Part shown: one piece after another, positions 1 through 64,000 of the stretch
Layout of the letters: the number at the start of each line of letters is the position of its first letter
How positions within the stretch are numbered: the first letter of the stretch is position 1
Sequence record: OZ196212.1
Reading direction: 5' to 3' (one strand)
Length of the DNA stretch: 64,000 nucleotides
Position numbers and translations under genes: made by a program
The notes under the pieces: model-generated
Databases searched by the model: none
What the model saw: only the letters and a program-made list of their open reading frames with translations
Told to the model about the DNA's origin: nothing

Positions 1-115
1 ACTGAACAAATTCAAAATAACGGTGTTGATCTCTGGTCTACTGTGCTAGAATTCAAATATCGAGAATACATCATCAAGGGCTTTAAACGCCTCAAACAAC
101 AAAAGTGAGCAAAAC

Positions 116-394
116 ATGAAATTTCTACAAAAAATCTGGGCAGTTCTAACAGGCGACACAACTCCACGTACACCTGAAGACATCATCGCTGATATGAACA
201 AAGGTGCGGTTGAGCTTCGAGCGCGTTCGACATTCGATAAAGATCAAATCGACAAGAACGTAGCAGAGCAAGCAGAAATTGCCGCAGAAGCTGCGCGTAA
301 AACTGCCGAGCTTGACGCAATCAACACTGGTCACGCTGCTTCAGCAGAACATGCAGATCGCGTTGCTAAACGATTCGAAGATCTGACTGCGTAA
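116..394 (+). CDS. hypothetical protein, 92 aa, Ala-rich helical
   Basis: ORF track; followed by a terminator. Confidence 0.75.
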   Translation: MKFLQKIWAVLTGDTTPRTPEDIIADMNKGAVELRARSTFDKDQIDKNVAEQAEIAAEAARKTAELDAINTGHAASAEHADRVAKRFEDLTA

Positions 395-423
395 TGCGTT
401 AAAACATACGCATTAACCGAATT

Positions 424-468
424 AAAGCCCCTTAATGAGTGCATTTGCATACATTAAGGGGCTTTTTT
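424..468 (+). terminator. intrinsic terminator
   Basis: AAAGCCCCTTAATG...CATTAAGGGGCTTTTTT. Confidence 0.8.
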
Positions 469-476
469 GTTTCTGT

Positions 477-484
477 CATAAATA
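477..484 (+). promoter_or_regulatory. T4-type late promoter (CATAAATA)
   Basis: TAAATA core ~25 nt before ATG 508; the same core precedes gp25, gp48, gp9 and wac. Confidence 0.6.
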
Positions 485-507
485 CAAGTAAACACATGAG
501 AGACGCT

Positions 508-1611
508 ATGAAAAAATTAAACACATTCATGGAAGAACTTCAGGCACTTAATGAAGTGTTCGTTCGTGGCGGCAAACCGCGCGACGGGTCTAAAGTTCTT
601 GCAAACGGAAAAAACATTTGGGTATGGAATAACGAGCGTGAGCTTGAACGTCTATTGCCTTTCATCAACAAAGAATTCAACTCCGATTTTGAAGACGAGT
701 ACGAGATCGATGAGTGGTACATGAGTGGAGCTGACGCAGTGTACGGGGAGATTGAACGCAGCAGCCTAGATATGCACGGTGATTCGACTTATCGCCCGTC
801 TACAGCGTCTGACACGCTCAGAAAGACGATTAAAGCACTGAATCTACGTGGCGTGACTCGTCGTTCGCGTTCTTTTACTACTGATTATGACGAAATCGAC
901 CACGACTTTGAAACGTCGCGTGCTGAATTCAACAAAAAGCTAGGTCAAAAAACGTTCTATCACGGCACATCGACGACTTACATCGAATCGATGCTCAAGA
1001 TCGGTCTAAAACCAGACGTAGGTGAATCGCAGTTCGATAAGATTGAACACAGCGACAAGGTGTTTGTCACGACTGAGCTTGATAAAGCAATGTTCCACGC
1101 GACTCATTCAGCGAATCAAAACAGCTCATTCCCTGTAATAATCGAGCTGAAGATTCCAGATGAGGCTAAACTAGTGTCGGATTACGACGTTGTTATCGAC
1201 ACGCTAGGTGCTGATTCTGACGAAGCACTTGAACTTGGCTACTCTGACATATATTACGGTGCAGTAAATGGTCGCGATGACGGCAAAAAATACGACGATA
1301 TGCACCAACGATTTGGTAAGCGTATCGGCAATCTATCGACTAAATTCGGTGTGTTCGGCTACAAGGGTCGTATCCCTGCAAGTCATTTCACGAAGATTCT
1401 AGCAGATACTGACGTAATCGAAGATGAAATCTCGATGAACTTCTATGAAATGGAAGACGAGTTCAAATTATCTGCGATGACATCAGAAGCGGGAAATCAT
1501 CGTTCAATTGACTACTGGTCTGAACAACGACCTGACAAATTCATATCGAATCTTGAAGACCGTTGGGAAGAGATTCGAGACGAGAACGAAGAAGAAGACG
1601 ATTGGGATTAA
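508..1611 (+). CDS. putative ADP-ribosyltransferase-fold protein, possibly virion-packaged
   Basis: FYHGTS...MLKIGLKP...VFVTTELDKAMFHA...PVIIELKIP pattern typical of H-type ART folds; start moved to 508 because 439 lies inside the terminator. Confidence 0.55.
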   Translation: MKKLNTFMEELQALNEVFVRGGKPRDGSKVLANGKNIWVWNNERELERLLPFINKEFNSDFEDEYEIDEWYMSGADAVYGEIERSSLDMHGDSTYRPSTASDTLRKTIKALNLRGVTRRSRSFTTDYDEIDHDFETSRAEFNKKLGQKTFYHGTSTTYIESMLKIGLKPDVGESQFDKIEHSDKVFVTTELDKAMFHATHSANQNSSFPVIIELKIPDEAKLVSDYDVVIDTLGADSDEALELGYSDIYYGAVNGRDDGKKYDDMHQRFGKRIGNLSTKFGVFGYKGRIPASHFTKILADTDVIEDEISMNFYEMEDEFKLSAMTSEAGNHRSIDYWSEQRPDKFISNLEDRWEEIRDENEEEDDWD

Positions 1612-1616
1612 ATACT

Positions 1617-1641
1617 AGGGAGCATTTAGCTCCCTTTTTTA
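1617..1641 (+). terminator. intrinsic terminator
   Basis: AGGGAGC-ATTTA-GCTCCCT followed by a T run. Confidence 0.75.
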
Positions 1642-1654
1642 TTGAGGTAAGAAA

Positions 1655-2134
1655 ATGTACAAATGTAAATATTTCGAAATATATGAACTCGTAACTCCGC
1701 AGATGTATGAAGCGTGGGGCGAGAAATGTTGGCAACTATTCGACGAGCGCGTTCTAATCACGCTAGACGCTCTCAGAAAGAAGTTCGGCTCATGCGTAGT
1801 CAATGACTGGAAGTGGGGCGGAAGATTCGATGACAGCGGTTTTAGAGACGTTCACTTCTATAGTTCAGTCGATGCGTACTTGAAGAGTCGTTCGCAGCAC
1901 AAATATGGTCGCGCAGTCGATGCAAAATTCAAAGTACCCGCTCACGAAGTGCGTAAATACATATTAGAGAACCCCGACGAATTCCCACACGTGAAATTCA
2001 TCGAAGTGGGTCCGTTAAAAGACGGCTCTGATATGTCATGGGTTCACATCGATGTTCGCAACGGTGACTTGCTATGTTGGTCGCCATTAGAGGGTGTCGT
2101 TTCAAAAGAAGATGTGATTCGTCGAAAACTTTAG
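1655..2134 (+). CDS. peptidase M15-family endolysin
   Basis: SGFR...SQHKYGRAVD...WVHIDVR zinc peptidase motifs. Confidence 0.85.
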   Translation: MYKCKYFEIYELVTPQMYEAWGEKCWQLFDERVLITLDALRKKFGSCVVNDWKWGGRFDDSGFRDVHFYSSVDAYLKSRSQHKYGRAVDAKFKVPAHEVRKYILENPDEFPHVKFIEVGPLKDGSDMSWVHIDVRNGDLLCWSPLEGVVSKEDVIRRKL

Positions 2135-2205
2135 TTTAACACTCGATGTTTTAGCATTAATATAACATTGTCAACAAGACATTTATCAACTAAAAGGTCT
2201 ACTAC

Positions 2206-2916
2206 ATGGGCAAAAAGAAAACTCAAGAAGATCCGCGCTCAAGTCAACGCGTCGAGTTACTTTCATTCAATCAAGAGCAGTACGCAGCCGCGATTCACGA
2301 AGAGATTAAAGAAGACGGCTCAGGTGCATTTGTGTTCGCGATTGGGTCAGCAGGTACCGGTAAAACGTGGCTAGCGACTACTCTCGGTGCTGACATGTAT
2401 TCTATGTTTGAGTACACGCAGTTCATCATTCTAAAGCCGACACTTTCGTGTGGTGAAGAACTGGGTTACTTACCGGGAACACTTGAAGAGAAAATGGAAC
2501 CTTGGATTCAAACTGTCACACAGCCGTTGAAAGACCGCTTGGGTGCAGATAAGTTCAAATGTGATTGGAACAAACGAATTCATGCAGAGCCTATTCAGTT
2601 CGTACGTGGTAAAACGTTCGATAACTGTTTCATTATAGTAGATGAAGCTCAGAACTTAACTAAAACTGAAATTCAGACGATCATGACTCGTATCGGTGAA
2701 AATACGAAGATGGTATTTTGTGGCGACTTGAAACAAGACGACCATAAGATGATCTATCGTACTGGTCAGAAAGAAATCAGTGGTCTAGCGTGGATGGTTA
2801 ACGAGATTCAGCGTCAACAACGCGCAGGTATCGAGATCATTCAATTCACTAACGCTGACGTTGTACGTTCTGGCGCATGTAAGATGGCTCTAGAAATTAT
2901 CGACAAGGCAGATTAA
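2206..2916 (+). CDS. phoH: PhoH-like ATPase
   Basis: GSAGTGKT Walker A, LGYLPGTLEEKMEPW, FVRGKTF, IVDEAQN, GDLKQDD. Confidence 0.95.
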   Translation: MGKKKTQEDPRSSQRVELLSFNQEQYAAAIHEEIKEDGSGAFVFAIGSAGTGKTWLATTLGADMYSMFEYTQFIILKPTLSCGEELGYLPGTLEEKMEPWIQTVTQPLKDRLGADKFKCDWNKRIHAEPIQFVRGKTFDNCFIIVDEAQNLTKTEIQTIMTRIGENTKMVFCGDLKQDDHKMIYRTGQKEISGLAWMVNEIQRQQRAGIEIIQFTNADVVRSGACKMALEIIDKAD

Positions 2917-3224
2917 TGAAGAAAGAAACAAACAACGTCACGTGCAAAATCACTGACGTTGGTAATTTCAATGTGCTCGTTAAATCGTGGTATGTTGAGG
3001 GTGACTTCGTTCGCGGGGTCACGCTTGAAGTAGGGGATGTCGTTAACATCAAAGAATACAACGACCCGTTGGTCTCTGGCGGCGTATATTCCGCTATCAA
3101 AGTATCAAAAGATGGGAACGTTTACTCAACTACGGTCTTAGGTCGGTTAGTATTCGACCGAACAGACTCGTCATACGTCATGAAGAACGACAAACATCGC
3201 ATTCAGTACACTACGACACTATAA
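2916..3224 (+). CDS. hypothetical protein
   Basis: ORF coupled to the phoH stop; terminator at ~3226-3250. Confidence 0.7.
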   Translation: MKKETNNVTCKITDVGNFNVLVKSWYVEGDFVRGVTLEVGDVVNIKEYNDPLVSGGVYSAIKVSKDGNVYSTTVLGRLVFDRTDSSYVMKNDKHRIQYTTTL

Positions 3225-3332
3225 CAAAAGCGCCTACGGGCGCTTTTTTTGTTTAGAATGCATCATTTCTGAAGTAAAATAAATGACGGGAGGTGTCAAT
3301 GACATACAAACAACAGCACATCGGGGCGATTA

Positions 3333-4064
3333 ATGGAAAGAACAGAAATCATAATTCCTACCAAGAGCATCAGAAATGCAGGTTATGAATTCGATGTAAT
3401 AGATACAAGCAAACTAGATCACTTTCACGTTCGATGCGTGACAAATACGTTATACGACAACAGCATACAAGGTTCACAACTCGACGGATTTCGTGCCGAG
3501 ATTACTCTAATGGACGCAGAATCACTAATCTTCTTGAACTCAATGAATCTTTATGCTAACTTTACTGAGTCGAACCGTGCAAATAATGGCATGAAGCGCA
3601 TTAAGTCGGCTCGATATGACTATCATCATTATTATCAACAACAAGAGGACTGGTTTAAAGGCATACTACGAAAGAACAGAGTCACCGTAAAATATCCGAA
3701 CGGGGAAAAGCGAGAAAAGCTTCCTACGTTCTACACGTGCGGGTTGCGTTTATCAAACGTAAGACGTTCAGCAGATAAAGCTTGTGCCATGCTCGTACTC
3801 GATGAGAACGGGAAGCCCAAGATGTATGCGTTCGCTATCGGAAAACTAAGATACATTTTCGACGCGTACGACCGGTCAGAAAACCTAAACTGCCCCGCGC
3901 AAATCGGGAAGAAAACAGTTGACGTAATCGAGTGTTTAGATTACAATGACGGAGACGATTGGAATGACGAAAACGAGTTCGAAGAAACGCGTAAATTAAT
4001 GTCGATTCCAGATGTATCCGATTTAGACAAAGTATTAATGTCATTAGACGAAGAAGAGTTTTAG
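3333..4064 (+). CDS. hypothetical protein with acidic C-terminus
   Basis: 243-aa ORF directly upstream of asiA. Confidence 0.7.
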   Translation: MERTEIIIPTKSIRNAGYEFDVIDTSKLDHFHVRCVTNTLYDNSIQGSQLDGFRAEITLMDAESLIFLNSMNLYANFTESNRANNGMKRIKSARYDYHHYYQQQEDWFKGILRKNRVTVKYPNGEKREKLPTFYTCGLRLSNVRRSADKACAMLVLDENGKPKMYAFAIGKLRYIFDAYDRSENLNCPAQIGKKTVDVIECLDYNDGDDWNDENEFEETRKLMSIPDVSDLDKVLMSLDEEEF

Positions 4065-4065
4065 T

Positions 4066-4359
4066 ATGAATGAAGTAACAACTTACACCGACACAAAAGA
4101 ACTAGCACTAGACATCGCAGCATACGCATCACTATTAGTTAAGATGGGATATTGCGAATGTGTTGAAAATCAAAAACTCTTTGTTGAAATGTGTAACGAA
4201 GCAGGGTTCAGAACAGTAACCGGAAAAGAATTTTCTCAAATGTCATTTCGACAGATGTTCGCTCGACTTCCAGCACGCATTAGTGAAGAAATTAAAGCAC
4301 AATTCTCATGGGGTAACAACGCACCAAATGAGTCTATTCTTGAAAGCGTTTACGTATAG
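4066..4359 (+). CDS. asiA: anti-sigma70 protein AsiA homolog
   Basis: ASLLVK/VENQKLF/NEAG/SFRQM align with T4 AsiA ASILIK/VENRANF/NEIG/SFRKI; lies convergent to the tail fibre block as in T4. Confidence 0.8.
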   Translation: MNEVTTYTDTKELALDIAAYASLLVKMGYCECVENQKLFVEMCNEAGFRTVTGKEFSQMSFRQMFARLPARISEEIKAQFSWGNNAPNESILESVYV

Positions 4360-4366
4360 GTAACAC

Positions 4367-4660
4367 ATGGACTTCGGAAAAGCACTAGAAGCACTGAAAT
4401 CAGGTCAAAAAGTAGCACGCGCAGGTTGGAACGGTCAGGGAATGTTTATCGTTCTTATGCCCGAACTATATCTCCCATCGTTTAACACTCAAGACACGTT
4501 CAAAAAAGTAAATGATCGAACCGCGAAACACATCGGCAAAGACACTCCACTAGACAGTCAGCCGTATATCGCTATGTTCACATCAGATGAAAAGTGGCAG
4601 CCAGGTTGGGTTGCGTCGCAAGCTGATCTTCTAAGCGAAGATTGGGCGATTGTAGAATAA
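4367..4660 (+). CDS. tad2: DUF2829 / Tad2-like Thoeris anti-defence sponge protein
   Basis: MDFGKALEALKSGQKVARAGWNG...PYIAM...WQPGWVASQADLLSEDW signature. Confidence 0.8.
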   Translation: MDFGKALEALKSGQKVARAGWNGQGMFIVLMPELYLPSFNTQDTFKKVNDRTAKHIGKDTPLDSQPYIAMFTSDEKWQPGWVASQADLLSEDWAIVE

Positions 4661-4698
4661 AAAAAAAGGGCAGTCTGCGTAATGCAAACTGCCCTTTT
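4660..4698. terminator. bidirectional terminator
   Basis: A9-GGGCAGT...ACTGCCC-T5 between convergent genes. Confidence 0.8.
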
Positions 4699-4711
4699 TG
4701 TTGGTCACTCG

Positions 4712-5275
4712 TTATTTCTGGTCGGTTAATTTCTCTACCCTAACATCTAACGCGTCAATGCGTTCTTTCAGCATGTCCGCTTCAGAACCAGTAAATCGGT
4801 CGCTGTTAACTGCCTCAAATTGAGTTTGCACTTTAGCAAGTTCAGCTTCAAAACGCCCATCTTTCTGGTTTCGAGCATCGATCTTGATACCCAATTCTTT
4901 CTGAGATTCGTACAATGCACCATACGAATTACGCAGATTTTCATCCGCTGCTTGTGATGTTGCTCTTAGAGATTCTACACTTGATCCAAGTCTGCCGTAC
5001 TGCACTAACATTTCATCTTGTTTTTTCACGATGAGAGATTGTTGTCCCTCTAGCGAAATAAGTTGCTGTGCTTGTGTAGCATTGGTTAATTTAATGTCGG
5101 TAATCTCTTCCATAATCGCGTCGTACTGCTTGATGTTGGTCTCGCCTTGCGCTTGCACTATTTCTAGTGCTTCCTGCATTCCACCATACTGAGTCGCGAC
5201 GCTCAATGAAGATATTGATAGAGGAATAAGAATCGTCCCAACCACAGCTAATGCCACTTGCCAGAACTTTGTCAT
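4712..5275 (-). CDS. N-terminal TM plus coiled-coil protein; holin/spanin candidate
   Basis: hydrophobic N-terminus; occupies the T4 gene t position between the fibres and asiA. Confidence 0.45.
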   Translation of the reverse strand: MTKFWQVALAVVGTILIPLSISSLSVATQYGGMQEALEIVQAQGETNIKQYDAIMEEITDIKLTNATQAQQLISLEGQQSLIVKKQDEMLVQYGRLGSSVESLRATSQAADENLRNSYGALYESQKELGIKIDARNQKDGRFEAELAKVQTQFEAVNSDRFTGSEADMLKERIDALDVRVEKLTDQK

Positions 5276-5318
5276 AGTATTGGTTCCTATGTTCGTTAAT
5301 CTTAGTCTTCAATCGTAT

Positions 5319-8045
5319 TTATAAGCCCAGAATTTTCTTCCACCAAGGTTTTCTAAGCTCTTGTACTTCGCTCTGAAGCGTCTCGACTTTCTCGTTAAGC
5401 TCTTTAATCGATTCAATCAAAAGACCGCTTAGATTGCCGTACGCGACGCTTAAATGGTCTTCACCCTCGACAACAGCCTCAGGTAGAACAGCTTGCACCT
5501 CTTGAGCAATCACGCCCGTTTGTCGGTCGCAATCAACATCCGCACGATCAAACGTATACCCGTTCAATTGAGTCACTTTATCAAGAGCATCATCGATCTT
5601 CTCGATGTTCTTCTTCAAGCGAATATCAGAGTATGCAGTAACGTTACCAGAACACGTGAAATCACCGCCAGTCACTGACAGCAAGTTAGACGCTGAACAA
5701 TCCAATCGAATATCATAGTCGGCGGTACTATTCGTCGTATGAAAATCAATATATCTCGCGACTTCAAGAACACCCGATGTTGATACCTTTCCTAGATACT
5801 TCCCTGCGATGTCAGCATATGTTTGCAGCGTTGCAAACTCGCTATATTGCGCAAATCGCGCATCAGATTCTGTTTCGGTGTAGTAACGACCATCATGCGA
5901 GTGACTATCGTTTGCAACAGTAGTCGTAATCGATACTGTTTTGTTTCCACTACCGTCAACTGACATACTAGCAGAACCTGACACGTCACCTGTAAGTGTC
6001 GTTGTCAACGTACGAGCAGTTGTCCATTTATCAGCATTCGGGTGATAGTTGTCCATGAAAATGCGTTGTTGCGCATGATCAGCAGCCGTTGTGCTCGTGT
6101 TGTTTCGATACGCGTAATGCAGTTGGTCAATAGCACCAGTCTCTGAATATAGCGTATGTCTGAACTTCGAGCCGCCATTATGACCCCACTGAATCCAGTT
6201 GATAAATGCAGTAGTTGGTGCGCCTGCAACATTCGAAGCTGAACCCGTTCTGAATTCATCAGTTTGAGTATTCCAGTTCGCGTTTAGCGGGTCTAGTCGT
6301 GTGTGCATGTGACTATCGTTTGCAACAGTTGTCGTGATCGATACTGTTTTGTTCCCACTACCATCGACTGACATACTAGCAGAACCCGTGACATCACCAG
6401 TTAGCGTTGTTGTCAACGTTCTTGCAGTTGTCCATTTCGCCGCGCTAGTCGCAGTAGAAGCATTACCCTGAAGTGCACCGACAAATTTAACCGCATTCAC
6501 TGTACCGTCATTCAACGTCATAAAGATGCGTTTAACAAACGAATCAGTTTCGTAGAAATTAACTTCGTTATCAGAGCCGATTTCTAGTGTTCCAGACGCA
6601 GGTCCTTGTCTAACAAACGACCACGCACCGCTAAACCCAGACGCGGCTTCGTTTAGATGACCGAAGTACAGACCTTTATACGAAGATGAACCCCACTGAA
6701 TCGAACCAGTCATAGTATCGCCAGACTTCGCTACATATCCCGCACCGTTGATAGGCGCGAATCGAGAATCAGATTCTGTTTCAGTGTAGTAACGACCGTC
6801 ATGCGAGTGACTATCGTTCGCGACAGTTACTGAAATTGTTGCGTTGGTTGAGCCATCCCATACTACTGAGCCACTAACATCACCTGATAGCGTCAGCGTA
6901 CGCGCATTCGTCCATTTATCAGCATTTGGGTGATAGCCGTCATGAAATACACTCTGATTTCTATATCGAGCGTTATTCGCATCGAAATATAGAAGTTCAT
7001 GAGACACATCAGCCGATTCGAATGTTACTTGAAATTTACTAGAGTCTGCATCGATTTCATTGTCAATTCCGATGATAAGACCGCCGTCATCGACGTAAAA
7101 ATCAACAACGTCGTCCCCTGTATTCGAATTTGAGTTTCGCTTCAGACGCATACCAGTTAAGTATGACTTAGAATTTACATGTAGTGAACCAGTTATCGTG
7201 TCGCCTGCAACGTTCACATAACGCGCATCAGATTCCGTTTCAGTGTAATAACGACCATCATGCGAGTGACTATCGTTTGCAACAGTAACAGACAATGAAG
7301 CATTTGCAGAGCCATCCCATGAAACTGAGCCACTAACGTCACCTGATAGTGTTAGCGTGCGTGCAGTTGTCCACTTATCTGCATTCGGGTGATACGCTTC
7401 GTGAAATACGCGATTGCCTTGAAACTGGAATGTATTCGGGGTAACGTACAAGCCATTTGTAGTAGTTGTACCAACATACAATTCACCATCAGTGCGAACG
7501 CGAGACGAACCAAAGTAAATACCATCAGTGAACTCACCAGTATCGTTGATTCGTAGCCATGAATCGTACGAGCGAAATGCCGTCTTGCCGCGTAGATTGA
7601 AATTATCAACGTTTAGATTTACGACGTTAGTCTCAATCGACACACGCGTAGTTGATGTTGTATCTTCGCGAACTGTTAAATTGCCACCATCACCAACCAC
7701 GAACCATTTCTTCGAATCAGTCCAGTCCAGTAACGTCAGGCGAGGCGAGCTGCCTTGAATTTCAATATCATTACCAGAAGTAGTCAACTTACCGGTCATT
7801 GCATCGCCATCTTTGCGCACGTAACCAGCCGAATGAATCGGGGCAAAGTTCGCATTTGATTCTGTTTTTGTATATGCCGAAGTTGTCCCACCGTTGCCTA
7901 GTTCGCTTGGCAGTGGTGTGTCGTGTTCAGTAAAAACTTTATGACCGTTGTACAGAACTGTTTCGCCTTGAGGATCAAAGCGTAAGTTCCCTCCGTGCCA
8001 TACTATGTTACCACCGATTGCGGTAGTAGATCTTAGTTCTGCCAT
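5319..8045 (-). CDS. tail fibre with C-terminal S74 intramolecular chaperone
   Basis: repeated HPNADKWTTARTLTLSGDVSGS...HSHDGRYYTETE modules; YSDIRLKKNIEKID...GVIAQEV...SVAYGN. Confidence 0.9.
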   Translation of the reverse strand: MAELRSTTAIGGNIVWHGGNLRFDPQGETVLYNGHKVFTEHDTPLPSELGNGGTTSAYTKTESNANFAPIHSAGYVRKDGDAMTGKLTTSGNDIEIQGSSPRLTLLDWTDSKKWFVVGDGGNLTVREDTTSTTRVSIETNVVNLNVDNFNLRGKTAFRSYDSWLRINDTGEFTDGIYFGSSRVRTDGELYVGTTTTNGLYVTPNTFQFQGNRVFHEAYHPNADKWTTARTLTLSGDVSGSVSWDGSANASLSVTVANDSHSHDGRYYTETESDARYVNVAGDTITGSLHVNSKSYLTGMRLKRNSNSNTGDDVVDFYVDDGGLIIGIDNEIDADSSKFQVTFESADVSHELLYFDANNARYRNQSVFHDGYHPNADKWTNARTLTLSGDVSGSVVWDGSTNATISVTVANDSHSHDGRYYTETESDSRFAPINGAGYVAKSGDTMTGSIQWGSSSYKGLYFGHLNEAASGFSGAWSFVRQGPASGTLEIGSDNEVNFYETDSFVKRIFMTLNDGTVNAVKFVGALQGNASTATSAAKWTTARTLTTTLTGDVTGSASMSVDGSGNKTVSITTTVANDSHMHTRLDPLNANWNTQTDEFRTGSASNVAGAPTTAFINWIQWGHNGGSKFRHTLYSETGAIDQLHYAYRNNTSTTAADHAQQRIFMDNYHPNADKWTTARTLTTTLTGDVSGSASMSVDGSGNKTVSITTTVANDSHSHDGRYYTETESDARFAQYSEFATLQTYADIAGKYLGKVSTSGVLEVARYIDFHTTNSTADYDIRLDCSASNLLSVTGGDFTCSGNVTAYSDIRLKKNIEKIDDALDKVTQLNGYTFDRADVDCDRQTGVIAQEVQAVLPEAVVEGEDHLSVAYGNLSGLLIESIKELNEKVETLQSEVQELRKPWWKKILGL

Positions 8046-8116
8046 GTTATTGTCTCAGTTGTTCATTTATCATGTATTTATGCAGATATAAAAAAAGCCC
8101 CTTTCGGAGCTTTTCG

Positions 8117-9697
8117 TTATTTGAAAAGTCGTTTCCACCAAGGCTTCTTCAACTCATCAATTTGTTGTTGCTGTTCTTTGATCGCTTCGATTAGCAAGCC
8201 AACCATGTTCCCGTACGCGACGCTTAAGTGCTCTTTCCCTTCGACTACAGCCTCAGGAAGAACCGCTTGTACCTCTTGAGCAATTACACCCGTCTGTCTG
8301 CTATACTCGTTGTTATCATCATTCGTACGGTTGTACGTGATACCACGAATCTGTTTCACTTTCTCAAGTGGATTTTCGATAACTTCAATATCAGTCTTCA
8401 GTGCAATATCTGAATAAGCAGTGATGTTACCATAACAGTAGAAATCAGCAGCATTTGTAGATGAAGTCCCTGACAATATCAAGCCATTGCTTTCGTGTCG
8501 CAATTGGCATGCAGTATGCCCAGCTCTATGGAAGCCCATCGACGCGTCGCCCGCATCGCTATTCTGAATTTCAAACTGACCAGTCGTATAATTTGGAGTC
8601 GAGCCGACGTTATTCACGATCGACAGCTTGCCAGTCATCGTGTCGCCCGCTTTGTACGTATAGCGTGCATTCGATTCTGTCTCAGTATAATAGCGACCAT
8701 CATGCGTGTGACTATCGTTCGCAACAGTAACTGTTAGTGTTTGATTAGCCGAACCATCGATTGAAACACTACCACTTGCATCACCGCCTAATGTGATTGT
8801 ACGAGCAGTCGCCCATTTCGTTGCAGACGATGCATTACCCGATAACGCTCCACTAAACGTTCCGGCAGTCACTGTACCCGTAACAGTGACACCACTTGTT
8901 GTAGTTTCAAGTTTCGTGCTGCTATTGTAATAAAGACGAATGCCTGCACTGTCAGTTGCTTGCCACAACCATACATTACTAGTGTCATCATACAGACCAC
9001 ACGTAGTACCATCAGCCATCAACGACCAAACTGTCTCACTTGCGGTATTGTCAATGCATATACCAGCCCACCCCGACGTTTGCGACTCAACCACTAGCAG
9101 GTCTGGTCGATGAGAAGCTTCACCGAGTTTAACACCAGACCCCAATGTGATTGACGTACCACTCAGATTCGTAAATGTATCAGTTGCATCAGAACGCAAA
9201 AACGATGTTGAATTGATGCCATCCAGCAACTGAGCATCGGCTGCTTTTGCAACAGTCACAGACAATGAAGCATTTGCAGAGCCGTCCCAAGACACAGAAC
9301 CGCTCACATCGCCCGTCAGCGTCAACGTACGAGCCGTTGTCCACTTATCTGCGTTAGGGTGGTACGTATCATGAAACACGCGCTGACCCGTTGCATAGAT
9401 TTCCCCCTCGACTTGCAAGTTAACCGTCGCAGCAGTCGAGCCACTTGAACGCAAGATTAGCGCCTGACCAGACCCGTATATATCACCGTCAGTGATTTCG
9501 TGAATCAACTCAGCATTTTGAGCTGCGCTAGTTGTCCACTCGATGCCGGAATTTCCTGTAGCGTAGTTAGTTTCTTCTATAACGAGGCGAGTGCTCACAC
9601 CGCTAACAACTAAACTTTCGACACTTACATCTTTCAAAGACGCGATTCCGGTCACGTCGATGCTACCATATACTTTAGTAGGGCCTAACTTAGCCAT
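8117..9697 (-). CDS. tail fibre with C-terminal S74 chaperone
   Basis: same repeat modules; YSDIALKTDI...GVIAQEVQAVLPEAV. Confidence 0.9.
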   Translation of the reverse strand: MAKLGPTKVYGSIDVTGIASLKDVSVESLVVSGVSTRLVIEETNYATGNSGIEWTTSAAQNAELIHEITDGDIYGSGQALILRSSGSTAATVNLQVEGEIYATGQRVFHDTYHPNADKWTTARTLTLTGDVSGSVSWDGSANASLSVTVAKAADAQLLDGINSTSFLRSDATDTFTNLSGTSITLGSGVKLGEASHRPDLLVVESQTSGWAGICIDNTASETVWSLMADGTTCGLYDDTSNVWLWQATDSAGIRLYYNSSTKLETTTSGVTVTGTVTAGTFSGALSGNASSATKWATARTITLGGDASGSVSIDGSANQTLTVTVANDSHTHDGRYYTETESNARYTYKAGDTMTGKLSIVNNVGSTPNYTTGQFEIQNSDAGDASMGFHRAGHTACQLRHESNGLILSGTSSTNAADFYCYGNITAYSDIALKTDIEVIENPLEKVKQIRGITYNRTNDDNNEYSRQTGVIAQEVQAVLPEAVVEGKEHLSVAYGNMVGLLIEAIKEQQQQIDELKKPWWKRLFK

Positions 9698-9733
9698 AAG
9701 ATTCCTCGTAAAAAAATTAATTCAATGAGATAT

Positions 9734-12700
9734 TTATACCTCATTGAACTCATTGAACATAGCGTCACCATTTGCACCGAAGCTCACATTCCCATTATAG
9801 TCAACATCTTCACCGTAACTCGGAAGCAGGGGCATTGACTCAGAGCCAGAAAGCAACTCTTCTAGTGTCGGTTGACTGCCGTCCATTACGTCGATTCGGG
9901 GTCTATAAAAGAACTGTTCAGTGTCAGTAGCAGAGCTTTGATACATAAACGCACGCATGTAGTTTTCAGTTGCACCGTCACCCATTGCGTAGTTCGTATT
10001 AATGCTACTCAAACGATTCCCGTCAACATCGTATATGCCATGATCAATATACGTGTCGTTGTCAGTCGTTCCGTTTGCATATACGTAAGCAACAAGAAGC
10101 ACCCATTCATTGTCAAAGTAATTTGTACCGTAATCAAAGTATGGATTCGTGTTTGCAGATCCACTCAAGTTATTTGTCCTTGACCCATTACACCCAACAT
10201 ACCAGTTGCCGTTACCACTCACGCTACGTCGCATCCACAGAGTAAATCTATGATGCTTCGCAGGGTTCATATTAACGTCATGTGCATAAAATCCACCTGA
10301 TTGAGTCGTCGAATCTTCTTTATAACCGCGCCACATCACGTCGTCTTCACCCCATGGGTTTTTCGCAACTGCAATGATCGCATTAGAGCCATACACATCA
10401 AATCCCGGCTGACTTCCTGTGGTTTCTAATGTCCATGTTGAATAGTCAAGCAATCCCGGACGATAATAGCTCTCGACTATCTCACCTGCGTGCATAACAC
10501 CATCTTTAGTAACTTGCGGCTTATGAAATCCACCAGTCGCAGCGTATTCTTTCGTGTAGTACGAAATTGAACCACTTGAAGCATCATAACGACGTCCATC
10601 AGAGAACTGAGTCAACAACTCGCCATTCTTGATGCCGATGAAACCCCATGTACCGCGAGACGCAATCGCATGATTCTCAGTGACCCCGAAGTATCGTTCG
10701 AAATATTCACGCAGTGTACCATCTTGCGTCGTACTTGCATCACATCGAGCAGCAGTCATCAGCCAACCATCTTCCATTCGATCAATCGCGTCTTTTAGAT
10801 GATTCGCAGCGGCTTGTGCTGAATCAGGAACATCGTTTGCCGAAGCGACAATCACTTCACCGTCGAACTCGTAATATTGAGCCGTTGTTCCAGAATACGT
10901 ATCAAGACCACCGAACGCACGAAGCGTCATTGTTTGATCGAATATACAGAAGTTAATACCGCGCCAAGAGTCAATATTACCCACCTTAACACCATTCAAA
11001 TACGTGCCAGTATTGCCGCTTGAGCTGCTTCGAATCATCAGCGTATTTTCACCGTCATGGTCCCAACCCTCTTGAAACTCTACTGCATGTGCATTGCCTA
11101 GATTATCAACAGACGCCTTCACGTTGTACAAACGAGAAACTTCATCGACTGACAGTGCTTTACCATGAATCGAAACTTCAGTAATATCGCCATTGAACGT
11201 AGCACCAGTCGTACTAGAATAAGGGTGCATATTCGCGCCAATAGTCCATACGTAGTTTTCTAGCGGCTGAATCACGCCTTCGCTATCAAGCGAGTTTGCA
11301 ACTTCACGCACACCATCGACAAACATGTTAGCTAATCGCGTATCGTAATCAAACGTCCATACATAGTGATGCCATTCGCCATCATTAGTATGCGTCGAAC
11401 AAATCGGGTCACTTGAACCCCAACCGTGCATTCTAAATCGATTGCCTTCAAGACACAGCAAAATAGCACCACCAGAGACTTGACTTCCCTCAGTATAAAT
11501 GCCATCATCGTATTTCATGAATGGGTTACGATTATCACCTTGTGTTGTTCTAGCCCAGAATGCAACTGATACTTGACGCGACATGTGATTCGCAGTTGTT
11601 CGAATATGTCTTCGAATATCATTCCAACCAGTACGTCCCGAAGACGGGAAGTGAAAATGACCAGAACCGCGTTCAGTGTCGTTCTCAACATAAGATGGCG
11701 CATAGTCGTATTCAAGAAGAGCATTGTTCTCTAGACCAGTCATATCAGAGACGATAACATCGTCAGCACTGAATTTGCGATATGGGTTTGCCACGTCACG
11801 ATGGCATTCAAATTGAATGTCTTTCGCTTCCATCGTCGCGCCCTCGACTGAGTAATGACCATAGAAGTAAATCGTAATAGAACGATTCACATCAGTGTCA
11901 GAGCCAACAGTCGTCGTATACGATTTGCGTTCCCATTCACCTGCAACGTTTTGCGTGTGTGTTATCTTACCAGATTCCCACTTTGTAGAGTTATCAGCTC
12001 GACGCGTGTAAAATCCAACGTTGAACGTCGCGCCAGTGTGAGTTGAACGCTGCGTCCATGAGACTGTGATTCGGTCGCCAACTTCAAGACCATAATCAAC
12101 TAAATTCCCATGACCGCATGAGATACCCATCCAACGATCCCCGTAACCAAAACGCTGATTATCATTGATATGGCGCATTACAGCTTTACCGTCAATATTC
12201 ACCCATTTCGCGTGATAGCCAATTTCCGGATCAGGGACGCCGCCATTGTAGCCACTTGACCAACTTTCACACAAGATCGCGTCTTTGTTCAGTTCAGTGT
12301 CCCATGTTCCGTTGACGTACGCAGCACCCGGTAGAAAATCAGGGTTACGCGTGCTGTTACGCGGTAGAAACTCGTTCGCCCCGTTCATGTTCCACTTTGC
12401 AACTGTCCCAAGTGCGATGTCTTTCATTTCACGATCTGAAATCGCGTTGTCGTAAAAGCGAACATCTTGCAATCGCACACGAGCACTCGTGTGAGCAATC
12501 AATGTCACTGCCCCAGTAGGTGGTGATATATCATTCGATACGTTAAACATACGATCAAACTCTGCGTTGATGTATATGCTAACTCTCGTCGGAGTTCTGC
12601 GTATTGTTACGTGATGCCAATCAGCAATAGGCCCGACCCGATAATTGGTTGTAACAACCCCATTACCACTAGTTGCGCCATTGAACCAGTTACACCAGTA

Positions 12701-13018
12701 ATCATATTGATTGACATCATCATCAATATTACCACGCTCAAAACGCACCGTTGCTGCGCCAGTCGATGGTTGATAGCTAACAATGTCAGCCCAATCAGAC
12801 CCATCAGAATCACCTTGCACCCAGAAACACAATGTAGCCTCGTCGCCTGAGAGAACTTGATCAAGTTGTTCATTTTTATCGATGTGCAATGTACTCTCAA
12901 GTACATTGCCCCCAATCACACCATTTCCGCTTGTCGAATTTGCACCATGTGCGTGATTCTCAAACCCACTCCAGTCATTGGTGTCTTTGTGGAGCGGGTA
13001 CCATGCTAATAATGCCAT
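9734..13018 (-). CDS. multidomain tail adhesin (LamG/concanavalin-like domains plus ILEI-like domain)
   Basis: WHHVTI/WHHYVWTFD...FNGDITEVSIHGKALSVDEV LamG motifs; WRGINFCIFD...RGTWGFIGIKNG ILEI-like pattern. Confidence 0.7.
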   Translation of the reverse strand: MALLAWYPLHKDTNDWSGFENHAHGANSTSGNGVIGGNVLESTLHIDKNEQLDQVLSGDEATLCFWVQGDSDGSDWADIVSYQPSTGAATVRFERGNIDDDVNQYDYWCNWFNGATSGNGVVTTNYRVGPIADWHHVTIRRTPTRVSIYINAEFDRMFNVSNDISPPTGAVTLIAHTSARVRLQDVRFYDNAISDREMKDIALGTVAKWNMNGANEFLPRNSTRNPDFLPGAAYVNGTWDTELNKDAILCESWSSGYNGGVPDPEIGYHAKWVNIDGKAVMRHINDNQRFGYGDRWMGISCGHGNLVDYGLEVGDRITVSWTQRSTHTGATFNVGFYTRRADNSTKWESGKITHTQNVAGEWERKSYTTTVGSDTDVNRSITIYFYGHYSVEGATMEAKDIQFECHRDVANPYRKFSADDVIVSDMTGLENNALLEYDYAPSYVENDTERGSGHFHFPSSGRTGWNDIRRHIRTTANHMSRQVSVAFWARTTQGDNRNPFMKYDDGIYTEGSQVSGGAILLCLEGNRFRMHGWGSSDPICSTHTNDGEWHHYVWTFDYDTRLANMFVDGVREVANSLDSEGVIQPLENYVWTIGANMHPYSSTTGATFNGDITEVSIHGKALSVDEVSRLYNVKASVDNLGNAHAVEFQEGWDHDGENTLMIRSSSSGNTGTYLNGVKVGNIDSWRGINFCIFDQTMTLRAFGGLDTYSGTTAQYYEFDGEVIVASANDVPDSAQAAANHLKDAIDRMEDGWLMTAARCDASTTQDGTLREYFERYFGVTENHAIASRGTWGFIGIKNGELLTQFSDGRRYDASSGSISYYTKEYAATGGFHKPQVTKDGVMHAGEIVESYYRPGLLDYSTWTLETTGSQPGFDVYGSNAIIAVAKNPWGEDDVMWRGYKEDSTTQSGGFYAHDVNMNPAKHHRFTLWMRRSVSGNGNWYVGCNGSRTNNLSGSANTNPYFDYGTNYFDNEWVLLVAYVYANGTTDNDTYIDHGIYDVDGNRLSSINTNYAMGDGATENYMRAFMYQSSATDTEQFFYRPRIDVMDGSQPTLEELLSGSESMPLLPSYGEDVDYNGNVSFGANGDAMFNEFNEV

Positions 13019-13027
13019 TGTATTACC

Positions 13028-14668
13028 TTATGCAAAAATAAAGTCAATTGAGTTCGTTGAAGAATTGTACTCAATCGACGCTGTTCCATCGTCAAATTTC
13101 ATTTCAGAACGACCATCGTGTTGCACGATACTATCGTTGTACGTCATTGCGTCTGTATTACTCGCACTTGATGTTGAATCAATTCGAAGCGTATTCCTAC
13201 TACCTGCACCTGCACGCAATTCGATACCCTCAGTCGGACCCGTGCCGTCACCATCAGCTTGTATGATTACACTCGCATTACTTTGCAATGTCGGACCCGC
13301 ATTACCGCCCATCAAATCTAAGAAGTAACCAGTTGATGTACCGACAACCCACGCACTACCCATCGTCAAGTTACCAGTCATTGTGTCGCCCGATGCGTTT
13401 ACATAACGACCATCAAGTTTTGACGTGTAGTTGCCCATGTGAACAACATCATGTCCGTTAAACTCAAGCGAATTCACATTAGCTGCGCCACCTGCTACGC
13501 GTAGCGTATTCAAACCAGCTTTCAAGTTCAAGTATCGAGTAGTTTCATTATCGTTCGAGTCTGCTTCGATTGTGATGTCACCAACCGACTCCATCCAAAT
13601 ATTCGTCGAATTGAATTTCAATGCGTAGCTCGAAGACTCACCCTCGAATCCGTAACCCGAATCAAATGTGATATTCGACCCCTTCATGTCCAAGCCACCG
13701 TTGGCAAGAAATTCCCACTTGTTACCAGTCATTCGGTTACCACGAACGCTAATCAACGAGCCGCTTGCCTCACCTAGATACGTCGTGTCTGAATAAAGAT
13801 ACGTCGTACCAACACTTGATTGAATGTAGAAATCACCATCTTTGAACGCTGTACGACCCGCAAGATCGCTGAAGAAATAGCCATTGCCTTTAGTATCACC
13901 GATATACAAACGTTCGTCGGCAATCAAATGATTTGATGCACGAATGTTACCGATACCCTTCCATTCATATGAGTTCATACCCAAACGCGTGAACTGAACG
14001 ATATCATCACCATTATCGTTATTGATGTATCGGACGTTACCGTCTGCAATAGTCCCACCGAAAGTCATCCACGTGCCACCAGTACCGCTGTACTCAATAG
14101 AACTCTTGGCGTCAATCCCCGCGTTGAATATCACAGCACCGGTAAACGTATCGCCTGCAACGTTAGCATAACGACCGTCTAGTGTTGAGTTAATGTTGTC
14201 AGTGTGCAGCATCATTCGATGAGCTGAACCGTCATAATACTGAAATTCACCGTCATGACCGAACTGCCAGTATTTCGGGTTCGAACCGTACGTACTTGCA
14301 ATTCTCAACTCATTGCCCGTTAGCCCCGACGTGGTCCCGACGTAACGAATTTCCCACGAATATGATGTACTAGCCGTACCATTACCCATCGCAATCCAGT
14401 TGTCATAACCGCCAAGGTCGGGGTGTGTTAAGTCTAGAGCACATCCATTAATGACAGGGATGTTTAACGTACCAGACATCGTATCACCGCTACGCTTAAC
14501 AACAGATTCGGTCAAATCAGTATGCGGGTCTGGCTTATCGTTTTCGGTGAATACTTTATAGCCGTCGTAAAGTACAGTCTCGCCCTGTGGGTCAAAACGT
14601 AAATTACCTCCATGCCATACTATGTTACCGCCAATTGCGGTAGTTGATCTTAATTCTGCCATTAGCAT
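13028..14668 (-). CDS. tail fibre/connector protein (likely start 14662)
   Basis: N-terminus identical to 5319..8045; LDGRYVNASGDTMTG fibre motifs. Confidence 0.8.
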   Translation of the reverse strand: MLMAELRSTTAIGGNIVWHGGNLRFDPQGETVLYDGYKVFTENDKPDPHTDLTESVVKRSGDTMSGTLNIPVINGCALDLTHPDLGGYDNWIAMGNGTASTSYSWEIRYVGTTSGLTGNELRIASTYGSNPKYWQFGHDGEFQYYDGSAHRMMLHTDNINSTLDGRYANVAGDTFTGAVIFNAGIDAKSSIEYSGTGGTWMTFGGTIADGNVRYINNDNGDDIVQFTRLGMNSYEWKGIGNIRASNHLIADERLYIGDTKGNGYFFSDLAGRTAFKDGDFYIQSSVGTTYLYSDTTYLGEASGSLISVRGNRMTGNKWEFLANGGLDMKGSNITFDSGYGFEGESSSYALKFNSTNIWMESVGDITIEADSNDNETTRYLNLKAGLNTLRVAGGAANVNSLEFNGHDVVHMGNYTSKLDGRYVNASGDTMTGNLTMGSAWVVGTSTGYFLDLMGGNAGPTLQSNASVIIQADGDGTGPTEGIELRAGAGSRNTLRIDSTSSASNTDAMTYNDSIVQHDGRSEMKFDDGTASIEYNSSTNSIDFIFA

Positions 14669-14721
14669 AATCCCATTTATTAGATATATGCTTGTATTTA
14701 GTATAGCCGAAAAAAAGGACG

Positions 14722-15246
14722 CTATCTGCGTCCTTTAGTTTTGTTTCTTTTTAGTTTTCGTTTGAGCTTGCGAACTTCTTTACGCTTCGCGATTTTATCA
14801 GCTCGTCGAACCGCGTCATAATCCGCAGCACAAGACGCTGCAAACGCATCGGGCTTGAATACTGGCTCTTGACCCACATATCCGAAGATCGTGCCCTTAG
14901 CTTCGTTATACGCGACGCTAGACTTGTGTTTAGGGTCTGGGTTAATGTCAACGTGTACTTCAAAGCCGCGAGGGCCGCACATTGGCTTAACTTTCAACGC
15001 ACATTCACCTGCTTTGTATACTTCGTTCATCAAGCGGCTACGAATACCATCAGTAGATGACATATAGGCTTTCTCAGTTTCGATTGTTTTGAATACTTGA
15101 GCGCCTTTACTGCCTTCCAAGTGAATTATGATTACAGTCGCGTAACTGATCATATCACTTTTTCGTTTACTGTCACACCCAACATAGATCGTGCTACTCG
15201 GGTGACTATTTTGAATCGCTGTTTCTACAGCTTCCCAATCGAACAT
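14722..15246 (-). CDS. YkuK/DUF458-like RNase H-fold protein
   Basis: IYVGCDS...YATVIIIH...LMNEV...EVHVDIN...AASCAAD. Confidence 0.75.
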   Translation of the reverse strand: MFDWEAVETAIQNSHPSSTIYVGCDSKRKSDMISYATVIIIHLEGSKGAQVFKTIETEKAYMSSTDGIRSRLMNEVYKAGECALKVKPMCGPRGFEVHVDINPDPKHKSSVAYNEAKGTIFGYVGQEPVFKPDAFAASCAADYDAVRRADKIAKRKEVRKLKRKLKRNKTKGRR

Positions 15247-15295
15247 GTTTCACCTCGTTACAAAAAAGGGTAGCGACGTGCTACCCTCTGTGTAC

Positions 15296-16729
15296 TTATA
15301 AAGCGTATCGGTCGACACCGACAGTCTTCAGCATGATTTTCACTGGCTCAAGCTCACCACCCAACAGCGACGTTAGAATTGAAGGGCTGCAACCCGACAC
15401 TAACGCTGTGTTCGCTTCACCTGATTTAACAGGCACGTTGTCTAGACGACCACGCAAGTTCCAGAACACTAGTTGCGGCATTTCGTAGCCCGCGTTCGCA
15501 TACATGACTTTGATTGCATCGAAGTTCGTAGTGTTACGAGTATGCCAGCCACCGCCAGTACGAGCTTGATCGAATTCCATATCGCTCATGATAAGCAATT
15601 TGGTTGGCATTTCGTCTTGCGACAAGTTTGCCGTACGAGCGCGTTCAAGAAGAACTTCGAAGCATCGTGTGATGTTCGTGCTCATATCTTCGCCAGATCG
15701 TTGCATGTTGTCAAGACGCGACTTCAAGCTATCACCCGTCAACTTGTGAAAGTGCGGATCACTTGAGAACGAAATGAATTGATCTTTGAAGATACCCTCA
15801 TTACGTTCAGCGACGTAGATGCCAAGAGACATCGCAACTTCTTTACAAGTCACACTACCACCGTGTTCACCGTTGATACCACAGCCCATAGAGCCAGAAA
15901 CATCAACAACTGGAATCACGCGCTCGTCAGAGCCTTCCATGTAGTTCGGTAGAGCTTTCCATTGCTCATTTGCAACACGATGGTCACCCATTTTAACGCT
16001 GCGAACAACATCGTATGGGTAAACAGCACCTGCATTGATCTTCGCTTCACCTTTCACAAGCGATGTGATGTACTCACCGTATGCAGATTCAGCGTTACGA
16101 CCGAATGCTTTCTGATAGCGTGCAGACGCTACAGATGGCAGTTTGCCGAACTCGATCTCGCCCCAATTACGAGCACACATCTTCTGTTCAACAGTGTCAG
16201 ACAAAAGAGAGATCACTTTACGCCACTGCTTCGCGTTTACACCAATCGACTTGATTGTGCGCTTGAACACGACTGCGTTTTTGCTGCGCTCACGAGGAAA
16301 CCACTTAGCAGCAAGCGCGTTTTTGTCATTGACAATCGCGTGTGTCCACAGAGTGATAGCATCAGCTTCAAGAGAAGTACCGAACGCAGATACTAAGTCA
16401 TCGAAACGACCAAGTTCTGGGATCTTGCGCATAACTAGACGCGCTACTTCTGGTTGTTCTTTACACAGACGTGCAAAGATTTTGCGGAAAGTACCGCGCT
16501 CACCTGCACCGCCACGCACGTCGCGAGACCATAGCAAGATGCGAGTTGCAAGCTCAGGGTTTTCACCGAATGCGCGATTAAACGCAGTTAGTGACTGATC
16601 ATTACCGCGCATAGCGCCGATAGTGAAGAACAAGTTTAGACACTCGTTACCCGAAGTGCTGTGTGTTACTGCACCGTTTGCTGTACGTGAATCGTTAGAT
16701 TGCATAGCGTTCATAAATAAACTAGTCAT
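15296..16729 (-). CDS. DUF2828 plus vWA domain protein (TROVE/Ro60-like architecture)
   Basis: TANGAVTHSTSG..LNLFF, RDVRGGAGER, LAAKWFPRE, GAVYPYDVV, MIDAS DVSGSM and SDMEFD; ATG 16729 has a GGAG RBS. Confidence 0.85.
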   Translation of the reverse strand: MTSLFMNAMQSNDSRTANGAVTHSTSGNECLNLFFTIGAMRGNDQSLTAFNRAFGENPELATRILLWSRDVRGGAGERGTFRKIFARLCKEQPEVARLVMRKIPELGRFDDLVSAFGTSLEADAITLWTHAIVNDKNALAAKWFPRERSKNAVVFKRTIKSIGVNAKQWRKVISLLSDTVEQKMCARNWGEIEFGKLPSVASARYQKAFGRNAESAYGEYITSLVKGEAKINAGAVYPYDVVRSVKMGDHRVANEQWKALPNYMEGSDERVIPVVDVSGSMGCGINGEHGGSVTCKEVAMSLGIYVAERNEGIFKDQFISFSSDPHFHKLTGDSLKSRLDNMQRSGEDMSTNITRCFEVLLERARTANLSQDEMPTKLLIMSDMEFDQARTGGGWHTRNTTNFDAIKVMYANAGYEMPQLVFWNLRGRLDNVPVKSGEANTALVSGCSPSILTSLLGGELEPVKIMLKTVGVDRYAL

Positions 16730-16765
16730 TGCTGTAAGCTCCAAATATCAAGGATCAGAAAAATA

Positions 16766-17356
16766 ATGTTTCATATTGTATATCAAATAACAAATTTAAT
16801 AAACAACAAAATTTACGTCGGTAAGCATTCAACCGAAAACATTCATGACGAATACATGGGTTCGGGAAAGCTTTTGCTCAGAGCCATTAAAAAGTATGGC
16901 AAGGAGAATTTCACAAAAGACATACTGTTCGTATCATTAGACGAAAAGGATGCATATAAAGCAGAACATGAGATCGTGAATGAAGATTTTGTTCTCCGTG
17001 AAGACACATATAATCTCAAAGTTGGCGGTCTTGGTGGATCATCAGGAATAGAATCTCCATGCAAAGGTCGTCAACTGAGTGAAGATACTAAACTAAAAAT
17101 GAGAAAAAGTAAACAATTTTCTCAAAAACATTTAGATTATCTCTCAACTAAATTATCTGAGTACAACAAATCTAGACAAGGTGTTCAAAGAGACGATCTA
17201 AAGGGTAACTCAAACCCAATGCATCGAGGTAATTGGCATACACCCCACGGAATATTTGAAACATCAAGCGAAGCAGCGTGTGCCATAAAATGTAGTCAAT
17301 CAACAATTGTTAGACGTTGCAAAAATCCAAATTTTGAGGATTGGTACATCAAATAA
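16766..17356 (+). mobile_element. free-standing GIY-YIG homing endonuclease (Seg-like)
   Basis: IVYQITNLINNKIYVGKH...YMGSG; AT-rich; opposite orientation to its neighbours. Confidence 0.85.
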
Positions 17357-17665
17357 CTATCGTTGTCTGTGCAACGATGTGCCATTCTTATGAATTTCGA
17401 TCAGAATCGTGCCGCCAGTTTCGTAGTTCGTACGAACAGAACGATAGTCGTATTTCTCAAAGAAGTTGCGAATAATAGTCGCACCTTTCTTATCAGTATC
17501 GGTAAGATGCACATCAACTTTGATGCGAATCGGGAAATCTGCGTTATTCTTGACAGCCGCCATGAATTCGCGTTCGCACTGCTTAGTGTAGTGCTCAGAA
17601 AGAACGCGACGTTCTTCTAGCACTCGCTCTTCGATGTTTTTACGTAGCTCGTCATGTTTAATCAT
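17357..17665 (-). CDS. hypothetical protein
   Basis: MIKHDELRK start inside the track ORF. Confidence 0.65.
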   Translation of the reverse strand: MIKHDELRKNIEERVLEERRVLSEHYTKQCEREFMAAVKNNADFPIRIKVDVHLTDTDKKGATIIRNFFEKYDYRSVRTNYETGGTILIEIHKNGTSLHRQR

Positions 17666-17667
17666 AA

Positions 17668-17994
17668 TTAAGAACCGTGATTTTTGTTGATAGTTAGTGT
17701 AACGTATGAATACGAACAAGAATTGTATTCACGCGGGTCAGAATCAGTGCGACCGAACTCGGCAGTGAAGTTATTAAACCCCTCTTTGCGCATAAGCTCT
17801 TTGATGATCGTCATGAACTGCGAGTTTGCTTCTGTTTGACTCTTCAATGTCACTTGAACAGTCACAGGAAACGCATAGCCATTCACTGAGTTGATTCGTT
17901 TCTCGAACGATTTGCGCATATCGCGACCAAACTCTTCCATGCGAGTCGTCTTGTTGTTCTCAACGCGTTCGACTAGTTGTTCGTATAAACTCAT
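17668..17994 (-). CDS. hypothetical protein
   Basis: MSLYEQL start, tightly packed operon. Confidence 0.65.
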   Translation of the reverse strand: MSLYEQLVERVENNKTTRMEEFGRDMRKSFEKRINSVNGYAFPVTVQVTLKSQTEANSQFMTIIKELMRKEGFNNFTAEFGRTDSDPREYNSCSYSYVTLTINKNHGS

Positions 17995-17995
17995 A

Positions 17996-18295
17996 TTACA
18001 CCCCAAGAACATTTGGCAATTGCGAAATGGTATATGTGCTTTCTTGCACACGACCGCGAAACTTCACAAGCATACGATGACTGAAGTCGTCTGGGTGCTC
18101 ATCTAAAAGATCAGCATACTTCCACAAGCCACATTCATTGCGCATACTCTGACCGATTGAGTGATGATACACTGCTAAATCAGATTCATCAGCAAGAAAC
18201 GCTTCACGATGCTCTTTCGGAGTATCTTGCCAGATGCCTTTTAACCAACGCTGACAGTGCGCTTCTAAGATCTTTTTAACAATTGCAGTTTTCAT
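17996..18295 (-). CDS. hypothetical protein
   Basis: coupled ORF. Confidence 0.65.
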   Translation of the reverse strand: MKTAIVKKILEAHCQRWLKGIWQDTPKEHREAFLADESDLAVYHHSIGQSMRNECGLWKYADLLDEHPDDFSHRMLVKFRGRVQESTYTISQLPNVLGV

Positions 18296-18660
18296 TGATA
18301 GTCCTTAATGTCGTTGTCGAAGTGACGAATGCACGAGCTATCAAGTCTCGGGCGATCATCGTCTTCAGTGATTGATGGTAGTGTGTAATTATCGTTGAAC
18401 GGCTGACCGCTTGCTTTAGCGATTTCGTACGCGTCTGCACGATTGAAATACTCACCACAATAGTTGATGAAACCTTGCCCGCGATCACCGAGTTCTTTTC
18501 GATGTTCGATTGTACAGCCCGCTTTCTTCAGTGCTTTCATTACACCAGACATGTTGCGACCGAAGTGACAGCTATCAGCTATCACAAGTTCTTCAGTCGA
18601 ACCATCGGGGTATGTTACGCGTATCGCGTTTGCAGCAGCAGAAATAATGTTTACGTGCAT
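18292..18660 (-). CDS. conserved phage hypothetical protein
   Basis: QGFINYCGEYFNRADAYEIAKASGQ resembles a widespread phage motif. Confidence 0.65.
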   Translation of the reverse strand: MHVNIISAAANAIRVTYPDGSTEELVIADSCHFGRNMSGVMKALKKAGCTIEHRKELGDRGQGFINYCGEYFNRADAYEIAKASGQPFNDNYTLPSITEDDDRPRLDSSCIRHFDNDIKDYQ

Positions 18661-19007
18661 GTATCGAGCCTCATAAAAATGTTACCGATTTTCTTGTACT
18701 GTTTAGACGCCATGATCATGTTCGTCATCTTCAAGTTACCGACCGGATTGCTCGTTACAAGAACAATCGTGTACGGATAATTGCGATGATCCATAGCGTG
18801 TGATAGAATATCGCTTCCCTCTTTGCCGACTACATCACCGAGATCATTGTCCATTAGCAACGTAATGTCAGTCAAGTTCGTGTGCTTCACGAAATTCATT
18901 CCCTGTTCGAACGTTCGAAGTGTCAGCTTTTGAGCTGCATTCACTGTGTCGTTCGTCAACTTGTTGATGTCTCGAAGATCATCAATCAAAATATACATGT
19001 GTTTCAT
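18651..19007 (-). CDS. cyclic-phosphate-processing receiver (cREC)-like protein
   Basis: ILIDDLR...RTFEQG...LMDNDLG...G.DIL. Confidence 0.6.
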   Translation of the reverse strand: MKHMYILIDDLRDINKLTNDTVNAAQKLTLRTFEQGMNFVKHTNLTDITLLMDNDLGDVVGKEGSDILSHAMDHRNYPYTIVLVTSNPVGNLKMTNMIMASKQYKKIGNIFMRLDTCT

Positions 19008-19255
19008 TACACAACCTCTAACCAATATGCTAATTCATTTGCTGAAGCTAAAGCAGGCGTATAAGAAATCCAGTAGTCTAGATTCTGAGTCATCGACTCA
19101 AGATAGCAATACTCTGAGTCTGCGCTGAAACGATAAATAAACTCATCGTCTTTATACGCATCGACCACTTTAGAACGAGGATTGACTTTAACATCGAACC
19201 CCGCGTTCTTAAACAACGCAATTGCTGTCTCGTGTTCTGCTTCAAGTAGCGTCAT
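19007..19255 (-). CDS. hypothetical protein
   Basis: MTLLEAEH start, coupled ORF. Confidence 0.6.
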   Translation of the reverse strand: MTLLEAEHETAIALFKNAGFDVKVNPRSKVVDAYKDDEFIYRFSADSEYCYLESMTQNLDYWISYTPALASANELAYWLEVV

Positions 19256-19314
19256 ATTATTCTCAGTAGTTGTTTTGATAAATACAAGATACAGAAAAAC
19301 TATACGAGTGTCAA

Positions 19315-19683
19315 ATGAAAAGTGAAAAAAGAACAGACTTTTCTTCGTATCTAGAGGAATCATGGATTCAGAAGAAATACACAGAGTATCAAAATGGGGC
19401 TGAAGCGCGTGCTATGAGACGCATCGGCAAACATCTAACGCGACTGAACAAGCTTGAGAAGAAAGCCGAATCAAACAAACACAAGCCAGAAGTGCAACGA
19501 TTCAACTTGATGGACATTTCATTGACGGTAAATGAAGCTAGACACGACATCAAGAAGCTTCGACGCAAGAACATGAGCAAAGACATGCACGATGAACTAA
19601 TCGAAGTAGAGCGCGAACTAGACCGATTTAAGCAGTATTCCGATGAGGGATTGAACTACTTGATGATTAATCAGTTAATTTAG
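19315..19683 (+). CDS. late hypothetical protein with possible capsid-targeting leader
   Basis: GATAAATA at 19277-19284; N-terminal TDFSSYLEE. Confidence 0.6.
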   Translation: MKSEKRTDFSSYLEESWIQKKYTEYQNGAEARAMRRIGKHLTRLNKLEKKAESNKHKPEVQRFNLMDISLTVNEARHDIKKLRRKNMSKDMHDELIEVERELDRFKQYSDEGLNYLMINQLI

Positions 19684-19717
19684 ACCAAAAAAAGCCCGCT
19701 AAATGCGGGCTTTGTCG

Positions 19718-19930
19718 TTAATAGTTATGGCGTAACTTGCGATTGATCGTTTGATCAACAATCGTGGAGTACATCAAATGCTCTTTGTAATATTTCTCAT
19801 CAACTCGATTGCATTGAAATTGTCGAAAGTCTTTGCGCAGTCTCGCAATGAATTTATTCAGTGCTTTGCGAACTTTGCAGACTTCGTTTAATTCCATGTT
19901 TTTCAGTGTTTCTTCAGAAAGTATTTCCAT
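19718..19930 (-). CDS. hypothetical protein
   Basis: GAGG RBS, MEILSEE start. Confidence 0.6.
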   Translation of the reverse strand: MEILSEETLKNMELNEVCKVRKALNKFIARLRKDFRQFQCNRVDEKYYKEHLMYSTIVDQTINRKLRHNY

Positions 19931-20030
19931 GATTGTTACCTCTAGGTTATTAGACATAAAGGCGAGGTCGGGACTCGAACCCAAACATTGCACCATTCTC
20001 ACCATCGAGAAAGTTACACCATCTTACAGC

Positions 20031-20255
20031 TTAGTGTGCCATAGCTTGAAGTCTGCGCATACGATCACGCAGTTCAAGTTCAGATAAGTCTTCGACTTTC
20101 TCTTCCACTTTGAATTCTTCTACCGGCTCGCCGTCTTTCTTAGCATTGGGACCAATGTTATCCCACAATGGCGAGTTGTGCCACGCGTCTGAACATTGAT
20201 TACCCATACCGCGCCCTTGACGAGCACTTGATTTATCGTGAATTGATTTTGCCAT
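20031..20255 (-). CDS. hypothetical protein
   Basis: ORF coupled to 20255..20479. Confidence 0.6.
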   Translation of the reverse strand: MAKSIHDKSSARQGRGMGNQCSDAWHNSPLWDNIGPNAKKDGEPVEEFKVEEKVEDLSELELRDRMRRLQAMAH

Positions 20256-20479
20256 TATTCGTTTGACTTCTTAGTTACTTGTCGACCAACACCAACTGCG
20301 GCACCTACAGCAGCAGCACCGGCAGCTTTACCCGCTTTCTTAGCACCAGACTTGGCAGCAGACTTAGCACGATCTTTCACTGACGGCTTTTTCTTAGCAG
20401 GCTTTTTCTTGTCATCGGACGGCTTTTCTTTTTCTTCGTCTAACTGAGACATAAATTGATCAAATGTTTTGTCACTCAT
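20255..20479 (-). CDS. Lys/Ala-rich basic protein, probable internal head protein
   Basis: late TAAATA at 20507-20514, GGAG RBS, KTFDQFMSQLDEE leader. Confidence 0.6.
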   Translation of the reverse strand: MSDKTFDQFMSQLDEEKEKPSDDKKKPAKKKPSVKDRAKSAAKSGAKKAGKAAGAAAVGAAVGVGRQVTKKSNE

Positions 20480-20510
20480 GTGAGTTCTCCATTGTTGTAG
20501 TTAAATGTAT

Positions 20511-20891
20511 TTAGACAAACAACTTTCGGGATAGCTGCACATCGAATTCACGACGAAATGTACAACGCTCATCACCCATCAAAACATCATCAAGCGTAAA
20601 ACGCTGACGCTTACGAGAAGTCGCAGTTTCCATCCAACGCGTCATAGCGTCTTCTGTATCGAATTCTAAGCGTCTGCAACGCTGATTAGGTGCATTGTGT
20701 TGACTTCTATCGGTATACGTCTCATAGAGAAACATGCCGCGAACTAGAGCAGCATCAAGCGTGCTTCTGAACTTAACTGTCACGCCATCGATGTCATCGA
20801 ACGAACGCATAGTTAAAATCACAGTCGTGTCTTTTTCTTTAGCTATTCGCTTCATCTTCTCGATTGAAACTAGCTTTTCACTTTTGAACAT
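20511..20891 (-). CDS. hypothetical protein
   Basis: ORF track, 126 aa. Confidence 0.65.
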   Translation of the reverse strand: MFKSEKLVSIEKMKRIAKEKDTTVILTMRSFDDIDGVTVKFRSTLDAALVRGMFLYETYTDRSQHNAPNQRCRRLEFDTEDAMTRWMETATSRKRQRFTLDDVLMGDERCTFRREFDVQLSRKLFV

Positions 20892-20950
20892 ATATTGTAC
20901 CTTTCATTTCACTTTTCTTCAGCATACTGCATTTTCTAACCGACATAAAC

Positions 20951-20977
20951 AAAAAAACCCGCCTAAAGAGGCGGGTT
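20951..20977 (-). terminator. terminator ending the tRNA/ncRNA island
   Basis: AACCCGCC-TCTTTA-GGCGGGTTTTTTT. Confidence 0.85.
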
Positions 20978-20990
20978 CATCGTGCATAAA

Positions 20991-21182
20991 CAGACATTCG
21001 TGAACAGTTTTAAAGTCTTTCGCATTAATCACATTTGACTTTCATGTTTAACGATACATGAATCCCTACCAACAAGTTGATAGTCGTACCTTCGAGTTTA
21101 TTGCTTTAAGTCACCGAGAATGCGGCTATGCGTTACTCTATCTCTTATTTAAGTTTTGTTAGTTGGTTGCTGTACAATGTCT
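20991..21182 (-). ncRNA. structured RNA closed by a CAGCAA-motif stem (element A)
   Basis: AGACATT-GTACAGCAA...ACG-AATGTCT-G; internal hairpins. Confidence 0.65.
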
Positions 21183-21192
21183 TTGCAAAATT

Positions 21193-21281
21193 TGGCGGAG
21201 ATACTGGGAGTCGAACCCAGAGAACGCTATTAACGTCCGACACCTTAGCAGGGTGCTGTCATACCATTAGACCATATCTCC
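21193..21281 (-). tRNA. tRNA-Ser(GCT)
   Basis: cloverleaf, long variable arm, CCA. Confidence 0.95.
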
Positions 21282-21418
21282 AGTTCGGAATGCTGCTCTC
21301 ATTCTCAACTACATATTTGCTCTTATCGCTGCCGTGTAGTACGAGCTTCGCAGGTTCGCTTTCGATAATTTTAAGAGCAGGGCGACTCATACCAACTCTA
21401 TTCAAGCGAACTTGAATT

Positions 21419-21496
21419 TGGTGCCCAACCCGAGATTCGAACTCGGAACTTCTAGCGTTTGAAACTAGCGACTCTGCCAGATTGGCCTAGTTGGGC
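21419..21496 (-). tRNA. tRNA-Leu(CAA), short variable arm
   Basis: cloverleaf, CCA. Confidence 0.9.
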
Positions 21497-21502
21497 AATG
21501 TT

Positions 21503-21579
21503 TGGTACGCGTGGGCGGATTCGAACCGCCATCCCTGAGATTTTAAGCCTCATGCCTCTGCCAATTGGACCACACGCGC
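21503..21579 (-). tRNA. tRNA-Leu(TAA)
   Basis: cloverleaf, CCA. Confidence 0.93.
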
Positions 21580-21581
21580 AT

Positions 21582-21655
21582 TGGAGCTCGTACACAGAAT
21601 CGAACTGTGACCAAGTGATTTGCAATCACTTATACTACCGTTATACGATACGAGC
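21582..21655 (-). tRNA. tRNA-Cys(GCA)
   Basis: cloverleaf, U73, CCA. Confidence 0.93.
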
Positions 21656-21665
21656 AAATGTACTT

Positions 21666-21742
21666 TGGGGTGACAGACGGGGATCGAACCCGCATTTTCC
21701 GGAATCACAACCCGGAGGTATTTCCACTTCACCCACTGCCAC
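21666..21742 (-). tRNA. tRNA-His(GTG)
   Basis: cloverleaf, C73, CCA. Confidence 0.92.
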
Positions 21743-21813
21743 ACCAAAGTACACTCTGGGACATATAACGTTTATCAACCGGACTCATTTACGTGGGTCA
21801 TTCGAGCAAAGCA

Positions 21814-22059
21814 CTACTTTGCTAGTAAGTTTTCTTTCTTGAGATATATACTATCACTTGAGAGTTCGCGAGTAAACATATTTCTGAAATAAATTTGCAC
21901 ATCGTCTTCAGTCGTGTTCGACTCAATTTTCTGCGCTAATTCGAGAATTTTGCTTCGCTTGTATCCCTTTCGCCAACAGTCAAACATCAGTTTGTCCATT
22001 TCTTTCAGTTTTTCGACCTGATTCGAGTGTACATATTCGCGTGTTTCAAGTAATGACAT
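21814..22059 (-). CDS. hypothetical protein
   Basis: MSLLETRE start; the longer track ORF overlaps tRNA-Val. Confidence 0.6.
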   Translation of the reverse strand: MSLLETREYVHSNQVEKLKEMDKLMFDCWRKGYKRSKILELAQKIESNTTEDDVQIYFRNMFTRELSSDSIYLKKENLLAK

Positions 22060-22079
22060 AGTATATTGCTCATAAAGAA

Positions 22080-22154
22080 TGGTAGTCCCTGAGAATTTCG
22101 AAATCTCGACCTTCGCCATGTAAAAGCGGTGCTCTGCCTCTGAGCTAAGGGACT
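22080..22154 (-). tRNA. tRNA-Val(TAC)
   Basis: cloverleaf, CCA. Confidence 0.9.
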
Positions 22155-22159
22155 ATAAT

Positions 22160-22235
22160 TGGAACGTGTAACGAGATTCGAACTCGTACCTTCGGTTTGG
22201 AAGACCGTAATGCTACCGTTAAACACCATACACGC
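22160..22235 (-). tRNA. tRNA-Gly(TCC)
   Basis: cloverleaf, U73, CCA. Confidence 0.93.
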
Positions 22236-22527
22236 ATTGTTAATCAGACGCATTGAACAAGTCTTGAATTGCTTTCAAGTTGCTCAACTCTACTTCAAGT
22301 GTTCTTATAAAGAACGGGTTAGTCTCTACAGAGAGACGATATTCAACATCGCGAATGAATCGACCGATGTTGCCCTTGCTTAGTGTAAAGTAGTCATGCT
22401 TCTTTCTCTTCGTTTGAGGTTAGAATTAGATGAACGTGTTCGTTAACTTCTTGCTCAATCTGCCATTGTTCATAGACATATTCAGCATACAAAAGTGTTT
22501 CGTACATAATTCACCTTTCTTAAAATG

Positions 22528-22604
22528 TGGTAGTGACTCTGAGGTTCGAACTCAGTACCAGCGGCGTATGAAACCACGACTTTACCATCATAAGCTAAGT
22601 CACC
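22528..22604 (-). tRNA. tRNA-Met(CAT), elongator-like
   Basis: cloverleaf, CCA. Confidence 0.85.
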
Positions 22605-22608
22605 AAAG

Positions 22609-23045
22609 CAGATATTAACGTATTTAATCAGCACACGGGCTTGACACCACATTGTTTGTGGTCTACGTGAAGAACCTCTGCACAACAATCCCGCTCTAAT
22701 TGCGTTATGTGGTGACTGTCACGAGGAATCTAGTCTTCTTTAAGTGCCTTTCGGCTGTAATAAAGTACAGACAATAACGAAGTGTTTTTTCGTCTTTTAC
22801 ATAAATCGCAGTTGACTATCTTGTTACTCTAACAAGCAAGTATCGACTACCTCAGCGTCGCGCCTAGACTGTGTATTTCTACACGCCACATCTTTCGTTA
22901 CAAGTCTCGACCTAGCACGTTGTTGCTGTGCTGAACGTCTCGAACCCACGCTAAGACCTAATCATTGTTTTAGTAGATTAGTAGTTTGGTTGCTGCATAT
23001 TGTCTTACGTGACAGTCAAACACACAATGCCGAAACAATATGCCG
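22609..23045 (-). ncRNA. large nested structured RNA containing a YrlA-like module (element B, 22768-23005)
   Basis: AGACAATA/TATTGTCT stem with GCAGCAA; 10-bp inverted repeat 23008-23017/22714-22723; T-loop GGTTCGAG. Confidence 0.55.
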
Positions 23046-23100
23046 AGACGTTCACGCTCTTATTTTTCAAGTTCACACTATCGTAGTGACTCTCGTGATA

Positions 23101-23176
23101 TGGCATCCCCAGAAAGATTTGAACTTTCAACCCCGAATTTAGAAGATTCGTGCTCTTCCAATTGAGCTATGAGGAC
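23101..23176 (-). tRNA. tRNA-Arg(TCT)
   Basis: cloverleaf, CCA. Confidence 0.9.
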
Positions 23177-23252
23177 ATCAATAAGATTCGAACCATAAGA
23201 TCTTGTGACACGATGGTAGTAAAGAGAGTGTCTATCTCATGTGTTCGAAATT

Positions 23253-23328
23253 TGGTGGAGCTTGAGGGTTACGATCCCTCTACTTCTCCGTGCAAGGGAG
23301 ATGTTTTACCGATTAGCACTAAAGCCCC
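23253..23328 (-). tRNA. tRNA-Ala(TGC)
   Basis: G3:U70; atypical T-loop ATCGTAA. Confidence 0.9.
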
Positions 23329-23335
23329 AAATTGT

Positions 23336-23548
23336 CTATTTTAACTCTGTGACGCCTATATTTTTCCAATCAAACAGACCATCGACATCTTCAAGCGATT
23401 CGCCAGTCACGTCTGCAATATAAGCAGCGACTTTCGATTCGATTTCGTCATTACTTAGAGACTCATCAACAGTGAAAATCTCTTCGTTGTTATTACCACC
23501 GAATGTGCCGTTAATGTCGTATTCACACCAAACTGATATGTATTTCAT
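23336..23548 (-). CDS. hypothetical acidic protein
   Basis: 70-aa ORF between tRNAs. Confidence 0.65.
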   Translation of the reverse strand: MKYISVWCEYDINGTFGGNNNEEIFTVDESLSNDEIESKVAAYIADVTGESLEDVDGLFDWKNIGVTELK

Positions 23549-23573
23549 AATGTCTCACAAAGTTAATAAAATA

Positions 23574-23648
23574 TGGTGCTCCCGGACAGACTCGAACTGC
23601 CATAACCTGATTACAAAACAGGGATAATCGCCTTTATATTACGGGAGC
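23574..23648 (-). tRNA. tRNA-Thr(TGT)
   Basis: cloverleaf, U31:U39 mismatch, CCA. Confidence 0.85.
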
Positions 23649-23652
23649 GAAA

Positions 23653-23764
23653 CTGAGTGTCGTTTATACCGCGTCTCCAAGACCTGAGATACCAACTCAG
23701 CATGGGATTCGAACCCACCGACGTTTCTTGTATCGAAAGAAATTTTAAATTGCTGTAAACACTC
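23653..23764 (-). ncRNA. circularly permuted tRNA mimic (YrlA-like, element D)
   Basis: GAGTGT-TTACAGCAA...T arm GTGGG-TTCGAAT-CCCAT, then CTGAG/CTCAG hairpin...ACG-ACACTC-AG. Confidence 0.7.
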
Positions 23765-23773
23765 TTAGTATTT

Positions 23774-23847
23774 TGGCTGGGGATAACGGACTCGAACCGA
23801 TACTGCGAAAGTCAAAGTTTCGTATGCTGCCATTACATCAATCCCCT
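23774..23847 (-). tRNA. tRNA-Gln(TTG)
   Basis: cloverleaf, unpaired 1:72, CCA. Confidence 0.9.
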
Positions 23848-23855
23848 ATTGTTCT

Positions 23856-24080
23856 TTAGCGACTCGAATTGATCTCATCGATCATTCGTTTAGCTAGTTT
23901 CGTAGCTAGTGCTTTATCAGCATCGCCAGTTGTTTCTATGTCGTATGCAATTTTACTCACATACTTTGAGTCTAGCGCACCCGCTGATTGTTTAGACCAG
24001 TGATCCTTGACTTTCTGATATTTCGTCATGTCAATCGAATCTTTTGTCGCTTCACCCAAAAATTCTGCTAATGTTTTCAT
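23856..24080 (-). CDS. internal head protein-like, with capsid-targeting sequence
   Basis: MKTLAEFLGEA; perfect TATAAATA at 24110-24117. Confidence 0.75.
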   Translation of the reverse strand: MKTLAEFLGEATKDSIDMTKYQKVKDHWSKQSAGALDSKYVSKIAYDIETTGDADKALATKLAKRMIDEINSSR

Positions 24081-24119
24081 ATCTCTATTCTTATTAAAGT
24101 GTAAAAACATATTTATATG

Positions 24120-24269
24120 CAAGATAACATACACGACGGCGTAAGTAGTCGTTCTTATGTTTAGACTAGAAATCCACGTCACATCATTAATGCTATAATT
24201 GCGCCACTCTCTACTATGAATATGTTATGCATTATTCATGCAGACTCTTCTTGCGCTGTAAATTATCTT
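24120..24269 (-). ncRNA. structured RNA with variant motif (element E)
   Basis: AAGATAA-TTTACAGCG...TTATCTT-G; starts right after the tRNA-Asp CCA. Confidence 0.45.
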
Positions 24270-24345
24270 TGGCGGAACTGACGGGGCTCGAACCCGCTTC
24301 CTTCTCCGTGACAGGGAGGTATGCACCCAGTTACACCTCAGCTCC
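24270..24345 (-). tRNA. tRNA-Asp(GTC)
   Basis: cloverleaf, CCA. Confidence 0.92.
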
Positions 24346-24366
24346 CCAAAGATAACTCTTTGTATT

Positions 24367-24439
24367 AAGACACTGTAATCGTTTGGTTTTTTTCTTCAAA
24401 TAAAAAATACTGGTTTGTTTGCAGAATGATTACTATCTT
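24367..24439 (-). ncRNA. minimal motif RNA (element F)
   Basis: AAGATA-GTAATC-ATTCTGCAAAC...ACG-ATTAC-AG-TGTCTT. Confidence 0.55.
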
Positions 24440-24444
24440 AAATC

Positions 24445-24520
24445 TGGCAGGGACACTCAGATTCGAACTGAGACCAACGGGTTTGGAATCCGTCATGCTG
24501 CCATTAAACACCATGTCCCT
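24445..24520 (-). tRNA. tRNA-Trp(CCA)
   Basis: cloverleaf, CCA end. Confidence 0.9.
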
Positions 24521-24568
24521 ATTGCGTATGAGGTGGCTTAAATCAGTGGTCACTCTCACGCTAAAATT

Positions 24569-24642
24569 TGGTACTCACGAAGAGAATCGAACTCTTATCT
24601 GACGGTTATCAGCCGTCTGCTTTACCGTTAAGCTACGCGAGT
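24569..24642 (-). tRNA. tRNA-Ile(GAT)
   Basis: cloverleaf, CCA. Confidence 0.93.
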
Positions 24643-24707
24643 AAAGTACGCTCGAAAGCGCACAATGTTAATCGGTTAAGTGACTAGCTCGACCAATGTA
24701 ACATATT

Positions 24708-24800
24708 TGGAGGAAGATAACGGAGTCGAACCGTCACCGCGCTACTAACGCAATGGGCTGGTTTTCAAGACCAGTTGCGAACCACATCGCCCTATCTTCC
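24708..24800 (-). tRNA. tRNA-Ser(TGA)
   Basis: cloverleaf, long variable arm. Confidence 0.92.
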
Positions 24801-24805
24801 TTTAA

Positions 24806-25054
24806 TTACTTATGTCGTCCCCAATACATCTTATCAAAGCTGTTTAGGTATTCTTCGACTTTAGCTACATCAGCCGCACTAACAACCCATTCGTTGTCTT
24901 GAGTCGTGCGTTTATTCGCAGGAACTGCTTTAGCGCCTAATTTAGCCATTGTGTTTCTGTGTCGTTCGCGATCCATTGATCCACTAAAAAGTGAGCCAGA
25001 TACGCCGTACGTAACGTCCGTTGCTTCTGCAAGAAACTCTTGTAAAGTTTTCAT
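24806..25054 (-). CDS. internal head protein-like, with capsid-targeting sequence
   Basis: MKTLQEFLAEA (T4 IPII/IPIII: MKTYQEFIAE); CTAAATAT at 25079-25086. Confidence 0.8.
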   Translation of the reverse strand: MKTLQEFLAEATDVTYGVSGSLFSGSMDRERHRNTMAKLGAKAVPANKRTTQDNEWVVSAADVAKVEEYLNSFDKMYWGRHK

Positions 25055-25098
25055 GTTTTCCACCATTGTCTTAAAACAATATTTAGACGTTTAAAAAT

Positions 25099-25175
25099 TG
25101 GATGCGTGGGAGTGGATTCGAACCACTGACCTCCGGCTTATGAGACCGACGAGCTGACCGCTGCTCTACCCCGCA
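25099..25175 (-). tRNA. tRNA-Met(CAT), fMet-like with irregular acceptor stem
   Basis: TGCGGGG/CCCACGCA with an extra A; CAT anticodon. Confidence 0.75.
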
Positions 25176-25179
25176 ATTA

Positions 25180-25365
25180 TTACTTACTGAACTGCACTAC
25201 ACAAGTATCTGATTGATACACTATCGTGCCAGTTGCTTCCGCGTCTATTTGAACGATGCAGCCATTTGCCCCATCTTCACCGCGTGATGCTACATCTTTA
25301 ATCGAAATGCCACTTGAACAAGCTGTCAATGACAGTGCAAGTGCTAATGCTGCTATTGCTTTCAT
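25180..25365 (-). CDS. small lipoprotein
   Basis: MKAIAALALALSLTA-C signal peptide and lipobox. Confidence 0.75.
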   Translation of the reverse strand: MKAIAALALALSLTACSSGISIKDVASRGEDGANGCIVQIDAEATGTIVYQSDTCVVQFSK

Positions 25366-25381
25366 GATGTTCACCTTAATT

Positions 25382-25468
25382 TGGTGGTTCGCCTAGGACT
25401 CGAACCTAGAAGCCCGTTCAAGGGCGAGGGATTTACAATCCCCTGACTTACCATTAGTCTAACGAACC
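25382..25468 (-). tRNA. tRNA-Tyr(GTA)
   Basis: cloverleaf, long variable arm. Confidence 0.93.
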
Positions 25469-25474
25469 AGAATT

Positions 25475-25548
25475 TGGTACTCCGTACGGGAGTCGAACCC
25501 GTCCCTTTAGATTGAAAGTCTAACGATCTACCAATAATCTAACGGAGC
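25475..25548 (-). tRNA. tRNA-Glu(TTC)
   Basis: cloverleaf, CCA. Confidence 0.92.
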
Positions 25549-25672
25549 ATTGAAAAATTATTTATTAGCAAACTAGCAAGTTATCTGAGATAATCATTTA
25601 ACGGGCCCAGCTAGTAAACTAATAGATAATTTCTCATCTAGAGATAGTTTAGTGACTTCTCAACGGTCAATT

Positions 25673-25747
25673 TGGTGCGTCGCCTGAGATTCGAACTCAG
25701 ACTTTTCTGGTTAAAAGCCAGATGTACTACCATTATACGAACGACGC
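25673..25747 (-). tRNA. tRNA-Lys(TTT)
   Basis: cloverleaf, CCA. Confidence 0.93.
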
Positions 25748-25753
25748 ATTAAC

Positions 25754-25828
25754 TGGTGCACCCTCTCGGAATCGAACCGAGCACTGTGGGACTTCACTCC
25801 ACCGCTTTTCCTGATAAGCTAAGGGTAC
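25754..25828 (-). tRNA. tRNA-Phe(GAA), atypical anticodon loop
   Basis: loop GT-GAA-GT; CCA. Confidence 0.8.
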
Positions 25829-25834
25829 TTTATT

Positions 25835-25909
25835 TGGCGGACGTGGAGAATTTCGAAATCTCGACCCCGGTGTTAACAGCACCGCGCTCTGCCTCTGAGC
25901 TACACATCC
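25835..25909 (-). tRNA. tRNA-Asn(GTT)
   Basis: cloverleaf, G73, CCA. Confidence 0.93.
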
Positions 25910-25914
25910 AAATT

Positions 25915-25991
25915 TGGTACGCAGAGAGAGATTCGAACTCTCAACTCCTAGTTTCTAAGACTAGCGGCTCTGCCAATTGGCCTACCTGCGC
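25915..25991 (-). tRNA. tRNA-Leu(TAG)
   Basis: cloverleaf, CCA. Confidence 0.92.
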
Positions 25992-26004
25992 ACTGTGTAA
26001 ATAA

Positions 26005-26079
26005 TGGTCGGAGTAGAAGAATTCGAATCTTCACCGCTCGGCCCCAAACCGACTATGCTGCCATTAACACCATACTCCG
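26005..26079 (-). tRNA. tRNA-Pro(TGG)
   Basis: cloverleaf, CCA. Confidence 0.92.
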
Positions 26080-26107
26080 AAAAACTTTTGTAGAACTTCG
26101 TTCTTAC

Positions 26108-26302
26108 ATTGTACATGATGTTTTCTTCGTTGTAAACATCTTTTTTGAAAAACTTTTCGTTCGTTTTCGAACGTTTAAATGCTTTTCTCTATTGTACATG
26201 ATGTTTTCGTCATTGTAAACATCTTTTTTTAAATCTTTTTGAATGACTTAACGTTTTTGTTTTAACACGTTAATCATATCACTCGTTTACGACTCGTTAA
26301 AC
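26108..26302 (-). promoter_or_regulatory. three tandem sigma70-like early promoters driving the left tRNA block
   Basis: TTTACA-N17-TACAAT at 26136-26108 and 26219-26191 with A-tract UP elements; TTTAAC-N17-TATGAT near 26300. Confidence 0.8.
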
Positions 26303-26378
26303 ACTTATTTGTGAATAATTTCGTTAAATTCTATCATCGCGACAGTAGATAACGAGACACGGTCCTAAACGTATCGTT

Positions 26379-26454
26379 TGGCACTCGATATAAGATTCGA
26401 ACTTATAACCTGCGCCTTCGTAGGACGCTGCTCTTCCAATTGAGCTAATCGAGC
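26379..26454 (-). tRNA. tRNA-Arg(ACG)
   Basis: cloverleaf, CCA. Confidence 0.93.
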
Positions 26455-26537
26455 ATTAAAGCTTGTTTGCTTTCTTTGTTTATCATACTCTGCTTTGAAA
26501 GCATGTTAAACAAAGAATTTCAGTTTATTTCGCCCAT

Positions 26538-26563
26538 AAAAAAGGACGCTAATCTGCGTCCTC
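26538..26563 (-). terminator. intrinsic terminator
   Basis: AGGACGC-AGATTA-GCGTCCTTTTTT. Confidence 0.75.
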
Positions 26564-26823
26564 AAGTATACTTCTATGTTATACTTTCGGACTACATTCG
26601 TGGATCCCATTTCTGGTTGCCAAACGTCGGATTCGCCAGATATACCGATACTGAGCTAAAGCGCATTTCGCTTCGTAAAATCTCAATATGTGTATTAGAA
26701 TGTGGCATCGTGGCTCTCTTTTCGAACGTAAAAATTGTTGTTTTGTTTTTTCTATAATTGTACTTATAAGACTAAAATCGAGGTTTCGTGCGTTTTTTGC
26801 AAAAAACCTCGAAAAAAGTGAAA

Positions 26824-27063
26824 TTATTTTTTAAAGTGCTTTCTTTTATTGCACTCAGCTAAGATTTCATTGTCATAATGATTCTGAAGCTGCTTGAATT
26901 TCTTGTGCTGATCTGGCGTTAGCTCATTCTCATCACGAAGATTTTTCAAGAACCCAAGAGGTTTACGAAACGACTTGCGATACGAGTCTAAACGCTGATC
27001 AGTCAAACCGACTAGTTGTTTAGGCGTTAGCAATGTCTTATTAATGTCAAAGTTCTTACTCAT
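26824..27063 (-). CDS. hypothetical basic protein
   Basis: 79-aa ORF with AAGGGG RBS. Confidence 0.65.
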   Translation of the reverse strand: MSKNFDINKTLLTPKQLVGLTDQRLDSYRKSFRKPLGFLKNLRDENELTPDQHKKFKQLQNHYDNEILAECNKRKHFKK

Positions 27064-27085
27064 GTGTTACCCCTTGTATTGAAAT

Positions 27086-27200
27086 TGGCTGACCGATGCG
27101 GGACTCGAACCCACGACCACGTGCTTAACAGGCAATTAGAAATGCGGTAGCGATACTTATCAATATCATTTACGTGCTCTACCACTGAGCTAATCGGTCA
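27086..27200 (-). tRNA. tRNA-Asn(GTT)-like RNA with a 38-nt insertion in the anticodon stem
   Basis: D arm, intact CT-GTT-AA loop, T arm, GCCA; insert 27134-27171. Confidence 0.75.
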
Positions 27201-27205
27201 ATTGT

Positions 27206-27449
27206 TTAGTTCGCTTTTGCAGTGCACCGAGCCACCTCAGAATTGATACATTTCGTTTGACGCGCATTCGGATGGTTACGCTTTGCGTCGTGAGTCTGTC
27301 AGCGATGCATGGCATACACACACCCCGTTTCTCACCTACTCTGCCCTACAGACGTTATCTGCTTGGTTAACAATTGCACTCGCATTAGGTATAACATGTC
27401 ACCGTCATCTTCCGGACGATTTCAGTGTATGCACTCAAAAGCGAACTAA
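27206..27449 (-). ncRNA. ~244-nt structured RNA of unknown class
   Basis: ~20-bp terminal helix TTAGTTCGCTTTTG-AGTGCA / TGCACT-GCAAAAGCGAACTAA. Confidence 0.65.
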
Positions 27450-27462
27450 TGTTGATTCTATT

Positions 27463-28011
27463 CTACTTCTCTCGCAATGTAAACAGCAGATTGCGATAAT
27501 CGAAGTTTCGTTTGTTCTTTGTATTGTAGAAGCTAGTCCAGTCGATTGCAACGGGACAATTCTTACTACCGACACGAGCAATGAATATCTCGTGTGTCGC
27601 GCTGTGCTTCGCGTTATAAGCTCTTACTCGTTTTTCATAGTGAGCTATGTATTCTGCACAAGCAGCGTTGTAATCAGCTCTAGAGAACGTCTTACCTTTC
27701 ATAAAGCGTGCATCAAGATACGGACGAATAACCCGAACGCGTTCTCCCGACCATGCCATATTAAAGCTGTTTTCAATTTCACCTAGAATTTGACCAGTCT
27801 TTAAGTTACGGCTCAGTATGACCCAACAGCGTGTACGACGATAGTCTTCAAAACGCATCACCTTAATGTGTGCATTAATGAATTCATCGCGTTTAGCGTT
27901 GCACTCAATGCGTGCTGCACGACGCTGTTCTTCAGTCATCGACTCTCGAACTTCTTTCGGATACAATGTAGCAAAGCGTTTCGGGCAATCTGCCATCGTT
28001 AGCTTTTTCAT
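27463..28011 (-). CDS. hypothetical protein
   Basis: 182-aa basic ORF. Confidence 0.7.
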   Translation of the reverse strand: MKKLTMADCPKRFATLYPKEVRESMTEEQRRAARIECNAKRDEFINAHIKVMRFEDYRRTRCWVILSRNLKTGQILGEIENSFNMAWSGERVRVIRPYLDARFMKGKTFSRADYNAACAEYIAHYEKRVRAYNAKHSATHEIFIARVGSKNCPVAIDWTSFYNTKNKRNFDYRNLLFTLREK

Positions 28012-28217
28012 ATCATACCTCTCTTGCGTTTAAGTTGCGAACGCTCAATTTGATTGAAGACTTGCTTATCTTTTGCTTTATTGCGTCGAGAATTACCCCA
28101 ACGACTTCCAGCACATACACCAAAGCGGTCTTTTTTAAGCTTCTTAGCTAACCACAATGGTACTTCGACACGAGCACGTAAGTAGTGCTTTGCGATGTCT
28201 TTATAAGTCTTGCCCAT
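28008..28217 (-). CDS. hypothetical basic protein
   Basis: GAGG RBS, MGKTYKDI start. Confidence 0.65.
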   Translation of the reverse strand: MGKTYKDIAKHYLRARVEVPLWLAKKLKKDRFGVCAGSRWGNSRRNKAKDKQVFNQIERSQLKRKRGMI

Positions 28218-28230
28218 GATAATTTCCTCT

Positions 28231-28471
28231 TGTTGCCGCTCCGTGGAATCGAACCACGTCAAACACAACACCTCGTCAGCCCAATAAGAGTTTCGAAGTA
28301 AGAGCTTACTAGCACATTAAAGCACGGGGCATTATTTCTCTCAAGCAGTTTTCGACCACCGCGTGAGCTTTCTTATCCCCAGTCCCAGTGATTCAGAACG
28401 AAACATGATAGCGAGTCATGAGTTGAACTAATGTTGGGAAAACACTGCGTATTGTACACCGAGTAAGCGGC
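28231..28471 (-). ncRNA. tmRNA-like RNA (tRNA-like domain closing ~200 nt)
   Basis: GCCGCTT/GAGCGGC acceptor, CGTGG-TTCGATT-CCACG T arm, no D stem. Confidence 0.6.
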
Positions 28472-28485
28472 ATTGTTAATAAACT

Positions 28486-28605
28486 TGGTGCCCTACGTGA
28501 ACGTTGAACGTTTTTCTACTTAGCTTCCATCTACCTCACTCAACGAAGAGCTATAGATTCCGTCAAGGTCTACTTCCACTTGACTAAGCGATTCAAACGT
28601 AGGAC
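28486..28605 (-). ncRNA. 120-nt CCA-ended non-tRNA stable RNA
   Basis: GTCCTACGT/ACGTAGGGC-A-CCA; nested helices; no T arm. Confidence 0.65.
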
Positions 28606-28644
28606 ATATTTTGAAAGTAGTCTCGTAAAACTACTTTGAGAATA

Positions 28645-28722
28645 TGGTGACCCTCGTGGGACTCGAACCCAACTATCTTTCGGTTATGAGCCGACTGCTT
28701 TTACCAGTTAAGCTAAAGGGCC
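28645..28722 (-). tRNA. tRNA-Ile2(CAT, lysidine type)
   Basis: GGCCCTT acceptor like ileX; CT-CAT-AA loop. Confidence 0.8.
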
Positions 28723-28723
28723 A

Positions 28724-29089
28724 TTATGTTTCTAGCCATCTACCAATCTTTGCAGCGAAGATGTTTTCTTCTTCGTTGATTAGCGCAGTCGATTTCATTT
28801 GATGAAACATATCTTGCTTGTGAAGCGTATCAAGTTTGACTGCACATTGCAACAACTCTTTTACGCTTCGCATAATTTCTTCTGAATCAAGCTGCGACGT
28901 TTCAGGATGATAAATCAAATTCTGAAGCACAGCTTCTATGTTGCCGTAACAACCCATACCAATAAAATTGATGATAAGTCGATACTGCATTTCTACTGAG
29001 AATGAACAATGCTTGCGCAAATTGCGCTTAACGACTTCACATACTAGCAACTTCTCTTCGAGTTCTTGCTTTATTGCTGTAAACTTCAT
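28724..29089 (-). CDS. hypothetical protein
   Basis: 121-aa ORF, GAGGTG RBS. Confidence 0.7.
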   Translation of the reverse strand: MKFTAIKQELEEKLLVCEVVKRNLRKHCSFSVEMQYRLIINFIGMGCYGNIEAVLQNLIYHPETSQLDSEEIMRSVKELLQCAVKLDTLHKQDMFHQMKSTALINEEENIFAAKIGRWLET

Positions 29090-29105
29090 TGTTCACCTCT
29101 TAAAA

Positions 29106-29228
29106 TGGTGGAGAGTGCGGGATTCGAACCACGCGGCCAAAAGATTTACTTAGTTAGTGTTTGCAGCATGAATACTTGACAATATTCTGTCAACGTTCTT
29201 TTGCTCTACCAGACTGAGCTAACTCTCC
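29106..29228 (-). ncRNA. CCA-ended tRNA scaffold with motif insert in place of the anticodon loop (T1)
   Basis: GGAGAGT/ACTCTCC-A-CCA, D arm, AAAGA/TCTTT stem enclosing ~52 nt. Confidence 0.7.
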
Positions 29229-29234
29229 ATTTAA

Positions 29235-29374
29235 AACACATTGAGCAGGGTGCAGGATTCGAACCTGCGTCACGATCTTAGAATGATATGCTGTTTGGGT
29301 TGCTGAATACAAGCTATACAACTTGCGTTTATGCTACGTGTGCTAGCCACTACACCAACCCTGCTCAATGTGTT
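29235..29374 (-). ncRNA. tRNA mimic with 17-bp extended acceptor and motif insert (T2)
   Basis: D arm, T arm GCAGG-TTCGAAT-CCTGC, no CCA, ATTCAGCAACC. Confidence 0.75.
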
Positions 29375-29607
29375 CTAGTGCAATGCCATATGAACTCACA
29401 TGGCATCACTGAACCTGTTTTATATTGCCTTAGCTAACCAACACAATCTGAAATCGTGCGCTTTAATAAAGGGAGGGCGTCCCTCTTCGCCAGTTAGCAT
29501 AGATGTGTTGCTATGCACCCATTTGTCAATCATGTCCAAGGCAAACAGAACAATGAATACGAGTGCGAGAAGATATACAATCAAATTGAAACACCTCGCT
29601 AAAAAGT

Positions 29608-29753
29608 TAGAGCATATTGGTCGTGCGTACTAGAATCGAACTAGTCCTACGATCTCCTAATGATATGCGTTATTGGTTGCTGAATACTTACTTGTCAGTA
29701 AGCGTTATGCTACGTGTGCTGCCACTACACCAACGCACGACCAATATGCTCTA
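29608..29753 (-). ncRNA. tRNA mimic with 21-bp extended acceptor and motif insert (T3)
   Basis: paralogous to T2; T arm ACTAG-TTCGATT-CTAGT. Confidence 0.75.
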
Positions 29754-29754
29754 G

Positions 29755-29909
29755 ATTATTTAATTTGCGTGCTACTTGCACGACGACTGAGCGAATTATA
29801 ACTCAGCTAGTTTTTGTTCGAGAACTCGGCGGCTAAGCCTATTCACTGCTTGTCAGAACTTAGAACTGACCTCATGTTTTCATTGCGTCTAACACGCAAA
29901 TTAAATAAT
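29755..29909 (-). ncRNA. 155-nt structured RNA
   Basis: 17-bp terminal helix ATTATTTAATTTGCGTG; internal GTCAG/CTGAC and CTGAG/CTCAG hairpins. Confidence 0.55.
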
Positions 29910-29920
29910 TCTTATCTTCA

Positions 29921-29930
29921 GTAAAGAGCA
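29921..29930 (-). promoter_or_regulatory. boxA-like antitermination site
   Basis: TGCTCTTTAC vs rrn boxA TGCTCTTTAACA, in the leader of the RNA island. Confidence 0.55.
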
Positions 29931-30019
29931 GAAACGATAAGACTAGTCTGTTTAATCAATAGTGTTCATCTTCAAGAAGAGGCGAAAACGATGAACTTAG
30001 TTCGCTTAATCAACTGTGT

Positions 30020-30146
30020 TAATCTTAGCAGCTTTTTCGCTGAAGTCAAACACTTTTTTCAAATTTCTTTCATCGAATCAAGAGTTTGTGTTGCTGTCTC
30101 TCGACTCGATGAAATACATTCTACAGGAAAACAAAGCGAAGTCAAC
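30020..30146 (-). promoter_or_regulatory. two tandem sigma70-like promoters with a motif hairpin (30068-30114) between them
   Basis: TTGACT-N16-TAGAAT and TTGACT-N16-TAAGAT with A-rich UP elements. Confidence 0.7.
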
Positions 30147-30163
30147 AAGTATTTTCAACTTTT

Positions 30164-30415
30164 TTACGATTGAATGATAATACCGCTTTCCGTCTCACCG
30201 CGCTCAAGAGCTGCGTGCTTAATCTGTAGTTGTGCTACTGCTTGTTGAAGTTCTGTGATCGTCTGATCATATAGCTTCATGTTGCTTTGCATGTGTTTAA
30301 TCTGATCGCTCTGCAAACCAACGATATAGGTAAGCAAGATGATGCTTTCATTATCTTGCAGTTCTTCACCGTCGTTGTATTTCTTCAGAACAGATTGGAT
30401 TGTAATATCAGCCAT
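30164..30415 (-). CDS. hypothetical coiled-coil protein
   Basis: MADITIQ start overlapping the 57B stop. Confidence 0.6.
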   Translation of the reverse strand: MADITIQSVLKKYNDGEELQDNESIILLTYIVGLQSDQIKHMQSNMKLYDQTITELQQAVAQLQIKHAALERGETESGIIIQS

Positions 30416-30863
30416 TGTTTTCAGCCCATGACAAATCGAGTGGTTCAACGTATTCGTCTACAAGTCGAACTTCGGCTTCGACGAACAAGGGAGTGATTGC
30501 ATCGTCATACGAAAGCGTGACGTGCGGAGTATAGTCAGGGTAATCGTGAGTACCACCGATAGAGATAAGGTCTTCATGACGCGCTACAAGCTCAGGACAT
30601 TTCATCTTCGCAACAACTGCGTGATTACCGTCTTGAGTTTTCCAGCAATCGATATACTCAATAGTTGCTACGAATGTCGTATCAACGGCAGGCACATCAA
30701 TTTGATTGCGACTGTATAGAACAGTGACGTGAAATTTATCTGGATCTAAAGGATTTGCTAGACGAAGCGATGTCTGCAAGCGAACTAACTCTTGTTTACT
30801 CGATTCGTCTAGTTTGATACCAACGTACGTCCCCTGACTTTCAAGGAACGTAGATAGTTTCAT
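30408..30863 (-). CDS. acb1: gp57B / Acb1 anti-CBASS 2H phosphodiesterase
   Basis: two HxT motifs (FHVTVLYS, PHVTLSY); WKTQDG, THDYPDYTPH and EYVEPLDLSW match T4 57B. Confidence 0.92.
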   Translation of the reverse strand: MKLSTFLESQGTYVGIKLDESSKQELVRLQTSLRLANPLDPDKFHVTVLYSRNQIDVPAVDTTFVATIEYIDCWKTQDGNHAVVAKMKCPELVARHEDLISIGGTHDYPDYTPHVTLSYDDAITPLFVEAEVRLVDEYVEPLDLSWAENNG

Positions 30864-31132
30864 TATTCTGCTTCTTTTTCTTCAGTTGGTTCAGCAGGGC
30901 GTTCAGCCTTGCCAGTAAGAATCGCGATCTCGTCAACGTAGTTTTGAAGAGACGCTGCTTTCTCTTGATCGAAATCAAGTAGCTGTGCAAGTACACCCAC
31001 GAATTGACCGAAAGACTGACGTTCAGCTTGTAGAGTTTCTTGAGTGTCGAATTGACGAACTTTCAGATCTTTTACTTGAGCTTGAAGAGTTTCGATTACT
31101 TGTTCTGGAGTTTGTTGTGACATTCTGTTCAC
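30863..31132 (-). CDS. 57A: gp57A tail fibre chaperone
   Basis: coiled coil, LKVRQFDTQE; position between 57B and gp1. Confidence 0.75.
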   Translation of the reverse strand: MNRMSQQTPEQVIETLQAQVKDLKVRQFDTQETLQAERQSFGQFVGVLAQLLDFDQEKAASLQNYVDEIAILTGKAERPAEPTEEKEAE

Positions 31133-31133
31133 C

Positions 31134-31775
31134 TTAAATTTTTAATTGATTAATTTGATCATGTAGCTCAGATAGTGAGCCGTTATTATCTATTTGAATG
31201 GCTTCGAGTATAAACCCAAGCTCTGTGTCGCTAATGTGATTAGATGCCAGTGAACCGTTTCGGTTAACTTGAAGCATTGTCCCATCAAGCTCTTGTACTA
31301 ACGCTAATTCGTTTTCGAATCGCACATCAGTAATTATAAACTTTAAATCTGGTGTATTAAACACCAATTCGTTGTATTTGTTTCTAGCGTAATTGATCCA
31401 GTGCTGTTCGTCTATCGAACGCGCTACATCGGTGCCGGTCATTTGTAGTAAGTCGCGAATACTGAATAGTCCCGTATGCGGTAGCAAGCAAAAGTAGACA
31501 TAATCATAGTCAGCGTCTACGTTGGCGTACTCACAAGCAAGAAGAACGATTTCAACCGCTTCATCAAAAGTGAATGTTGGGATTTCTCTATCGAAGTCAT
31601 CTTGACCATCTATATCAGCATATTCATACCCATAGTCTTGAAGCCCGATAAGCAATCCCTCTTTAATAGGATCAGCAAATTTGTAAATGTAAGTCTGATC
31701 ACTATGGGATTCTTTAATGACGGTTGCTACAGTATCTTTGCCTGAGCGTTTTTGTCCATTTATTCCGATTATCAT
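31134..31775 (-). CDS. 1: dNMP kinase
   Basis: IIGINGQKRSGKDT...RDLLQMTGTD...ITDVRFENE. Confidence 0.92.
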   Translation of the reverse strand: MIIGINGQKRSGKDTVATVIKESHSDQTYIYKFADPIKEGLLIGLQDYGYEYADIDGQDDFDREIPTFTFDEAVEIVLLACEYANVDADYDYVYFCLLPHTGLFSIRDLLQMTGTDVARSIDEQHWINYARNKYNELVFNTPDLKFIITDVRFENELALVQELDGTMLQVNRNGSLASNHISDTELGFILEAIQIDNNGSLSELHDQINQLKI

Positions 31776-31872
31776 AGTGTTACCAGTTTAGTGTTGTTCA
31801 TAAGCTAATTATACGCGCCAATCACCATATTCTAAACAAGTAGCGATTTAGGTTCCTATTCTCTAATACTTC

Positions 31873-31940
31873 TAATATCACTAACTTCACTAAAACTACT
31901 AATACTACTAAGATGATGCGGAATTTTTCCGCCTCGTCCA
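31873..31940 (+). repeat. 68-bp repeat, copy 1 (inverted copy at 57817-57884)
   Basis: 65/68 identity; contains GCGGAA-TTT-TTCCGC. Confidence 0.9.
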
Positions 31941-31990
31941 ATCCTGCCGCTGACGCTCAGACCTAAAAAAGCCCCTGACGGGGCTCTTGA

Positions 31991-32521
31991 TTAAACTATC
32001 GGGCTTATAACAACTTCTTTGCCATCTATCTTGTGTATCATTTCAAAGTAAGCGTATTCAAACTCAACGTCACATGTTACGACTTCAACATCACCTGCTT
32101 CTGTATAGTTCCATTCAACTTGACTTAATGACTTAGGGAACGCATTGATAAAACGATACGTTGCTACAATCTTGTCTTTGTTGTTGTCTAGAATATGAAG
32201 CAGAAGCGTTGATGGAACTTTACCATCGGGATTACTTGGTCCATTCGGATTGTTCATCGTTAACATCCAACGATATAGCTCTGCGTATGTCTTGAGATCT
32301 TCATCGACTAGAAACTGAATCGATAGCGAGTCGTAACTTGTTGCAGACCCTGCAATGTTGTTGTCAGCTAGTTTCGCGTATTTTGGACCTCTTGCGATAC
32401 TAGCAACTTCCATATTGACACCTGGGATAGCGGCAGATTGAATCTGCCACACGAACGTTTCAGTTGCGTTATTATCTGGTATGTCGATTCGGAAGTTATT
32501 CTTCATCGTTACGTTTTTCAT
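31991..32521 (-). CDS. 3: tail tube terminator / sheath stabilizer gp3
   Basis: YDSLSIQFLVDEDLKTYAELYRWM; T4 synteny. Confidence 0.85.
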   Translation of the reverse strand: MKNVTMKNNFRIDIPDNNATETFVWQIQSAAIPGVNMEVASIARGPKYAKLADNNIAGSATSYDSLSIQFLVDEDLKTYAELYRWMLTMNNPNGPSNPDGKVPSTLLLHILDNNKDKIVATYRFINAFPKSLSQVEWNYTEAGDVEVVTCDVEFEYAYFEMIHKIDGKEVVISPIV

Positions 32522-34488
32522 TACTGCGATACCCTCTGTGTAGTTCCGTTGTGTTTAGCACCACCACCAGAAACTAATGGACTTGCAAAGTTCGTTGTTT
32601 TTTGCTGCACTGAACTCACTGCTTGATTGACGATGTTGTTACCAACCGATGCTGCGTTTCTAGCAGCTTCTGCCGCTGCTTTCTGCACTGCAAGGGCTTC
32701 TAGTATCACTGCATTAGAAACCGTCTTAGCGCCCGCTACACCCTCTGTAATCATACGCTGTCTTTCAGCTTCAATTGCTGCTTGTTCAGCCATTTGCTTC
32801 TTCTCAAGTTCCATTGACAAGAAGTTGTCTAGACCTTCCGCTGAAGCTGCTAGTCCGTCAACTGGTTTAGAAAGTGTGTTACCAATGCTCTTGGCACTTT
32901 CAACAACGACTTGTCCCGCTGCTTTTGCACCATCGACTACAGCACTACCCATTTTCCCGATATAATCAGTCTCGTAGTTTGCGTTCAATCGTTCTTTGAT
33001 TGCTGCGCTTTCGCCATCTAAGTTTTCGCGTTTAGCTGTCAACTTGTCTTTGGCTAATGAATCTGGTCTATCGATTCCCGGTATCCAGTCAATCATTTCA
33101 GCAGCCATTTCTTGAACACTTAGCATCATTCGTTCGATTGCGTTCATCAGCAACGCGAATGAATCAGGAATGCTCATGAAACTCGCGATGATCTTGTTCA
33201 AGTTGTTGACAAACATGTTGAACGTGCTCTTAACAAACCCGACTACTTTATCAAACGCGCCGACGATTCCTTCGACTGCTCCCTCTGGAACTGCGTCTTT
33301 GATGTTGTCGCCAACTAATCCGAACCATGCACCGATTCCGTGTATAACGTCGCTGAACCATTGAGATACTAATCCGAATAGCAATTGTCGTTTCTCTGGG
33401 TCCATGAATATAGATTTCAATGCACCGAAAATGCGATCAATCTCTTCTTCGAAGATCTTATAGATACCGTAACCTGCAACAAGACCGACTAGTGCAACTG
33501 GGTTCAATAGAACTGCAATCACGCGTCCAAGCCCGAAGAATATCTGTCTCGCGACTGACTTCATCATTGTCTTAGCTACTTCACCAAATCCCTGCTCGGC
33601 TAAGATTTTAATCATCTTACCACTGCCGCCAGTCAATTTACCAAATCCTGATAGAGCCATTGCAGCGAGTTGTCCTAGTTTGCCGAACTTCGTAGCAGTC
33701 GCAGCCGCAGTTCCCATCGCACTACTGAAAGTCACGATTTGACCGCCAAGCATCATCAAGCCAACGCCGACGATTCTGAACAACTTAACAATCCATCCAA
33801 GCTGACGACCAGTTAGGTGATTCGCAATTCGTTTTAGATCACTTGCTTGATTGCGCTGAACTTTCATGTTCGCTTTATAGCGATGCAATTCAGTTTTACG
33901 GTCACGCGTACGCGAAACTGTTTCATATGCGAAGATCTTCTGATACAATGCGCTTATAAAGCCCACAGTGAGCGGTGAGTTATTACCCCGACCCGATGTT
34001 AGGAAACTATTCAAATCGTCGGCAGTCGTCTTCTGAAGCCCGATTATGCGCTTCATATCGTTCACTCTGAAGATTAGACGCTCGAACCAACGAGTGAATC
34101 CCTCTTGCATACGCATGAATCCGAGTTTAGCCGTCACTTTCATTTCTTGAATGCCGCGATCAATGCGCGACAAATGACCTTTAAAGTCGAGTGTCGTTTT
34201 GATCACATCGGTCAGTGAAATGATCGACGCTCGTAGTTTATTTGATCCTTCTTGGAAGTTCTCGCCAATTCGCTGAAACAGTGATTTTTGCTGAATCGTT
34301 TGCTTTTCATTGACTTTGAAAACAGACTTCATCGTGTCGAGCAATGACGTGGTGCTCACGTCTATATTGGCGACGTGACGAGCCACACGCTGCATCGTGT
34401 AGACTTCTGGTCTGTCTTCTTGTTGTAAAATCACATGATCTAATCGGTTGATTATCTCTTGTAATTTTTTGTTATTATCAGCCGACAT
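32521..34488 (-). CDS. 29: tape measure / baseplate hub gp29-like
   Basis: 655-aa helical Ala/Gly-rich protein with hydrophobic segments, next to gp26/51. Confidence 0.6.
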   Translation of the reverse strand: MSADNNKKLQEIINRLDHVILQQEDRPEVYTMQRVARHVANIDVSTTSLLDTMKSVFKVNEKQTIQQKSLFQRIGENFQEGSNKLRASIISLTDVIKTTLDFKGHLSRIDRGIQEMKVTAKLGFMRMQEGFTRWFERLIFRVNDMKRIIGLQKTTADDLNSFLTSGRGNNSPLTVGFISALYQKIFAYETVSRTRDRKTELHRYKANMKVQRNQASDLKRIANHLTGRQLGWIVKLFRIVGVGLMMLGGQIVTFSSAMGTAAATATKFGKLGQLAAMALSGFGKLTGGSGKMIKILAEQGFGEVAKTMMKSVARQIFFGLGRVIAVLLNPVALVGLVAGYGIYKIFEEEIDRIFGALKSIFMDPEKRQLLFGLVSQWFSDVIHGIGAWFGLVGDNIKDAVPEGAVEGIVGAFDKVVGFVKSTFNMFVNNLNKIIASFMSIPDSFALLMNAIERMMLSVQEMAAEMIDWIPGIDRPDSLAKDKLTAKRENLDGESAAIKERLNANYETDYIGKMGSAVVDGAKAAGQVVVESAKSIGNTLSKPVDGLAASAEGLDNFLSMELEKKQMAEQAAIEAERQRMITEGVAGAKTVSNAVILEALAVQKAAAEAARNAASVGNNIVNQAVSSVQQKTTNFASPLVSGGGAKHNGTTQRVSQ

Positions 34489-34655
34489 TATTGTGCTTCC
34501 TTATTCTTTTCTTGAATATAATGAATTAGCTGTGCGGCGTAGATATCACGCTCGAATAGAATCATCGTTTCAACGTCATGAAGAGAGAAATTGCCATGAG
34601 TGATCATGGCAAAGTTTTCTTTGTAATACTCTTCAAGTGAGTATCCACCGAGCAT
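34488..34655 (-). CDS. 51: baseplate hub assembly catalyst gp51-like (55 aa, below the ORF track cutoff)
   Basis: YYKENFAMITHGNFSLHDVETMILFERDIY. Confidence 0.75.
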   Translation of the reverse strand: MLGGYSLEEYYKENFAMITHGNFSLHDVETMILFERDIYAAQLIHYIQEKNKEAQ

Positions 34656-35509
34656 TAGACGAAAAAATCTTCGATTCCTCGTAGTGTTACCTTTTCGCTG
34701 TTACCACACTTAGGGCAAACAACATCAATATGAGTAGTCAGACGCGGAACAGAATCGACGAATGTTTGAACTTTCGTGAATGTGTTTGTGTCAATCTCAC
34801 CCATGATATTGATTAGCATGTTTTGTTGTTCAAGTTCTTCTTTGGTGTATACAACTTCGCCCACGTGAACTTCGTGAATCGATGCTACAGCGATATTGAA
34901 TAAACCCTCAGGTGTATTCGGATCGTTGTTCTCGTATACTTTAATGTTCGGGTGTTTCAGCTTGATTACAACGTTGTCGTTCACTTTAACCGTGTCATCG
35001 CCTTTGAACTTCGGTACGTGCGCTTGATTCAAATCAATGTGCGCGTGAATCTGCGTGCCGCATAGCTCTTTATCGGGCGCGAACACAGCTTCGATTGCTT
35101 CGTCGTCAGACTGATTCACGATTTCTGCGAACAGTTCATCGGCAGACTTCGCAAGCTCTGCTTCTTCTTCTGCGCTGATCTCTGCTAGTTCTTCTTCAGT
35201 TTTCGTTCCTTCTGCACAACAGTTATATGTTGCTTGGATGTTTGTCACACCGTTGCTGTTCATATACATGTGCATGAATAGAAATTCACCATCACCGACT
35301 GTCAGTTCTTCCATTTTGATGTCAGACATGATGCAATTTTCAAGTGCTTGCTCGATTGCGTCAACTTTCTGATCTGACTCGTTCGCGATTAGCAACGCTT
35401 TGTGCTCTTTTGCAAGCATAGCGCGAAGCTTAATCTCTTCACCCGTCGATGGTAGTTTAACTGTGTATTGTGGTGCTGCCAGTACGTTTAAATCAAATGT
35501 TTTAGTCAT
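34655..35509 (-). CDS. 26: baseplate hub assembly protein gp26
   Basis: PQYTVKLPSTGEEIKLRAMLAKEHKALL...CPKCG...LRGIEDFF. Confidence 0.85.
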   Translation of the reverse strand: MTKTFDLNVLAAPQYTVKLPSTGEEIKLRAMLAKEHKALLIANESDQKVDAIEQALENCIMSDIKMEELTVGDGEFLFMHMYMNSNGVTNIQATYNCCAEGTKTEEELAEISAEEEAELAKSADELFAEIVNQSDDEAIEAVFAPDKELCGTQIHAHIDLNQAHVPKFKGDDTVKVNDNVVIKLKHPNIKVYENNDPNTPEGLFNIAVASIHEVHVGEVVYTKEELEQQNMLINIMGEIDTNTFTKVQTFVDSVPRLTTHIDVVCPKCGNSEKVTLRGIEDFFV

Positions 35510-35518
35510 GATATTACC

Positions 35519-36259
35519 TTAAAAAAGACCCGTGATTGCTTCTGAGCCCGTATTGTAAATGCTGTTATATGTCTTCTCGAATTCTTGCGAAATCTCTAGT
35601 TGACTTGAAATCTCGTTTTTAATATCTTCGGACAAGTATGTTGCGCTCTCGTACACAAATTCAACTTCGAATTCAGCGATTGCGTTGTTGTTTTCGTAGC
35701 CTAACTGAACGCCACCAACACGCGTCGGGAATGCATTCTTCAAACTAGTCATAGTAACCATGTTCGAGTTGCGGTCATACGTGTAGATTTCAATTGTACG
35801 AGCATAGTTCGCCATGAATCCTACCTGTGCAGTCGCGCTAGTGTAAATCTGTTTGAACCAGCCAAGCATCATTTTACGCTCTGGGTGAGTCGGTGACAGA
35901 TACATTGTCATGGTCACTGTTTCGTCAGTTTTCGATTTGACTATGTGATTTGGCGTGCGTCGAGTCTTATCGACATCAGTTTCGTACGATGACCCCGGGA
36001 TGTTAGTCGATTTCACCATCATTCCGATGTTGCGTTCGTACTCAAACCCCGCGCCGAACAGTTCAATCGTAGACATGAACGCATCTTGAACGCCAACGCC
36101 CTTGACTGAATCAGTCGCAGCGTTGTACATAGTTTCGCCCGTGTTCATAACTTGTTTCGCTGTGTCTTGCAGCGATGCGAAACGCACCGCGTACAAGTTT
36201 TGACGAGCCAAGTCGTTCTTGGTGATTTGCGCCAAGAACTTCTTAACGTCAATGCTCAT
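35519..36259 (-). CDS. 54: baseplate tail tube initiator gp54-like
   Basis: DLARQNLYAVRF; tube-fold C-terminus AFPTRVGGVQLGYE. Confidence 0.75.
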   Translation of the reverse strand: MSIDVKKFLAQITKNDLARQNLYAVRFASLQDTAKQVMNTGETMYNAATDSVKGVGVQDAFMSTIELFGAGFEYERNIGMMVKSTNIPGSSYETDVDKTRRTPNHIVKSKTDETVTMTMYLSPTHPERKMMLGWFKQIYTSATAQVGFMANYARTIEIYTYDRNSNMVTMTSLKNAFPTRVGGVQLGYENNNAIAEFEVEFVYESATYLSEDIKNEISSQLEISQEFEKTYNSIYNTGSEAITGLF

Positions 36260-36261
36260 TT

Positions 36262-36858
36262 TTATCTCCCACGTCTATAACGATCATCGTAAGCACGTAC
36301 AGCAGAAATATTACGACCATTTTTAGCAACGAATTGCTGTAGAGGCATATGAATAACATTGAACCAGTCAGCAGGTTTGACTTCTTCGAGCGAGCCTTTA
36401 ACGCGCTTCAAGATGTACAATTTAACCATGTGTTTACTGAACTTCATGTTCTTCACTCGACCCCAGTCGATAATCAACTTTGTCTTGTTACTTACTGTTT
36501 TCGTGTTCGCGTATCTAAGTATTCTTTCCATGAACTTCTCACGTTCCTTTGGCGGAATGTAGTGTAAGTTCAATCCGAGCATGTATCCCTTGCTAACGCC
36601 TAGACAAACAACGCAAGGGAACTTATCCCAATACGGTAGTTTTGCTTTCGTCTTCGCGTCGTATGCGAATACATACATGTTTCCCTTGTGCGGGACTTGT
36701 ACTTTTTTGCTTCGAATCGCATCATGCACGCGCTTCTTGAACCACGCTATTGATTTGCGCTGATTCTTCGCGACTGGCTGACGACCCATTTCATGCACTT
36801 GTGCTTTGAAACTTTGAAGCAAGCTTTCTTTTTTCTTCGGTGCGCCTGTTTTAGCCAT
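36262..36858 (-). CDS. 2: DNA end protector gp2
   Basis: YDAKTKAKLPYWDKFP...GLNLHYIPP. Confidence 0.92.
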   Translation of the reverse strand: MAKTGAPKKKESLLQSFKAQVHEMGRQPVAKNQRKSIAWFKKRVHDAIRSKKVQVPHKGNMYVFAYDAKTKAKLPYWDKFPCVVCLGVSKGYMLGLNLHYIPPKEREKFMERILRYANTKTVSNKTKLIIDWGRVKNMKFSKHMVKLYILKRVKGSLEEVKPADWFNVIHMPLQQFVAKNGRNISAVRAYDDRYRRGR

Positions 36859-37313
36859 TAGATTCTAAGTCCTATGAGTTTTCTCAAGCCATGCTCAGTG
36901 AGCACTTTAAACTGCCAGCCTTTTTGCTTCGCGAACTTAATCGCAGCAGCCCATTTATCTTGATTGACTTGAAATGTGTATACCTCGTGAATGAGACGCT
37001 TTTTTGCTTTCTCAGTCAGTCGTTGAGGCTTTTCAGGTGGCTGAGTTTCTTTATGAGGCTTAACCTCGAAGATGAACTCGCGACCATCGCTGAACTTCAC
37101 GTAAAAGTCCATAAAATATCTACGTTTTTTACCGCCATCAGCACTGCTCACGTACGGTATAACGATTTCTTCACTGTTCCAACGAACAACGTCAGGGTTG
37201 TTATCGCACCAACGCATGAAAGATAGCTCCCATGAGCTGCGATATTCTATCTTCTGATAGTTGCCTTTGTACTTTTGTTTGTTCGATGGGACGAATTTTC
37301 CAGAATATGCCAT
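36858..37313 (-). CDS. 4: head completion nuclease gp4
   Basis: MAYSGKF...KYKGN...YRSSWE...RRYFMDF...EVKP. Confidence 0.93.
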   Translation of the reverse strand: MAYSGKFVPSNKQKYKGNYQKIEYRSSWELSFMRWCDNNPDVVRWNSEEIVIPYVSSADGGKKRRYFMDFYVKFSDGREFIFEVKPHKETQPPEKPQRLTEKAKKRLIHEVYTFQVNQDKWAAAIKFAKQKGWQFKVLTEHGLRKLIGLRI

Positions 37314-37363
37314 AAACGTCTCCTTTCTTATATTTAGTGAACTTCTAAATACGAGTATTACAC

Positions 37364-38518
37364 ATGAATAGGAGCCGACATATGTCTTGGATCGGTCTGA
37401 CAGGAAAACAAACAAATACCGCCGAACGAATCTTATCGATGGAATCGGGACCGTCTGGCGGAGTAACAGAAACTAAAGAAATCACAGACGATGAGAAAGA
37501 TGCCAAAGCTCAGGGAAGTAGCAATGTCGCGCTGACATATCCCGCTAATCTTGGTGCAATGGGCGGTCATCCGAACTTCTTTATGTTTCGAGCATACGAC
37601 ATGGCGAGCACTACAAAGCAGCATTACACTGATATGCGTAGCTCGTTCACGTCAAATCAAAGCGAACGCGAAAGTGCAGATAAAATCCCTCAAGAATTGA
37701 TGGCTACCATCGCACTGTACGCACCGAACGTAGTAGAAGAAGTCTCACACGAGTTTGACAAAACGGCAACGTCTGTTTTCTCAGACTTCTTAGCCGATGC
37801 CGCAGCAGCAGTTGGGGCAGATTCAACGCAAGGTAAAGTTGAAGGGGCAGGCAAAGCGATTCGAACTGGTGTTGGTGCGACACTAGCACAAGCAAAACGC
37901 TCGTTCATTCAGCAGAATGCAGCAGCACAATTGGAGAAGAATAGCTCAGTTGTTACCGATAACGTAACAGTTTCTTCGTACAAGGGTACATCACAGCGTC
38001 AACAGACATTAGTGTATATCTTCCACCCGAAATCACTTGATGAATTGAAAACAGTCGGTCAGATTATTAAGACGTTCTACAGTCTTTCGCTTCCGATTAA
38101 AACGAGTATATCAGGTGATGATGTAGTCGGATATGACTCTACGGGTGCCGATGGCGCAGCGGGTTTTGCTAAGTATGCAACTCTTTTGAAAACACCACCA
38201 GTATGGTTGATTGAAGAAGTTTCAGATTCGAGTGCTGACAGATGGACACCTCGTTTCATTTTCGGTCCCGCGGGTATCACGTCAGTGAAATTGAACAGAA
38301 CACCAGATCAATACTGGCGCACGTTCAGAGGCACAGCAGGTGACCCGTCTGGTATTGAAATGGAAATTACGTTTACTGAACTTATTCCGCTTGATCGCGC
38401 TATGTATCTTCGTGATGTTAATAGTAGCATTAACGGGTATCAAGATAACACGGTCACTGCATCAGGTGATAGTGAAGATAGCGGTAGCTTTATCGACGAT
38501 GTTAAGGGGATTTTCTAA
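37364..38518 (+). CDS. 48: baseplate tail tube cap gp48
   Basis: synteny; C-terminal GITSVKLNRTPD...EITFTELIPL. Confidence 0.75.
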   Translation: MNRSRHMSWIGLTGKQTNTAERILSMESGPSGGVTETKEITDDEKDAKAQGSSNVALTYPANLGAMGGHPNFFMFRAYDMASTTKQHYTDMRSSFTSNQSERESADKIPQELMATIALYAPNVVEEVSHEFDKTATSVFSDFLADAAAAVGADSTQGKVEGAGKAIRTGVGATLAQAKRSFIQQNAAAQLEKNSSVVTDNVTVSSYKGTSQRQQTLVYIFHPKSLDELKTVGQIIKTFYSLSLPIKTSISGDDVVGYDSTGADGAAGFAKYATLLKTPPVWLIEEVSDSSADRWTPRFIFGPAGITSVKLNRTPDQYWRTFRGTAGDPSGIEMEITFTELIPLDRAMYLRDVNSSINGYQDNTVTASGDSEDSGSFIDDVKGIF

Positions 38519-39096
38519 TGATTTTTTCAATATTCGATAAAACAGAATATGGTGACGTTGAGACAGCCGATATTTTCAAGAACTTGAATTATTACCACAA
38601 GCAATTGATTGGCTCATTCGATGTCATACAATACACAATTGTCGGCGACTTTCGACCAGAACAGATCGCGTATCGTCTATATGGCGATACGTCGCTGTAT
38701 TGGATGATTCTTCTACTAAACGAACGCGTTGATCCGTTCTATGATTGGGTTCAGCCCAATGAAACAGTCGCGGAAAATGCAGAGTATCGCTATCAGTGGA
38801 TTGGTGGCCACGAGCAAGTGCATCATCATGTAGATGAACAAGGGCGTTGGTGGTACGATATGGTAGAAGACCCCGACAACCCGCGAAACTGGTACAATGA
38901 ATTTGACTTCATCAACAACGCGCCTGAAGAGGGGCAAGAAGATCATCGCGAGATTTTATATCACGGTGTCATGATTCCTGTGTCGGTTGATGAATATGAG
39001 TTCAACACAAATGAAAACTCGCGAGTGATCAACATACTATCGAAAGACGATGTTAGTACGTATGTCAGCTCGTTTATGAAATTAGCAGGGGTATAA
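38518..39096 (+). CDS. 53: baseplate wedge gp53
   Basis: RPEQIAYRLYGDTSLYWMILLLN...DPFYDW. Confidence 0.9.
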   Translation: MIFSIFDKTEYGDVETADIFKNLNYYHKQLIGSFDVIQYTIVGDFRPEQIAYRLYGDTSLYWMILLLNERVDPFYDWVQPNETVAENAEYRYQWIGGHEQVHHHVDEQGRWWYDMVEDPDNPRNWYNEFDFINNAPEEGQEDHREILYHGVMIPVSVDEYEFNTNENSRVINILSKDDVSTYVSSFMKLAGV

Positions 39097-39097
39097 C

Positions 39098-40369
39098 ATG
39101 TTTGAAATGCGCTCGGCTAACCCCGTTGAGAACTTCGTGGTTAGCTCAATACAGATTCGAGGCGTAAATTACAGTGCAGGTGTCGAGAACGAGATCACGC
39201 ACTTGGAAATTTACGAATCGCTTGATGGCTTAACGTCAGGGATCTTCATGTTCACTGACACTGCGGGTATCGCAGACACATTACGACCAATGGGATTTGA
39301 AGCGGTTGACATCGAATTCGCGTCTCTCGTCGGGGCGCAAGCACACAAGGTTTATAAAAAGTCGTTTCGTTGTACTGGTATTACTCGTCAGCCATCAAAA
39401 ACTGGTGGCTATGAGACGGTAATGATTCGATTCACGAACAACTTAATCACGATGAATGACTATGTGAAACGCCCGTATGTTTTCAAGAAAACAAGTATCT
39501 CGAATATCATCACGGCAATTCTAGATGGTCTTGGTGATGAAGTACCGGTATATGACATCGAGCAGTCGCTATATCAGCGTGATTTTGTCACGTCGATTAC
39601 AAAGCCGTTCGATACGATCATGAGCTTAGTGGATTATGCGAGTACCGACGTGAATAACTCGTGTAAGTTCAAGTTCTATGAAGATCGCGATGGTCTGAAG
39701 TTCAAATCACTCGGTACGATTCGCGATCAAGATTACGACTTCATCATTCGCAAGGGTGCGAATACGGGCGACGGTAAGTGGACGTCGGGTGAAGGTAACG
39801 CGATTACTGCGCTTCGTGTTGTCGTGAAAGAACAATCAAATATGCACGAAATCAGTAGCGGAATATTCGGCGCACGAACGTACGCACACAGCTTGATTAA
39901 TAAAAAGCTGACGACTAGTGATGTTCGACGTAATGACTATATCGCGAGTGTTGGTATTTTAAATGACACTGCTCACATGTACACGAGCGAAGACGTGTTT
40001 CCTAGTGAAGTTACCGAGTCTGAACAGCCATTGAACAGCATTCAGCTTGTATCACACGACGGGTTTTATGAAAAAGACACGCAACACCCACTAGGGTCAA
40101 CGCATAGCGTGTCTATCATGGAAGAAACGTACATCAGATCTAAGACGATCATCGTTGAAATCCCGGGAAATACGAATATGACTGTAGGTGAAGTCGTTTA
40201 CATGGACTTGCATTCAGTAACGGGTGAGAATCACGCGAGTTTAGACGCGTCAGGTCGATGGGTAATTCAAGAGTTGAAGCACCGCGTTGAACTGAATCAA
40301 TTTATAACGACACTTGAGCTAGTCAGTGATTCATCATTGAACGTAGCAGTGGCGGGGAGTGACACATAA
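39098..40369 (+). CDS. 27: baseplate hub gp27-like
   Basis: LEIYESL..., FKFYEDRDGLKFKSL, IPGN...VGEVV; precedes gp5. Confidence 0.75.
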   Translation: MFEMRSANPVENFVVSSIQIRGVNYSAGVENEITHLEIYESLDGLTSGIFMFTDTAGIADTLRPMGFEAVDIEFASLVGAQAHKVYKKSFRCTGITRQPSKTGGYETVMIRFTNNLITMNDYVKRPYVFKKTSISNIITAILDGLGDEVPVYDIEQSLYQRDFVTSITKPFDTIMSLVDYASTDVNNSCKFKFYEDRDGLKFKSLGTIRDQDYDFIIRKGANTGDGKWTSGEGNAITALRVVVKEQSNMHEISSGIFGARTYAHSLINKKLTTSDVRRNDYIASVGILNDTAHMYTSEDVFPSEVTESEQPLNSIQLVSHDGFYEKDTQHPLGSTHSVSIMEETYIRSKTIIVEIPGNTNMTVGEVVYMDLHSVTGENHASLDASGRWVIQELKHRVELNQFITTLELVSDSSLNVAVAGSDT

Positions 40370-41634
40370 TGTTTATGGGATTAGAGGGCTTTGAATGGTG
40401 GACTGGTGTGGTTGAAGATCGCACTAGCGACCCGCTCAAGCTTGGTAGATTAAAAGTACGAATGATTGGCTTGCATCCCGAGAAGAAAAACTCTGAGCAA
40501 GGCATCAAGACTGAAGATTTGCTTTGGGTTCACCCGATGCAGTCGCTTGATAACGCAGCAATGAACGGAATTGGTAATGCATCAATCGGTGTCGTTGAGG
40601 GTACGTGGCTGTTCGGCTTCTATCGCGACAAACTTAGACAAGATGCAGTTGCGATTGGTTCACTTCCCGGTATTCCCGGTGAAGCTGCTAACGGCTCACG
40701 TGGGTTCAATGACCCGAATGAGAAATATCCGTTAGCTGACAAGCTCAATGAGCCAGACACGAATCGACTTGCGCGTAACGACGTTTCGACAGACGAATAC
40801 GACGAGCAAACAGCAGTCGATGAATTCAACAACGGCACGACTGATTACGTGCATAGACCGCACCCTGTTATCGCAGCGAAACGCGCTTTAGATGAAACAG
40901 AAATACCAACAGCGGGATATAACGAAGACGGAGTGCCGTATGATGAGCCTAGCACCCCGTATAACGCTCAGTATCCGTTCAATCACGTTCGTGAGAGTGA
41001 GAGTGGGCATATACAAGAAATCGACGACACAGAGGGCGTAGAGCGTCTTCATACGTATCATAGAACAGGCACGTTTGAAGAAATTCATCCCGACGGCACG
41101 AAAGTGACTCGAATCATAGGTGACGACTTTGAGATCGTGAAGCGCGATCAGAACTTGCTTGTAAAAGGCAACTTGAATATCACGGTAGTTGGCGATGCGA
41201 CGTTCTACTGTCAAAGCAATGTAACGCAGCAAATCGACGGTAACTTGAAACAACACGTGAAAGGCAATGTTGATCAGCACGTTGAAATGGACGTGACGCA
41301 GACAGTTGACCAGAACGTGAATCAAACTGTACATCAAAACGTGACTCAAGAAGTCGATGGTAACGTATCACAGACAGTTCATCAGAACGTCACACAGCAG
41401 GTTGATCAGAATGTGACTCAAACAGTGGGCGGAAACGTACAAAGCACTGTCTCAGGGGATTACACGCAGAATATCAGCGGTAATTATTCGATAACAGTCG
41501 GTGGCTCGATGTCTGAAAGTGTAAGTTCGTCTTATACGAGATCAGCAGCTTCTATCTCAGACGATGGTGGCGGTGCAACATTGAGTCTTGCAGGTGCAGC
41601 AGCACTAGACGGTTCAACAGTGAGCTTAGGCTAA
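40369..41634 (+). CDS. 5: baseplate spike gp5 (OB fold plus beta-helix, no lysozyme domain)
   Basis: GVVEDR..DPLKLGRLKVR; YPFNHVRESESGH; VxQNVxQT repeats. Confidence 0.92.
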   Translation: MFMGLEGFEWWTGVVEDRTSDPLKLGRLKVRMIGLHPEKKNSEQGIKTEDLLWVHPMQSLDNAAMNGIGNASIGVVEGTWLFGFYRDKLRQDAVAIGSLPGIPGEAANGSRGFNDPNEKYPLADKLNEPDTNRLARNDVSTDEYDEQTAVDEFNNGTTDYVHRPHPVIAAKRALDETEIPTAGYNEDGVPYDEPSTPYNAQYPFNHVRESESGHIQEIDDTEGVERLHTYHRTGTFEEIHPDGTKVTRIIGDDFEIVKRDQNLLVKGNLNITVVGDATFYCQSNVTQQIDGNLKQHVKGNVDQHVEMDVTQTVDQNVNQTVHQNVTQEVDGNVSQTVHQNVTQQVDQNVTQTVGGNVQSTVSGDYTQNISGNYSITVGGSMSESVSSSYTRSAASISDDGGGATLSLAGAAALDGSTVSLG

Positions 41635-42116
41635 TGGCTAGTATTCTTCCGCTTTTGCTAGAAGAAACACCAGAATCGGAGAATGTCGATGTGACGTTCT
41701 CCGCTGTTCTTGAAGAGGGCGAGACTCTTGATAGCATTAGCATAACATCGCACAGAGAAAATAACGGCATAACAGTAGTCGGCGCGAGATTTCACGGTCA
41801 ATACGTCGATTCGTTCGATTTGGGTCCGAGTGGGTTGCAGTATCGCGATACGCGAGATAATAGCTATCACTCAGTGAGTGGCTTTGATGAGTTACCCGAA
41901 AATCCACAAAACGGTCACGTGTATCGATTCGAAGCACCGAGTCCGTTGACGACTGATTATGACTACACAGTAACTTTAAATTACACGTATGAAGACCCAT
42001 TAGTACCGGGAATGCCAGAAGAGTTGGAGATCGTAGAGACGTTTACGCAGACTGTAAAAGGCAAATATGACGCTTGGGGTCAACAATTGCGTGATTACAT
42101 AGCATTTGGGAATTAA
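41634..42116 (+). CDS. hypothetical baseplate-region protein (T4 5.1 position)
   Basis: ORF coupled to gp5. Confidence 0.6.
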   Translation: MASILPLLLEETPESENVDVTFSAVLEEGETLDSISITSHRENNGITVVGARFHGQYVDSFDLGPSGLQYRDTRDNSYHSVSGFDELPENPQNGHVYRFEAPSPLTTDYDYTVTLNYTYEDPLVPGMPEELEIVETFTQTVKGKYDAWGQQLRDYIAFGN

Positions 42117-42117
42117 T

Positions 42118-42414
42118 ATGCCAGCTTTAGCGAGATCAGGTGACCCGACAACAGGTCACGGGACGTATCCGCCAACTAACGTAGTGGGTGGTAGTCCGAA
42201 AGTAAGCGCACAGGGGATTGGAGTTTTGTCACAAGCAAACTTAGTTCACGTGACGCATTGCAATACAGTAAAACCGCATGATTGCCATGCGGGTTCAGCA
42301 GCAACGTACAGCGATAAAGTTTTTATCGAAGGAAGCCCCGCAGTTCGCATAGGTGATATGCTAACTTGCGGAGATACTGTAGCGGGTGGTGCAGGGAAAG
42401 TTGTTAGTTCTTAG
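42118..42414 (+). CDS. 5.4: PAAR spike-tip protein (gp5.4-like)
   Basis: PALARSGD..TGHG.YPP...PAVRIGDMLTCGD. Confidence 0.9.
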   Translation: MPALARSGDPTTGHGTYPPTNVVGGSPKVSAQGIGVLSQANLVHVTHCNTVKPHDCHAGSAATYSDKVFIEGSPAVRIGDMLTCGDTVAGGAGKVVSS

Positions 42415-42760
42415 AGTGTGAACGAATTTCATCTTCACGCGTTGGTGACGTATCAACAGGCTCTGGCTTGAACGAGTTGTCGTTTGCAGTCGGAGCAACT
42501 AGAACAATATCAGCGTCAACTTTGTGCGCGCCAGTGTCATCGACTACTTCAGTCATCACAGGGCGCGTGATTGGCGATGTTACTAGCTTCACACCAGATG
42601 CAACTACAGTGAACACAACGATTGTTAAGATGATTTTAGCGAACGGTACTTCAACGTTCTTTGTCTTTGTCAGTTTCATTACGAACCATATGAAAAACAG
42701 TGCTAGAAGTAAGAACGCGGCGATACCAAGAACAGGTAATACGGGTAGTAAGAATTCCAT
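42404..42760 (-). CDS. two-TM membrane protein
   Basis: two hydrophobic helices. Confidence 0.65.
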   Translation of the reverse strand: MEFLLPVLPVLGIAAFLLLALFFIWFVMKLTKTKNVEVPFAKIILTIVVFTVVASGVKLVTSPITRPVMTEVVDDTGAHKVDADIVLVAPTANDNSFKPEPVDTSPTREDEIRSHSKN

Positions 42761-42815
42761 TTTATTTCCTTTTTAAAAAAGAAGAGCGACTATTTAGCCG
42801 CTCTTGAGTTTTTGA

Positions 42816-43691
42816 TTACTTAACTTGAGAAGTCAGGTTAAGATTGTCAATCATACCGCTTGGTACGAACACTTTGTTTGTGCCTTGAGCCATCATTCGA
42901 AGTGTTTTCTGCTCTTCAAGGAATCGAACGTTGTCGTTCATTAGCTTGTCAGCAACAAGTTTCTTCGTTTCAGCTTCGTACAGTTCGATTTCACGCTCTT
43001 TCTTCGATACTTCTTCACGAGTCTTGATAGTCAACAGGTCAAGTTTACGCTGTGCATTCACAGTATCTTCTTGTTGGCGACGTTCAGCAGATTTAATCTG
43101 TGCATCAGTGATTGTATCTGGGTAAACAACATCAGTCACACCAACTACTTTGATTACGAACGGTGTATCAGCTAGTTCTTGATTCAGACGTTGTTTCACA
43201 AATTCGTTCAGTTTCTGACGAGTAGACGCGACTTCTGCGATAGAGTATTCAGCGATAATCGACGGAATAATCGTATTCAGTTTTGCACGTGCATAACGTT
43301 CGAACACTGCTTTCTGTTCAATTACACCAACTTGGTCAGCGAGTGATTTAAACGGAACTTTAGTAAACACGAAGTTGTATTTCTTCGGGTTCATCGCCAT
43401 CGTCATTTCGATGTCGTACTTCAGCATCAGTTCGTCTTTCGGCATGAACGTGTTGAAGTTCATTTCGTAGAAGCTGTCTGACACATCAAGCATTACTAGA
43501 CGGTCAGGGTAGCGCCAAGCCCAATCTAGACGAAACTTAGAAGGACCACGCGGTTGAGCTGACGCATCGAAACCATCTTTCGTCTGAATCTTGCCGACGT
43601 AACCAGTCGGGATTTCAGCAGGCGTACCACAGCCAACAAGTGCTAGACCTAGTGCAGCGACTGAAAGTAGTTTTGCGATTTTCTTAATCAT
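42816..43691 (-). CDS. SPFH/band-7 family lipoprotein
   Basis: lipobox LVGC; IPTGYVGKI; C-terminal coiled coil and TNKVFVP. Confidence 0.75.
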   Translation of the reverse strand: MIKKIAKLLSVAALGLALVGCGTPAEIPTGYVGKIQTKDGFDASAQPRGPSKFRLDWAWRYPDRLVMLDVSDSFYEMNFNTFMPKDELMLKYDIEMTMAMNPKKYNFVFTKVPFKSLADQVGVIEQKAVFERYARAKLNTIIPSIIAEYSIAEVASTRQKLNEFVKQRLNQELADTPFVIKVVGVTDVVYPDTITDAQIKSAERRQQEDTVNAQRKLDLLTIKTREEVSKKEREIELYEAETKKLVADKLMNDNVRFLEEQKTLRMMAQGTNKVFVPSGMIDNLNLTSQVK

Positions 43692-43756
43692 GTTTTTCTC
43701 TCTTAGTTAATGATGTTTACTTCATTGTTTGTGCGCTTCGTTGCGCTGAGGAGTAC

Positions 43757-43785
43757 ATAGTAGGCAAATTCGATGCACCTGTCAA
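43757..43785 (-). promoter_or_regulatory. sigma70-like early promoter of the SPFH gene
   Basis: TTGACA-N17-TACTAT. Confidence 0.8.
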
Positions 43786-43823
43786 CACTTTTTCTATAAA
43801 TAATTAAAAATACGGAGAATAAC

Positions 43824-44243
43824 ATGGCAATTTCAGAGCTAAACACGCTGAAACCCGGGAAATATTACTACAGTGATATACCCGCGAACTTCAGTAAGAG
43901 TGTTGTAAACAATGACTTGAGCGCGTCATACGACTTAAAAGCAGTTCAAGAATCGATTGTCGGGATCGTGAGTACAAATAAAGGCGAACGTCCTTTCAAT
44001 CCTGAGTTTGGTTGTGATATCAACAATCAACTATTCGAGAATATTTCACCTGCGAGTGCTTTTGCAATAAAGTACAGCATTGAGAACGCGATTTCTCAAT
44101 GGGAGCCGCGTGTAATACTCAAGCGTGTTGAGGTTAGACCGTTGTACGATCAGAATACGTATCAAGTAGAGGTTCAATATCGCTTGAGAACAAACGTAGA
44201 CCGCACATTCGCGACGACAACTACACTCGCTAGTCGAACTTAA
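43824..44243 (+). CDS. 25: baseplate wedge gp25
   Basis: YSDI...TNKGERPFNPEFGC...WEPRV; TATAAATA upstream. Confidence 0.93.
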   Translation: MAISELNTLKPGKYYYSDIPANFSKSVVNNDLSASYDLKAVQESIVGIVSTNKGERPFNPEFGCDINNQLFENISPASAFAIKYSIENAISQWEPRVILKRVEVRPLYDQNTYQVEVQYRLRTNVDRTFATTTTLASRT

Positions 44244-44325
44244 TAGAAGCCCGCCATTTGAGCGGGTTTTTTTGTGCATTAAATATAAGAAACGAATTCT
44301 ACGAGAAATTTATCAAGGGGATAAC

Positions 44326-46284
44326 ATGACAACTAACTCGAATTTGCCTGTTAGTTCTGGATCTTTTGAGACTATCAAGCAAGACCTTATCAAATACTTG
44401 AAAGGTCAAGATCAGTTCAAAGATTATGACTTTAAAGGTAGTCGTCTGAACGTACTAACAGATTTGCTTGCGTACAACACAATGTACATGCAGCACTACT
44501 CAAACGCAGCACTGTTTGAGGGTTTTATTCGCACTGCGCAAAAACACAGCAGTGTGGTTCAGCACGCGCAAGATATGGGTTACGCGCCAAGCTCCCTATC
44601 TGCTTCAACTCATACAATCGGAATCAAAGCGTACAACGCTGCGAACCCAGTTGAAATTACTCTAGGTACAGGTACGCGATTCAGTGCTGACGTTGATGGT
44701 ATCGAGAACTACGGCTACATCGTATGGGAACCGCACATTCTAATCGGTGCTAAAGAAGACGCGCTTGACCCTGCATCACCGCTTGTGTATCAAGATCAGA
44801 TTGATGTCGTACAAGGTACGCTTGGTCGTTACGAAACAACTTTCTCAGAAACGCAATCAATCACGATCAAAGACCCTGATTTAGACCGCAACTACGTGCG
44901 TGTGTTCGTAGATAGCGCGGAATGGACAAACTGGACTGATAAGTCGATTGTGAACGTATCGGGTGGTTCAAACGTGTTCTACTTGCGTGAGACAGTTGAT
45001 GGCTATACTGAAGTGTACTTCGGTGAGGGTGAACTAACAGATTTCACAGAAACGGCAGGCGCATACGACCCACAATACATTGGCGGTCTACGTCCGATTG
45101 AAGGGCAGCGTGTTCGTGTTCAATATGTGAAAACTCAAGGTCCCGTTGCAAACGGCTCGAAGAACTTCACATGGGCAGATGATATTCCGAACTTCCAACT
45201 TGATGACAAGAACATCGACGACAACCCGAATGACGATGAAAACTTCGTTGGTTCGATTGGCGGTGGTTATGCAGAAGGCACAGAGCGTATTCGCGAACTT
45301 GCACCTGTATTCCGCGAGTCGCAACGTCGCTGTGTTACTAAGCTTGATTACGAAACGTTCGTGTCTCAGAAATTCGGTAACATTGTTCAAGCAGTACAAG
45401 CATTCGGTAGCACTGAAAAGCCAGGTTACGTGTTTATCTCAATCAAGCCGAAGAGTGGTTTGACGCTACCGCAAGTTGCACGCGCAGATATAGAAGATTA
45501 CTTGAAAGAATTCAACATCGTGACAATCACGCCGAAAGTTGTTGACCCAGATTACTTGTACATCAAGCACAATCTAGTCGTGAACTACAGAACTGGTTCA
45601 TTGTCAGAGGGTGCGGATTACTTGAAAGCTCAGATCACCGACGCGATTAGCGATTACTACTACAACGACGTTGAGATCTTCAACGCATCGTTCCACGTAT
45701 CGAAGATGCTTGGCTATGTAGATGACGCGCACGACTCGATTTTAGGTTCACGCTGTGATATCTCACTGATTCGCGAACTAGTGAACTTCAGTCAGACACC
45801 GATGAGCGGCTATAGCTTCTTGAATCCGATCCTTGAACGTTCGGTGAATTCTGAAGCGATTACTTACATCGCGCATGATTGCGAAGTGTTTATCAAGTCA
45901 ACGGATCGACGCACGACAGAGACGCAAGAAGACATCGGTACATTGCTATTGGGTCCGTTCTCAGAAGGCACAATCACTGACCCGATTGACCCTGAGACTG
46001 GCGCGCCAACGACTGAATACACAGGCGATGATTTTAATCGCGAAGTTATCGACGGTCGTTCGCTGTACTACAGAATCGGTACAGTCAACTATGCAACTGG
46101 TATGTTGGATTACGAGTTCGCAAACTTGGGTGTAAATACATCAGAATGGGATGTCGTTGGCAATCTTGTTGTTTCAGCATCGCCTACGCGTTCAAACATA
46201 TACACAGACGACGGTAGCTTAATCGTTTATGAAAACGAGCTACGTCCTCAATACACTGATATTTTCCTAGAGGGTATTTCTTAA
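44326..46284 (+). CDS. 6: baseplate wedge gp6
   Basis: FKDYDFKGSRLNVLTDLLAYNT...QRRCVTKLDY. Confidence 0.93.
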   Translation: MTTNSNLPVSSGSFETIKQDLIKYLKGQDQFKDYDFKGSRLNVLTDLLAYNTMYMQHYSNAALFEGFIRTAQKHSSVVQHAQDMGYAPSSLSASTHTIGIKAYNAANPVEITLGTGTRFSADVDGIENYGYIVWEPHILIGAKEDALDPASPLVYQDQIDVVQGTLGRYETTFSETQSITIKDPDLDRNYVRVFVDSAEWTNWTDKSIVNVSGGSNVFYLRETVDGYTEVYFGEGELTDFTETAGAYDPQYIGGLRPIEGQRVRVQYVKTQGPVANGSKNFTWADDIPNFQLDDKNIDDNPNDDENFVGSIGGGYAEGTERIRELAPVFRESQRRCVTKLDYETFVSQKFGNIVQAVQAFGSTEKPGYVFISIKPKSGLTLPQVARADIEDYLKEFNIVTITPKVVDPDYLYIKHNLVVNYRTGSLSEGADYLKAQITDAISDYYYNDVEIFNASFHVSKMLGYVDDAHDSILGSRCDISLIRELVNFSQTPMSGYSFLNPILERSVNSEAITYIAHDCEVFIKSTDRRTTETQEDIGTLLLGPFSEGTITDPIDPETGAPTTEYTGDDFNREVIDGRSLYYRIGTVNYATGMLDYEFANLGVNTSEWDVVGNLVVSASPTRSNIYTDDGSLIVYENELRPQYTDIFLEGIS

Positions 46285-49200
46285 TGTCAAATTTACAAGC
46301 CCCACCAATTATGGGCGTGTACATCGACAAACTGACGCGAAACTATGTTGATTTGCGTTGGGATGGTGTCGGCGAGAACTTCAGATACGAAATACAAGTA
46401 CGTTCGGCTGGCTCAGCCGAACATGTACTGTCTGAAACTTACCAACCACTATACCCAAACCCGTATACAGGCGAAACAAGTCTGTTTGCGCAGATCAATG
46501 AATCAGTGCGCTACTACCAGTGGCGCATTCGTGCCGTTTACACGAATTTCGATCCGGGTGAATGGACAGCATCAGATATCGGCTACACGTCAGATTCAAA
46601 CGATTACGAAATCGTTACACAATCGACGTTCACGGCTGCTCAGTCGTTCATCGAAGCGCGTTTGAACAACGATAACGACAAATACCTGAATGAGCGTAAC
46701 GAGCTACAAGCAACATTAGTACGCCCGGGGTATGAGTTCGATACGAACATGTTCAACGTAGATTCGGCTGCATATTGGTTCGTTACAAACCCAGGGTTTA
46801 GTGCGAATTACGGTGAAGTTCCAAACGTGTGTCAGAACAACATGCGCGTGATCCCATCAGTTATCGATGACGTGATCTATGCATTCGAGCGTTGGCAAGA
46901 AGTGTGTAAGATCTCGAACAACGGCGGTCAAACATGGCAGACGTATCGTGCAACGAACAGTCGTCTAGGCAATCCCGTGTACGATTGTATCTGTAAGCAG
47001 TCAGAAACGTTCAGTTACTTGTTAGGGTACGATTACCTTATTCAGGGCGTTGCGTCTAGTGACGTTGATTACTCACACGATAACGGTACTGAATACAGCC
47101 ACGCGTCGGTCGACTTGACGTTCGATAAGCTTGATTTCGATTTAGGCTTCGGCTTTGACGTTGAGCGTTTTAAAGATCTTGCAGTTTTACCACCACAAGT
47201 GCGTCACAAAGCAGATGCATTTGGCGTTGATAACGTAATGACAGTTATAACCGCAGGTAATACGTACGTATGGCACAACAACAGAATCCCGACTATTTGG
47301 GAAGATGTCGTGAGTGACCTATACGGCGAGCGTATCTTTGAAACAGTCGGTACGTCTAACAACGAGCCAGTATACTTCGAATCATACGTCGTTCGCGATG
47401 ACGTGTCAAGACCTGATTTTGACGAAACGACGGCTGACGTGTGTGTGAAGAAAATCGAATACTTTGATGATCCAGAAGTCGGTATCGACTATCAAGACGG
47501 TAAAATGTACGCTCTCGTGACCGGTGAATGGGTACACGATGAAAACGGCAAGCGTATATCAGTTTCAGACGACAACGAAATTCGTGGCGTGTATCGCATG
47601 AACCGCGACGAAATCATGGACGGTGACATCGTAGTTGGTTACGAAAACATCGAATGGATTCGTGTATATGGTAACATTGAACCAGAGCGCGACTTGATCA
47701 ACGAACGCAGTGTTATTTCTCGCGATACTGAACATCTAATTCTAGGTCATGACTTGACGCGTGCATACGGTGAAGAAGGCGACCCTGAATACGACAATCG
47801 TCAAGAGTCTAGCGGTGCACCGGGTGAATATCACTCTCAATCGGGAGATCACTACGGTACAATCGATGATGCAGCACTTGTTCAAGACAATGCAGAAGTT
47901 AACGAAGCTGTTCGCATGTTCAGCAAGCCGTACTACACGACGCACGCAAAGCCGATGTCACAGATCGTTGCGACTAAAGACGGTGACACGTGGGAATATA
48001 AGCCGCAAGATTACTACGGTAACGCGCATTTCAACTGGATGGAACGTGCGAAGACACGCGACTGGAAATCTTGGTCAAATCAGATCATGTATTACAAGTC
48101 AGATTCGCTATTCCGTCGTGATTTTGACAATTTAGACTCGGTAAAATGGTCTGAAGTTCTTGAAAACGGCTCGTACAAGTTCGAAGCACCGAATCTAGAC
48201 GTGTTCGGCTTCAATGGCTACTGTGACGGTGCGATTATTCACACTGCAAACGATAACAAGGTAATTGGTTACTACAAATTCCCGTATCGCGTTAGCATCA
48301 CAGCTCCGATTCACTGGTCGCCAATCCGTACTGTAATTACAGGCGAGTTGACGAATTACACGCCAGTTACAATCGAAGAGCCAGAAGCAGATCCGACTAA
48401 ACTTCTCGATCCGACGTTGACGCCATTGATTTACAAGATGATGCCAGAGAATTACCTTGATTCTGACGGATTTTACAAGGATTTCGCAAAAAGCTATCTT
48501 GATTTCATCAGTAAAGGTGACGGTACAGCGTACAACAACGTGTATAACTTGCTGAACAGCAAATACCCGCGTGACGAACACTACGAAGAATATCTGTACA
48601 AGATGGTATACGAACGTAATCGTATTCTTGAACCAGAGAAGCGCGACGCAGTTGTGAAATTCTTCTTGAGTAGACGCGCAGACTTCTACAGCACGAAAGG
48701 TATCATCGACTCGTACGAGTTCTTGTTCAAATTGCTGTACAACGAGACGGTTGAGGTTGAGATCGAATCACTGAACGCGTTTGAGTATGCGATTACGGTT
48801 GCATCGAACGACGTGACAGATGACATTGTAGGTCGTCGTATTTTCACAGAGGGCGGTCAAGCTGACGTGACATACATCGAGCGTGAATACATTGATGGTC
48901 GCAGACACTGGAAACTGACGCTGAATAACTTAATCGGTGAATTCAAAGCCGGTGCTGAAATCGGAATTGCGGGATACGATTTTGAAGCAACAGCGTTGAC
49001 GGGCGTTAAGGGTGAGCGTATCGATTATGACTCGAATGAGTATCTTGATCGAAGCAAAACGTACTACGTCATGAAGCTACGTTCTGAAATGCAATTGAGT
49101 CAGTACAAAGACGATATCATTCGTTTCGTACACCCAATCGGCTTCGGCTTCGTGGGTATCACATTGCTGACAGTTCTTGTGAATCACGGCATTTCAGTTG

Positions 49201-49778
49201 ACCATCACGAAACAATTGTCGATTCGTATCGTTCAGTTCGAATTGATAACGGCATCGGTCTTTCGTACACGGAATTGACTGGTTTACTAGACGATGACTT
49301 GAACAGACAGTACAACGATTTCGGTGAGTTGTTGACTAAAGATCACCCGATTTACGGTCAAACTCCGATTGATAACGTGATACATGACAGAATCAACGGT
49401 ACGCAAGGCGTTACAGTAACAGAGTACAACGATTACTGGGCGAATGCACGTGAAATTCTAGTTCGCGAGAATATGGTCGAAGATAATGAACGATATATAG
49501 AAACAGACACGGGCGACGTTGACGATGAATTTGGCGGTAAACAGCGAGTTATTAACCCTGATTACAACCCGATTGCACAAGTTCAAGTTGCAGACGTGAA
49601 TGGTTCTATTCAATGGGGAATGACCGCGTACGAGCGTGCTCCAGCATTTATGTTCGATACGTCGTGCGCTTCACTATCAATCAGTGACATGTACGCGGAT
49701 GATGAGAATCGTCTGAAAGACAATGTTGGTAACCCATACGATCCGACTGAGCCGACTCAGAAATTTATAGGTGAATAA
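46284..49778 (+). CDS. 7: baseplate wedge gp7
   Basis: N-terminal FN3-like segment; FYSTKGIIDSYEFLFKLLYNE; FVHPIGFGF. Confidence 0.88.
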   Translation: MSNLQAPPIMGVYIDKLTRNYVDLRWDGVGENFRYEIQVRSAGSAEHVLSETYQPLYPNPYTGETSLFAQINESVRYYQWRIRAVYTNFDPGEWTASDIGYTSDSNDYEIVTQSTFTAAQSFIEARLNNDNDKYLNERNELQATLVRPGYEFDTNMFNVDSAAYWFVTNPGFSANYGEVPNVCQNNMRVIPSVIDDVIYAFERWQEVCKISNNGGQTWQTYRATNSRLGNPVYDCICKQSETFSYLLGYDYLIQGVASSDVDYSHDNGTEYSHASVDLTFDKLDFDLGFGFDVERFKDLAVLPPQVRHKADAFGVDNVMTVITAGNTYVWHNNRIPTIWEDVVSDLYGERIFETVGTSNNEPVYFESYVVRDDVSRPDFDETTADVCVKKIEYFDDPEVGIDYQDGKMYALVTGEWVHDENGKRISVSDDNEIRGVYRMNRDEIMDGDIVVGYENIEWIRVYGNIEPERDLINERSVISRDTEHLILGHDLTRAYGEEGDPEYDNRQESSGAPGEYHSQSGDHYGTIDDAALVQDNAEVNEAVRMFSKPYYTTHAKPMSQIVATKDGDTWEYKPQDYYGNAHFNWMERAKTRDWKSWSNQIMYYKSDSLFRRDFDNLDSVKWSEVLENGSYKFEAPNLDVFGFNGYCDGAIIHTANDNKVIGYYKFPYRVSITAPIHWSPIRTVITGELTNYTPVTIEEPEADPTKLLDPTLTPLIYKMMPENYLDSDGFYKDFAKSYLDFISKGDGTAYNNVYNLLNSKYPRDEHYEEYLYKMVYERNRILEPEKRDAVVKFFLSRRADFYSTKGIIDSYEFLFKLLYNETVEVEIESLNAFEYAITVASNDVTDDIVGRRIFTEGGQADVTYIEREYIDGRRHWKLTLNNLIGEFKAGAEIGIAGYDFEATALTGVKGERIDYDSNEYLDRSKTYYVMKLRSEMQLSQYKDDIIRFVHPIGFGFVGITLLTVLVNHGISVDHHETIVDSYRSVRIDNGIGLSYTELTGLLDDDLNRQYNDFGELLTKDHPIYGQTPIDNVIHDRINGTQGVTVTEYNDYWANAREILVRENMVEDNERYIETDTGDVDDEFGGKQRVINPDYNPIAQVQVADVNGSIQWGMTAYERAPAFMFDTSCASLSISDMYADDENRLKDNVGNPYDPTEPTQKFIGE

Positions 49779-50802
49779 AGTGGCAAAAATTTACAGATCA
49801 ACAATCACAACTGAATATCGAGTGAACAACTTGATGAACTTCTACGATAGCGTCGGTGACGGCGCTGACGAGAATTCAATATATCTCATGTTCGGTCGAA
49901 ATGAGTCATGGTCAGACCGCGAAGATGAAATAAACTTCGCGCCACCTTACCCGAACGATACAACAGACGGCAAAGCTGACGTTTGGGCTCGTTCGCTTGG
50001 TATGATCAAGATTCCAAAGTCGCAGCTACGACCAGTATTGCCGCGCAAAGATTGGGGCGACCCGAATCTAAACAATTCACTGAAATTCACTTTCGGTGAC
50101 ATTGTTACAGTAAACACAATCACGCTGAACGCGCACCCGAGTGCATTGAACGGCTACATGGTTTATCGATGCATTGATATCCCAGAAACAGACGCGAATA
50201 ACTCAAACATTCGCGGTACATGTTCAGTGCCTACAATCACGAACAAAAGCGACTGTGTAGCAGTTGGCGGTACGTGGGATGCACCGAGTTCACCGGGTAA
50301 CCAAGAGAACATTCCTCACGGTACAGGTAACGCGATTGACACAGGTGATGGCTATGTGTGGGAATACATGTACACGATTCCACCGTCAGAAGTTCTAACA
50401 AGTGTTTCGCGTGAATACATCGTATGTCCATTCCCTGACGAAGTGATCGATGATCGCGAAGCGTGGGGATTAGATCAGAACATCATCTTCAATGAAAACT
50501 ACGATGAGACGATCTTCAGCATCGGTGCAGTCAACTTGCGGTTCCGAGCTAAATTAGCAGGCAGTGATTTCATTCACTTGTTCGGGCCCAACAACAACGG
50601 TTATCGTCAGATTACACTTGTTCAGAACCCATTGCTAGTGCGTGAACCCGGTGCGACTGACGACATAAAAGCAACTGAATTGCTGTACAACCCTCACGAA
50701 ATTCAAGAGGGTACAGGTCAGATTATCTACATGGAAAATCGACAGCCAATTCGCAAGACGTTAGACCAAGTAGAAGAGTTCAACCTGATCTACACATTCT
50801 AA
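49771..50802 (+). CDS. 8: baseplate wedge gp8
   Basis: MVYRCIDIP; GDGYVWEYMYTIPP; YMENRQPI. Confidence 0.92.
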   Translation: MNKVAKIYRSTITTEYRVNNLMNFYDSVGDGADENSIYLMFGRNESWSDREDEINFAPPYPNDTTDGKADVWARSLGMIKIPKSQLRPVLPRKDWGDPNLNNSLKFTFGDIVTVNTITLNAHPSALNGYMVYRCIDIPETDANNSNIRGTCSVPTITNKSDCVAVGGTWDAPSSPGNQENIPHGTGNAIDTGDGYVWEYMYTIPPSEVLTSVSREYIVCPFPDEVIDDREAWGLDQNIIFNENYDETIFSIGAVNLRFRAKLAGSDFIHLFGPNNNGYRQITLVQNPLLVREPGATDDIKATELLYNPHEIQEGTGQIIYMENRQPIRKTLDQVEEFNLIYTF

Positions 50803-50856
50803 TAAATATATAAAACATACATCGGGCTTGATGTCAAGCCCTTTATGGAGATTAAA

Positions 50857-51813
50857 ATGGGAAGAAGTAGACTAGAAACTGGTACTGCGGGTTCAGTTGG
50901 TACAGGTGATACGATTCACAACGGTGGTAATAAGCTGCGCGATAACTCAGACGAGTTTTATCACATTAACGCTGACTTCGAATTGACTGAATCAGGCGAA
51001 CCGTATATTCCAGCCGTGAATGATTCAGCACCGCGTCCACATGCCGGTGGCTACTGGCAGAGAATTCCACCAAGCTCAACAGCGGGTGGCTCAGGTGGTC
51101 CGAACGCTGCAAACTTGCTTACATCTATTGTAACAGGCGGCAAGTACGATGTCGATACATCATCACTAGGGGGCGGCGCTGTAATGACGCTAAATCTACC
51201 TAAAATCGGCACGAGTGCAGGTCAAGCAAAACGCGGTGAGAAGATTTCATTTCAAAACACAACCGCTACACTAGACACAAATCCACTCGTACTGCGTTCT
51301 AGTGCAGGCGATGCTATTGTAGGCGCAAGCGAGACGAATGGCGATCATACGATTCGCACGAATTACGCTCAGATAACATGCACCGTGATTGATGACGGTA
51401 CAGGCATTGCAGGGACACCACAATGGGGTTTCAAAATTGACCCGATTATCGGTGATTTCGGTGCACCAGTTAATGACACAATTTACACGATTCCGAACAC
51501 AGTGACTCGTTCACTTGCTCTATTCGATGTACTGTCATACGCAGCCGTGAAACTCATGATTTACGCTGAAAATAGCGACCCTGCTCAGGGCGGCATCGTT
51601 ACACGCAGAACAACGTCAGAAATGTTGCTGCTAAATAACATTACAAATGCGTATATTGATGAATACTCAGTAATCAATACGGACAGTGATTTCGGTAACT
51701 TATTGTTAATCGTTCCTCGCGTTGAAGATGGTGTCGTTTATGTTGACATCACATCGAACGACGACAATGTATCAATGGCTATCAAATCAATCGAAACTAT
51801 CAGACTATCGTAA
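50857..51813 (+). CDS. 9: baseplate long-fibre connector gp9
   Basis: GTGDTIHNGGNKL...PRPHAGGYWQ. Confidence 0.8.
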   Translation: MGRSRLETGTAGSVGTGDTIHNGGNKLRDNSDEFYHINADFELTESGEPYIPAVNDSAPRPHAGGYWQRIPPSSTAGGSGGPNAANLLTSIVTGGKYDVDTSSLGGGAVMTLNLPKIGTSAGQAKRGEKISFQNTTATLDTNPLVLRSSAGDAIVGASETNGDHTIRTNYAQITCTVIDDGTGIAGTPQWGFKIDPIIGDFGAPVNDTIYTIPNTVTRSLALFDVLSYAAVKLMIYAENSDPAQGGIVTRRTTSEMLLLNNITNAYIDEYSVINTDSDFGNLLLIVPRVEDGVVYVDITSNDDNVSMAIKSIETIRLS

Positions 51814-51822
51814 GGGACAAAA

Positions 51823-54069
51823 ATGAAACAGACGATCAACGTCGGACAAGTTGTCGATGACGGTACAGGTGACTATCTAAGACAGGGTGGCATCAAAACT
51901 CGTGACAACTTCAACGAAATTTATAGTCATCTAGGCGACGGTAGTACACTTTATGCTGCCGGTGCGTGGCGCAAATGGAGATTTGCTGCTACTTACTTGA
52001 ACGGTGACACTACATACAACGCAGCAAATGCCGAGAACTATTACGACGAGAACGGCGATGGTCAAGGTCCCGAGCTGCACGCTGCATTCGGTGAATCGTG
52101 GACAGTTGATACTACTCTAGGCGCAGTTGATGTGTATCTACCGAGTGGTGTCGAAGAAGCAGACTACGGTAAAGCGATTCGTGTACGCGACGTTAAGGGT
52201 ACTTGGGACAAGCAGCCCCTAACTGTATACCCAGACTCAAAAGACTCGATTAAGCGCGTTGCAAGTAGCACAAACCGCGAACTCGGCACAGGCGCTGAGT
52301 TCACAAACGCATATCAAGATTTAGAACTTGTATTCACGCCACCACGTCACTGGGAATATGTTGCTCAGAAATACGTAAACGGCATGACATTTGGTGATGT
52401 TCCGAGCGTATTGCGTCGTGCATTGCTATCGCGTCAGGGTCAGCGTGATTTCAATATGTCACTTGAACTAGCGGGCGGTGATTACAATGCAACTGCGGTT
52501 GAGATCTATCGTCGCGGTAACTTGATGTACTACGGGAACGAACTGAATGACTTTTCAGATTACGGCTCAATCCCGCTACACACAGTCGAAAGCTGGGAAG
52601 CTTCGCGTGCTGACCCATACTACGTAGGCGATTTAGTTCGCGGTGACGTTGCAGGTTCGCGTGATGACCGTATTTGGCAGTGTATAGAAGAACATAACTC
52701 AATCGGCACATGGGATTCTGACAAATGGGAAGAATTCAGCGATTACCCTGATTACGAAGAGCACGCAGGTAGCACCGTTTATAGCGCGTCAACAGTCGTA
52801 ACGCAAGAACATGACGGGTTCGTGCAGACGTTCGAGTGTCTAATCACGCATACTTCTGCGGTTGGTTACACTGATCTCACGACAGATAACAACTGGAAGC
52901 AGCTTACAAACGATGATCTTGCACCGCTTGACGGTAAGACAATTCGTTTGCGTCTAGCAGCCAATGCAGGTGACCCAATCGCGATGGTAACATACTTGAG
53001 CGATGTGTCAAGCTTCCGTAGCAGCTACATGCTGAAATCGATCAAGCTAATTGACACGAATAACTTCGGTGTTGAGGAATCGACTGGGTCCGTTGTTCGT
53101 AAAGACTTCGTACCTGGGATGACAGTCAAGTTAATTGACTTTGGTCTACCTAGTTACACTCAGTTTAACACTGAGACGCTTGAACTTCTAGTGAATGGTA
53201 CACAATTGACTCGCTCGAATACGGCTGGTCAAGGTGACTCTGATAATGGCGGCGATTACGACTACGACTATAAGCAAGACGCGGAAGGTCTATGGAACAC
53301 GCTTGTATTCAGCGAAGCTCTAGCTGATAGCGATATTGTAACAGTTCGTTGGTACGATAATGTAATCGGCACACTATTATCTTGGGATGAAGGCGAAGAC
53401 AACTTACAAGTTCGCACGCGTGAGTTATTCGTTTCTCGTGATGATTGGGCAGATGTTCGCCGTGTTAACAAACTTGCGTATTCAGACACTGATAATCCGA
53501 GCGCGGCAGTTGCTGAAGTTCTACCTGACTCAGAAACATTCGCACCGGGTGGTACACTGACATCATTGATGGAAAGTATCTTCCCTATTGGCTCGATTTA
53601 CACGAACGCAAATAACCCGAGCAACCCCGCTGATTACATGGGCTTCGGTAAATGGGTTCGTTATGCTGAAGGGCGTACAATCGTTGGTTGGAATAGCGAA
53701 GATGACGGAAGTTTTCACCGCAACAACAACAACGAAAATATCGTTCAAGCGGGTGGTACTGGCGGTGCAATCGGTGTGACTCTTACACAAGAGAACATTC
53801 CAGAGCTGATAAGTACAACAAACGATGATCACGCGAACGACTCTAGTCGCGATATTGGTAACATCACAGAGCAATACAGCTTAGTAGCTCGTGCTGCAAC
53901 GTCTGGCGGTGATATCAACTTGAATGGTTGTTTAGGTGACCCTGAAAACACGACGCCTTTAGCGTACTACGCTGAAGAGCCAATCAAAGTGAATCATGGT
54001 CAAATCGCACAAGCGGTTGATGTAACTCAACCTTACATTACTGCATACACTTGGATAAGGACTGCATAA
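51823..54069 (+). CDS. 10: baseplate wedge gp10
   Basis: MKQTINVGQVVDDGTGDYLRQGG; IFPIGSIY...NPADYMGFGKW; QPYITAYTWIR. Confidence 0.92.
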   Translation: MKQTINVGQVVDDGTGDYLRQGGIKTRDNFNEIYSHLGDGSTLYAAGAWRKWRFAATYLNGDTTYNAANAENYYDENGDGQGPELHAAFGESWTVDTTLGAVDVYLPSGVEEADYGKAIRVRDVKGTWDKQPLTVYPDSKDSIKRVASSTNRELGTGAEFTNAYQDLELVFTPPRHWEYVAQKYVNGMTFGDVPSVLRRALLSRQGQRDFNMSLELAGGDYNATAVEIYRRGNLMYYGNELNDFSDYGSIPLHTVESWEASRADPYYVGDLVRGDVAGSRDDRIWQCIEEHNSIGTWDSDKWEEFSDYPDYEEHAGSTVYSASTVVTQEHDGFVQTFECLITHTSAVGYTDLTTDNNWKQLTNDDLAPLDGKTIRLRLAANAGDPIAMVTYLSDVSSFRSSYMLKSIKLIDTNNFGVEESTGSVVRKDFVPGMTVKLIDFGLPSYTQFNTETLELLVNGTQLTRSNTAGQGDSDNGGDYDYDYKQDAEGLWNTLVFSEALADSDIVTVRWYDNVIGTLLSWDEGEDNLQVRTRELFVSRDDWADVRRVNKLAYSDTDNPSAAVAEVLPDSETFAPGGTLTSLMESIFPIGSIYTNANNPSNPADYMGFGKWVRYAEGRTIVGWNSEDDGSFHRNNNNENIVQAGGTGGAIGVTLTQENIPELISTTNDDHANDSSRDIGNITEQYSLVARAATSGGDINLNGCLGDPENTTPLAYYAEEPIKVNHGQIAQAVDVTQPYITAYTWIRTA

Positions 54070-54755
54070 TGACAAGTAAAGCAAGACATTCATCAAGAGT
54101 ATGGACGAACGATTCTAGCAAGAAGATCTTCGACCAAGACTCGATTAGCGACGCTGGGCTATATCCCGGCGACCGCTTCAACTTTCGAGGCGCTATTTTA
54201 GGCGACTCGACAGTTGACGAAATTCAAAACGGTGCATGGGATCCCAATGTACAATCGGCATTAATGCAGTTAGCAATGGCTGCGATTTTACCAGTTGGGT
54301 CAGTTCTAATGTCTACTGACGCATCGAACCCGTTTAACACAAACCAGTTCAATGAAACGATTTCGTATACGGGCACATCGCTAGTTGATAACATCAACTT
54401 GTATGGCGTGTCAGTGTCGCTTTCAGTCGGAGACTCAGACAACGACATCGCAGAGAAAGTATTCACTGCAATGCACGCGTCTCAGTTGTTTGACACAGTA
54501 CCGACAGATCACGTACCACCGTCGAACACATTCTTACTGAAGCACCGAAGCTCAAGACCGCATAATACTGCGTACACTTCAACGTACGCTGATATTCTAG
54601 ACTCGAACGGTGATACTACGGGTATACAAGCTAAAAGCGTCGTAACGGGCGAATCAGACGGCGAGACGAGCTTAGGTTATGGGGAATGGGAGCTGTATCA
54701 CACAGATACGACAACATACCCGTCAACAATGTACTTTTATAGAAGGATTGGTTAA
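54069..54755 (+). CDS. 11: baseplate wedge gp11
   Basis: synteny; QSALMQL...ILPVGSV. Confidence 0.75.
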   Translation: MTSKARHSSRVWTNDSSKKIFDQDSISDAGLYPGDRFNFRGAILGDSTVDEIQNGAWDPNVQSALMQLAMAAILPVGSVLMSTDASNPFNTNQFNETISYTGTSLVDNINLYGVSVSLSVGDSDNDIAEKVFTAMHASQLFDTVPTDHVPPSNTFLLKHRSSRPHNTAYTSTYADILDSNGDTTGIQAKSVVTGESDGETSLGYGEWELYHTDTTTYPSTMYFYRRIG

Positions 54756-56296
54756 TGTCAGGTACAAACATATTCACGCACGTAAGCGACGAAGCGCAAT
54801 ATGTTTACCTACAACCGTTCACATCACCGGGCAAGGCGTTCGAGACTGGTGGTGATGTTCAGAGTCTTTTAGAACAGATTCACGTGAACGCTCTTGAGCC
54901 GTTGCCAACTTTACCGTTCGCGACGACCGATGAGCAAGGTTCGGTCGAATACTCAACTCAAGCAGAAGCAAATGCTTTAGATGACGTTTTGACCGTATTG
55001 ACACCACAATCACTTGATGGTGTCAATACACACGTTTCTCCGTCTACGACGACTCAGTTAGGTAACTTACGCGAAGTTCGTACGAGTGATTTGACACGCG
55101 TTACTGCGTCGTCAGATGATACACGATTGATGTCATATCGTCGATTGGATGAAATGACGAGTGTACGAAATGCGTTAGCAGACGATGGTAGCGTCGAGTC
55201 TCAAGGCTTCGCTAGACATTCGACTTTATCAGAAGCACTCGCATACAACCCGACAAATTTCATTTCACCGCAAAAGACGTGGAATTTGATCAAAACCGAA
55301 ATACCAAACCCGTGGACTCAAGCAACTGAAACGGAATCTGGCGTATTACGAACGGTAGGTCAGCGAGACGCACTTAAATCAGATCGCACAATTGCAATCA
55401 CAGTTGGTGGATTGAATCACGTTAACGCTACGACATCGAAACGCGGTGCGTTCAAGATAACTGACAATAATCTAAGTCGTGATGACGAATTCGCAAACGA
55501 GTATGCGATTACACCCGCGACAATTGCAAACTTAATCGGCACAGAAACGCAGTCAGGATTCTTTTCACTACCGACTTCGTTCGCCGATGAATCTAGCGAA
55601 GTAACTAGTGCAGCACGCGGTTTCGAGTTAGGTCAAAAGCTTGGCCCAGATGGCGGTGTGATTACAGGAACATTAAACTGTGACAACATCGTATCGAAGA
55701 TCACGCAATCAGTCAAGAAAACCACGTCTGGTGGCGGTACGTATTACGTAGATGAAACACGCAAGCGCGAATTGTTCCCATCAGATCACATCGACCGTGA
55801 AATTGGATTAGAAGGGCGACCAGTTGGTAGTATATTTCACTGTACTCGCAACGTAGACCCAAACACTCAGTTCGGTGGGGTATGGTATCGCGTACAAGGC
55901 GGGCGTACTATGATCGGTGCAGGTACTGGTAATGATTACGTGAGAAAGCGTAGCTTCAGTGCAGGGTCGCAAGGTGGGAATCGTCGTGAGCGTTTAGCAG
56001 AGAAGCACTTGCCAGTTCACAAACACGCGAGTTGGGGTGAAACGTACTCAACAAAGAACAGCACATGCATAAAGTACGAAGAAGTTCGTAACCCATATGG
56101 TGTTACATATTACTGTAAAGAATATTCAACCGTCAATTACTGGAAGTTCGGTAAAACCGGCTCTAGAAATAACCCGGGAATGGGTAGCACTGACAGCGAC
56201 AACTACATGTACTACAATTCACCAGTGGGCGGCAACGGATATCACGAAAACATGATGCCGTATTACACAGTTTACATTTGGAGACGAGTTAAATGA
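54755..56296 (+). CDS. 12: short tail fibre gp12-like, copy 1
   Basis: NIFTHVSDEAQYV; ATxxxxG repeats; collar domain; PYYTVYIWRR. Confidence 0.8.
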   Translation: MSGTNIFTHVSDEAQYVYLQPFTSPGKAFETGGDVQSLLEQIHVNALEPLPTLPFATTDEQGSVEYSTQAEANALDDVLTVLTPQSLDGVNTHVSPSTTTQLGNLREVRTSDLTRVTASSDDTRLMSYRRLDEMTSVRNALADDGSVESQGFARHSTLSEALAYNPTNFISPQKTWNLIKTEIPNPWTQATETESGVLRTVGQRDALKSDRTIAITVGGLNHVNATTSKRGAFKITDNNLSRDDEFANEYAITPATIANLIGTETQSGFFSLPTSFADESSEVTSAARGFELGQKLGPDGGVITGTLNCDNIVSKITQSVKKTTSGGGTYYVDETRKRELFPSDHIDREIGLEGRPVGSIFHCTRNVDPNTQFGGVWYRVQGGRTMIGAGTGNDYVRKRSFSAGSQGGNRRERLAEKHLPVHKHASWGETYSTKNSTCIKYEEVRNPYGVTYYCKEYSTVNYWKFGKTGSRNNPGMGSTDSDNYMYYNSPVGGNGYHENMMPYYTVYIWRRVK

Positions 56297-57717
56297 CACA
56301 AAAAGGCACTCAGATTTTCGACCACGTTTTAGACAATGCGGGTACCGTGACGGTCAACGTTGAAAGTACAGCATTCGATGGATTGACGGGTGGAAATGAT
56401 GATTTACAAACTTGTCTTGAGTTGATCCAAGAACATGCAGTGATGGAGATACCGGACTTCCCAGTCGCGAGTACATCACAGCAAGGGATTACTCAACTGA
56501 GTGATGAAAGTGCAGTTGCTGACGAGACGAATGATTCGTCGGCAGTAACACCATCCGCACTTAATTACTGGTTTGAAAATCACGCAACGGCAACCGAAGT
56601 TCAGTATGGATTCGTGAAGCTGATTAGCAACAATACGATTGACACGGTCGAACCATCAGCGTCTGTAGAAGAAGCTCAGAAACACGCGTTTACGCTTCGC
56701 ACGTTGAACTATGCACTTGACAATCGCTTTTACGCGACTGAAACAGATGCAGGTGCAGTTCGTCTAGCTACAGAAGCGCAAGCAACTACAACTGGTACGC
56801 TTTCAACTACAGTGGCAATGACACCGCAACGCGTTAAGCAAATGCTGGACGTTTGGGCTAATACTACAGCATCAGATGCGAGTGAGTCAACAAAAGGTTT
56901 GATTCGTCTGGCGAATGGAACTGAAGTGAATAGCACATCAGCTTCAGAGAATGACTTAGCGATTTCACCGTATCGTTTCAACGATAGAACAGCAAGCACT
57001 TCGAGAAAGGCGGGTTTCTTTTTAGCAACTCAAGCAATCGCAGATGCGCGTACGTCAAACGAACACGCTGTTACAGTCGGGACACTTTCGTTATTTGATG
57101 CTACATCAACTCGCGTCGGTGTTGCTAAAGTTGCAAACAACTTGACGACAAATGATGCTACTCAAGCACTAAGCGCAGCGATGGGCTTTAAGCTGAACAA
57201 CGAGAAGATCGGTGCACCGGGTGGTACAGTCAACGGGACACTGAACATTAACAACGTTCAGTCTGTGGCGGGCGTTCAGTTGATGCAAAATGGCTTGATT
57301 ACATCGCGTGCGATGTTAAACATGTATCCAGTAGGGGCGATTTACATGAGCGTATCTAGCACTTCTCCCGCTACGCTATTTGGCGGCGGCTGGTCGAGAA
57401 TTGCTAACGGTCGAGTTCTCGTTTCAGAGGGTTCATATGACGGTAAAACGTTCAGTGTCCGATCACAAGGCGGTGAGTATGCAGTTACGCTAACTGAAAG
57501 CACTATGCCAACGCATAAGCACGCAGGTTGGGGCGAACACTATGATGGCAATGGTATCGGATTCGGTGTAGCTAAACAATATGGGCGTAATAACCCAGGG
57601 TCGAAAAAGACCGACAGTGATAACTACTTGTATTACTCAGAGCCAAAAGGTGGTAGTGAAGCTCACCCGAACATTCAGCCGTATTACACGGTTTATATGT
57701 GGGAACGAACTTCTTAA
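56293..57717 (+). CDS. 12: short tail fibre gp12-like, copy 2
   Basis: ATETDAGAVRLAT repeats; MYPVGAIY collar; QPYYTVYMWER. Confidence 0.8.
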   Translation: MTQKGTQIFDHVLDNAGTVTVNVESTAFDGLTGGNDDLQTCLELIQEHAVMEIPDFPVASTSQQGITQLSDESAVADETNDSSAVTPSALNYWFENHATATEVQYGFVKLISNNTIDTVEPSASVEEAQKHAFTLRTLNYALDNRFYATETDAGAVRLATEAQATTTGTLSTTVAMTPQRVKQMLDVWANTTASDASESTKGLIRLANGTEVNSTSASENDLAISPYRFNDRTASTSRKAGFFLATQAIADARTSNEHAVTVGTLSLFDATSTRVGVAKVANNLTTNDATQALSAAMGFKLNNEKIGAPGGTVNGTLNINNVQSVAGVQLMQNGLITSRAMLNMYPVGAIYMSVSSTSPATLFGGGWSRIANGRVLVSEGSYDGKTFSVRSQGGEYAVTLTESTMPTHKHAGWGEHYDGNGIGFGVAKQYGRNNPGSKKTDSDNYLYYSEPKGGSEAHPNIQPYYTVYMWERTS

Positions 57718-57816
57718 AGACAAGCATAGTATACATTGAAAGTCAATGAAATTAAACGGGTGAGACAAGTTCTTGCCCGTTTTTGTATCTGAAGAATCCA
57801 GAGCGAAGCGAAAGAA

Positions 57817-57884
57817 TGGACGAGGCGGAAAAATTCCGCATCATCTTAGTAGTATTAGGGGTTTTAGTGAAGTTAGGGATATTA
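57817..57884 (-). repeat. 68-bp repeat, copy 2 (inverted)
   Basis: reverse complement matches 31873-31940. Confidence 0.9.
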
Positions 57885-58023
57885 GTATTATTAGTATAAA
57901 TACCTTGTTTAACTCAGTTCGCTTGACTGCTAAAATAGACGCATAAAGACAATCCCTTCTTGATCCTTTGTATTGCTATAAATAGTAGTAAGCTATGTTC
58001 ATTTACAATACAAGGGAACAAAC

Positions 58024-59685
58024 ATGACAATTCAAAAGCCTATCATTGAAGAGCTTAGATATGTAAATGGTCAACCAGATCCATCACTTCGTCCCGACCA
58101 AACTCGAATCAATTGGGCGAAAAACGGTGAAAGCATTCTTGGTGCTACTGGTGACACGACTTCTGACGGCGTACTTAACCGTGCTCCTGTGCAGATTCAA
58201 GAAAACATTCTGAACTCTCATAACAACACTAAAGCACAGCAAGAAACAATCGGTCAGCTTGTTGATACTGTAAACGAACTAACAGGCGGCGAAGATGCTG
58301 ACTTGGGTTCGCGTATGACAACTGCGGAGTTTGATATCAACGTTCTTGAGACTGAAGTTAATAATCTTCAATCTGACGTTGGCGCGGCATCAACAGAGAC
58401 TGCACTTGCTACTGGCATTCATCTAACAACTGAAAATATTGTTGATGACATTGGTGTTCGTAATCCACAAGATATCCCAAATGACGTTGAGAACAACGAC
58501 ACTGTACGCAAAGACTTGTACTTCATCAAGCGTCGTATCGGTAACGACCGTAACTATGACGTGAACGGCAATTTAGTTCCTGATACTGCACCTACGGGTA
58601 TGAAGTTTCAGATTGATGACTTGTACAACAAAGTAGCGACCGTCAACCAAGAGATTGGCGAGAACGTTACACCGGGTACGATCAATGGTCGATTGACTGA
58701 TCTTGAGCAGAATTCACAAGCAGGGTCTGTTACTGCAATTCGTGCAGAACTAGGCGATTCGGCTGACGCAGTTGAAGGGCGTTCGGTATACTTGCGTCTT
58801 GATGACATCGAAAGTCAAAATGCTGATTTTGTGATCGATATTGCTGCACTTGATGCAACTCTAGTGACTCCTGTTACTGGTCTTGTTCCGCGTGTTACTG
58901 CGCTAGAAACTGAAGTTGCGGGCGCGATTTCACAAGCAGATGCAAACGAATTGAGCATCACAACGATTTCTAACGACGTTGGTGTGTATTCAGTAGGCGA
59001 CACGTACTCTTCTACGATTAAAGAGCGTCTAAGCTCACACAGCACTGATTTGACATCATTGTGGACTCGTGTCGGTGCGACAGATGACGATATCGGCTCA
59101 ATCGGCAATCGAGTTAAAGAACTTGAATCAACCGTCGGTGATGTGAACTCACCTGCTGAATTTACAGCATGGTATGAAATCGCTCAGAATGCAGGTGATA
59201 TTGTTCAGCTACGTGCAGATGTCGATGCTATGGGGCCGTCTACATTACAAACACGTCTGGCAACGCTTGAAGCTGCCGAAGCTGCCGCTCTTATTGCGTC
59301 AGAAACGCCAGATGAAATCACAATCCCGACGACGCTAACTAACGTTGTTGATGTGATTGACGAAGAAGTTGAACTAGTCGGATACACATTTGTCGATGGT
59401 GCGTTGATTAGTAATGCTGCACGCACTGCTCCATTGACGATTGCATGGGTTATGTACGAACCGCACAGTCACACTCATTTGATCACGATTCGAGTTGAGA
59501 TCACTCACCCTGATACTTCAGTTGAGATTCATGATTATACTCGTAAGTTGCGCGGTAATCTAGTGACACCTATTGCGATTTCTCATACTGCTACGTTAGT
59601 GGCTGGTAGTGCAGTGAAAGTTTATGTTCAATCGGATTCAGTTGGTAGTTCAGTTGAGCACGATTCGCTATTCATTCGAATTTAA
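58024..59685 (+). CDS. wac: fibritin/whisker
   Basis: YVNGQP...QTRINWAKNGE...DGVLNRAPVQIQEN followed by coiled coils. Confidence 0.88.
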   Translation: MTIQKPIIEELRYVNGQPDPSLRPDQTRINWAKNGESILGATGDTTSDGVLNRAPVQIQENILNSHNNTKAQQETIGQLVDTVNELTGGEDADLGSRMTTAEFDINVLETEVNNLQSDVGAASTETALATGIHLTTENIVDDIGVRNPQDIPNDVENNDTVRKDLYFIKRRIGNDRNYDVNGNLVPDTAPTGMKFQIDDLYNKVATVNQEIGENVTPGTINGRLTDLEQNSQAGSVTAIRAELGDSADAVEGRSVYLRLDDIESQNADFVIDIAALDATLVTPVTGLVPRVTALETEVAGAISQADANELSITTISNDVGVYSVGDTYSSTIKERLSSHSTDLTSLWTRVGATDDDIGSIGNRVKELESTVGDVNSPAEFTAWYEIAQNAGDIVQLRADVDAMGPSTLQTRLATLEAAEAAALIASETPDEITIPTTLTNVVDVIDEEVELVGYTFVDGALISNAARTAPLTIAWVMYEPHSHTHLITIRVEITHPDTSVEIHDYTRKLRGNLVTPIAISHTATLVAGSAVKVYVQSDSVGSSVEHDSLFIRI

Positions 59686-59696
59686 GAGGTAAGGTC

Positions 59697-60626
59697 ATGA
59701 ACACATATAATGCAACTTCTCCACGTGAAATGAAAGACCTGATTTTAAGGCGCCTTGGTGCGCCTATTGTCAACGTCGAAGTGACCGAAGACCAAGTGTA
59801 CGACTGTATTTCTCGTGCGCTTGAGTTGTTCATTGAATATCACCCAGACGGTGTTAATAAAACGTACTCAATCATCACATTATCAGCCGAGCAAGCAGCA
59901 TCGGGTATCATTCAGTTAGATATCCCTGCCGAAGCTGTGACTAAGATTCTTCGAGGTGAAAGCACGTTCTGGACTATGGACGGTAACGCAACTTACTCAT
60001 GGTTCAGTGACTTCTTGACTGGTCTTGCAGGCGGTGCAATGGGCAATGGCTCATGTAACTCATACCACAACGGCATGTTGGGTGGCTCAAGTGGTCTATC
60101 TGACTATTGGAACTTGATGAGCTACAAAAACACGATGATGGACATTCTATCACCTGAGCATGATTACTGGTACAACTCGGTGAGTAAAACGCTGAAGCTA
60201 AATGCCAACTTGCAAGAGGGTGAAATAGTTGTTGTTGAAGCATTCGTTCCGACTGCGCTACTAGTTCAAGAATCTGGTACTGGTCTGATTGGTAACAGTG
60301 CTGCGACAATCGGCTCATATGAGGACGTATCATCACAGCAAGCGTTCGATGACCCGTACAGCATTTTGCGTCAGAACAACACAATCGGTAACCCGAATCA
60401 GTACGCTGAACAAAACGCGTATTCTGTGCGTTGGGTTAAAGATATGGCAACTGCTTTCACTAAGCAGATGAACGGTATTGTTCTTAAAAAGCATCAAGGC
60501 TTACAACTACCCGGTGGTATCACAGTTGACGGTAAAGAGATTTACGAAGAAGCAAGTCAAGAGATTGAGCGTCTACGTGAAGAACTAATGTCATTGACTC
60601 AGCCATTAGGCGTATACATAGGGTAA
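59697..60626 (+). CDS. 13: neck protein gp13
   Basis: MKDLILRRLGAPIVNVEVTEDQVYDCI; LPGGITVDG. Confidence 0.95.
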   Translation: MNTYNATSPREMKDLILRRLGAPIVNVEVTEDQVYDCISRALELFIEYHPDGVNKTYSIITLSAEQAASGIIQLDIPAEAVTKILRGESTFWTMDGNATYSWFSDFLTGLAGGAMGNGSCNSYHNGMLGGSSGLSDYWNLMSYKNTMMDILSPEHDYWYNSVSKTLKLNANLQEGEIVVVEAFVPTALLVQESGTGLIGNSAATIGSYEDVSSQQAFDDPYSILRQNNTIGNPNQYAEQNAYSVRWVKDMATAFTKQMNGIVLKKHQGLQLPGGITVDGKEIYEEASQEIERLREELMSLTQPLGVYIG

Positions 60627-60630
60627 TATC

Positions 60631-61461
60631 ATGAGCGCATACGACAATAATTCTGGTAGTATGTTCGCGAAATTGGAAAATCAGAAGGGCTTTGACAAGA
60701 TCTATGATGATCATCTTGTCAACCCTCATTTCAATTGGATGAACCACACCAACGAACAAAACTTAGCCGATATGCTTGTCGCTGAGTCAATCATCAACCG
60801 CGGTGTTGAGTGTGTTTACATTCGACGCACGATGGAAAACGTAGATCTAGTATTCGGTGAAGATCCGCTGAGTCGATTTACGAGTCACTTCAGAATGGCG
60901 TTGTATGTTGAATCATTTGACGGCTGGGATGGTGATGGTGACTGGTTTAGTAAGTTCGGCTTTCAAGTTAACGATGAAATGGACGTGTGTATCAACCCAC
61001 GACTGTTCATTCAACAAGGCGACGGCAACAACCCGTTGATGGGCGATTTGATTTACTTCCCTGCTGCGAACGGCTTGTTCGAGATCAGTTGGGTTGAGAA
61101 AGAAAACCCGTGGTATCAAGCAGGTGCTTTGCCAATGCGTAAGCTGAAGATGACTAAATTCGTTTACTCTGGGGAAGAGATCGCACTGGAACGCCCTGAG
61201 GCAGTTATTGACTCGATTGATGACATTCTTAACTTCGGTGAGGACACAGACGAAATGATCGATATTGATAGAATCAACGCGTTGAACGACACGTGGGATA
61301 TCGGTAACGAACAAGGCGAAGAAATGGCGCAAATCGAAGATGAGGTTGATGAGTTCTATCAAGGCGAGCAAGTTGCTCCGAATGGTAGTGACGTGCAGCC
61401 ATCTACACCGTCGCCAGCGCCAATGGGCTTCGGTAATTCACAAAATCCATTTGACAATTAA
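60631..61461 (+). CDS. 14: neck protein gp14
   Basis: DLVFGEDPLSRF; SKFGFQVNDE; PLMGDLIYFP. Confidence 0.95.
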   Translation: MSAYDNNSGSMFAKLENQKGFDKIYDDHLVNPHFNWMNHTNEQNLADMLVAESIINRGVECVYIRRTMENVDLVFGEDPLSRFTSHFRMALYVESFDGWDGDGDWFSKFGFQVNDEMDVCINPRLFIQQGDGNNPLMGDLIYFPAANGLFEISWVEKENPWYQAGALPMRKLKMTKFVYSGEEIALERPEAVIDSIDDILNFGEDTDEMIDIDRINALNDTWDIGNEQGEEMAQIEDEVDEFYQGEQVAPNGSDVQPSTPSPAPMGFGNSQNPFDN

Positions 61462-61470
61462 GGGGGCGAC

Positions 61471-62784
61471 GTGAAGGGTTATTTTTATCATAACTCGATA
61501 CGAAAGTACATTCTCTTGATGGGTAATTTGTTTTCTGGCATCTATGTTGCACGCGGTGACGCGTATCGCAAGGTGCCGATTACAGTCTCATCAAAGGAGC
61601 ACTTTGTTGCTGCTTTGAATTCTCAAGAGTTGAACGGCGACGGGAACATGGCATTAGTAGCCACGAAGTTGCCGCGTATCGGTCTAGATATGGTGTCGTG
61701 TACATACGATTCCACTAGAAAAACAAACGTAACGAATCGCAAGTTGACGCGTGATTTAAGTGCTGATCGACCAGCCATGAACAAGCTATTCAATCCGGTT
61801 CCTTACGATTTTGAATTTGAAGTGAGCGTGTACACGCGTCATCAAGACGATGCATTTCAAATCATAGAACAGATTTTACCATACTTTCAGCCCCAATTCA
61901 ATACAATGATCAAAGAGCTGAATGAAAGCGAAGTGTTAATCGATGAGCGTGACATCCCTATCATCTTAGAATCTGCCGTCCCTGAGACGACATTCGAAGG
62001 CAGTGCGGGTGAAATGCGTCATATCGAATGGACACTTAACATGCGTCTGAAGGGTTGGCTATACCCGCCTACAAACGTACAATTCGGTGAAATCAGAACG
62101 ATTTACCTCGACTTCAATGAAGAAGAGAAAGAGATTATTCACGCAGAACGTGAGCCGGTTAGTAATACTACCGTACTGGCGTATGCAATACGCGAAGCAA
62201 TCGGTCTAGACTCGACGGTAGCATGGCGCTCTAGCATCGATTCGATGATGGGAATGTCGTGGAACACTCGTGCTGAACTTGAGCGTGACGTTGATATCGA
62301 CTGGTTCAGACGACCTCAAATTACAAGTGAATACGATATTTTAGCAAATATTCGAAACTCTATGCAAAGCGATATTGTATATGATTGGGGAACGTCACCG
62401 GTAGTTGATTCTGATATGAACGCTTCTTGGAATATTCGTTCTGACGTGGGCGTTGATACTGACATCGACTGGTATCATATGTCATCAGTTCATCATGAGA
62501 ATGTCGTGGCTTATGACCACCTCGCTGTGATTGGCTCATCGTCTAATGTACAGTGGGATTCAGGTGATGTTGTTGATAGTGAGATTGGTGTCGATTGGAA
62601 CGTTCGTGAGTCTGCCGTTCGTGAGTTTAATTTAACATATGAGTCGTTGGGCACAGTGTTTAATGACTTCGGTGTTAACTGGAATGCAGCGGGCTTGGTT
62701 TCTAATTATAACCAACAGATCTTCTTTATCGGTGATAGAATCCCGATTACTAACACGCTTGATGTTGACTACATCATCGAATAA
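61471..62784 (+). CDS. 15: tail sheath terminator gp15 with ~220-aa C-terminal extension
   Basis: YFYHNSIRKY...LPRI...QIIEQILPYFQP. Confidence 0.9.
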   Translation: MKGYFYHNSIRKYILLMGNLFSGIYVARGDAYRKVPITVSSKEHFVAALNSQELNGDGNMALVATKLPRIGLDMVSCTYDSTRKTNVTNRKLTRDLSADRPAMNKLFNPVPYDFEFEVSVYTRHQDDAFQIIEQILPYFQPQFNTMIKELNESEVLIDERDIPIILESAVPETTFEGSAGEMRHIEWTLNMRLKGWLYPPTNVQFGEIRTIYLDFNEEEKEIIHAEREPVSNTTVLAYAIREAIGLDSTVAWRSSIDSMMGMSWNTRAELERDVDIDWFRRPQITSEYDILANIRNSMQSDIVYDWGTSPVVDSDMNASWNIRSDVGVDTDIDWYHMSSVHHENVVAYDHLAVIGSSSNVQWDSGDVVDSEIGVDWNVRESAVREFNLTYESLGTVFNDFGVNWNAAGLVSNYNQQIFFIGDRIPITNTLDVDYIIE

Positions 62785-62835
62785 ATAAATGGTCTTCTAA
62801 ATAAGAAGACCACCTTTTTAAATTGGAGAACCCTA

Positions 62836-63384
62836 ATGGCTATTATAGCAGGTGATTTGAAATTCAAAAGAAGTCTGCACACAGTTGCAGCAAGCGTAGG
62901 AAATGGCAACACGCATGATTCGGAGGTTGATTCTCTGGGTGGTGGTGTTAGCGCAGTTGAGTTGGTGTCAAATCAACTGCATGATTTGTTTGATGCTGTA
63001 CCGTCTGCTGAATCAGCGGCGGGTCGCGTTGAATATCGTTGCTTCTACGTTCAAAACGAACACGCATCACTGACGTTGTATGATTCTAAAGTATTCATAT
63101 CAAACAACACTGCGTCGGTTGATTCGCTTATTGAAATCGCACTCGATCCCGTTGCAGTAAACGGTGAAGACAGTTCGATTTTACTAGACGACGAAACAGA
63201 TTCTGGTTCACATTTGACTGCATTGACATTCGTTGATGCGCCATCATTTGAATCTGGTCTAGATATCGGTAATCTAGCAGCGGGTGAGCAGCGTGCTATT
63301 TGGATTAAGCGTACTATTAACGCAGGCGCTGCCGCAGCGGCTGAAGATGCTACAATCGCAATTCGCGGCGACACTGACGCGTAA
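62836..63384 (+). CDS. late structural hypothetical protein
   Basis: TAAATA upstream, GGAG RBS; DLFDAV...GRVEYRCFYVQN. Confidence 0.7.
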   Translation: MAIIAGDLKFKRSLHTVAASVGNGNTHDSEVDSLGGGVSAVELVSNQLHDLFDAVPSAESAAGRVEYRCFYVQNEHASLTLYDSKVFISNNTASVDSLIEIALDPVAVNGEDSSILLDDETDSGSHLTALTFVDAPSFESGLDIGNLAAGEQRAIWIKRTINAGAAAAAEDATIAIRGDTDA

Positions 63385-63495
63385 TGCAGCAATTAAACGC
63401 TGTGTGCTTAACGTACGCAGCGTTTATCTATTTTATTGAGTGTTTGTACTCATATTATTGACGAGACGCTTACAGAGCGTTTTAGAGAGGAATGT

Positions 63496-64000
63496 ATGGA
63501 CGAAGAAATGATGCGTCAGCTACAGGCTTTGACTAACGTTGATGAACTAGGATTGCCCGGGGCTATTGAAGCACCTGAGCCGGAAGAATTCGTTCCGCCA
63601 GTTATCAAGTCGGTTGAGAGTAATCCTAGCGAACGTGTTCGAGATCTTGAGTCTGATTATGCAACCGTACGTGATAATGCACACTTTCAACAGCAACTTT
63701 TGAGAATGGCAGCACTGAAAGCGTTCGAGAACGCGAGTATGTCAGACGCACCGAGAATGATGGAAGTATTTGCTGGGTTGATGACTCAAATGACGAACAA
63801 CAACAAGCAAATTTTAGATATTCAGAAACAAATGAAAGACATTACGCAGCAAGAGATCGCGCCTACACAAGGTGGCGGTGGAACTGTGCAGTCTATCAAT
63901 GCAGAAACGGCAGTATTTGTTGGTAACGCTAGAGACTTATTGAATGAAGTCGGCTCGCGTCAAGAATATCTCAGAGAACAACGTAATAATGAGGTGATTG
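63496..64000 (+). CDS. 16: small terminase gp16 (runs off the window)
   Basis: DYATVRDNAHFQQQLL...PRMMEVFAGLMTQMT. Confidence 0.9.
   Translation, partial: MDEEMMRQLQALTNVDELGLPGAIEAPEPEEFVPPVIKSVESNPSERVRDLESDYATVRDNAHFQQQLLRMAALKAFENASMSDAPRMMEVFAGLMTQMTNNNKQILDIQKQMKDITQQEIAPTQGGGGTVQSINAETAVFVGNARDLLNEVGSRQEYLREQRNNEVI

What the first reader, a model, noticed from the sequence alone, without database searches (positions are those of the whole stretch)
28231..28471. tmRNA-like RNA without alanine identity or CCA
It has a 7-bp acceptor, no D stem, a wobble-rich helix ACGCAGT/GTTGTGT and a canonical T arm enclosing ~200 nt, which is the tmRNA layout. An internal reading frame (...VVENCLREIMPRALMC) ends in tandem stops. 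However, pair 3:70 is C:G, the 3' end is A-ACA, and the RNA is shorter than typical tmRNA. It could be an SmpB decoy, a tagging RNA with altered specificity, or a new class.
Basis: partly seen in the sequence, partly recalled or inferred. Interest (0 to 1): 0.7.

Follow-up and report, generated by a model that had tools for sequence, protein, structure and literature searches.

The report
tRNA-capped structured phage RNA, not tmRNA
A conserved, unannotated 240-base RNA in the tRNA cluster of KVP40-like Vibrio phages has tRNA-like ends around a large folded core; it is a new family of tRNA mimic whose function is unknown, and it is not a tmRNA.

Summary
On the minus strand, 28471..28231 carries a 7-bp acceptor stem, a canonical T arm, no D stem and a GU-rich helix, together enclosing about 175 nt. 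The element is conserved in about 49 KVP40/nt-1-like Vibrio phage genomes and annotated in none of the records examined. Across 11 sequences, 93% of cells are paired (37-46% in slid controls) and 38 of 72 pairs change on both sides, supporting eight nested helices.

The tmRNA reading fails. Pair 3:70 is C:G in every member. The reading frame is shifted by single-base indels in KVP40-type phages and F86. ARAGORN and the Rfam tmRNA models do not recognise it, and no pseudoknot can be shown.

It most likely matures like a tRNA from the tRNA-cluster transcript: U-1 is invariant, CCA is encoded only in the KVP40 group, and phi-pp2 is reported to encode a CCA-adding enzyme. I infer that it acts as a stable protein-binding RNA.

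One lead is that the phage encodes a Ro60-like protein (DUF2828, 16744..15299). Ro60 partners (Y RNAs) combine a tRNA-like module with a GNCGAA/CGAA motif, and this RNA has an invariant GUCGAA hexaloop. The link is unproven: the gene lies 11.5 kb away and the motif is absent near Ro-like genes in other phages. No transcript data were available.

The parts
28231..28471 (-). The whole RNA gene, 241 nt as given. The mature RNA probably runs from 28471 to discriminator A28234, after which CCA may be added.
   Evidence: Conservation begins 2 nt before G+1 and the helices covary. Model R1 finds one copy per genome.
28465..28471 (-). Acceptor stem, 5' strand (GCCGCUU). The preceding base is an invariant U-1.
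   Evidence: Pairs 2:71, 4:69, 5:68 and 6:67 change on both sides across lineages, while 1:72 and 3:70 never vary. AU precedes G+1 in all sequences.
28455..28464 (-). 10-nt linker standing in for the D arm. It has no stem, and G12 G13 (28460-28459) are invariant.
   Evidence: I infer that GG contacts the T loop as G18/G19 do in tRNA.
28442..28454 (-). P2, 5' strand. This is a 12-bp helix in the anticodon-stem position, with an invariant run of G-U pairs.
   Evidence: 100% of cells are paired and 3 pairs are compensatory (AU to UA or GC).
28383..28439 (-). Arm 1: P3 (28439-28435 with 28387-28383) encloses P4 and its hairpin. The segments CAUUA and GAAUCAC are invariant.
   Evidence: P3 has 4 of 5 pairs compensatory and P4 has 9 of 15.
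28326..28381 (-). Arm 2: P5 (28381-28378 with 28329-28326) encloses hairpin P5a, which is capped by the invariant hexaloop GUCGAA (28356-28351).
   Evidence: P5 has 4 of 4 pairs compensatory and P5a has 8 of 11. The loop is identical in all 11 sequences.
28281..28312 (-). Arm 3: P6 is an 8-bp hairpin with a 16-nt nearly invariant loop, CUCUUACUUCGAAACU. A loop-loop pairing UCGAA/UUCGA with the P5a loop is possible.
   Evidence: P6 was found by the covariation scan. Pairs 166:194 and 169:191 are compensatory. The loop-loop pairing is invariant and so cannot be tested.
28260..28271 (-). P2, 3' strand (GUGUUGUGUUUG).
28242..28258 (-). T arm: CGUGG-UUCGAUU-CCACG.
   Evidence: 4 of 5 stem pairs are compensatory across lineages, and the loop is canonical.
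28234..28241 (-). Acceptor stem, 3' strand (GAGCGGC) plus discriminator A. It is followed by ACA (28233-28231), not CCA.
   Evidence: The KVP40 group has G-CCA, 1.081.O and F86 have G-ACA, and the nt-1 group has C-AC.
28215..28230 (-). Conserved ribosome-binding site and ATG of the next gene (AGAGGAAAUUAUCAUG), directly abutting the RNA's 3' end.
   Evidence: The junction is conserved even though the next gene differs between lineages. It is a 69-aa basic protein here and in nt-1, and the phrog_15953 protein in KVP40, F86 and 1.081.O.
15299..16744 (-). Ro60-like protein gene (DUF2828+DUF7788, phrog_850). It is a candidate protein partner only; the link is unproven.
   Evidence: AlphaFold2 model with pLDDT 77.8 and pTM 0.75. 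The top 13 PDB matches are all Ro60/TROVE, with TM-scores 0.39-0.60 (11 of 13 at 0.51-0.60) and E from 6e-7 to 1e-4.

Best explanation
This is a clade-specific, highly structured, stable non-coding RNA whose two ends form a tRNA-like acceptor/T-arm domain.

Proposed mechanism:
1. It is transcribed as part of the phage tRNA cluster.
2. RNase P cuts at the invariant U-1/G+1 junction.
3. The 3' end is trimmed to the discriminator, and CCA is added by the host or phage nucleotidyltransferase where it is not encoded.
4. Cutting at the 3' end would also free the downstream mRNA just ahead of its ribosome-binding site.

The tRNA-like cap would therefore supply processing, end protection and stability. 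The 175-nt three-arm core, with its invariant loops, would be the working part, most likely a binding platform for a protein. It is not translated and does not act as a tmRNA.

Shown here: the conserved structure, the tRNA-like ends, and the absence of tmRNA features. Inferred: the processing route, the stability and the scaffold role.
For: - Structure: eight nested helices are supported by covariation (93% paired; 38 of 72 pairs compensatory).
- Genomic setting: it lies inside a cluster of 26 tRNA genes on the same strand. The region is syntenic with T4's 57B(Acb1)-tRNA-rnaD-rnaC region, where two stable RNAs of unknown function are made (PMC3014915; PMC9697503).
- 5' end: AU before G+1 is invariant.
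- 3' end: CCA is encoded at exactly the right place in the KVP40 group and absent elsewhere, while almost all normal tRNAs in the window encode CCA. phi-pp2 is reported to encode a tRNA nucleotidyltransferase (PMC3468402).
- Working part: loops and junctions are invariant while stems vary.
- Copy number and spread: one copy per genome, and nothing outside the clade.
- Synteny: Vibrio phage D479 has a tRNA-like cap around a different ~230-nt interior at the same position.
Against: - No transcript evidence: no RNA run was listed for this phage, and the two RNA-Seq runs tried held no phage reads.
- The ends, CCA addition and stability are all inferred.
- The single-sequence fold is not more stable than shuffles (z = -1.1), so support rests on covariation among five lineages of one phage clade.
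- 'Scaffold' is a generic role and no partner has been shown.
Confidence: 0.6

Rival explanations
1. It is a phage Y-RNA analogue, the RNA partner of the phage's Ro60-like protein. The tRNA-like module plus a CGAA-type recognition motif would tether that ring protein to a host factor such as an exoribonuclease. Relative to bacterial YrlA the topology is circularly permuted, with the ends at the acceptor stem rather than at the Ro-binding stem. This is a specific version of the scaffold idea.
For: - The window encodes a full-length Ro60-like fold at 16744..15299. The gene was seen in nt-1, phi-ST2, F86, phi-pp2, 1.081.O and D479, and in 56 Vibrio phage records in all.
- Bacterial and phage Y RNAs combine a tRNA-like module with a GNCGAA(N0-1)G or CGAA motif (PMC4201824; PMC12135203).
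- The RNA's only invariant hairpin loop is GUCGAA, a second invariant loop holds UUCGAA, and the D479 analogue holds GACGAA.
- In mycobacteriophage Snenia a YrlA-like RNA (39 bits, E = 1e-5) lies directly downstream of the same type of Ro-like gene. In FelixO1-like Alf5 the gene abuts the tRNA cluster.
- M. smegmatis YrlA is cut by RNase P and receives CCA.
Against: - The Ro-like gene is 11.5 kb away, not adjacent.
- The protein family is in 710 phage records, while the RNA is in about 50.
- GNCGAA is absent from the gaps next to Ro-like genes in Snenia, Alf5 and an Aeromonas phage.
- A 5-base motif has roughly a 1-in-6 chance of occurring in 170 nt.
- The motif sits in a hexaloop, not in the 5' strand of a terminal stem.
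- The Rfam YrlA model does not match the RNA.
- The 110-125-nt expanded tRNA-like genes nearby are at least as good candidates for this role.
Confidence: 0.25
2. It is a cis-acting processing signal ('punctuation'). Its main job would be to recruit tRNA-processing enzymes so that the downstream mRNA is released with a defined 5' end next to its ribosome-binding site. The RNA itself would be a by-product.
For: The 3' end abuts a conserved AGAGGAAAUUAU-N-AUG in all lineages, even though the downstream gene differs.
Against: An ordinary tRNA or minihelix would suffice for that job. It does not explain a 175-nt core with eight covarying helices and invariant loops. An ordinary tRNA-Met already lies 170 nt upstream.
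Confidence: 0.08
3. It is a tmRNA relative. Either it is a tagging RNA charged with another amino acid, or it is a tRNA-like-domain decoy that titrates host SmpB, as proposed for the mycobacteriophage DS6A tRNA-like-domain-only molecule.
For: The tmRNA-like order of elements is present and there is an open frame in this phage. The upstream triplet GUC before GAA recalls the -1 triplet of E. coli tmRNA; this is from my own knowledge and was not tested. A decoy precedent is cited in PMC4131195.
Against: - No G3:U70 in any member, and the discriminator varies.
- The frame is broken by 1-nt indels in two of five lineages.
- No pseudoknots are supported.
- ARAGORN and Rfam are negative in all homologs.
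- The D-region lacks the tmRNA consensus after GG (sequence read directly).
Confidence: 0.05
4. It is a tRNA gene interrupted by a self-splicing intron or another insertion, or it is a protein-coding stretch as some public records annotate it.
For: The insert sits where tRNA introns sit. Several public records place small hypothetical CDSs over it, for example in F86 and QD01.
Against: There is no D stem, so the joined exons would not make a tRNA. No group I or II intron model matches at E up to 10. All 20 amino acids are already served by the 26 normal tRNAs. No frame is conserved and substitutions are compensatory.
Confidence: 0.02

Closest known systems
tmRNA (SsrA), tRNA-like domain
   Same: Same order of elements: 7-bp acceptor stem, unpaired D-region with GG, long helix P2, large interior, short linker, canonical T arm, acceptor 3' strand. 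It is probably matured by the same enzymes.
   Different: C3:G70 instead of G3:U70. The discriminator varies. There is no conserved tag frame and there are no demonstrable pseudoknots; the interior is three nested arms. It is 240 nt against about 360 nt (the tmRNA length is from my own knowledge). It is not recognised by ARAGORN or any Rfam tmRNA model.
Bacterial and phage Y RNAs (YrlA; Thermus phage phiLo Yrl1/2) with Ro60/Rsr
   Same: A tRNA mimic joined to a second module. It carries a CGAA-type motif (GUCGAA). A Ro60-like protein is encoded in the same genome. RNase P and CCA processing of a Y RNA is documented.
   Different: The ends are at the acceptor stem, a permuted topology. There is no D arm. 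It is twice the size. The motif lies in a hexaloop. The gene is not adjacent to the Ro-like gene. The Rfam YrlA model gives no match.
T4 species 1 and 2 stable RNAs (rnaC, rnaD)
   Same: Non-tRNA stable RNAs encoded in the syntenic tRNA cluster of a related phage, with unknown function. rnaC also ends in a T-arm plus acceptor-like 3' domain.
   Different: No sequence or structure homology was detected: R1 finds nothing in the T4 locus. Size and layout differ, since rnaC has a 45-nt 5' extension outside its tRNA-like part.
Expanded tRNA-like genes of T4-like phages ('tRNA-Pseudo' of KVP40)
   Same: Same cluster and strand, with a tRNA-like acceptor and T arm and an insert on the anticodon side. 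Some members likewise lack an encoded CCA.
   Different: Those keep a normal D arm and carry a ~50-nt insert with its own conserved hairpin (apex YUGAYAAG) and CNGCAA box. They are also found in Aeromonas and Cronobacter phages.

Membership tests
tmRNA | tRNA-like domain: acceptor stem plus T arm, with the D stem replaced by a loop | tested here: met
   Acceptor stem and T arm covary, and the 10-nt linker carries an invariant GG.
tmRNA | G3:U70 alanine identity pair | tested here: not met
   C3:G70 in 11 of 11 sequences and in the D479 analogue. A G2:U71 pair occurs only in nt-1 and VS1.
tmRNA | Conserved tag reading frame with a resume codon and an in-frame stop | tested here: not met
   The frame from GUC|GAA gives 14 codons in three lineages, 31 in the KVP40 group and 3 in F86. 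There are four 1-nt indel sites, and the stretch is the 3' strand of a covarying hairpin.
tmRNA | Pseudoknots (PK1 and others) between P2 and the T arm | tested here: inconclusive
   All supported helices are nested. One possible loop-loop pairing is invariant and cannot be tested.
tmRNA | Recognition by the ARAGORN tmRNA search and by Rfam tmRNA covariance models | tested here: not met
   Searches give no tmRNA. Searches give 10-15 bits against thresholds of 47-84.
tmRNA | 3' CCA, aminoacylation and SmpB binding | not testable with these tools
   CCA is encoded only in the KVP40 group. Charging and SmpB binding need experiments.
tRNA | Cloverleaf with D arm and anticodon loop | tested here: not met
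   ARAGORN and the Rfam tRNA model do not call it. There is no D stem and no 7-nt anticodon loop.
Y RNA (YrlA type) | Ro60 ortholog encoded nearby | tested here: inconclusive
   A Ro60-like fold is encoded in the window, but 11.5 kb away beyond the tRNA cluster rather than adjacent.
Y RNA (YrlA type) | tRNA-like module (T arm, acceptor-like stem, D arm) | tested here: inconclusive
   T arm and acceptor are present, the D arm is absent, and the topology is permuted.
Y RNA (YrlA type) | GNCGAA(N0-1)G or CGAA motif in the Ro-binding stem | tested here: inconclusive
   GUCGAA is invariant, but it sits in a hexaloop and the trailing G is not conserved. The motif is absent near Ro-like genes in three other phages.
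Y RNA (YrlA type) | Match to Rfam RF02553 | tested here: not met
   No hit on the RNA. Sub-threshold YrlA hits fall instead on junctions of neighbouring tandem tRNA-like genes.
T4 rnaC/rnaD | Homology to the T4 species 1 or 2 RNAs | tested here: not met
   Model R1 finds nothing in the T4 locus. BLAST hits are confined to Vibrio phages.
Group I intron in a tRNA gene | Match to intron models, with exons that form a tRNA | tested here: not met
   No intron family at E up to 10, and the exons lack a D arm.

The most novel reading that the evidence does not exclude
The RNA is a new, circularly permuted kind of Y RNA. It would be a tRNA-ended RNA that docks through its GUCGAA loop onto the widespread phage Ro60-like protein (DUF2828), building a phage ribonucleoprotein that redirects host RNA decay or repair during infection. 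If so, Ro/Y-RNA biology would extend to T4-like phages.
Probability: 0.25. Interest if true: 0.8.

Novelty: new variant of a known kind. Interest (0 to 1): 0.6.

Why it matters
Phage tRNA clusters are usually read only as codon-supply devices. This cluster holds a large, strongly constrained tRNA mimic that no gene finder, Rfam model or genome annotation examined here has recognised, in a phage group used for Vibrio biocontrol. It shows that the tmRNA-like layout, a tRNA-like cap on a big interior, has arisen outside trans-translation.

Together with the neighbouring expanded tRNA-like genes and a Ro60-like protein found in 710 phage records, it offers a tractable way to ask what tRNA mimics do during infection. 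The same question has stood open for T4's species 1 and 2 RNAs for decades.

Tried and rejected
**Family searches that found nothing**
- ARAGORN and Rfam, at gathering thresholds and at E up to 10, found no family for the RNA.
- Motif scans of IMG/VR returned only KVP40 and VH7D. Scans of metagenome contigs and of 185,579 bacterial and archaeal genomes returned nothing.

**Transcript evidence**
- No RNA run was listed for this phage. Two RNA-Seq runs carrying the organism label of a KVP40 holder had zero phage reads, so nothing can be said about expression.

**Models and homology**
- T4 rnaC/rnaD homology: rejected.

**Alternative readings of the sequence**
- The hammerhead-like CUGAU..CGAAAC resemblance was rejected by eye. 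The essential G is not conserved, and the segment pairs in the covarying helix P6.
- The sigma-70-like match inside the RNA (28479-28451) was dismissed because the -10 element is not conserved in nt-1.
- An alternative pairing of CAGUGU with AUGCUG was rejected in favour of P6, because the window's G-to-A change at column 166 keeps the P6 pair and breaks the alternative.

**Neighbouring genes**
- The adjacent ORFs have unknown function.
- No conserved protein partner lies next to Ro-like genes across phages.

**Literature**
- The KVP40 genome paper could not be read.

Full report
**What the window is.** The window is 100% identical to Vibrio phage 6E35.1a and its sister isolates, which are KVP40-like T4-related jumbo phages. 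The finding lies on the minus strand inside a cluster of 26 tRNA genes. The region is syntenic with T4's 57B(Acb1)-tRNA-rnaD-rnaC region: an Acb1 homolog lies at 30863..30411, and one search shows the T4 map.

**Checking the observation.**
- A 7-bp acceptor stem, GCCGCUU/GAGCGGC.
- A 10-nt linker with no D stem.
- The wobble-rich helix ACGCAGU/GUUGUGU.
- The T arm CGUGG-UUCGAUU-CCACG.
- Discriminator A followed by ACA.
- Pair 3:70 as C:G.
- An open frame ending in TAG TAA.

Exact coordinates are given. ARAGORN and Rfam call nothing there.

**Is it real?**
- BLAST finds the region in 49 phage records, all Vibrio phages of the KVP40/nt-1 type, at 69-78% identity outside the closest relatives. 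Conservation begins 2 nt before the first acceptor base.
- I aligned 11 sequences from five lineages: the window phage, the KVP40/phi-pp2/PG216/ValKK3 group, the nt-1/VS1/CZ01/QD01 group, 1.081.O, and F86.
- RNAalifold and a covariation scan of my own gave eight nested helices. These are the acceptor stem; P2 (12 bp); P3 and P4; P5 and P5a; P6; and the T arm.
- For this structure, 93.2% of cells form standard pairs, against 37-46% when the 3' partners are slid by 1-3 columns. Of 72 pairs, 38 change on both sides, and no shuffle out of 500 reaches any of the five measures.
- Every helix except the invariant loop-loop candidate has compensatory changes.
- The single sequence does not fold better than shuffles (z = -1.1), so support comes from comparison rather than thermodynamics.
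- The stems vary while several loops and junctions are invariant: GG in the D-region, CAUUA, GAAUCAC, the hexaloop GUCGAA, AUGCU, and CUUCGAAAC.

**Is it a tmRNA?** The order of elements matches, but the defining features fail.
- Pair 3:70 is C:G in all 11 sequences, and the discriminator is A, G or C.
A 1-nt insertion in the KVP40 group shifts it to 31 codons with a different end. An extra base in F86 stops it after 3 codons.
- The same stretch forms hairpin P5a, where close relatives differ by compensatory changes.
- No pseudoknot could be supported.
- ARAGORN finds no tmRNA in the window or in five homologous loci. Rfam tmRNA models reach only 10-15 bits.
- Published exhaustive surveys that covered RefSeq viruses found ssrA only in mycobacteriophages and Bacillus phage G (PMC4131195; PMC11915505).

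**How it is probably made (inferred).**
- U-1 is invariant. My own knowledge is that bacterial RNase P favours U at -1.
- CCA is encoded at the correct position in the KVP40 group and not in the others. Nearly all ordinary tRNAs in this window do encode CCA.
- phi-pp2 is reported to encode a tRNA nucleotidyltransferase (PMC3468402).
- The 3' end abuts a conserved ribosome-binding site, whichever gene follows. Cutting at the tRNA-like 3' end would therefore also define the next mRNA's 5' end.
- No transcript data could be obtained.

**Spread.**
- An inner-domain covariance model (R1) finds one copy per genome in family members. It finds nothing elsewhere in the window, in T4's tRNA/rnaC/rnaD locus, or in an Aeromonas T4-like, a FelixO1-like and a mycobacteriophage locus.
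- Motif scans of IMG/VR, metagenome contigs and the genome collection add nothing.
- Vibrio phage D479 has, at the syntenic position, the same kind of cap: GCCCCAU/GUGGGGC, a T arm, C3:G70, and the same downstream ribosome-binding site. It encloses about 230 nt that neither R1 nor BLAST relates to the family.

**Context: the RNA is not alone.**
- The cluster holds four expanded tRNA-like genes of 110-125 nt, with intact acceptor, D and T arms and a ~50-nt insert in place of the anticodon loop. KVP40 annotates its counterparts as tRNA-Pseudo.
- The same class occurs in nt-1, D479, an Aeromonas T4-like phage and Cronobacter phage LPCS28.
- Their inserts share a covarying hairpin capped by YUGAYAAG, followed by a CNGCAA box.
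- The 26 ordinary tRNAs already cover all 20 amino acids.

**A candidate partner.**
- The ORF at 16744..15299 (DUF2828+DUF7788, phrog_850 'RNA-binding protein') gives an AlphaFold2 model with pLDDT 77.8. Its top 13 PDB matches are all Ro60/TROVE proteins, including Thermus phage phiLo Ro60, D. radiodurans Rsr and Xenopus and human Ro60. TM-scores are 0.39-0.60 (11 of 13 at 0.51-0.60) and E runs from 6e-7 to 1e-4.
- Ro60 proteins bind Y RNAs. Bacterial and phage Y RNAs combine a tRNA-like module with a GNCGAA(N0-1)G or CGAA recognition motif, and M. smegmatis YrlA is cut by RNase P and gains CCA (PMC4201824; PMC12135203).
- The RNA's invariant hexaloop is GUCGAA, and D479's analogue contains GACGAA.
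- This Ro-like family is in 710 phage records, including nt-1, phi-ST2, F86, phi-pp2, 1.081.O and D479.
- In mycobacteriophage Snenia a YrlA-like RNA (39 bits, E = 1e-5) lies directly downstream of the gene. In FelixO1-like Alf5 the gene abuts the tRNA cluster. In the Aeromonas phage three expanded tRNA-like genes lie 2 kb downstream.

**Against the link.**
- The distance is 11.5 kb.
- The protein family is far wider than the RNA family.
- GNCGAA is absent from the gaps next to Ro-like genes in the three other phages.
- The motif is short and lies in a loop rather than in a terminal stem.
- The Rfam YrlA model does not match.
- The expanded tRNA-like genes compete as partners.

I therefore rate the Y-RNA reading at about 0.25.

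**Verdict.** The element is a previously unrecognised family of tRNA mimic: a tRNA-like cap on a three-arm core, specific to KVP40-like vibriophages. It most likely matures through the tRNA pathway and acts as a stable protein-binding RNA. The phage Ro60-like protein is the best but unproven candidate partner.

Noticed in passing
window 27090-27199, 29109-29228, 29243-29364, ~29618-29739 (all minus strand): Four expanded tRNA-like genes of 110-125 nt, with intact acceptor, D and T arms and a ~50-nt insert in place of the anticodon loop. The inserts share a covarying hairpin capped by YUGAYAAG and a CNGCAA box. The same family is in KVP40 ('tRNA-Pseudo'), nt-1, D479, an Aeromonas T4-like phage and Cronobacter LPCS28. 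All 20 amino acids are already covered by the normal tRNAs, and the function is unknown.
   Followed up: partly
window 15299-16744 (-): A DUF2828/DUF7788 protein folds as a full-length Ro60 (TROVE ring plus vWA). The family is in 710 phage records across many phage groups and often lies next to tRNA clusters or a YrlA-like RNA.
   Followed up: partly
window 14725-15246 (-): Immediately downstream of the Ro-like gene is an RNase H-like (PF04308/DUF458) protein. This pairing was not seen in the Aeromonas, FelixO1-like or mycobacteriophage loci checked.
   Followed up: partly
L015:5472-5744 (Vibrio phage D479): At the syntenic position, D479 has a 7-bp acceptor stem plus T arm enclosing about 230 nt with no detectable similarity to the family. 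It has the same downstream ribosome-binding site, contains GACGAA, and is a singleton by BLAST.
   Followed up: partly
window 29170-29296 (-); L001:571-635; L004:812-881; L002:838-910: Sub-threshold Rfam YrlA hits (23-30 bits) fall on the junctions of tandem expanded tRNA-like genes: the T arm and acceptor 3' strand of one, then the acceptor 5' strand and D arm of the next. In the two cases checked by eye, the two acceptor strands are 5-of-7 complementary. This may be a by-product of the tandem arrangement.
   Followed up: no
window 30411-30863 (-): An Acb1 (anti-CBASS, T4 57B-like) homolog lies just upstream of the tRNA-like region, as in T4.
   Followed up: no
window 16766-17356 (+): A GIY-YIG (SegE-like) homing endonuclease gene on the opposite strand lies directly beside the start of the Ro-like gene.
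   Followed up: no
window ~23700-23725 (-) and ~19958-19990 (-): Two orphan T-arm-like hairpins (GUGGG-UUCGAAU-CCCAU and UUGGG-UUCGAGU-CCCGA) have no matching 7-bp acceptor 5' strand. They may be tRNA remnants.
   Followed up: no
window 28011-28217 (-): A 69-aa very basic protein (MGKTYKDIAKHY...) is encoded directly after the RNA here and in the nt-1 group, but not at this position in KVP40, F86 or 1.081.O. It has no family match.
   Followed up: partly
public records of F86 (VPHF86_0308), QD01 (QD01_344) and KVP40 (start of KVP40.0317): Small hypothetical CDSs, or CDS starts, annotated across the RNA are probably spurious, because no frame is conserved there.
   Followed up: partly
L018:4447-4827 and L019:5741-5990: An ACAGCAA(U) motif recurs three times in the gap after the Snenia Ro-like gene and twice between tRNAs in Alf5. 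It resembles the CNGCAA box of the expanded tRNA-like genes. It could be promoter-related or chance; no statistics were done.
   Followed up: no

What the first reader, a model, noticed from the sequence alone, without database searches (positions are those of the whole stretch)
29106..29228. CCA-ended tRNA scaffold whose anticodon loop is replaced by a ~52-nt motif module
It has a normal 7-bp acceptor, A73 and CCA, so it might be charged. The AAAGA/TCTTT stem encloses ACG-TTGAC-AG-loop-GTCAA-GTATTCATG-CTGCAAAC. The T stem has a bulged T. The CTGCAAAC/AG variant is shared with element F (24367-24439), which suggests two motif subtypes.
Basis: partly seen in the sequence, partly recalled or inferred. 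Interest (0 to 1): 0.7.

Follow-up and report, generated by a model that had tools for sequence, protein, structure and literature searches.

The report
tRNA-shaped partner RNA for phage Ro60-like protein
This is a real, conserved tRNA-shaped RNA gene of a KVP40-like Vibrio phage whose anticodon loop carries a small hairpin-plus-CNGCAA module, and the same module sits next to Ro60-like protein genes in many unrelated phages, so it is most likely a new, tRNA-scaffolded kind of Y RNA and not a decoding tRNA or a dead gene.

Summary
Window 29106-29228 (- strand) is a tRNA cloverleaf (Rfam tRNA 49.8 bits) with a 7-bp acceptor stem, A73 and CCA. A 52-nt insert lies between AAAGA and TCTTT.

It is a 7-bp hairpin (GAATATT-GTCA-AGTATTC), then 3 nt, then CTGCAA. 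This module covaries strongly: 33 sequences, 99% paired, all 7 pairs covary.

The window has four copies, each inside a long tRNA-like gene. KVP40 annotates three orthologous long tRNA-likes as tRNA pseudogenes. IMG/VR phage contigs hold many more, usually inserted after tRNA position 28 or 29.

The same stem + CNGCAA motif, in open form with the stem made by the RNA's ends, lies beside DUF2828/DUF7788 genes. That was seen in 40 of 84 such phage loci, including Mycobacterium, Campylobacter, FelixO1-like and Aeromonas phages. The window encodes this protein at 15299-16744, and its model matches Ro60 (Foldseek E=1e-8).

Best reading: a circularly permuted, tRNA-scaffolded analogue of YrlA/Y RNA that binds the phage Ro60-like protein. 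Binding is inferred, not shown.

The main rival is a spliced mini-intron. No RNA reads were available to decide. Charging is untested, and the "two subtypes" idea is not supported.

The parts
29106..29228 (-). The finding ('type A'): a 123-nt tRNA-shaped RNA gene with encoded CCA. Acceptor stem 29222-29228 / 29110-29116, anticodon-stem strands 29197-29201 / 29140-29144, 52-nt insert 29145-29196, T arm 29117-29134.
   Evidence: Rfam tRNA 49.8 bits. Orthologue of KVP40 'tRNA-Pseudo-4'. 7 orthologues 90% identical, 97.3% of pairs kept, compensatory changes.
29161..29187 (-). Module core inside the finding: 7-bp hairpin P2 (GAATATT / AGTATTC, loop GTCA), then ATG, then CTGCAA.
   Evidence: Alignment A2 of 33 modules: 99.1% paired, all 7 pairs covary, 0/500 shuffles reach the observed score. 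Model R1 scores 34.4 bits, E=3e-5.
29244..29364 (-). Second long tRNA-like ('type C'), 12 nt upstream of the finding on the RNA strand. Module at 29294-29332, inserted after tRNA position 28. Removing it leaves stem CGATC/GATCG and loop ATTCTAA.
   Evidence: Own scanner. R1 34.7 bits. No Rfam or ARAGORN call. Orthologues in F86 and 1.081.O are annotated as tRNA.
29618..29739 (-). Third long tRNA-like ('type E'), CCA-ended. Module at 29671-29709, inserted after position 28. The remaining loop is ATTAGGA.
   Evidence: Own scanner. R1 39.7 bits, E=2e-6. Not called by ARAGORN or Rfam.
27090..27199 (-). Fourth long tRNA-like ('type B', orthologue of KVP40 tRNA-Pseudo-3). Module at 27136-27174, inserted after position 28. 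Removing it leaves a perfect Asn-type arm, CGTGC-CTGTTAA-GCACG.
   Evidence: Rfam tRNA 49.1 bits. R1 27.6 bits. The phage D479 copy has a compensatory change across the insert, CG|AGC..GCTCG.
15299..16744 (-). Gene for the Ro60-like protein (Pfam DUF2828 + DUF7788; helical-repeat ring plus vWA domain). Proposed protein partner of the modules.
   Evidence: Pfam E=3e-46 and 8e-26. AlphaFold model pLDDT 74, pTM 0.73. Foldseek top hits are Ro60 1yvr (E=1e-8), phage phiLo Ro60 9l5y and 9kop. Homologues in 710 phage records, some named 'Ro-like RNA binding protein'.
23653..23766 (-). Open-form CAGCAA RNA between tRNA-Gln and tRNA-Thr. Terminal stem GAGTGT/ACACTC, then TTA, then CAGCAA, enclosing a permuted tRNA-like domain (T arm, closed acceptor hairpin, D-like arm). 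It is built like YrlA.
   Evidence: Conserved in KVP40 with an invariant stem + CAGCAA and a compensatory change in the closed acceptor hairpin.
20991..21183 (-). Open-form CAGCAA RNA at the distal end of the tRNA array. Stem AGACATT/AATGTCT, then (G)TA, then CAGCAA, about 170 nt enclosed, 3' G. An intrinsic terminator follows at 20951-20977.
   Evidence: Stem, CAGCAA and terminator are conserved in KVP40.

Best explanation
The element is a stable non-coding RNA, not a decoder. Its tRNA body (acceptor, D and T arms, CCA) serves as a scaffold. The scaffold would be cut out of the tRNA-cluster transcript and stabilised by the normal tRNA enzymes.

In place of the anticodon loop it displays a module: a 7-bp hairpin whose 3' strand runs, after 2-4 nt, into single-stranded C-N-G-C-A-A. 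This module is the hairpin-capped, circularly permuted version of a 'terminal stem + CNGCAA' motif. That motif marks the small RNAs encoded beside Ro60-like (DUF2828/DUF7788) genes in many phages.

I propose that the phage's own Ro60-like protein (window 15299-16744) binds the module, much as Ro60 binds the GNCGAA-type 5' strand of Y RNAs. The tRNA-shaped part would be the effector end, tethering the Ro-like ring to tRNA-handling proteins or presenting a tRNA look-alike to them. This would fit the phage's large tRNA investment (26 tRNA genes in the window) and possibly tRNA surveillance, repair or counter-defence.

Shown: the RNA structure and its conservation; the recurrence of the module; the protein's fold; the genomic association.

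Inferred: expression as a stable RNA; physical binding; the downstream role.
For: 1. The module is a selected RNA structure: 33 sequences, 99.1% paired, all 7 pairs covary, 0/500 shuffles.

2. All four window copies lie in tRNA-like scaffolds on the transcribed strand of the tRNA array.

3. Among dereplicated IMG/VR lineages with long-insert tRNA genes, a DUF2828 gene lies in the fetched flank of 10/22 module-bearing lineages against 2/71 others (Fisher p=4e-6). It was the only widely shared neighbouring protein family.

4. That protein has the Ro60 fold.

5. The open form (stem starting A-R-G, then 1-4 nt, then CNGCAA, with the partner strand ending Y-T then G) was found 81 times in 84 DUF2828 loci. 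The reversed-sequence control gave 8. Of the 81, 76 are on the gene's strand, 55 lie within 700 nt of the gene, and they fall in 40 loci. Examples:
- Mycobacterium phage Snenia: three tandem copies just 3' of the gene, one with a YrlA-type tRNA-like domain.
- Campylobacter phage F336: two copies just 5' of the gene.
- FelixO1-like phage Alf5.

6. In Aeromonas phage avDM12 the two module-bearing tRNA-likes sit 2.3 kb from the Ro-like gene, away from the main tRNA array.

7. The loop end of the hairpin matches the termini of the open form. Closing pair A-U in 25/33, first loop base G in 31/33, last loop base A in 26/33. The open form has 5' A-A...U-G 3'.

8. Permuted YrlA-like members (L181, L200, window 23653-23766) have the Ro-type stem emerging from the same place in the tRNA-like domain, after 'ACG' at position 28.

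9. In the window all four long tRNA-likes duplicate anticodons already served by normal tRNAs. Orthologues carry 8-nt or odd loops. Both fit a non-decoding role.

10. Precedent: Ro60 genes with adjacent tRNA-like Y RNAs in bacteria and phages (PMC4201824; PMC12135203).
Against: - No binding or expression data. No RNA-seq run holding this phage was listed, and the runs holding KVP40 behaved as DNA.
- In the window the Ro-like gene is 12.4 kb from the finding, with the tRNA array between them. Both features could simply favour tRNA clusters.
- Only 2-5 of the 80 best DUF2828 loci have the hairpin form within 10 kb.
- The motif differs from the canonical Ro60 site GNCGAAN0-1G.
- In most stem-inserted copies, removing the insert restores a textbook anticodon arm with U33, R37 and ordinary anticodons. 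That is what an intron would look like.
- A general closing helix for the insert was not supported, so the three-dimensional layout is unknown.
Confidence: 0.6

Rival explanations
1. Mini-intron. The insert is a new class of short (about 40-55 nt) mobile tRNA intron that is cut out and the halves ligated, giving a working tRNA. For the finding this would be Asn (GUU) or Tyr (GUA), depending on the junction. The hairpin + CNGCAA would be the recognition handle for the splicing machinery, and the Ro-like protein could be a cofactor.
For: - In 23 distinct stem-inserted copies, a single deletion after position 28 or 29 ('ACG|') restores a 5/5-paired anticodon stem and a 7-nt loop with U33 and R37.
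- A compensatory change spans the insert: CG|TGC..GCACG in KVP40 against CG|AGC..GCTCG in D479.
- Nearly identical inserts sit in different tRNA bodies of one contig (L114, L026), which suggests mobility.
- KVP40-type phages encode RNA ligases and a polynucleotide kinase-phosphatase (own knowledge).
Against: - The same motif occurs as free-standing terminal-stem RNAs, and in permuted YrlA-like RNAs where there is nothing to splice.
- The intact anticodon arm is equally explained as a retained branch of a three-way junction.
- There is no group I core, no Rfam ribozyme match and no bulge-helix-bulge layout (inspection).
- For the finding itself the junction is ambiguous, and the window copy would give a loop with C33 and G37 (sequences).
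- All four window copies are redundant with intron-less tRNAs, and orthologues have 8-nt loops.
Confidence: 0.17
2. The module binds some other factor, or acts in cis (for example a processing or stability signal in tRNA-cluster transcripts). Its neighbourhood with the Ro60-like gene is then indirect, because both live in or beside phage tRNA arrays.
For: - DUF2828 genes sit right next to tRNA arrays in Alf5, F336, avDM12 and the window.
- 37 of 80 DUF2828 loci hold tRNAs.
- No physical evidence links the protein to the module.
Against: - The control set was also made of tRNA-cluster loci (long-insert tRNAs without the module), and only 2/71 of those had the gene.
- Open-form copies hug the gene (46 within 300 nt, 76/81 on the same strand) even in phages with no tRNA array nearby, such as mycobacteriophage Snenia, which has a single tRNA 1.2 kb upstream.
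- T5's large tRNA region has no module.
Confidence: 0.18
3. Decaying tRNA pseudogene, as annotated in KVP40 ('tRNA-Pseudo-4'): a tRNA gene disrupted by a junk insertion.
For: KVP40's record flags it as a pseudogene. ARAGORN does not call it. There is no 7-nt anticodon loop.
Against: - 90% identity across phages whose flanks are 77-80% identical.
- Compensatory changes in four helices.
- The insert's hairpin covaries across dozens of unrelated phages.
Confidence: 0.03

Closest known systems
YrlA / bacterial and phage Y RNAs bound by Ro60 (Rsr) (Rfam RF02553; Chen et al. 2014, PMC4201824; phage phiLo Ro60-Yrl, PMC12135203)
   Same: Small RNAs encoded on the same strand near a Ro60-type ring protein. 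They combine a protein-binding stem, with a short conserved purine-rich motif on the strand leaving the stem, and a tRNA-like domain with canonical T and D arms. M. smegmatis YrlA is cleaved by RNase P and receives CCA addition; other tRNA enzymes modify S. Typhimurium YrlA (PMC4201824). The window also has a truly YrlA-shaped member at 23653-23766.
   Different: - The motif is C-N-G-C-A-A, not GNCGAAN0-1G.
- The protein is the divergent DUF2828/DUF7788 type (12-17% identity to solved Ro60s).
- In the finding the topology is inverted. The tRNA has its natural open acceptor end with CCA, and the protein-binding stem is capped by a tetraloop and placed in the anticodon loop.
- Rfam's YrlA model gives only 28 bits (gathering score 69), for a match that straddles two neighbouring genes.
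tRNA introns (group I introns in bacterial and phage tRNA anticodon loops; protein-spliced bulge-helix-bulge introns of archaea and eukaryotes, including non-canonical positions)
   Same: An insert interrupts the anticodon arm of an otherwise normal tRNA gene. In many family members its removal restores a perfect arm. In type A a short stretch of the insert (TAAC) can pair with the GUUA of the would-be anticodon, as in many eukaryotic and archaeal introns (own knowledge).
   Different: 52 nt is far too short for a group I core, and no Rfam intron or ribozyme match was found. No bulge-helix-bulge layout. No splicing endonuclease is known in Vibrio or these phages. The same motif exists outside tRNAs.
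Stable 'tRNA-like' RNAs of unknown function in phage tRNA clusters (T5 RNA1 and RNA2 as annotated in NC_005859; T4 species 1 and 2 RNAs, own knowledge)
   Same: RNAs of 100-145 nt encoded among phage tRNA genes, with tRNA-like parts, long known as stable species without a function.
   Different: T5's tRNA region has no hairpin + CNGCAA module (best 15.7 bits). No sequence relationship was seen. T4 was not examined.
Engineered 'tRNA scaffold' for expressing structured RNAs (Ponchon and Dardel; own knowledge)
   Same: The design principle is identical: a foreign structured RNA replaces the anticodon loop, so that the chimera is processed and protected like a tRNA.
   Different: That is a laboratory construct. 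This one is natural, conserved and paired with a dedicated protein gene.

Membership tests
tRNA (Rfam RF00005) | Cloverleaf scoring at or above the family's gathering score | tested here: met
   49.8 bits against 29, all 71 model positions matched.
tRNA (Rfam RF00005) | 7-nt anticodon loop with U33 and a readable anticodon | tested here: not met
   52 nt lie between the anticodon-stem strands. ARAGORN makes no call. The candidate 5' loop in the window copy is ACGTTGA, with C33 and G37.
tRNA (Rfam RF00005) | Conserved tertiary nucleotides and T loop (U8, A14, G18 G19, GTTCRANYC) | tested here: met
   Read directly from the sequence. They are invariant in 7 orthologues.
tRNA (Rfam RF00005) | Aminoacylation and use in translation | not testable with these tools
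   Needs charged-tRNA sequencing or an acid-urea northern blot.
Y RNA / YrlA (Rfam RF02553) | Encoded near a Ro60-type gene, on the same strand | tested here: inconclusive
   Same strand, but 12.4 kb away, against within 4 kb for YrlA in PMC4201824. In Aeromonas phage avDM12 the equivalent RNAs are 2.3 kb from the gene. Association across lineages: p=4e-6.
Y RNA / YrlA (Rfam RF02553) | GNCGAAN0-1G motif on the 5' strand of the Ro-binding stem | tested here: not met
   The invariant hexamer is C-N-G-C-A-A.
Y RNA / YrlA (Rfam RF02553) | Ro-binding stem formed by the RNA's 5' and 3' ends, and a closed acceptor-like hairpin | tested here: not met
   In the finding the stem is capped by a GNNA-type loop and the acceptor end is open with CCA. 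The feature is met by the separate window RNA at 23653-23766.
Y RNA / YrlA (Rfam RF02553) | tRNA-like T and D arms | tested here: met
Y RNA / YrlA (Rfam RF02553) | Score at or above the Rfam gathering score | tested here: not met
   28.2 bits against 69, for a match spanning parts of two adjacent genes.
Y RNA / YrlA (Rfam RF02553) | Physical binding to the Ro60-type protein | not testable with these tools
   Needs gel-shift assays or RIP.
Group I tRNA intron | Catalytic core (P3-P9), typically over 200 nt | tested here: not met
   The insert is 52 nt. No Rfam intron match even at E<=10.
Protein-spliced tRNA intron (bulge-helix-bulge) | Two 3-nt bulges separated by a 4-bp helix at the junctions | tested here: not met
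   Inspection of the junctions in types A, B, C and E. No consistent closing helix was found.
Any tRNA intron | Exon-exon junctions in RNA | tested here: inconclusive
   No RNA run was listed for the window. The four runs holding KVP40 gave contigs without joints and look like DNA.
tRNA pseudogene (the KVP40 annotation) | Relaxed constraint or decay among relatives | tested here: not met
   90% identity against 77-80% in the flanks, with compensatory changes.

The most novel reading that the evidence does not exclude
Phages from many families (T4-like vibrio and Aeromonas phages, FelixO1-like, Campylobacter, Listeria, Staphylococcus and mycobacteriophages) may share an undescribed ribonucleoprotein system. 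It would consist of a DUF2828-type Ro60-like ring and a family of 'CNGCAA' RNAs. In some lineages the binding module has been grafted into complete, possibly chargeable tRNAs, at a fixed site in the anticodon arm. These chimeras could physically couple the Ro-like ring to the tRNA world (synthetases, EF-Tu, ribosome, or host anticodon nucleases). They might act as bait or decoy, as a repair platform for cleaved tRNAs, or as substrates of a new protein-assisted tRNA splicing route.
Probability: 0.35. Interest if true: 0.9.

Novelty: new variant of a known kind. Interest (0 to 1): 0.78.

Why it matters
- It turns three 'tRNA pseudogenes' that have sat in the KVP40 annotation (dozens of relatives carry the same elements) into candidate functional RNAs with a named protein partner.
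- It suggests an RNA ligand motif (stem + CNGCAA) for DUF2828/DUF7788 proteins. This family is present in at least 710 sequenced phages and has no characterised function.
- It extends the Ro60-Y RNA paradigm. The tRNA mimicry of Y RNAs appears here in the opposite topology, as a real tRNA carrying the Ro site. That makes the long-standing question of what the tRNA-like domain of Y RNAs is for directly testable in easy phage-host pairs such as FelixO1-like coliphages and KVP40.
- It shows that tRNA finders miss or mislabel a widespread class of phage genes. ARAGORN missed all four copies in this window.

Tried and rejected
Rejected as the functional helix.
- Closing helix (P1) between the two ends of the insert: the best helices are no better than shuffled tails in nearly all cases. 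Rejected as a general feature.
- Known RNA families: Rfam at gathering and at permissive E-values gave only tRNA, plus a weak spurious YrlA match.
- gp57B-like '2H phosphoesterase / RNA ligase' gene upstream (30411-30863) as a splicing enzyme: it is Acb1, an anti-CBASS protein, in conserved T4 synteny. Rejected.
- RNase H-like gene next to the Ro-like gene (14725-15246) as a partner nuclease: found in only one other locus. Rejected.
- RNA evidence: no RNA run for the window. The runs holding KVP40 showed no joints and look like DNA.
- Neighbour protein 28727-29089 as a handle for more loci: only KVP40 and VH7D were found in IMG/VR.
- Reverse association of the hairpin form: only 2-5 of 80 DUF2828 loci have it. 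This first looked like evidence against a link, until the open form was recognised.
- A loose hairpin + CNGCAA regex is too noisy (188 hits against 123 in the control), as was a loose open-form scan of the window.
- Literature: searches for short tRNA introns in phages, KVP40 pseudo-tRNAs, DUF2828, and YrlA in phages found no description of this motif.
- Element F: too few diverged relatives to test.

Full report
**Where we are.** The window is a KVP40-like (Schizotequatrovirus) Vibrio phage, 100% identical over the test region to Vibrio phage 6E35.1a and its relatives. On the - strand between about 21.2 and 28.7 kb it carries 26 ordinary tRNA genes covering all 20 amino acids. The finding lies at the promoter-proximal end of this array.

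**The observation.** On the - strand, 29228 to 29106 reads as a tRNA:
- a 7-bp acceptor stem;
- a canonical D arm;
- a 5-bp AAAGA/TCTTT stem;
- a T arm with a GTTCGAATC loop;
- A73 and an encoded CCA.

Rfam's tRNA model scores it 49.8 bits and places a 52-nt insertion in the anticodon loop. ARAGORN does not call it. KVP40's record annotates the orthologue as 'tRNA-Pseudo-4'.

Seven orthologues are 90% identical, while the neighbourhood is 77-80% identical in the same phages. The drawn structure is 97.3% paired, with compensatory changes at acceptor pair 7:66, in the T stem and in the insert hairpin. It is therefore real and under selection, not a decaying gene. The bulged T in the T stem is a 1-nt indel absent from KVP40, VS2 and F86.

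**What the insert is.** The window has three more long tRNA-likes:
- 27090-27199 (orthologue of KVP40 Pseudo-3; Rfam 49.1 bits);
- 29244-29364;
- 29618-29739, which neither ARAGORN nor Rfam detects.

KVP40, VH7D and nt-1 have yet another type (Pseudo-5), and phage D479 has several. All share one module: a 7-8-bp hairpin with a 4-nt loop that starts with G and is closed by U-A or U-G, then 2-4 nt, then C-N-G-C-A-A.

A gapless alignment of 33 modules from unrelated contigs shows 99.1% pairing. All seven pairs covary, and 0 of 500 shuffles reach the observed score. A covariance model built from it finds exactly four copies in the 64-kb window, all inside the long tRNA-likes.

In the finding the conserved hairpin is GAATATT-GTCA-AGTATTC.

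**A wide family, and the intron look.** I scanned IMG/VR for a common D arm followed 60-90 nt later by a T arm. The scan returned more than 115 loci, and 95 of the matches had a proper acceptor stem. Many carry the same module.

In 23 distinct cases a single deletion after tRNA position 28 or 29 (right after '..ACG') restores a perfect 5-bp anticodon stem and a 7-nt loop with U33 and R37. The anticodons are ordinary: Asn, Ile, Lys, Gln, Arg, Pro, Phe, Cys, Gly. Type B of KVP40 and its D479 counterpart differ by a compensatory change that spans the insert.

This looks like a mini-intron, and I took that reading seriously. The finding itself belongs to a second placement class: the whole module with its linkers sits inside the loop, and the junction cannot be fixed (Asn GUU or Tyr GUA readings). 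A closing helix for the insert is not statistically supported. No Rfam ribozyme or intron family matches. No RNA reads were obtainable: no RNA run was listed for the window, and the four runs that hold KVP40 gave contigs without joints and look like DNA.

**The protein link.** I clustered all ORFs around module-bearing loci. One widely shared family emerged, a ~480-520-aa protein with Pfam DUF2828 + DUF7788. The window encodes it at 15299-16744 on the same strand as the tRNA array.

Its AlphaFold model (pLDDT 74, pTM 0.73) matches Ro60 (1yvr, E=1e-8, probability 1.0), the Ro60 of Thermus phage phiLo (9l5y) and a TROVE domain (9kop). Homologues occur in 710 phage records, some annotated 'Ro-like RNA binding protein'.

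Among dereplicated lineages of long-insert tRNA loci, the gene lies in the fetched flank of 10 of 22 module-bearing lineages and 2 of 71 others (Fisher p=4e-6). The control loci are also tRNA clusters.

**The decisive comparison.** At first the reverse test looked bad. Only a few of the 80 best DUF2828 loci contain the hairpin module.

Reading the DNA next to the gene changed that. Three examples:
- In mycobacteriophage Snenia the 300 nt just downstream hold three tandem RNAs. Each is built as stem 5' strand, 2-5 nt, CAGCAA, variable interior, stem 3' strand. The middle one encloses a YrlA-type tRNA-like domain.
- Campylobacter phage F336 has two such RNAs just upstream of the gene.
- FelixO1-like phage Alf5 has two just downstream, inside its tRNA array.

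A strict definition of this open form finds 81 instances in 84 DUF2828 loci, against 8 in reversed sequence. Of these, 76 are on the gene's strand, 46 lie within 300 nt, 55 lie within 700 nt, and they fall in 40 loci. The variable base is A in 60, T in 11 and C in 6.

In Aeromonas phage avDM12 the two module-bearing tRNA-likes lie 2.3 kb from the gene, not in the main tRNA array.

The capped and open forms are the same motif. The open stem begins 5' A-A... and ends ...U-G 3'. The hairpin's loop end is ...U-[G-N-N-A]-A..., with closing pair A-U in 25/33, first loop base G in 31/33 and last loop base A in 26/33. The hairpin is thus the open stem with its termini joined by two nucleotides.

Permuted, YrlA-like members (L181, L200) even keep a complete anticodon arm split after 'ACG' at position 28. 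This is the same junction as in the tRNA-embedded form. The 'perfect anticodon arm' is therefore a shared architectural feature (a three-way junction in the anticodon stem) and does not by itself show splicing.

The window also contains two open-form RNAs, both conserved in KVP40 with the stem and CAGCAA invariant:
- 23653-23766, YrlA-like;
- 20991-21183, followed by a terminator.

As a negative control, the tRNA region of T5 has no module. T5 carries 25 annotated tRNA genes, one of them flagged as a pseudogene, and annotated 'tRNA-like stable RNAs'.

**Interpretation.** Ro60 proteins bind Y RNAs through the 5' strand of a terminal stem that carries GGUCCGA or GNCGAA-type motifs. Bacterial and phage YrlA RNAs add a tRNA-like domain that tRNA enzymes recognise (PMC4201824; PMC12135203).

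The present family reproduces that logic with a different hexamer (CNGCAA) and a divergent Ro-like protein. In the finding the topology is circularly permuted: the tRNA is native and CCA-ended, and the Ro-type stem is capped and displayed in the anticodon loop. I therefore read the finding as a tRNA-scaffolded Y-RNA-like partner of the phage Ro60-like protein (confidence about 0.6).

Three further points fit a non-decoding role:
- all four window copies duplicate anticodons already served by normal tRNAs;
- orthologues of types C and E have 8-nt or unusual loops, and one has a UCA anticodon;
- the motif occurs outside tRNAs.

What the particle does is inference. By analogy, it would tether the ring to tRNA-handling proteins, or present a tRNA look-alike to them.

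**Rivals.** The intron reading (about 0.17) is not excluded and could even coexist, with the Ro-like protein as a processing cofactor. An indirect association through tRNA arrays (about 0.18) is weakened by the tRNA-cluster control and by Snenia. The pseudogene reading (about 0.03) is contradicted by conservation.

'Might be charged' is untested. 'Two motif subtypes' is not supported, because the N of CNGCAA varies freely. 'Element F' may be a weak open-form copy (a possible split stem, AAGA..GTAATC / GATTAC..TCTT, around ATT-CTGCAA). However, it scores 11.7 bits and lacks diverged relatives.

**Novelty.** The held literature describes Ro60 with YrlA in bacteria and phages, and a phage Ro60 with Yrl RNAs. 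I found no description of the CNGCAA motif, of its link to DUF2828 proteins, or of tRNA-embedded forms. Rfam 15 has no model that detects them. I rate it a new variant of a known kind.

Noticed in passing
window 29618-29739 (-): A CCA-ended long tRNA-like ('type E') that neither ARAGORN nor Rfam reports. It carries the best-scoring module in the window (39.7 bits). Its residual loop is ATTAGGA here and in F86, but ATAGGGA in KVP40 and VS2.
   Followed up: yes
window 23653-23766 (-) and 20991-21183 (-): Two open-form CAGCAA RNAs inside the tRNA array. The first is a YrlA-like permuted tRNA mimic between tRNA-Gln and tRNA-Thr. The second is about 190 nt and closes the array just before an intrinsic terminator (20951-20977). 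Both are conserved in KVP40.
   Followed up: yes
L005 3513-3634, L001 8998-9120, L006 3507-3625 (orthologues of window 29244-29364): The residual 'anticodon loop' of type C changes between close relatives. It is ATTCTAA in the window and the 8-nt ATTCATAA in KVP40, F86, VS2, CZ01 and nt-1. It is the 8-nt ATTTCCAA in VH7D and CTTCAAA (anticodon UCA, which would read UGA) in 1.081.O. This could be fast evolution or diversification of a bait loop.
   Followed up: partly
IMG/VR loci L015, L043, L048, L057, L081, L034, L047, L051, L077, L122: A second, different class of 50-65-nt inserts in phage tRNA genes. They sit at the same site (after 'ACG', position 28/29) and share a C/T-rich stretch, a GC hairpin and a ...GGTTAC(T)T or GGTTATC element near the 3' end. 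There is no CNGCAA, no Rfam match and no DUF2828 gene nearby.
   Followed up: no
It may be a third open-form copy, but the evidence is weak (11.7 bits) and only close relatives and F86 have it.
   Followed up: partly
window 30411-30863 (-): The gp57B homologue upstream of the long tRNA-likes, often annotated 'RNA ligase', matches Pfam Acb1 (anti-CBASS 2H phosphoesterase) at E=1e-44. It is not a tRNA-splicing enzyme.
   Followed up: yes
window 14725-15246 (-) and 16766-17353 (+): The Ro60-like gene is flanked by an RNase H-like (PF04308) gene and a GIY-YIG SegE-like homing endonuclease gene. Neither is a conserved neighbour in other phages.
   Followed up: partly
L211 (phage T5) 10285-10645 and 12839-13084: T5's record annotates several stable RNAs of unknown function in its tRNA cluster, two of them called 'tRNA-like' (RNA1, 144 nt; RNA2, 125 nt). 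They lack the CNGCAA module, so phages may have invented tRNA-like non-coding RNAs more than once.
   Followed up: partly
L200 6234-6345: Next to a DUF2828 gene lies an RNA with only an acceptor stem, a T arm and CCA (no recognisable D arm), plus a hairpin-CAGCAA module. This is a third way of combining tRNA parts with the motif.
   Followed up: no
L114 4649-4977 and L026 10274-10648: Within one contig, nearly identical modules sit in tRNA bodies with different acceptor stems and anticodons (Asn and Lys; Arg and another). This suggests copying of the module between tRNA genes, or duplication followed by anticodon change.
   Followed up: no

What the first reader, a model, noticed from the sequence alone, without database searches (positions are those of the whole stretch)
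29235..29753. Two paralogous tRNA mimics with no anticodon, no CCA and 17-21 bp acceptor extensions
T2 (29235-29374) and T3 (29608-29753) keep D and T arms. Their anticodon arm carries the shared sequence ACGTAGCATAA(A)CG-[stem]-TG-loop-[stem]-TATTCAGCAACC...GCATATCATT...GATCGT. The internal stems differ but both pair (CAAG/CTTG; CTTAC/GTAAG). The acceptor helix continues as a long perfect duplex, so these RNAs cannot be charged as encoded. They look like Y RNAs in the opposite permutation to YrlA.
Basis: partly seen in the sequence, partly recalled or inferred. Interest (0 to 1): 0.86.

Follow-up and report, generated by a model that had tools for sequence, protein, structure and literature searches.

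The report
Phage tRNA-shaped Y RNAs, circularly permuted
Two genes long annotated as broken tRNAs in KVP40-like Vibrio phages look like conserved, tRNA-shaped partner RNAs ("Y RNAs") for the phage's own Ro60-like protein, in a circularly permuted layout of the RNAs found next to that protein's gene in many other phages.

Summary
T2 (29235-29374) and T3 (29608-29753), both on the minus strand, have D and T arms, a shared insert in place of the anticodon arm, and perfect 17 and 21 bp terminal helices. One detail is wrong: T3 carries A-CCA directly after a 7 bp acceptor stem.

The window is a KVP40-like Vibrio phage. KVP40 annotates related neighbouring elements as pseudo-tRNAs and leaves its own T2 and T3 unannotated. 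In nine relatives the terminal helix, inner hairpin and T stem keep pairing through compensatory changes.

The window's DUF2828/DUF7788 protein (15296-16729, minus strand) has a predicted fold that best matches Ro60.

In other phages, DUF2828 genes are flanked on the same strand by RNAs with one shared module: a terminal stem, then (U/A)NCAGCAA. These phages include T4-like marine phages, Felixounavirus, Listeria, Campylobacter and mycobacteriophages. Many of these RNAs hold a tRNA-like core in YrlA order (T arm, closed acceptor, D arm).

Cut in the hairpin loop and rejoined at the acceptor, T2 and T3 align end to end with those RNAs. In native order they split into two swapped halves.

Best reading (about 0.6): T2 and T3, and probably T0 and T1, are Y-RNA-like partners of the phage Ro60-like protein. 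This is a new variant of a known kind. Binding is untested.

The parts
29608..29753 (-). T3, a tRNA-shaped RNA of 146 nt in tRNA order (D arm before T arm).
   Evidence: CM R1 scores 130 bits. ARAGORN intron mode reports 29618-29739.
29733..29753 (-). T3 terminal helix, 5' strand (21 nt). The last 7 nt are the acceptor 5' strand CGUGCGU.
   Evidence: Perfect 21 bp duplex. Compensatory changes among orthologues.
29608..29628 (-). T3 terminal helix, 3' strand: ACGCACG (acceptor), then A-CCA, then AUAUGCUCUA.
29716..29730 (-). T3 D arm, GUGU-AGUGGCA-GCAC.
   Evidence: Invariant in all orthologues. Matches the D arm of RNAs next to DUF2828 genes, UAGUGUAACGGCAGCAC.
29687..29702 (-). T3 inner hairpin, CUUAC-UGACAA-GUAAG. 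It corresponds to the terminal stem of the YrlA-order RNAs.
   Evidence: 6 of 6 pairs have double-sided changes. Permutation alignment.
29676..29686 (-). T3 motif UAUUCAGCAAC, proposed as the protein-binding signature.
   Evidence: The same motif follows the 5' stem strand in RNAs flanking DUF2828 genes.
29629..29645 (-). T3 T arm, ACUAG-UUCGAUU-CUAGU.
   Evidence: 4 of 5 pairs covary.
29235..29374 (-). T2, a tRNA-shaped RNA of 140 nt and paralogue of T3. It has a 17 bp terminal helix and no CCA.
   Evidence: CM R1 scores 138 bits.
29310..29325 (-). T2 inner hairpin, CAAG-UUGUAUAG-CUUG.
   Evidence: Orthologues have GAUUC-UGAUAA-GAAUC and CAAGC-UGUUAA-GUUUG.
29299..29309 (-). T2 motif UAUUCAGCAAC.
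29109..29228 (-). T1, a tRNA-like gene with an intact anticodon stem (AAAGA/UCUUU) and encoded ACCA. Its 52 nt insert carries a diverged module: GAAUAU-UGUCAA-GUAUUC-AUGCUGCAAAC.
   Evidence: Rfam tRNA 49.8 bits.. L076 copies with the same acceptor carry the canonical module.
27090..27199 (-). T0, a tRNA-like gene with a 49 nt insert: GAUAU-UGAUAA-GUAUC-G-CUACCGCAUU.
   Evidence: Rfam tRNA 49.1 bits. The same CUACCGCAUU motif occurs in the YrlA-order RNAs of L236 and L245.
15296..16729 (-). Gene for the DUF2828/DUF7788 protein (477 aa), the predicted Ro60-like ring protein and proposed partner.
   Evidence: Pfam. PHROG 850 'RNA-binding protein'. AF2 model plus Foldseek hits to Ro60. 694 phage records hold homologues, some annotated 'Ro-like RNA binding protein'.
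30022..30145 (-). Two sigma-70-like promoter matches upstream of T3: TTGACT-16-TAGAAT and TTGACT-16-TAAGAT.
   Evidence: These are consensus matches only.

Best explanation
T2 and T3 are non-decoding, tRNA-shaped RNAs that act as Y-RNA-like partners of the phage's Ro60-like protein, the DUF2828/DUF7788 gene at 15296-16729. Their paralogues T0 and T1 probably do the same.

Each RNA has two parts.

- A handle. This is the covarying hairpin plus the adjoining UAUUCAGCAAC, sitting where the anticodon arm should be. It is the same module that forms the 5'/3' terminal stem of the small RNAs encoded beside DUF2828 genes in many phages. I infer that it is the protein-binding site.
- A cargo. This is the tRNA elbow: D arm, T arm and acceptor. 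As in bacterial YrlA and Yrn1, it would present a tRNA-like surface to other factors, such as an exoribonuclease like PNPase, tRNA enzymes or a defence nuclease.

In this phage lineage the RNA is circularly permuted relative to the YrlA-order form. The handle is closed by a UGAYAA loop. The ends lie at the acceptor, which is lengthened to 17-21 bp. That helix probably defines and protects the ends and keeps the RNA out of aminoacylation.

Shown: conservation, covariation, the permutation relationship, genomic linkage of the module to DUF2828 genes, and the Ro60-like predicted fold.

Inferred: binding, the mature ends, and the downstream role. The role is most plausibly RNA surveillance or counter-defence.
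For: 1. RNA-level selection. In 20 orthologues, 99.2% of cells pair against 84.6% in shuffles, and 21 pairs have double-sided changes. G-U pairs occur only in the minus-strand sense.

2. Ro60-like partner. The AF2 model (pLDDT 76, pTM 0.71) has four top Foldseek matches, all Ro60/TROVE: 9l5y chains A and B, 2nvo and 9kop. E = 5e-7 to 2e-6, over about 510-540 aligned columns.

3. Homologues in mycobacteriophages (30-36% identity) are annotated 'Ro-like RNA binding protein'. In JoeDirt, three stem-CAGCAAU modules lie 40-290 nt downstream of that gene. The middle one is a full-length Rfam YrlA match, 39.8 bits, E = 1.6e-5.

4. A pattern search that used no protein information found one true divergent T2/T3 homologue (L019). 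It lies about 80 nt upstream of a DUF2828 gene on the same strand.

5. Strict descriptor (stem, motif, T loop, UGAYWW tail): 25 hits on the gene strand and 0 on the other in 80 loci. Of 24 close loci, 14 have one upstream, and 9 of those end within about 12-55 nt of the start codon. Relaxed descriptor: 61 hits against 4 in 160 loci, and in the 80 loci mapped none lies inside the gene.

6. The same module is read directly from sequence next to DUF2828 genes in Listeria, Campylobacter and Felixounavirus phages, and as a minimal terminator-ended sRNA in AT-rich marine phages.

7. Permutation. A profile was built only from natural YrlA-order RNAs. It matches permuted KVP40 T2 over positions 1-115 at 37.8 bits. 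Permuted window T2 scores 20.8 bits and permuted window T3 12.1 bits. Native orders split into two swapped partial hits. The best of 300 shuffles scores 5.2 bits.

8. Precedent. Phage phiLo Ro60 binds two Y-like RNAs encoded beside it and also host PNPase (PMC12135203). D. radiodurans Yrn1 has the opposite orientation to YrlA and a 5 bp stem with a 6 nt 'anticodon' loop (PMC4201824). A Felixounavirus Ro60-like protein next to tRNA genes counters the Ppl defence system, and the authors guessed that some of those 'tRNAs' are Y RNAs (bioRxiv 10.1101/2024.10.10.617714).
Against: - No binding, expression or processing data exist for these RNAs.
- In this phage the RNAs lie about 12.5 kb from the DUF2828 gene. 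They are on the same strand but with the tRNA cluster between them, not within the 4 kb used to define YrlA.
- DUF2828 genes often sit beside tRNA clusters, so part of the linkage could be shared synteny rather than partnership.
- Sequence searches do not link DUF2828 to Ro60 (E = 1.4). The link rests on a medium-confidence model with TM about 0.5.
- The bacterial Ro-binding motif GNCGAA is absent from T2. T3 orthologues have only GUCGAG or GUCGUG in the terminal helix.
- Rfam YrlA does not reach gathering score anywhere. The 28-bit window hit is a chimera of the T2 T arm and the T1 D arm.
- Many DUF2828 loci showed no module with my descriptors.
- T1, T3, L019 and the L076 copies carry CCA, so a role that involves charging is not excluded.
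Confidence: 0.6

Rival explanations
1. The conserved module binds some factor other than the DUF2828 protein, for example host PNPase, Hfq, RNase E or III, or another phage protein. On this reading T2 and T3 are tRNA-like decoys or sponges for host tRNA-targeting defence nucleases or tRNA enzymes. The proximity to DUF2828 genes would then reflect a shared 'RNA island' around tRNA clusters.
For: - DUF2828 genes commonly adjoin tRNA clusters.
- In the window the RNAs sit inside the tRNA cluster, 12.5 kb from the gene.
- In L082 the YrlA-order RNA precedes a different ORF, 1.1 kb from DUF2828.
- An RtcB ligase lies near the DUF2828 gene in a Listeria phage, consistent with a tRNA damage and repair theme.
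Against: - The module abuts the DUF2828 start codon or lies within a few hundred nt, on the same strand, in very distant phage groups whose other neighbours differ.
- Ro60 proteins are known to be encoded beside their Y RNAs (PMC4201824, PMC12135203).
Confidence: 0.2
2. T2 and T3 are precursors of real tRNAs. The insert would be an intron or processed spacer, removed by cleavage and ligation to give a decoding tRNA. KVP40-type phages encode RNA ligases.
For: - tRNAscan and ARAGORN in intron mode call them intron-bearing tRNAs.
- T1 and T1b keep a 5 bp anticodon stem. KVP40 T1 begins its insert with AUGUUAA, a plausible Asn loop.
- T1 and T3 have encoded CCA.
Against: - T2 and T3 have no anticodon stem, at most 2-3 bp (ACG/CGU).
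- The putative anticodons differ among orthologues, and U33 is lost in window T1.
- No group I or other intron or ribozyme family matches.
- The 'insert' is the most conserved part. It also exists as a free-standing sRNA and as the terminal stem of permuted RNAs, which an intron would not.
- The cluster already holds ordinary tRNAs for all 20 amino acids.
Confidence: 0.06
3. They are cis-acting processing or regulatory structures of the tRNA-operon transcript. They would be RNase III or RNase P entry sites, or stabilisers for flanking small ORFs, with no function in trans.
For: - The 17-21 bp perfect helices are RNase III-sized.
- tRNA-Asp in the same cluster also has a 9 bp leader-trailer extension.
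- YrlA-order RNAs overlap the Shine-Dalgarno region of DUF2828, so some family members may act in cis as leaders.
Against: - A processing signal does not need an invariant D arm, T loop, GCAUAUCAU and UAUUCAGCAAC.
- The minimal forms have their own promoter-like sequence and intrinsic terminator.
Confidence: 0.1
4. They are decaying pseudo-tRNAs with no function, as the KVP40-family annotations imply.
For: Relatives annotate the related copies as tRNA-Pseudo or tRNA-OTHER, and phi-Grn1 labels its T3 that way. The genome papers call them 'pseudo-forms' (PMC3468402, PMC5107563).
Against: - Compensatory changes occur in three helices.
- Blocks in the insert are invariant across phages whose flanks are only about 75-80% identical.
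- Homologues occur in distant phages.
Confidence: 0.03

Closest known systems
YrlA (Rfam RF02553), the bacterial and mycobacteriophage Y RNA with a tRNA-like domain (Chen et al. 2014, PMC4201824)
   Same: - It has a tRNA-like D arm, T arm and acceptor element.
- It is encoded on the same strand as a Ro60-type gene.
- It has a stem plus a short conserved motif as the presumed protein site.
- The RNAs upstream of DUF2828 genes in L093, L260 and JoeDirt give sub-threshold YrlA hits: 27.8 bits (E = 0.076, not significant) for L093, 40.1 bits (E = 1.2e-5) for L260 and 39.8 bits (E = 1.6e-5) for JoeDirt.
   Different: - T2 and T3 have the opposite circular permutation: the ends lie at the acceptor and the handle is closed by a loop.
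- The motif is (U/A)NCAGCAA, not GNCGAA.
- No hit reaches the Rfam gathering score of 69 bits.
- The RNAs lie 12.5 kb from the protein gene.
Yrn1, the Y RNA of Deinococcus radiodurans
   Same: As described in PMC4201824, its T and D arms have the opposite orientation to YrlA. The stem-loop between them sits at the anticodon-arm position, with a 5 bp stem and a 6 nt loop. This is the same layout and the same loop size as the T2/T3 hairpin (CUUAC-UGACAA-GUAAG).
   Different: - In Yrn1 the Ro-binding sequences lie in the 5'/3' terminal stem. In T2 and T3 the conserved module is in the anticodon-arm position, and the terminal helix varies freely in sequence.
- Yrn1 lacks a full D arm.
- No sequence comparison with Yrn1 was made here.
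Thermus phage phiLo Ro60 with Yrl1 and Yrl2 (PMC12135203; PDB 9kop, 9l5y)
   Same: - It is a phage-encoded Ro60-type ring with two paralogous Y-like RNAs.
- It is the best structural match to the window protein.
- It forms a complex with host PNPase.
   Different: - Yrl1 and Yrl2 lie directly upstream of the gene, carry a CGAA motif and are not described as tRNA-shaped.
- The protein has a recognisable TROVE domain. The window protein matches only DUF2828/DUF7788.
KVP40 'tRNA-Pseudo-3/4/5' and the phi-Grn1 'tRNA-Val/Asn/Phe/Cys/OTHER' annotations
   Same: They cover the same gene family at the same locus. Pseudo-3 is T0, Pseudo-4 is T1 and Pseudo-5 is T1b. phi-Grn1 tRNA-Cys is T2 and its tRNA-OTHER is T3.
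   Different: They were treated as defective or intron-bearing tRNAs. KVP40 T2 and T3 are not annotated at all. No link to the DUF2828 protein was made.
Phage T4 species 1 and 2 stable RNAs (rnaC, rnaD)
   Same: They are stable non-tRNA RNAs of unknown function in the syntenic tRNA cluster downstream of genes 57A and 57B. rnaC ends in a T arm plus an acceptor-like stem.
   Different: They show no D arm plus T arm cloverleaf, no CAGCAA module and no detectable similarity to T2 or T3 on reading.
Bas63 (Felixounavirus) gp130, a Ro60-like counter of the Ppl defence system (bioRxiv 10.1101/2024.10.10.617714)
   Same: It is a Ro60-like protein directly upstream of a phage tRNA cluster. The authors guessed that some of those 'tRNAs' are Y RNAs. 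Felixounavirus homologues of the window protein (about 45% identity) are followed by four stem-CAGCAA RNAs among the tRNAs.
   Different: The RNAs were not identified in that work. I did not verify that Bas63 gp130 itself is the DUF2828 homologue. The defence-counter role is shown only for that phage.

Membership tests
Canonical tRNA (Rfam RF00005) | 7 bp acceptor stem with discriminator and 3' CCA (encoded in all but one of this phage's 26 ordinary tRNAs) | tested here: inconclusive
   T3 has a 7 bp stem plus A-CCA, but it is buried in a 21 bp duplex. T2 has a 7 bp stem followed by U-CAA and no CCA.
Canonical tRNA (Rfam RF00005) | 5 bp anticodon stem with a 7 nt loop carrying an anticodon | tested here: not met
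   At most 2-3 bp (ACG/CGU) flank a 66-68 nt insert. The inner hairpin loop is 6 or 8 nt and its sequence differs among orthologues.
Canonical tRNA (Rfam RF00005) | Detection by the family model at gathering score | tested here: not met
   T2 and T3 are absent from the Rfam gathering and E<=10 lists and from default ARAGORN. T0 and T1 pass at 49 bits with large inserts.
Canonical tRNA (Rfam RF00005) | D arm and T arm with conserved elbow nucleotides (U8, GG in the D loop, UUCGAAU-type T loop) | tested here: met
   UG-GUGU-AGUGGC(U)A-GCAC and the UUCGA(A/U)U T loops are invariant across orthologues.
YrlA (Rfam RF02553) | Score at or above the gathering threshold of 69 bits | tested here: not met
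   The only window hit scores 28.2 bits and spans the T2 T arm plus the T1 D arm, so it is a chimera. Related loci score 27.8-40.1 bits.
YrlA (Rfam RF02553) | Order: 5' stem, T arm, closed acceptor hairpin, D arm, 3' stem | tested here: not met
   T2 and T3 have the D arm before the T arm with open ends at the acceptor. The YrlA order is met by relatives upstream of DUF2828 genes.
YrlA (Rfam RF02553) | GNCGAAN0-1G motif near the 5' end | tested here: not met
   The motif is absent. The conserved motif is UAUUCAGCAAC.
YrlA (Rfam RF02553) | Encoded within 4 kb of the Ro60 gene on the same strand | tested here: not met
   The strand is the same, but the distance from T2 to the gene start is about 12.5 kb. 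The criterion is met by homologous RNAs in L019, L059, L060, L076, L093, L100, L105, JoeDirt, and the Listeria and Campylobacter phages.
Y RNA (functional class: RNA partner of a Ro60-type protein) | The genome encodes a Ro60-type ring protein (HEAT-repeat TROVE ring plus vWA domain) | tested here: met
   By predicted fold only. The top four PDB matches are Ro60/TROVE over the full length. There is no Pfam TROVE hit and no significant sequence match to Ro60.
Y RNA (functional class: RNA partner of a Ro60-type protein) | A conserved stem-plus-motif module shared by RNAs encoded beside the protein gene across lineages | tested here: met
   and the permutation test.
Y RNA (functional class: RNA partner of a Ro60-type protein) | Physical binding to the Ro60-type protein | not testable with these tools
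   This needs RIP or CLIP, EMSA or a structure.
Group I intron-containing bacterial or phage tRNA | An intron of 200 nt or more with a group I core, inserted in an otherwise intact anticodon loop | tested here: not met
   The insert is 50-70 nt. No Rfam intron or ribozyme family matches at E<=10. T2 and T3 have no anticodon stem.
T4 rnaC/rnaD-type stable RNAs | Sequence or structure homology to T4 species 1 or 2 RNA | tested here: inconclusive
   The cluster position is syntenic and rnaC has a T arm. No shared module was seen on reading, and no formal alignment was made.

The most novel reading that the evidence does not exclude
The stem-CAGCAA handle may be a general loading tag. Phages from many families would use it to mount interchangeable tRNA-shaped cargos on a Ro60-like ring. 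The cargos seen include permuted tRNA-like cores, tRNA-order cores with CCA ends, an anticodon-stem-loop mimic, and even a complete tRNA embedded between the handle strands (L260, 868-938).

On this reading the RNP is a counter-defence device that protects, repairs or decoys tRNAs attacked by host immunity. The CCA-bearing members (T1, T3, L019, L076) would be processed and perhaps aminoacylated while bound to the ring.
Probability: 0.15. Interest if true: 0.85.

Novelty: new variant of a known kind. Interest (0 to 1): 0.68.

Why it matters
- It gives a function-level reading to genes that have been called pseudo-tRNAs since the KVP40 genome of 2003.
- It links the very widespread DUF2828 phage protein to specific RNA partners through a simple, searchable signature: a stem followed by (U/A)NCAGCAA. 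The protein has at least 7,900 relatives in metagenomes and occurs in 694 isolate genomes, including Felixounavirus, Listeria, Staphylococcus, Campylobacter and mycobacteriophages.
- It shows the same RNA in three topologies: a minimal sRNA, YrlA order and tRNA order. This is a natural circular-permutation series that tells which part is the handle and which is the cargo.
- One such protein has been reported to counter a bacterial defence system. The RNAs named here make that mechanism directly testable in E. coli K-12 and V. natriegens phage systems.

Tried and rejected
- Rfam on the whole window and on the region at E<=10 gave no family other than tRNA, plus a chimeric sub-threshold YrlA hit. 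No intron or ribozyme matched. No YrlA-like hit lies near the window's DUF2828 gene.
- The exact-pattern search for T2/T3 in IMG/VR returned only KVP40 and VH7D. The metagenome scan gave 13 hits, of which 12 were chance and one was real (L019).
- The pattern GTGTAACGGNAGCACACAGGTC re-found three known loci plus an unrelated tRNA(UCA) with no DUF2828 gene nearby. It was therefore not a useful unbiased test.
- The pattern TGAYAANNNNNTATTCAGCA gave more than 115 hits, mostly chance. After requiring stem pairing and a T loop, only the L076 contig remained.
- ARAGORN in intron mode over 80 DUF2828 loci found insert-bearing tRNA-like genes in only some. The AGUCCUG...ACAA family in AT-rich contigs lacks the CAGCAA motif, and I did not place it.
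- Two internal helices proposed by RNAalifold in T2 and T3 (GUAGC/GCAAC and CAUAUC/GAU-CGUG) are invariant, so they have no covariation support. The first is not kept in the L076 copies.
- Sequence-only links from DUF2828 to Ro60 in the PDB were not significant.
- T4 rnaC and rnaD showed no shared module.
- The KVP40 genome paper (PMC180978) is not held in the library.
- MAFFT misaligned the two YrlA-order subtypes, so I built no second covariance model. I used explicit descriptors and an nhmmer profile instead.
Full report
WHAT IS THERE

The window matches Vibrio phages D482 and 6E35.1a at 100% and is related to KVP40 (genus Schizotequatrovirus). Its minus strand carries a tRNA cluster of 26 ordinary tRNAs at 21193-28722.

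Upstream of that cluster, in the direction of transcription, lie four tRNA-like genes with large inserts where the anticodon arm should be:
- T0, 27090-27199
- T1, 29109-29228
- T2, 29235-29374
- T3, 29608-29753

Rfam's tRNA model accepts T0 and T1 at 49 bits with inserts of 49-52 nt. It misses T2 and T3. ARAGORN finds T2 and T3 only in intron mode.

- a perfect 17 or 21 bp terminal helix
- U-G, then the D arm GUGU-AGUGGC(U)A-GCAC
- ACGUAGCAUAA(A)CG
- a 4-5 bp hairpin
- UAUUCAGCAAC, GCAUAUCAUU and GAUCGU
- a T arm, then the 3' strand of the helix

Both fold well beyond shuffled controls, with z = -4.0 and -6.9.

One correction is needed. T3 has a 7 bp acceptor stem followed by A-CCA, paired to its leader. 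T2 has no CCA. All but one of the ordinary tRNAs here encode CCA.

CONSERVATION

Fifty-one Vibrio phage records hold the region. KVP40 annotates T0, T1 and an extra copy (T1b) as tRNA-Pseudo-3, -4 and -5, and leaves T2 and T3 unannotated. phi-Grn1 calls the set tRNA-Val, Asn, Phe, Cys and OTHER. The genome papers mention only 'pseudo-forms' (PMC3468402, PMC5107563).

I aligned 20 orthologues of T2 and T3, of which 16 are distinct.
- 99.2% of cells pair, against 84.6% in column shuffles.
- The covariation score is 0.435 against 0.151. Slid controls give 0.08 or less.
- Double-sided changes occur in 11 of 20 pairs of the terminal helix, 6 of 6 of the inner hairpin and 4 of 5 of the T stem.
- G-U pairs occur in the minus-strand sense, so selection acts on the RNA and not on a DNA inverted repeat.
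- The D stem and two further helices proposed by RNAalifold never vary, so they are neither supported nor refuted.

Two sigma-70-like promoter matches lie upstream of T3.

THE PROTEIN

The window's DUF2828/DUF7788 protein is encoded at 15296-16729 on the minus strand. It belongs to PHROG 850, 'RNA-binding protein'. It has no significant sequence match to Ro60.

An AlphaFold2 model built on 27 homologues has pLDDT 76 and pTM 0.71. Its top four PDB matches are all Ro60 or TROVE proteins:
- Thermus phage phiLo Ro60 (9l5y chains A and B, and 9kop)
- D. radiodurans Rsr (2nvo)

These matches have E = 5e-7 to 2e-6, probability 1.0 and TM 0.48-0.55 over about 510-540 aligned columns. The next hits cover only the vWA domain.

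The family is very large, with at least 7,932 hits in metagenomes. It occurs in 694 isolate phage genomes, including Felixounavirus, Listeria, Staphylococcus, Campylobacter, Aeromonas and mycobacteriophages. In the mycobacteriophages it is annotated 'Ro-like RNA binding protein'.

THE LINK BETWEEN RNA AND PROTEIN

A metagenome scan with an RNA-only pattern gave one true divergent homologue, L019. It has the same D arm, ACGUAGCA, a 7 bp hairpin, UUUCAGCCAC, AGCAUAUCAU, AGAUCGUG and a T arm. It also has a 7 bp acceptor stem plus U-CCA and no extension. A DUF2828 gene starts about 80 nt downstream on the same strand.

A covariance model built from T2, T3 and L019 found two tandem tRNA-like RNAs about 500 nt downstream of another DUF2828 gene (L076). 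They have CCA ends and the module ACG-CAAAC-UGAYAA-GUUUG-UAUUCAGCA.

In L059, L060, L082, L093, L100 and L105, RNAs on the gene strand upstream of the DUF2828 gene carry the same blocks in a different order. In four of these loci they lie within about 100 nt of the start codon. In L059 and L082 they lie about 0.8 and 1.1 kb upstream. Their order is:
- 5' stem strand, then (N)UUC(A/C)GCAA(C)
- an A-rich linker
- GGGA, then the T arm
- an acceptor-like hairpin closed by a GNRA or UUCG loop, or by a short linker
- U(A/G), then the D arm
- an A-rich linker
- 3' stem strand, then UGAUAA, which often runs into the Shine-Dalgarno sequence

That is the YrlA layout.

The terminal stems differ and still pair. 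Examples are GAAUCA/UGAUUC, GAAUGA/UCAUUC, AGAUCGU/GCGAUCU, AGAUUAU/AUAAUCU, GGAUAC/GUAUCC, GGCUAA/UUAGCC and GAUUACU/AGUAAUC.

Two descriptor searches give counts.
- Strict descriptor: 25 hits on the gene strand and none on the other in 80 loci. Of the 24 loci with protein at least 72% identical to that of L093, 14 have a hit, and 9 of those end 12-55 nt before the start codon.
- Relaxed descriptor: 61 hits against 4 in 160 loci. In the 80 loci where I mapped positions, none lies inside the gene.

Other clades show further forms of the module.
- AT-rich clades have a minimal form 210-310 nt downstream of the gene, for example GGAAGG-UUUCAGCAAUC...CCUUCC-UGACA. In L091 and L102 it is followed by an intrinsic terminator.
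- Listeria phage LMTA-94 has three such RNAs directly upstream of the gene. Campylobacter phage F356 has two.
- Felixounavirus BPS15Q2 has four among the tRNAs downstream of the gene. One of them has a YrlA-order tRNA-like core whose D arm is UUGGUGUAAUGGUAGCAC.
- Mycobacteriophage JoeDirt has three just downstream of its Ro-like gene. The middle one is a full-length Rfam YrlA hit, 39.8 bits, E = 1.6e-5, which is below the gathering score.
- L260 has an array of at least five modules with different cargos. One is a YrlA-like core (40.1 bits, E = 1.2e-5). Another is a complete tRNA lying between the handle strands.

PERMUTATION

I cut T2, T3 and L019 at the 3' end of the hairpin loop and rejoined them at the acceptor. 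They then align end to end with the natural YrlA-order RNAs.

I also built an nhmmer profile from natural YrlA-order RNAs only (116 positions).
- Permuted KVP40 T2 matches positions 1-115 in a single hit of 37.8 bits.
- Permuted window T2 scores 20.8 bits, permuted KVP40 T3 20.5 bits and permuted window T3 12.1 bits.
- The native sequences give two partial hits in swapped order: profile 68-115 with residues 6-50, and profile 1-61 with residues 52-117.
- The best of 300 shuffles scores 5.2 bits. The E-values refer to that small database.

So the inner hairpin plus UAUUCAGCAAC of T2 and T3 is the counterpart of the 5'/3' stem plus motif of the other forms. The UGAYAA loop is the counterpart of their 3' tail. 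The long terminal helix replaces their closed acceptor hairpin.

The T0 module (GUAUC-G-CUACCGCAUU) matches a different YrlA-order subtype, GAAUCG-CUACCGCAUU in L236 and L245. T1 shares its acceptor stem with the first L076 copy (5898-6021). The whole T0-T3 set therefore belongs to the family.

MECHANISM

Shown:
- RNA-level constraint
- a shared module
- the permutation
- strand- and position-specific linkage to DUF2828 genes across distant phages
- a Ro60-like predicted fold

Inferred:
- The DUF2828 ring binds the handle.
- The tRNA-like elbow is the effector surface, as in the bacterial Ro60, Y RNA and PNPase complexes and in phage phiLo (PMC4201824, PMC12135203).
- The 17-21 bp helix sets and protects the ends, possibly through RNase III.
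- The RNP acts in RNA surveillance or counter-defence. A Felixounavirus Ro60-like protein beside tRNA genes was reported to counter the Ppl system, and its authors guessed that some neighbouring 'tRNAs' are Y RNAs (bioRxiv 10.1101/2024.10.10.617714). I did not verify that this protein is the DUF2828 homologue.

CAVEATS

- There are no expression or binding data.
- The RNAs lie 12.5 kb from the gene in this phage.
- DUF2828 genes often sit beside tRNA clusters, so some of the linkage may be synteny.
- The Ro60 link rests on a medium-confidence model.
- Rfam YrlA is never reached at gathering score.
- Many DUF2828 loci gave no hit with my descriptors.
- The CCA-bearing members may have a charging-related role.

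COMPARISON AND NOVELTY

Already known:
- Y RNAs with tRNA-like domains
- phage Ro60 homologues with adjacent Y-like RNAs
- the two opposite orientations (YrlA and Yrn1)

In the library I could search, I found no description of:
- the identification of the KVP40-family 'pseudo-tRNAs' as such RNAs
- the stem-(U/A)NCAGCAA signature shared across DUF2828 phages
- the series of three topologies

I rate this a new variant of a known kind.

Noticed in passing
window 24270-24345 (-) and flanks: The ordinary tRNA-Asp also has a leader-trailer extension of its acceptor stem: UAUCUUUGG pairs with CCAAAGAUA, 9 bp including the CCA. tRNA-His has a shorter one. Extended acceptor helices are therefore not unique to T2 and T3 in this cluster.
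   Followed up: no
window 28230-28420 (-); also 23706, 23185 and 19972 (-): There are T-arm-like motifs (GUUCGAnUC with flanking stems) outside any called tRNA. The one at 28246 is followed by GAGCGGCAAC and a Shine-Dalgarno sequence just before the ORF starting at about 28216. It may be a degenerate member of the same RNA family.
   Followed up: partly
window 29383-29406 (-): A hairpin (AUGCCAUGU...AUAUGGCAU) lies between the small ORF and T2. Relatives keep it with entirely different sequence, for example GUGCUUGUG...CACAAGCAC. It is a covarying RNA element without a U tract, possibly a processing or stabilising hairpin.
   Followed up: partly
window 29420-29584 (-): A conserved small ORF of 54 aa lies between T3 and T2. 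It has a TTG start after GAGGUG and a hydrophobic N-terminus. KVP40 annotates a CDS (KVP40.0319) in this interval, and there is no PHROG match.
   Followed up: partly
window 16729-16737 (-); L026 about 27 nt upstream of the gene: UUACAGCAA overlaps the start codon of the DUF2828 gene (UUACAGCAAUG). In VH7D, UACAGCAAU lies in the 5' UTR. In several other phages a stem-ACAGCAA-stem hairpin directly precedes the Shine-Dalgarno sequence of the gene (L058, L059, L082). This suggests autoregulation of the protein's own mRNA by the same motif.
   Followed up: partly
L260 700-1420: An array of at least five stem-UACAGCAA modules lies upstream of a DUF2828 gene, each with a different cargo. One cargo is a complete tRNA (Rfam 47.5 bits, 868-938) embedded between the handle strands. 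Another is a 5 bp hairpin with a 7 nt CUUUUAA loop.
   Followed up: partly
L001 4146-4258 (KVP40 tRNA-Pseudo-5) and equivalents in L002 and L006-L009: Six of the nine relatives, KVP40 among them, carry a fifth copy (T1b) between T1 and T2. It has the acceptor GGUGAAG, an intact anticodon stem CCGGC/GCCGG and the insert AAGUC-UGAUAA-GAUUU-CAUUCUGCAU. It is absent from the window phage, F86, VS1 and CZ01.
   Followed up: partly
L307 5852-7063 (Listeria phage LMTA-94): An RtcB-type 'tRNA-splicing ligase' gene lies 1.3 kb downstream of the DUF2828 gene. This echoes the rsr-yrlBA-rtcBA arrangement of Salmonella.
   Followed up: no
L107 5163-5265: A tRNA with anticodon loop CUUCAAA (anticodon UCA) and a long variable arm sits in a 167 kb viral contig. 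It could be an opal suppressor or a Sec-like tRNA. It shares the D arm and anticodon-stem sequence GUGUAACGGUAGCACACAGGUC with the YrlA-order RNAs.
   Followed up: no
L048-L050, about 7000-8400: A separate family of tRNA-like genes lies among tRNAs downstream of DUF2828 in AT-rich contigs: AGUCCUGUGGCGGAAUUGGUAGACGC, then a 40-120 nt insert, then ACAGGUUCGAAUCCUGUCAGGACUACAA. It has no CAGCAA motif and ends in ACAA.
   Followed up: no
window 25103-25176 (-): The ARAGORN 'tRNA-Met' here is the only one of the 26 without an encoded CCA; it ends ...CCCACGCA. Its first base pair looks irregular.
   Followed up: no
L308 583-657 and 7334-end (Aeromonas phage Ahp1): Two 'tRNA-Pseudo' annotations flank the DUF2828 homologue in a T4-like Aeromonas phage. 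The second is about 114 nt long and may be another insert-bearing tRNA-like RNA.
   Followed up: no
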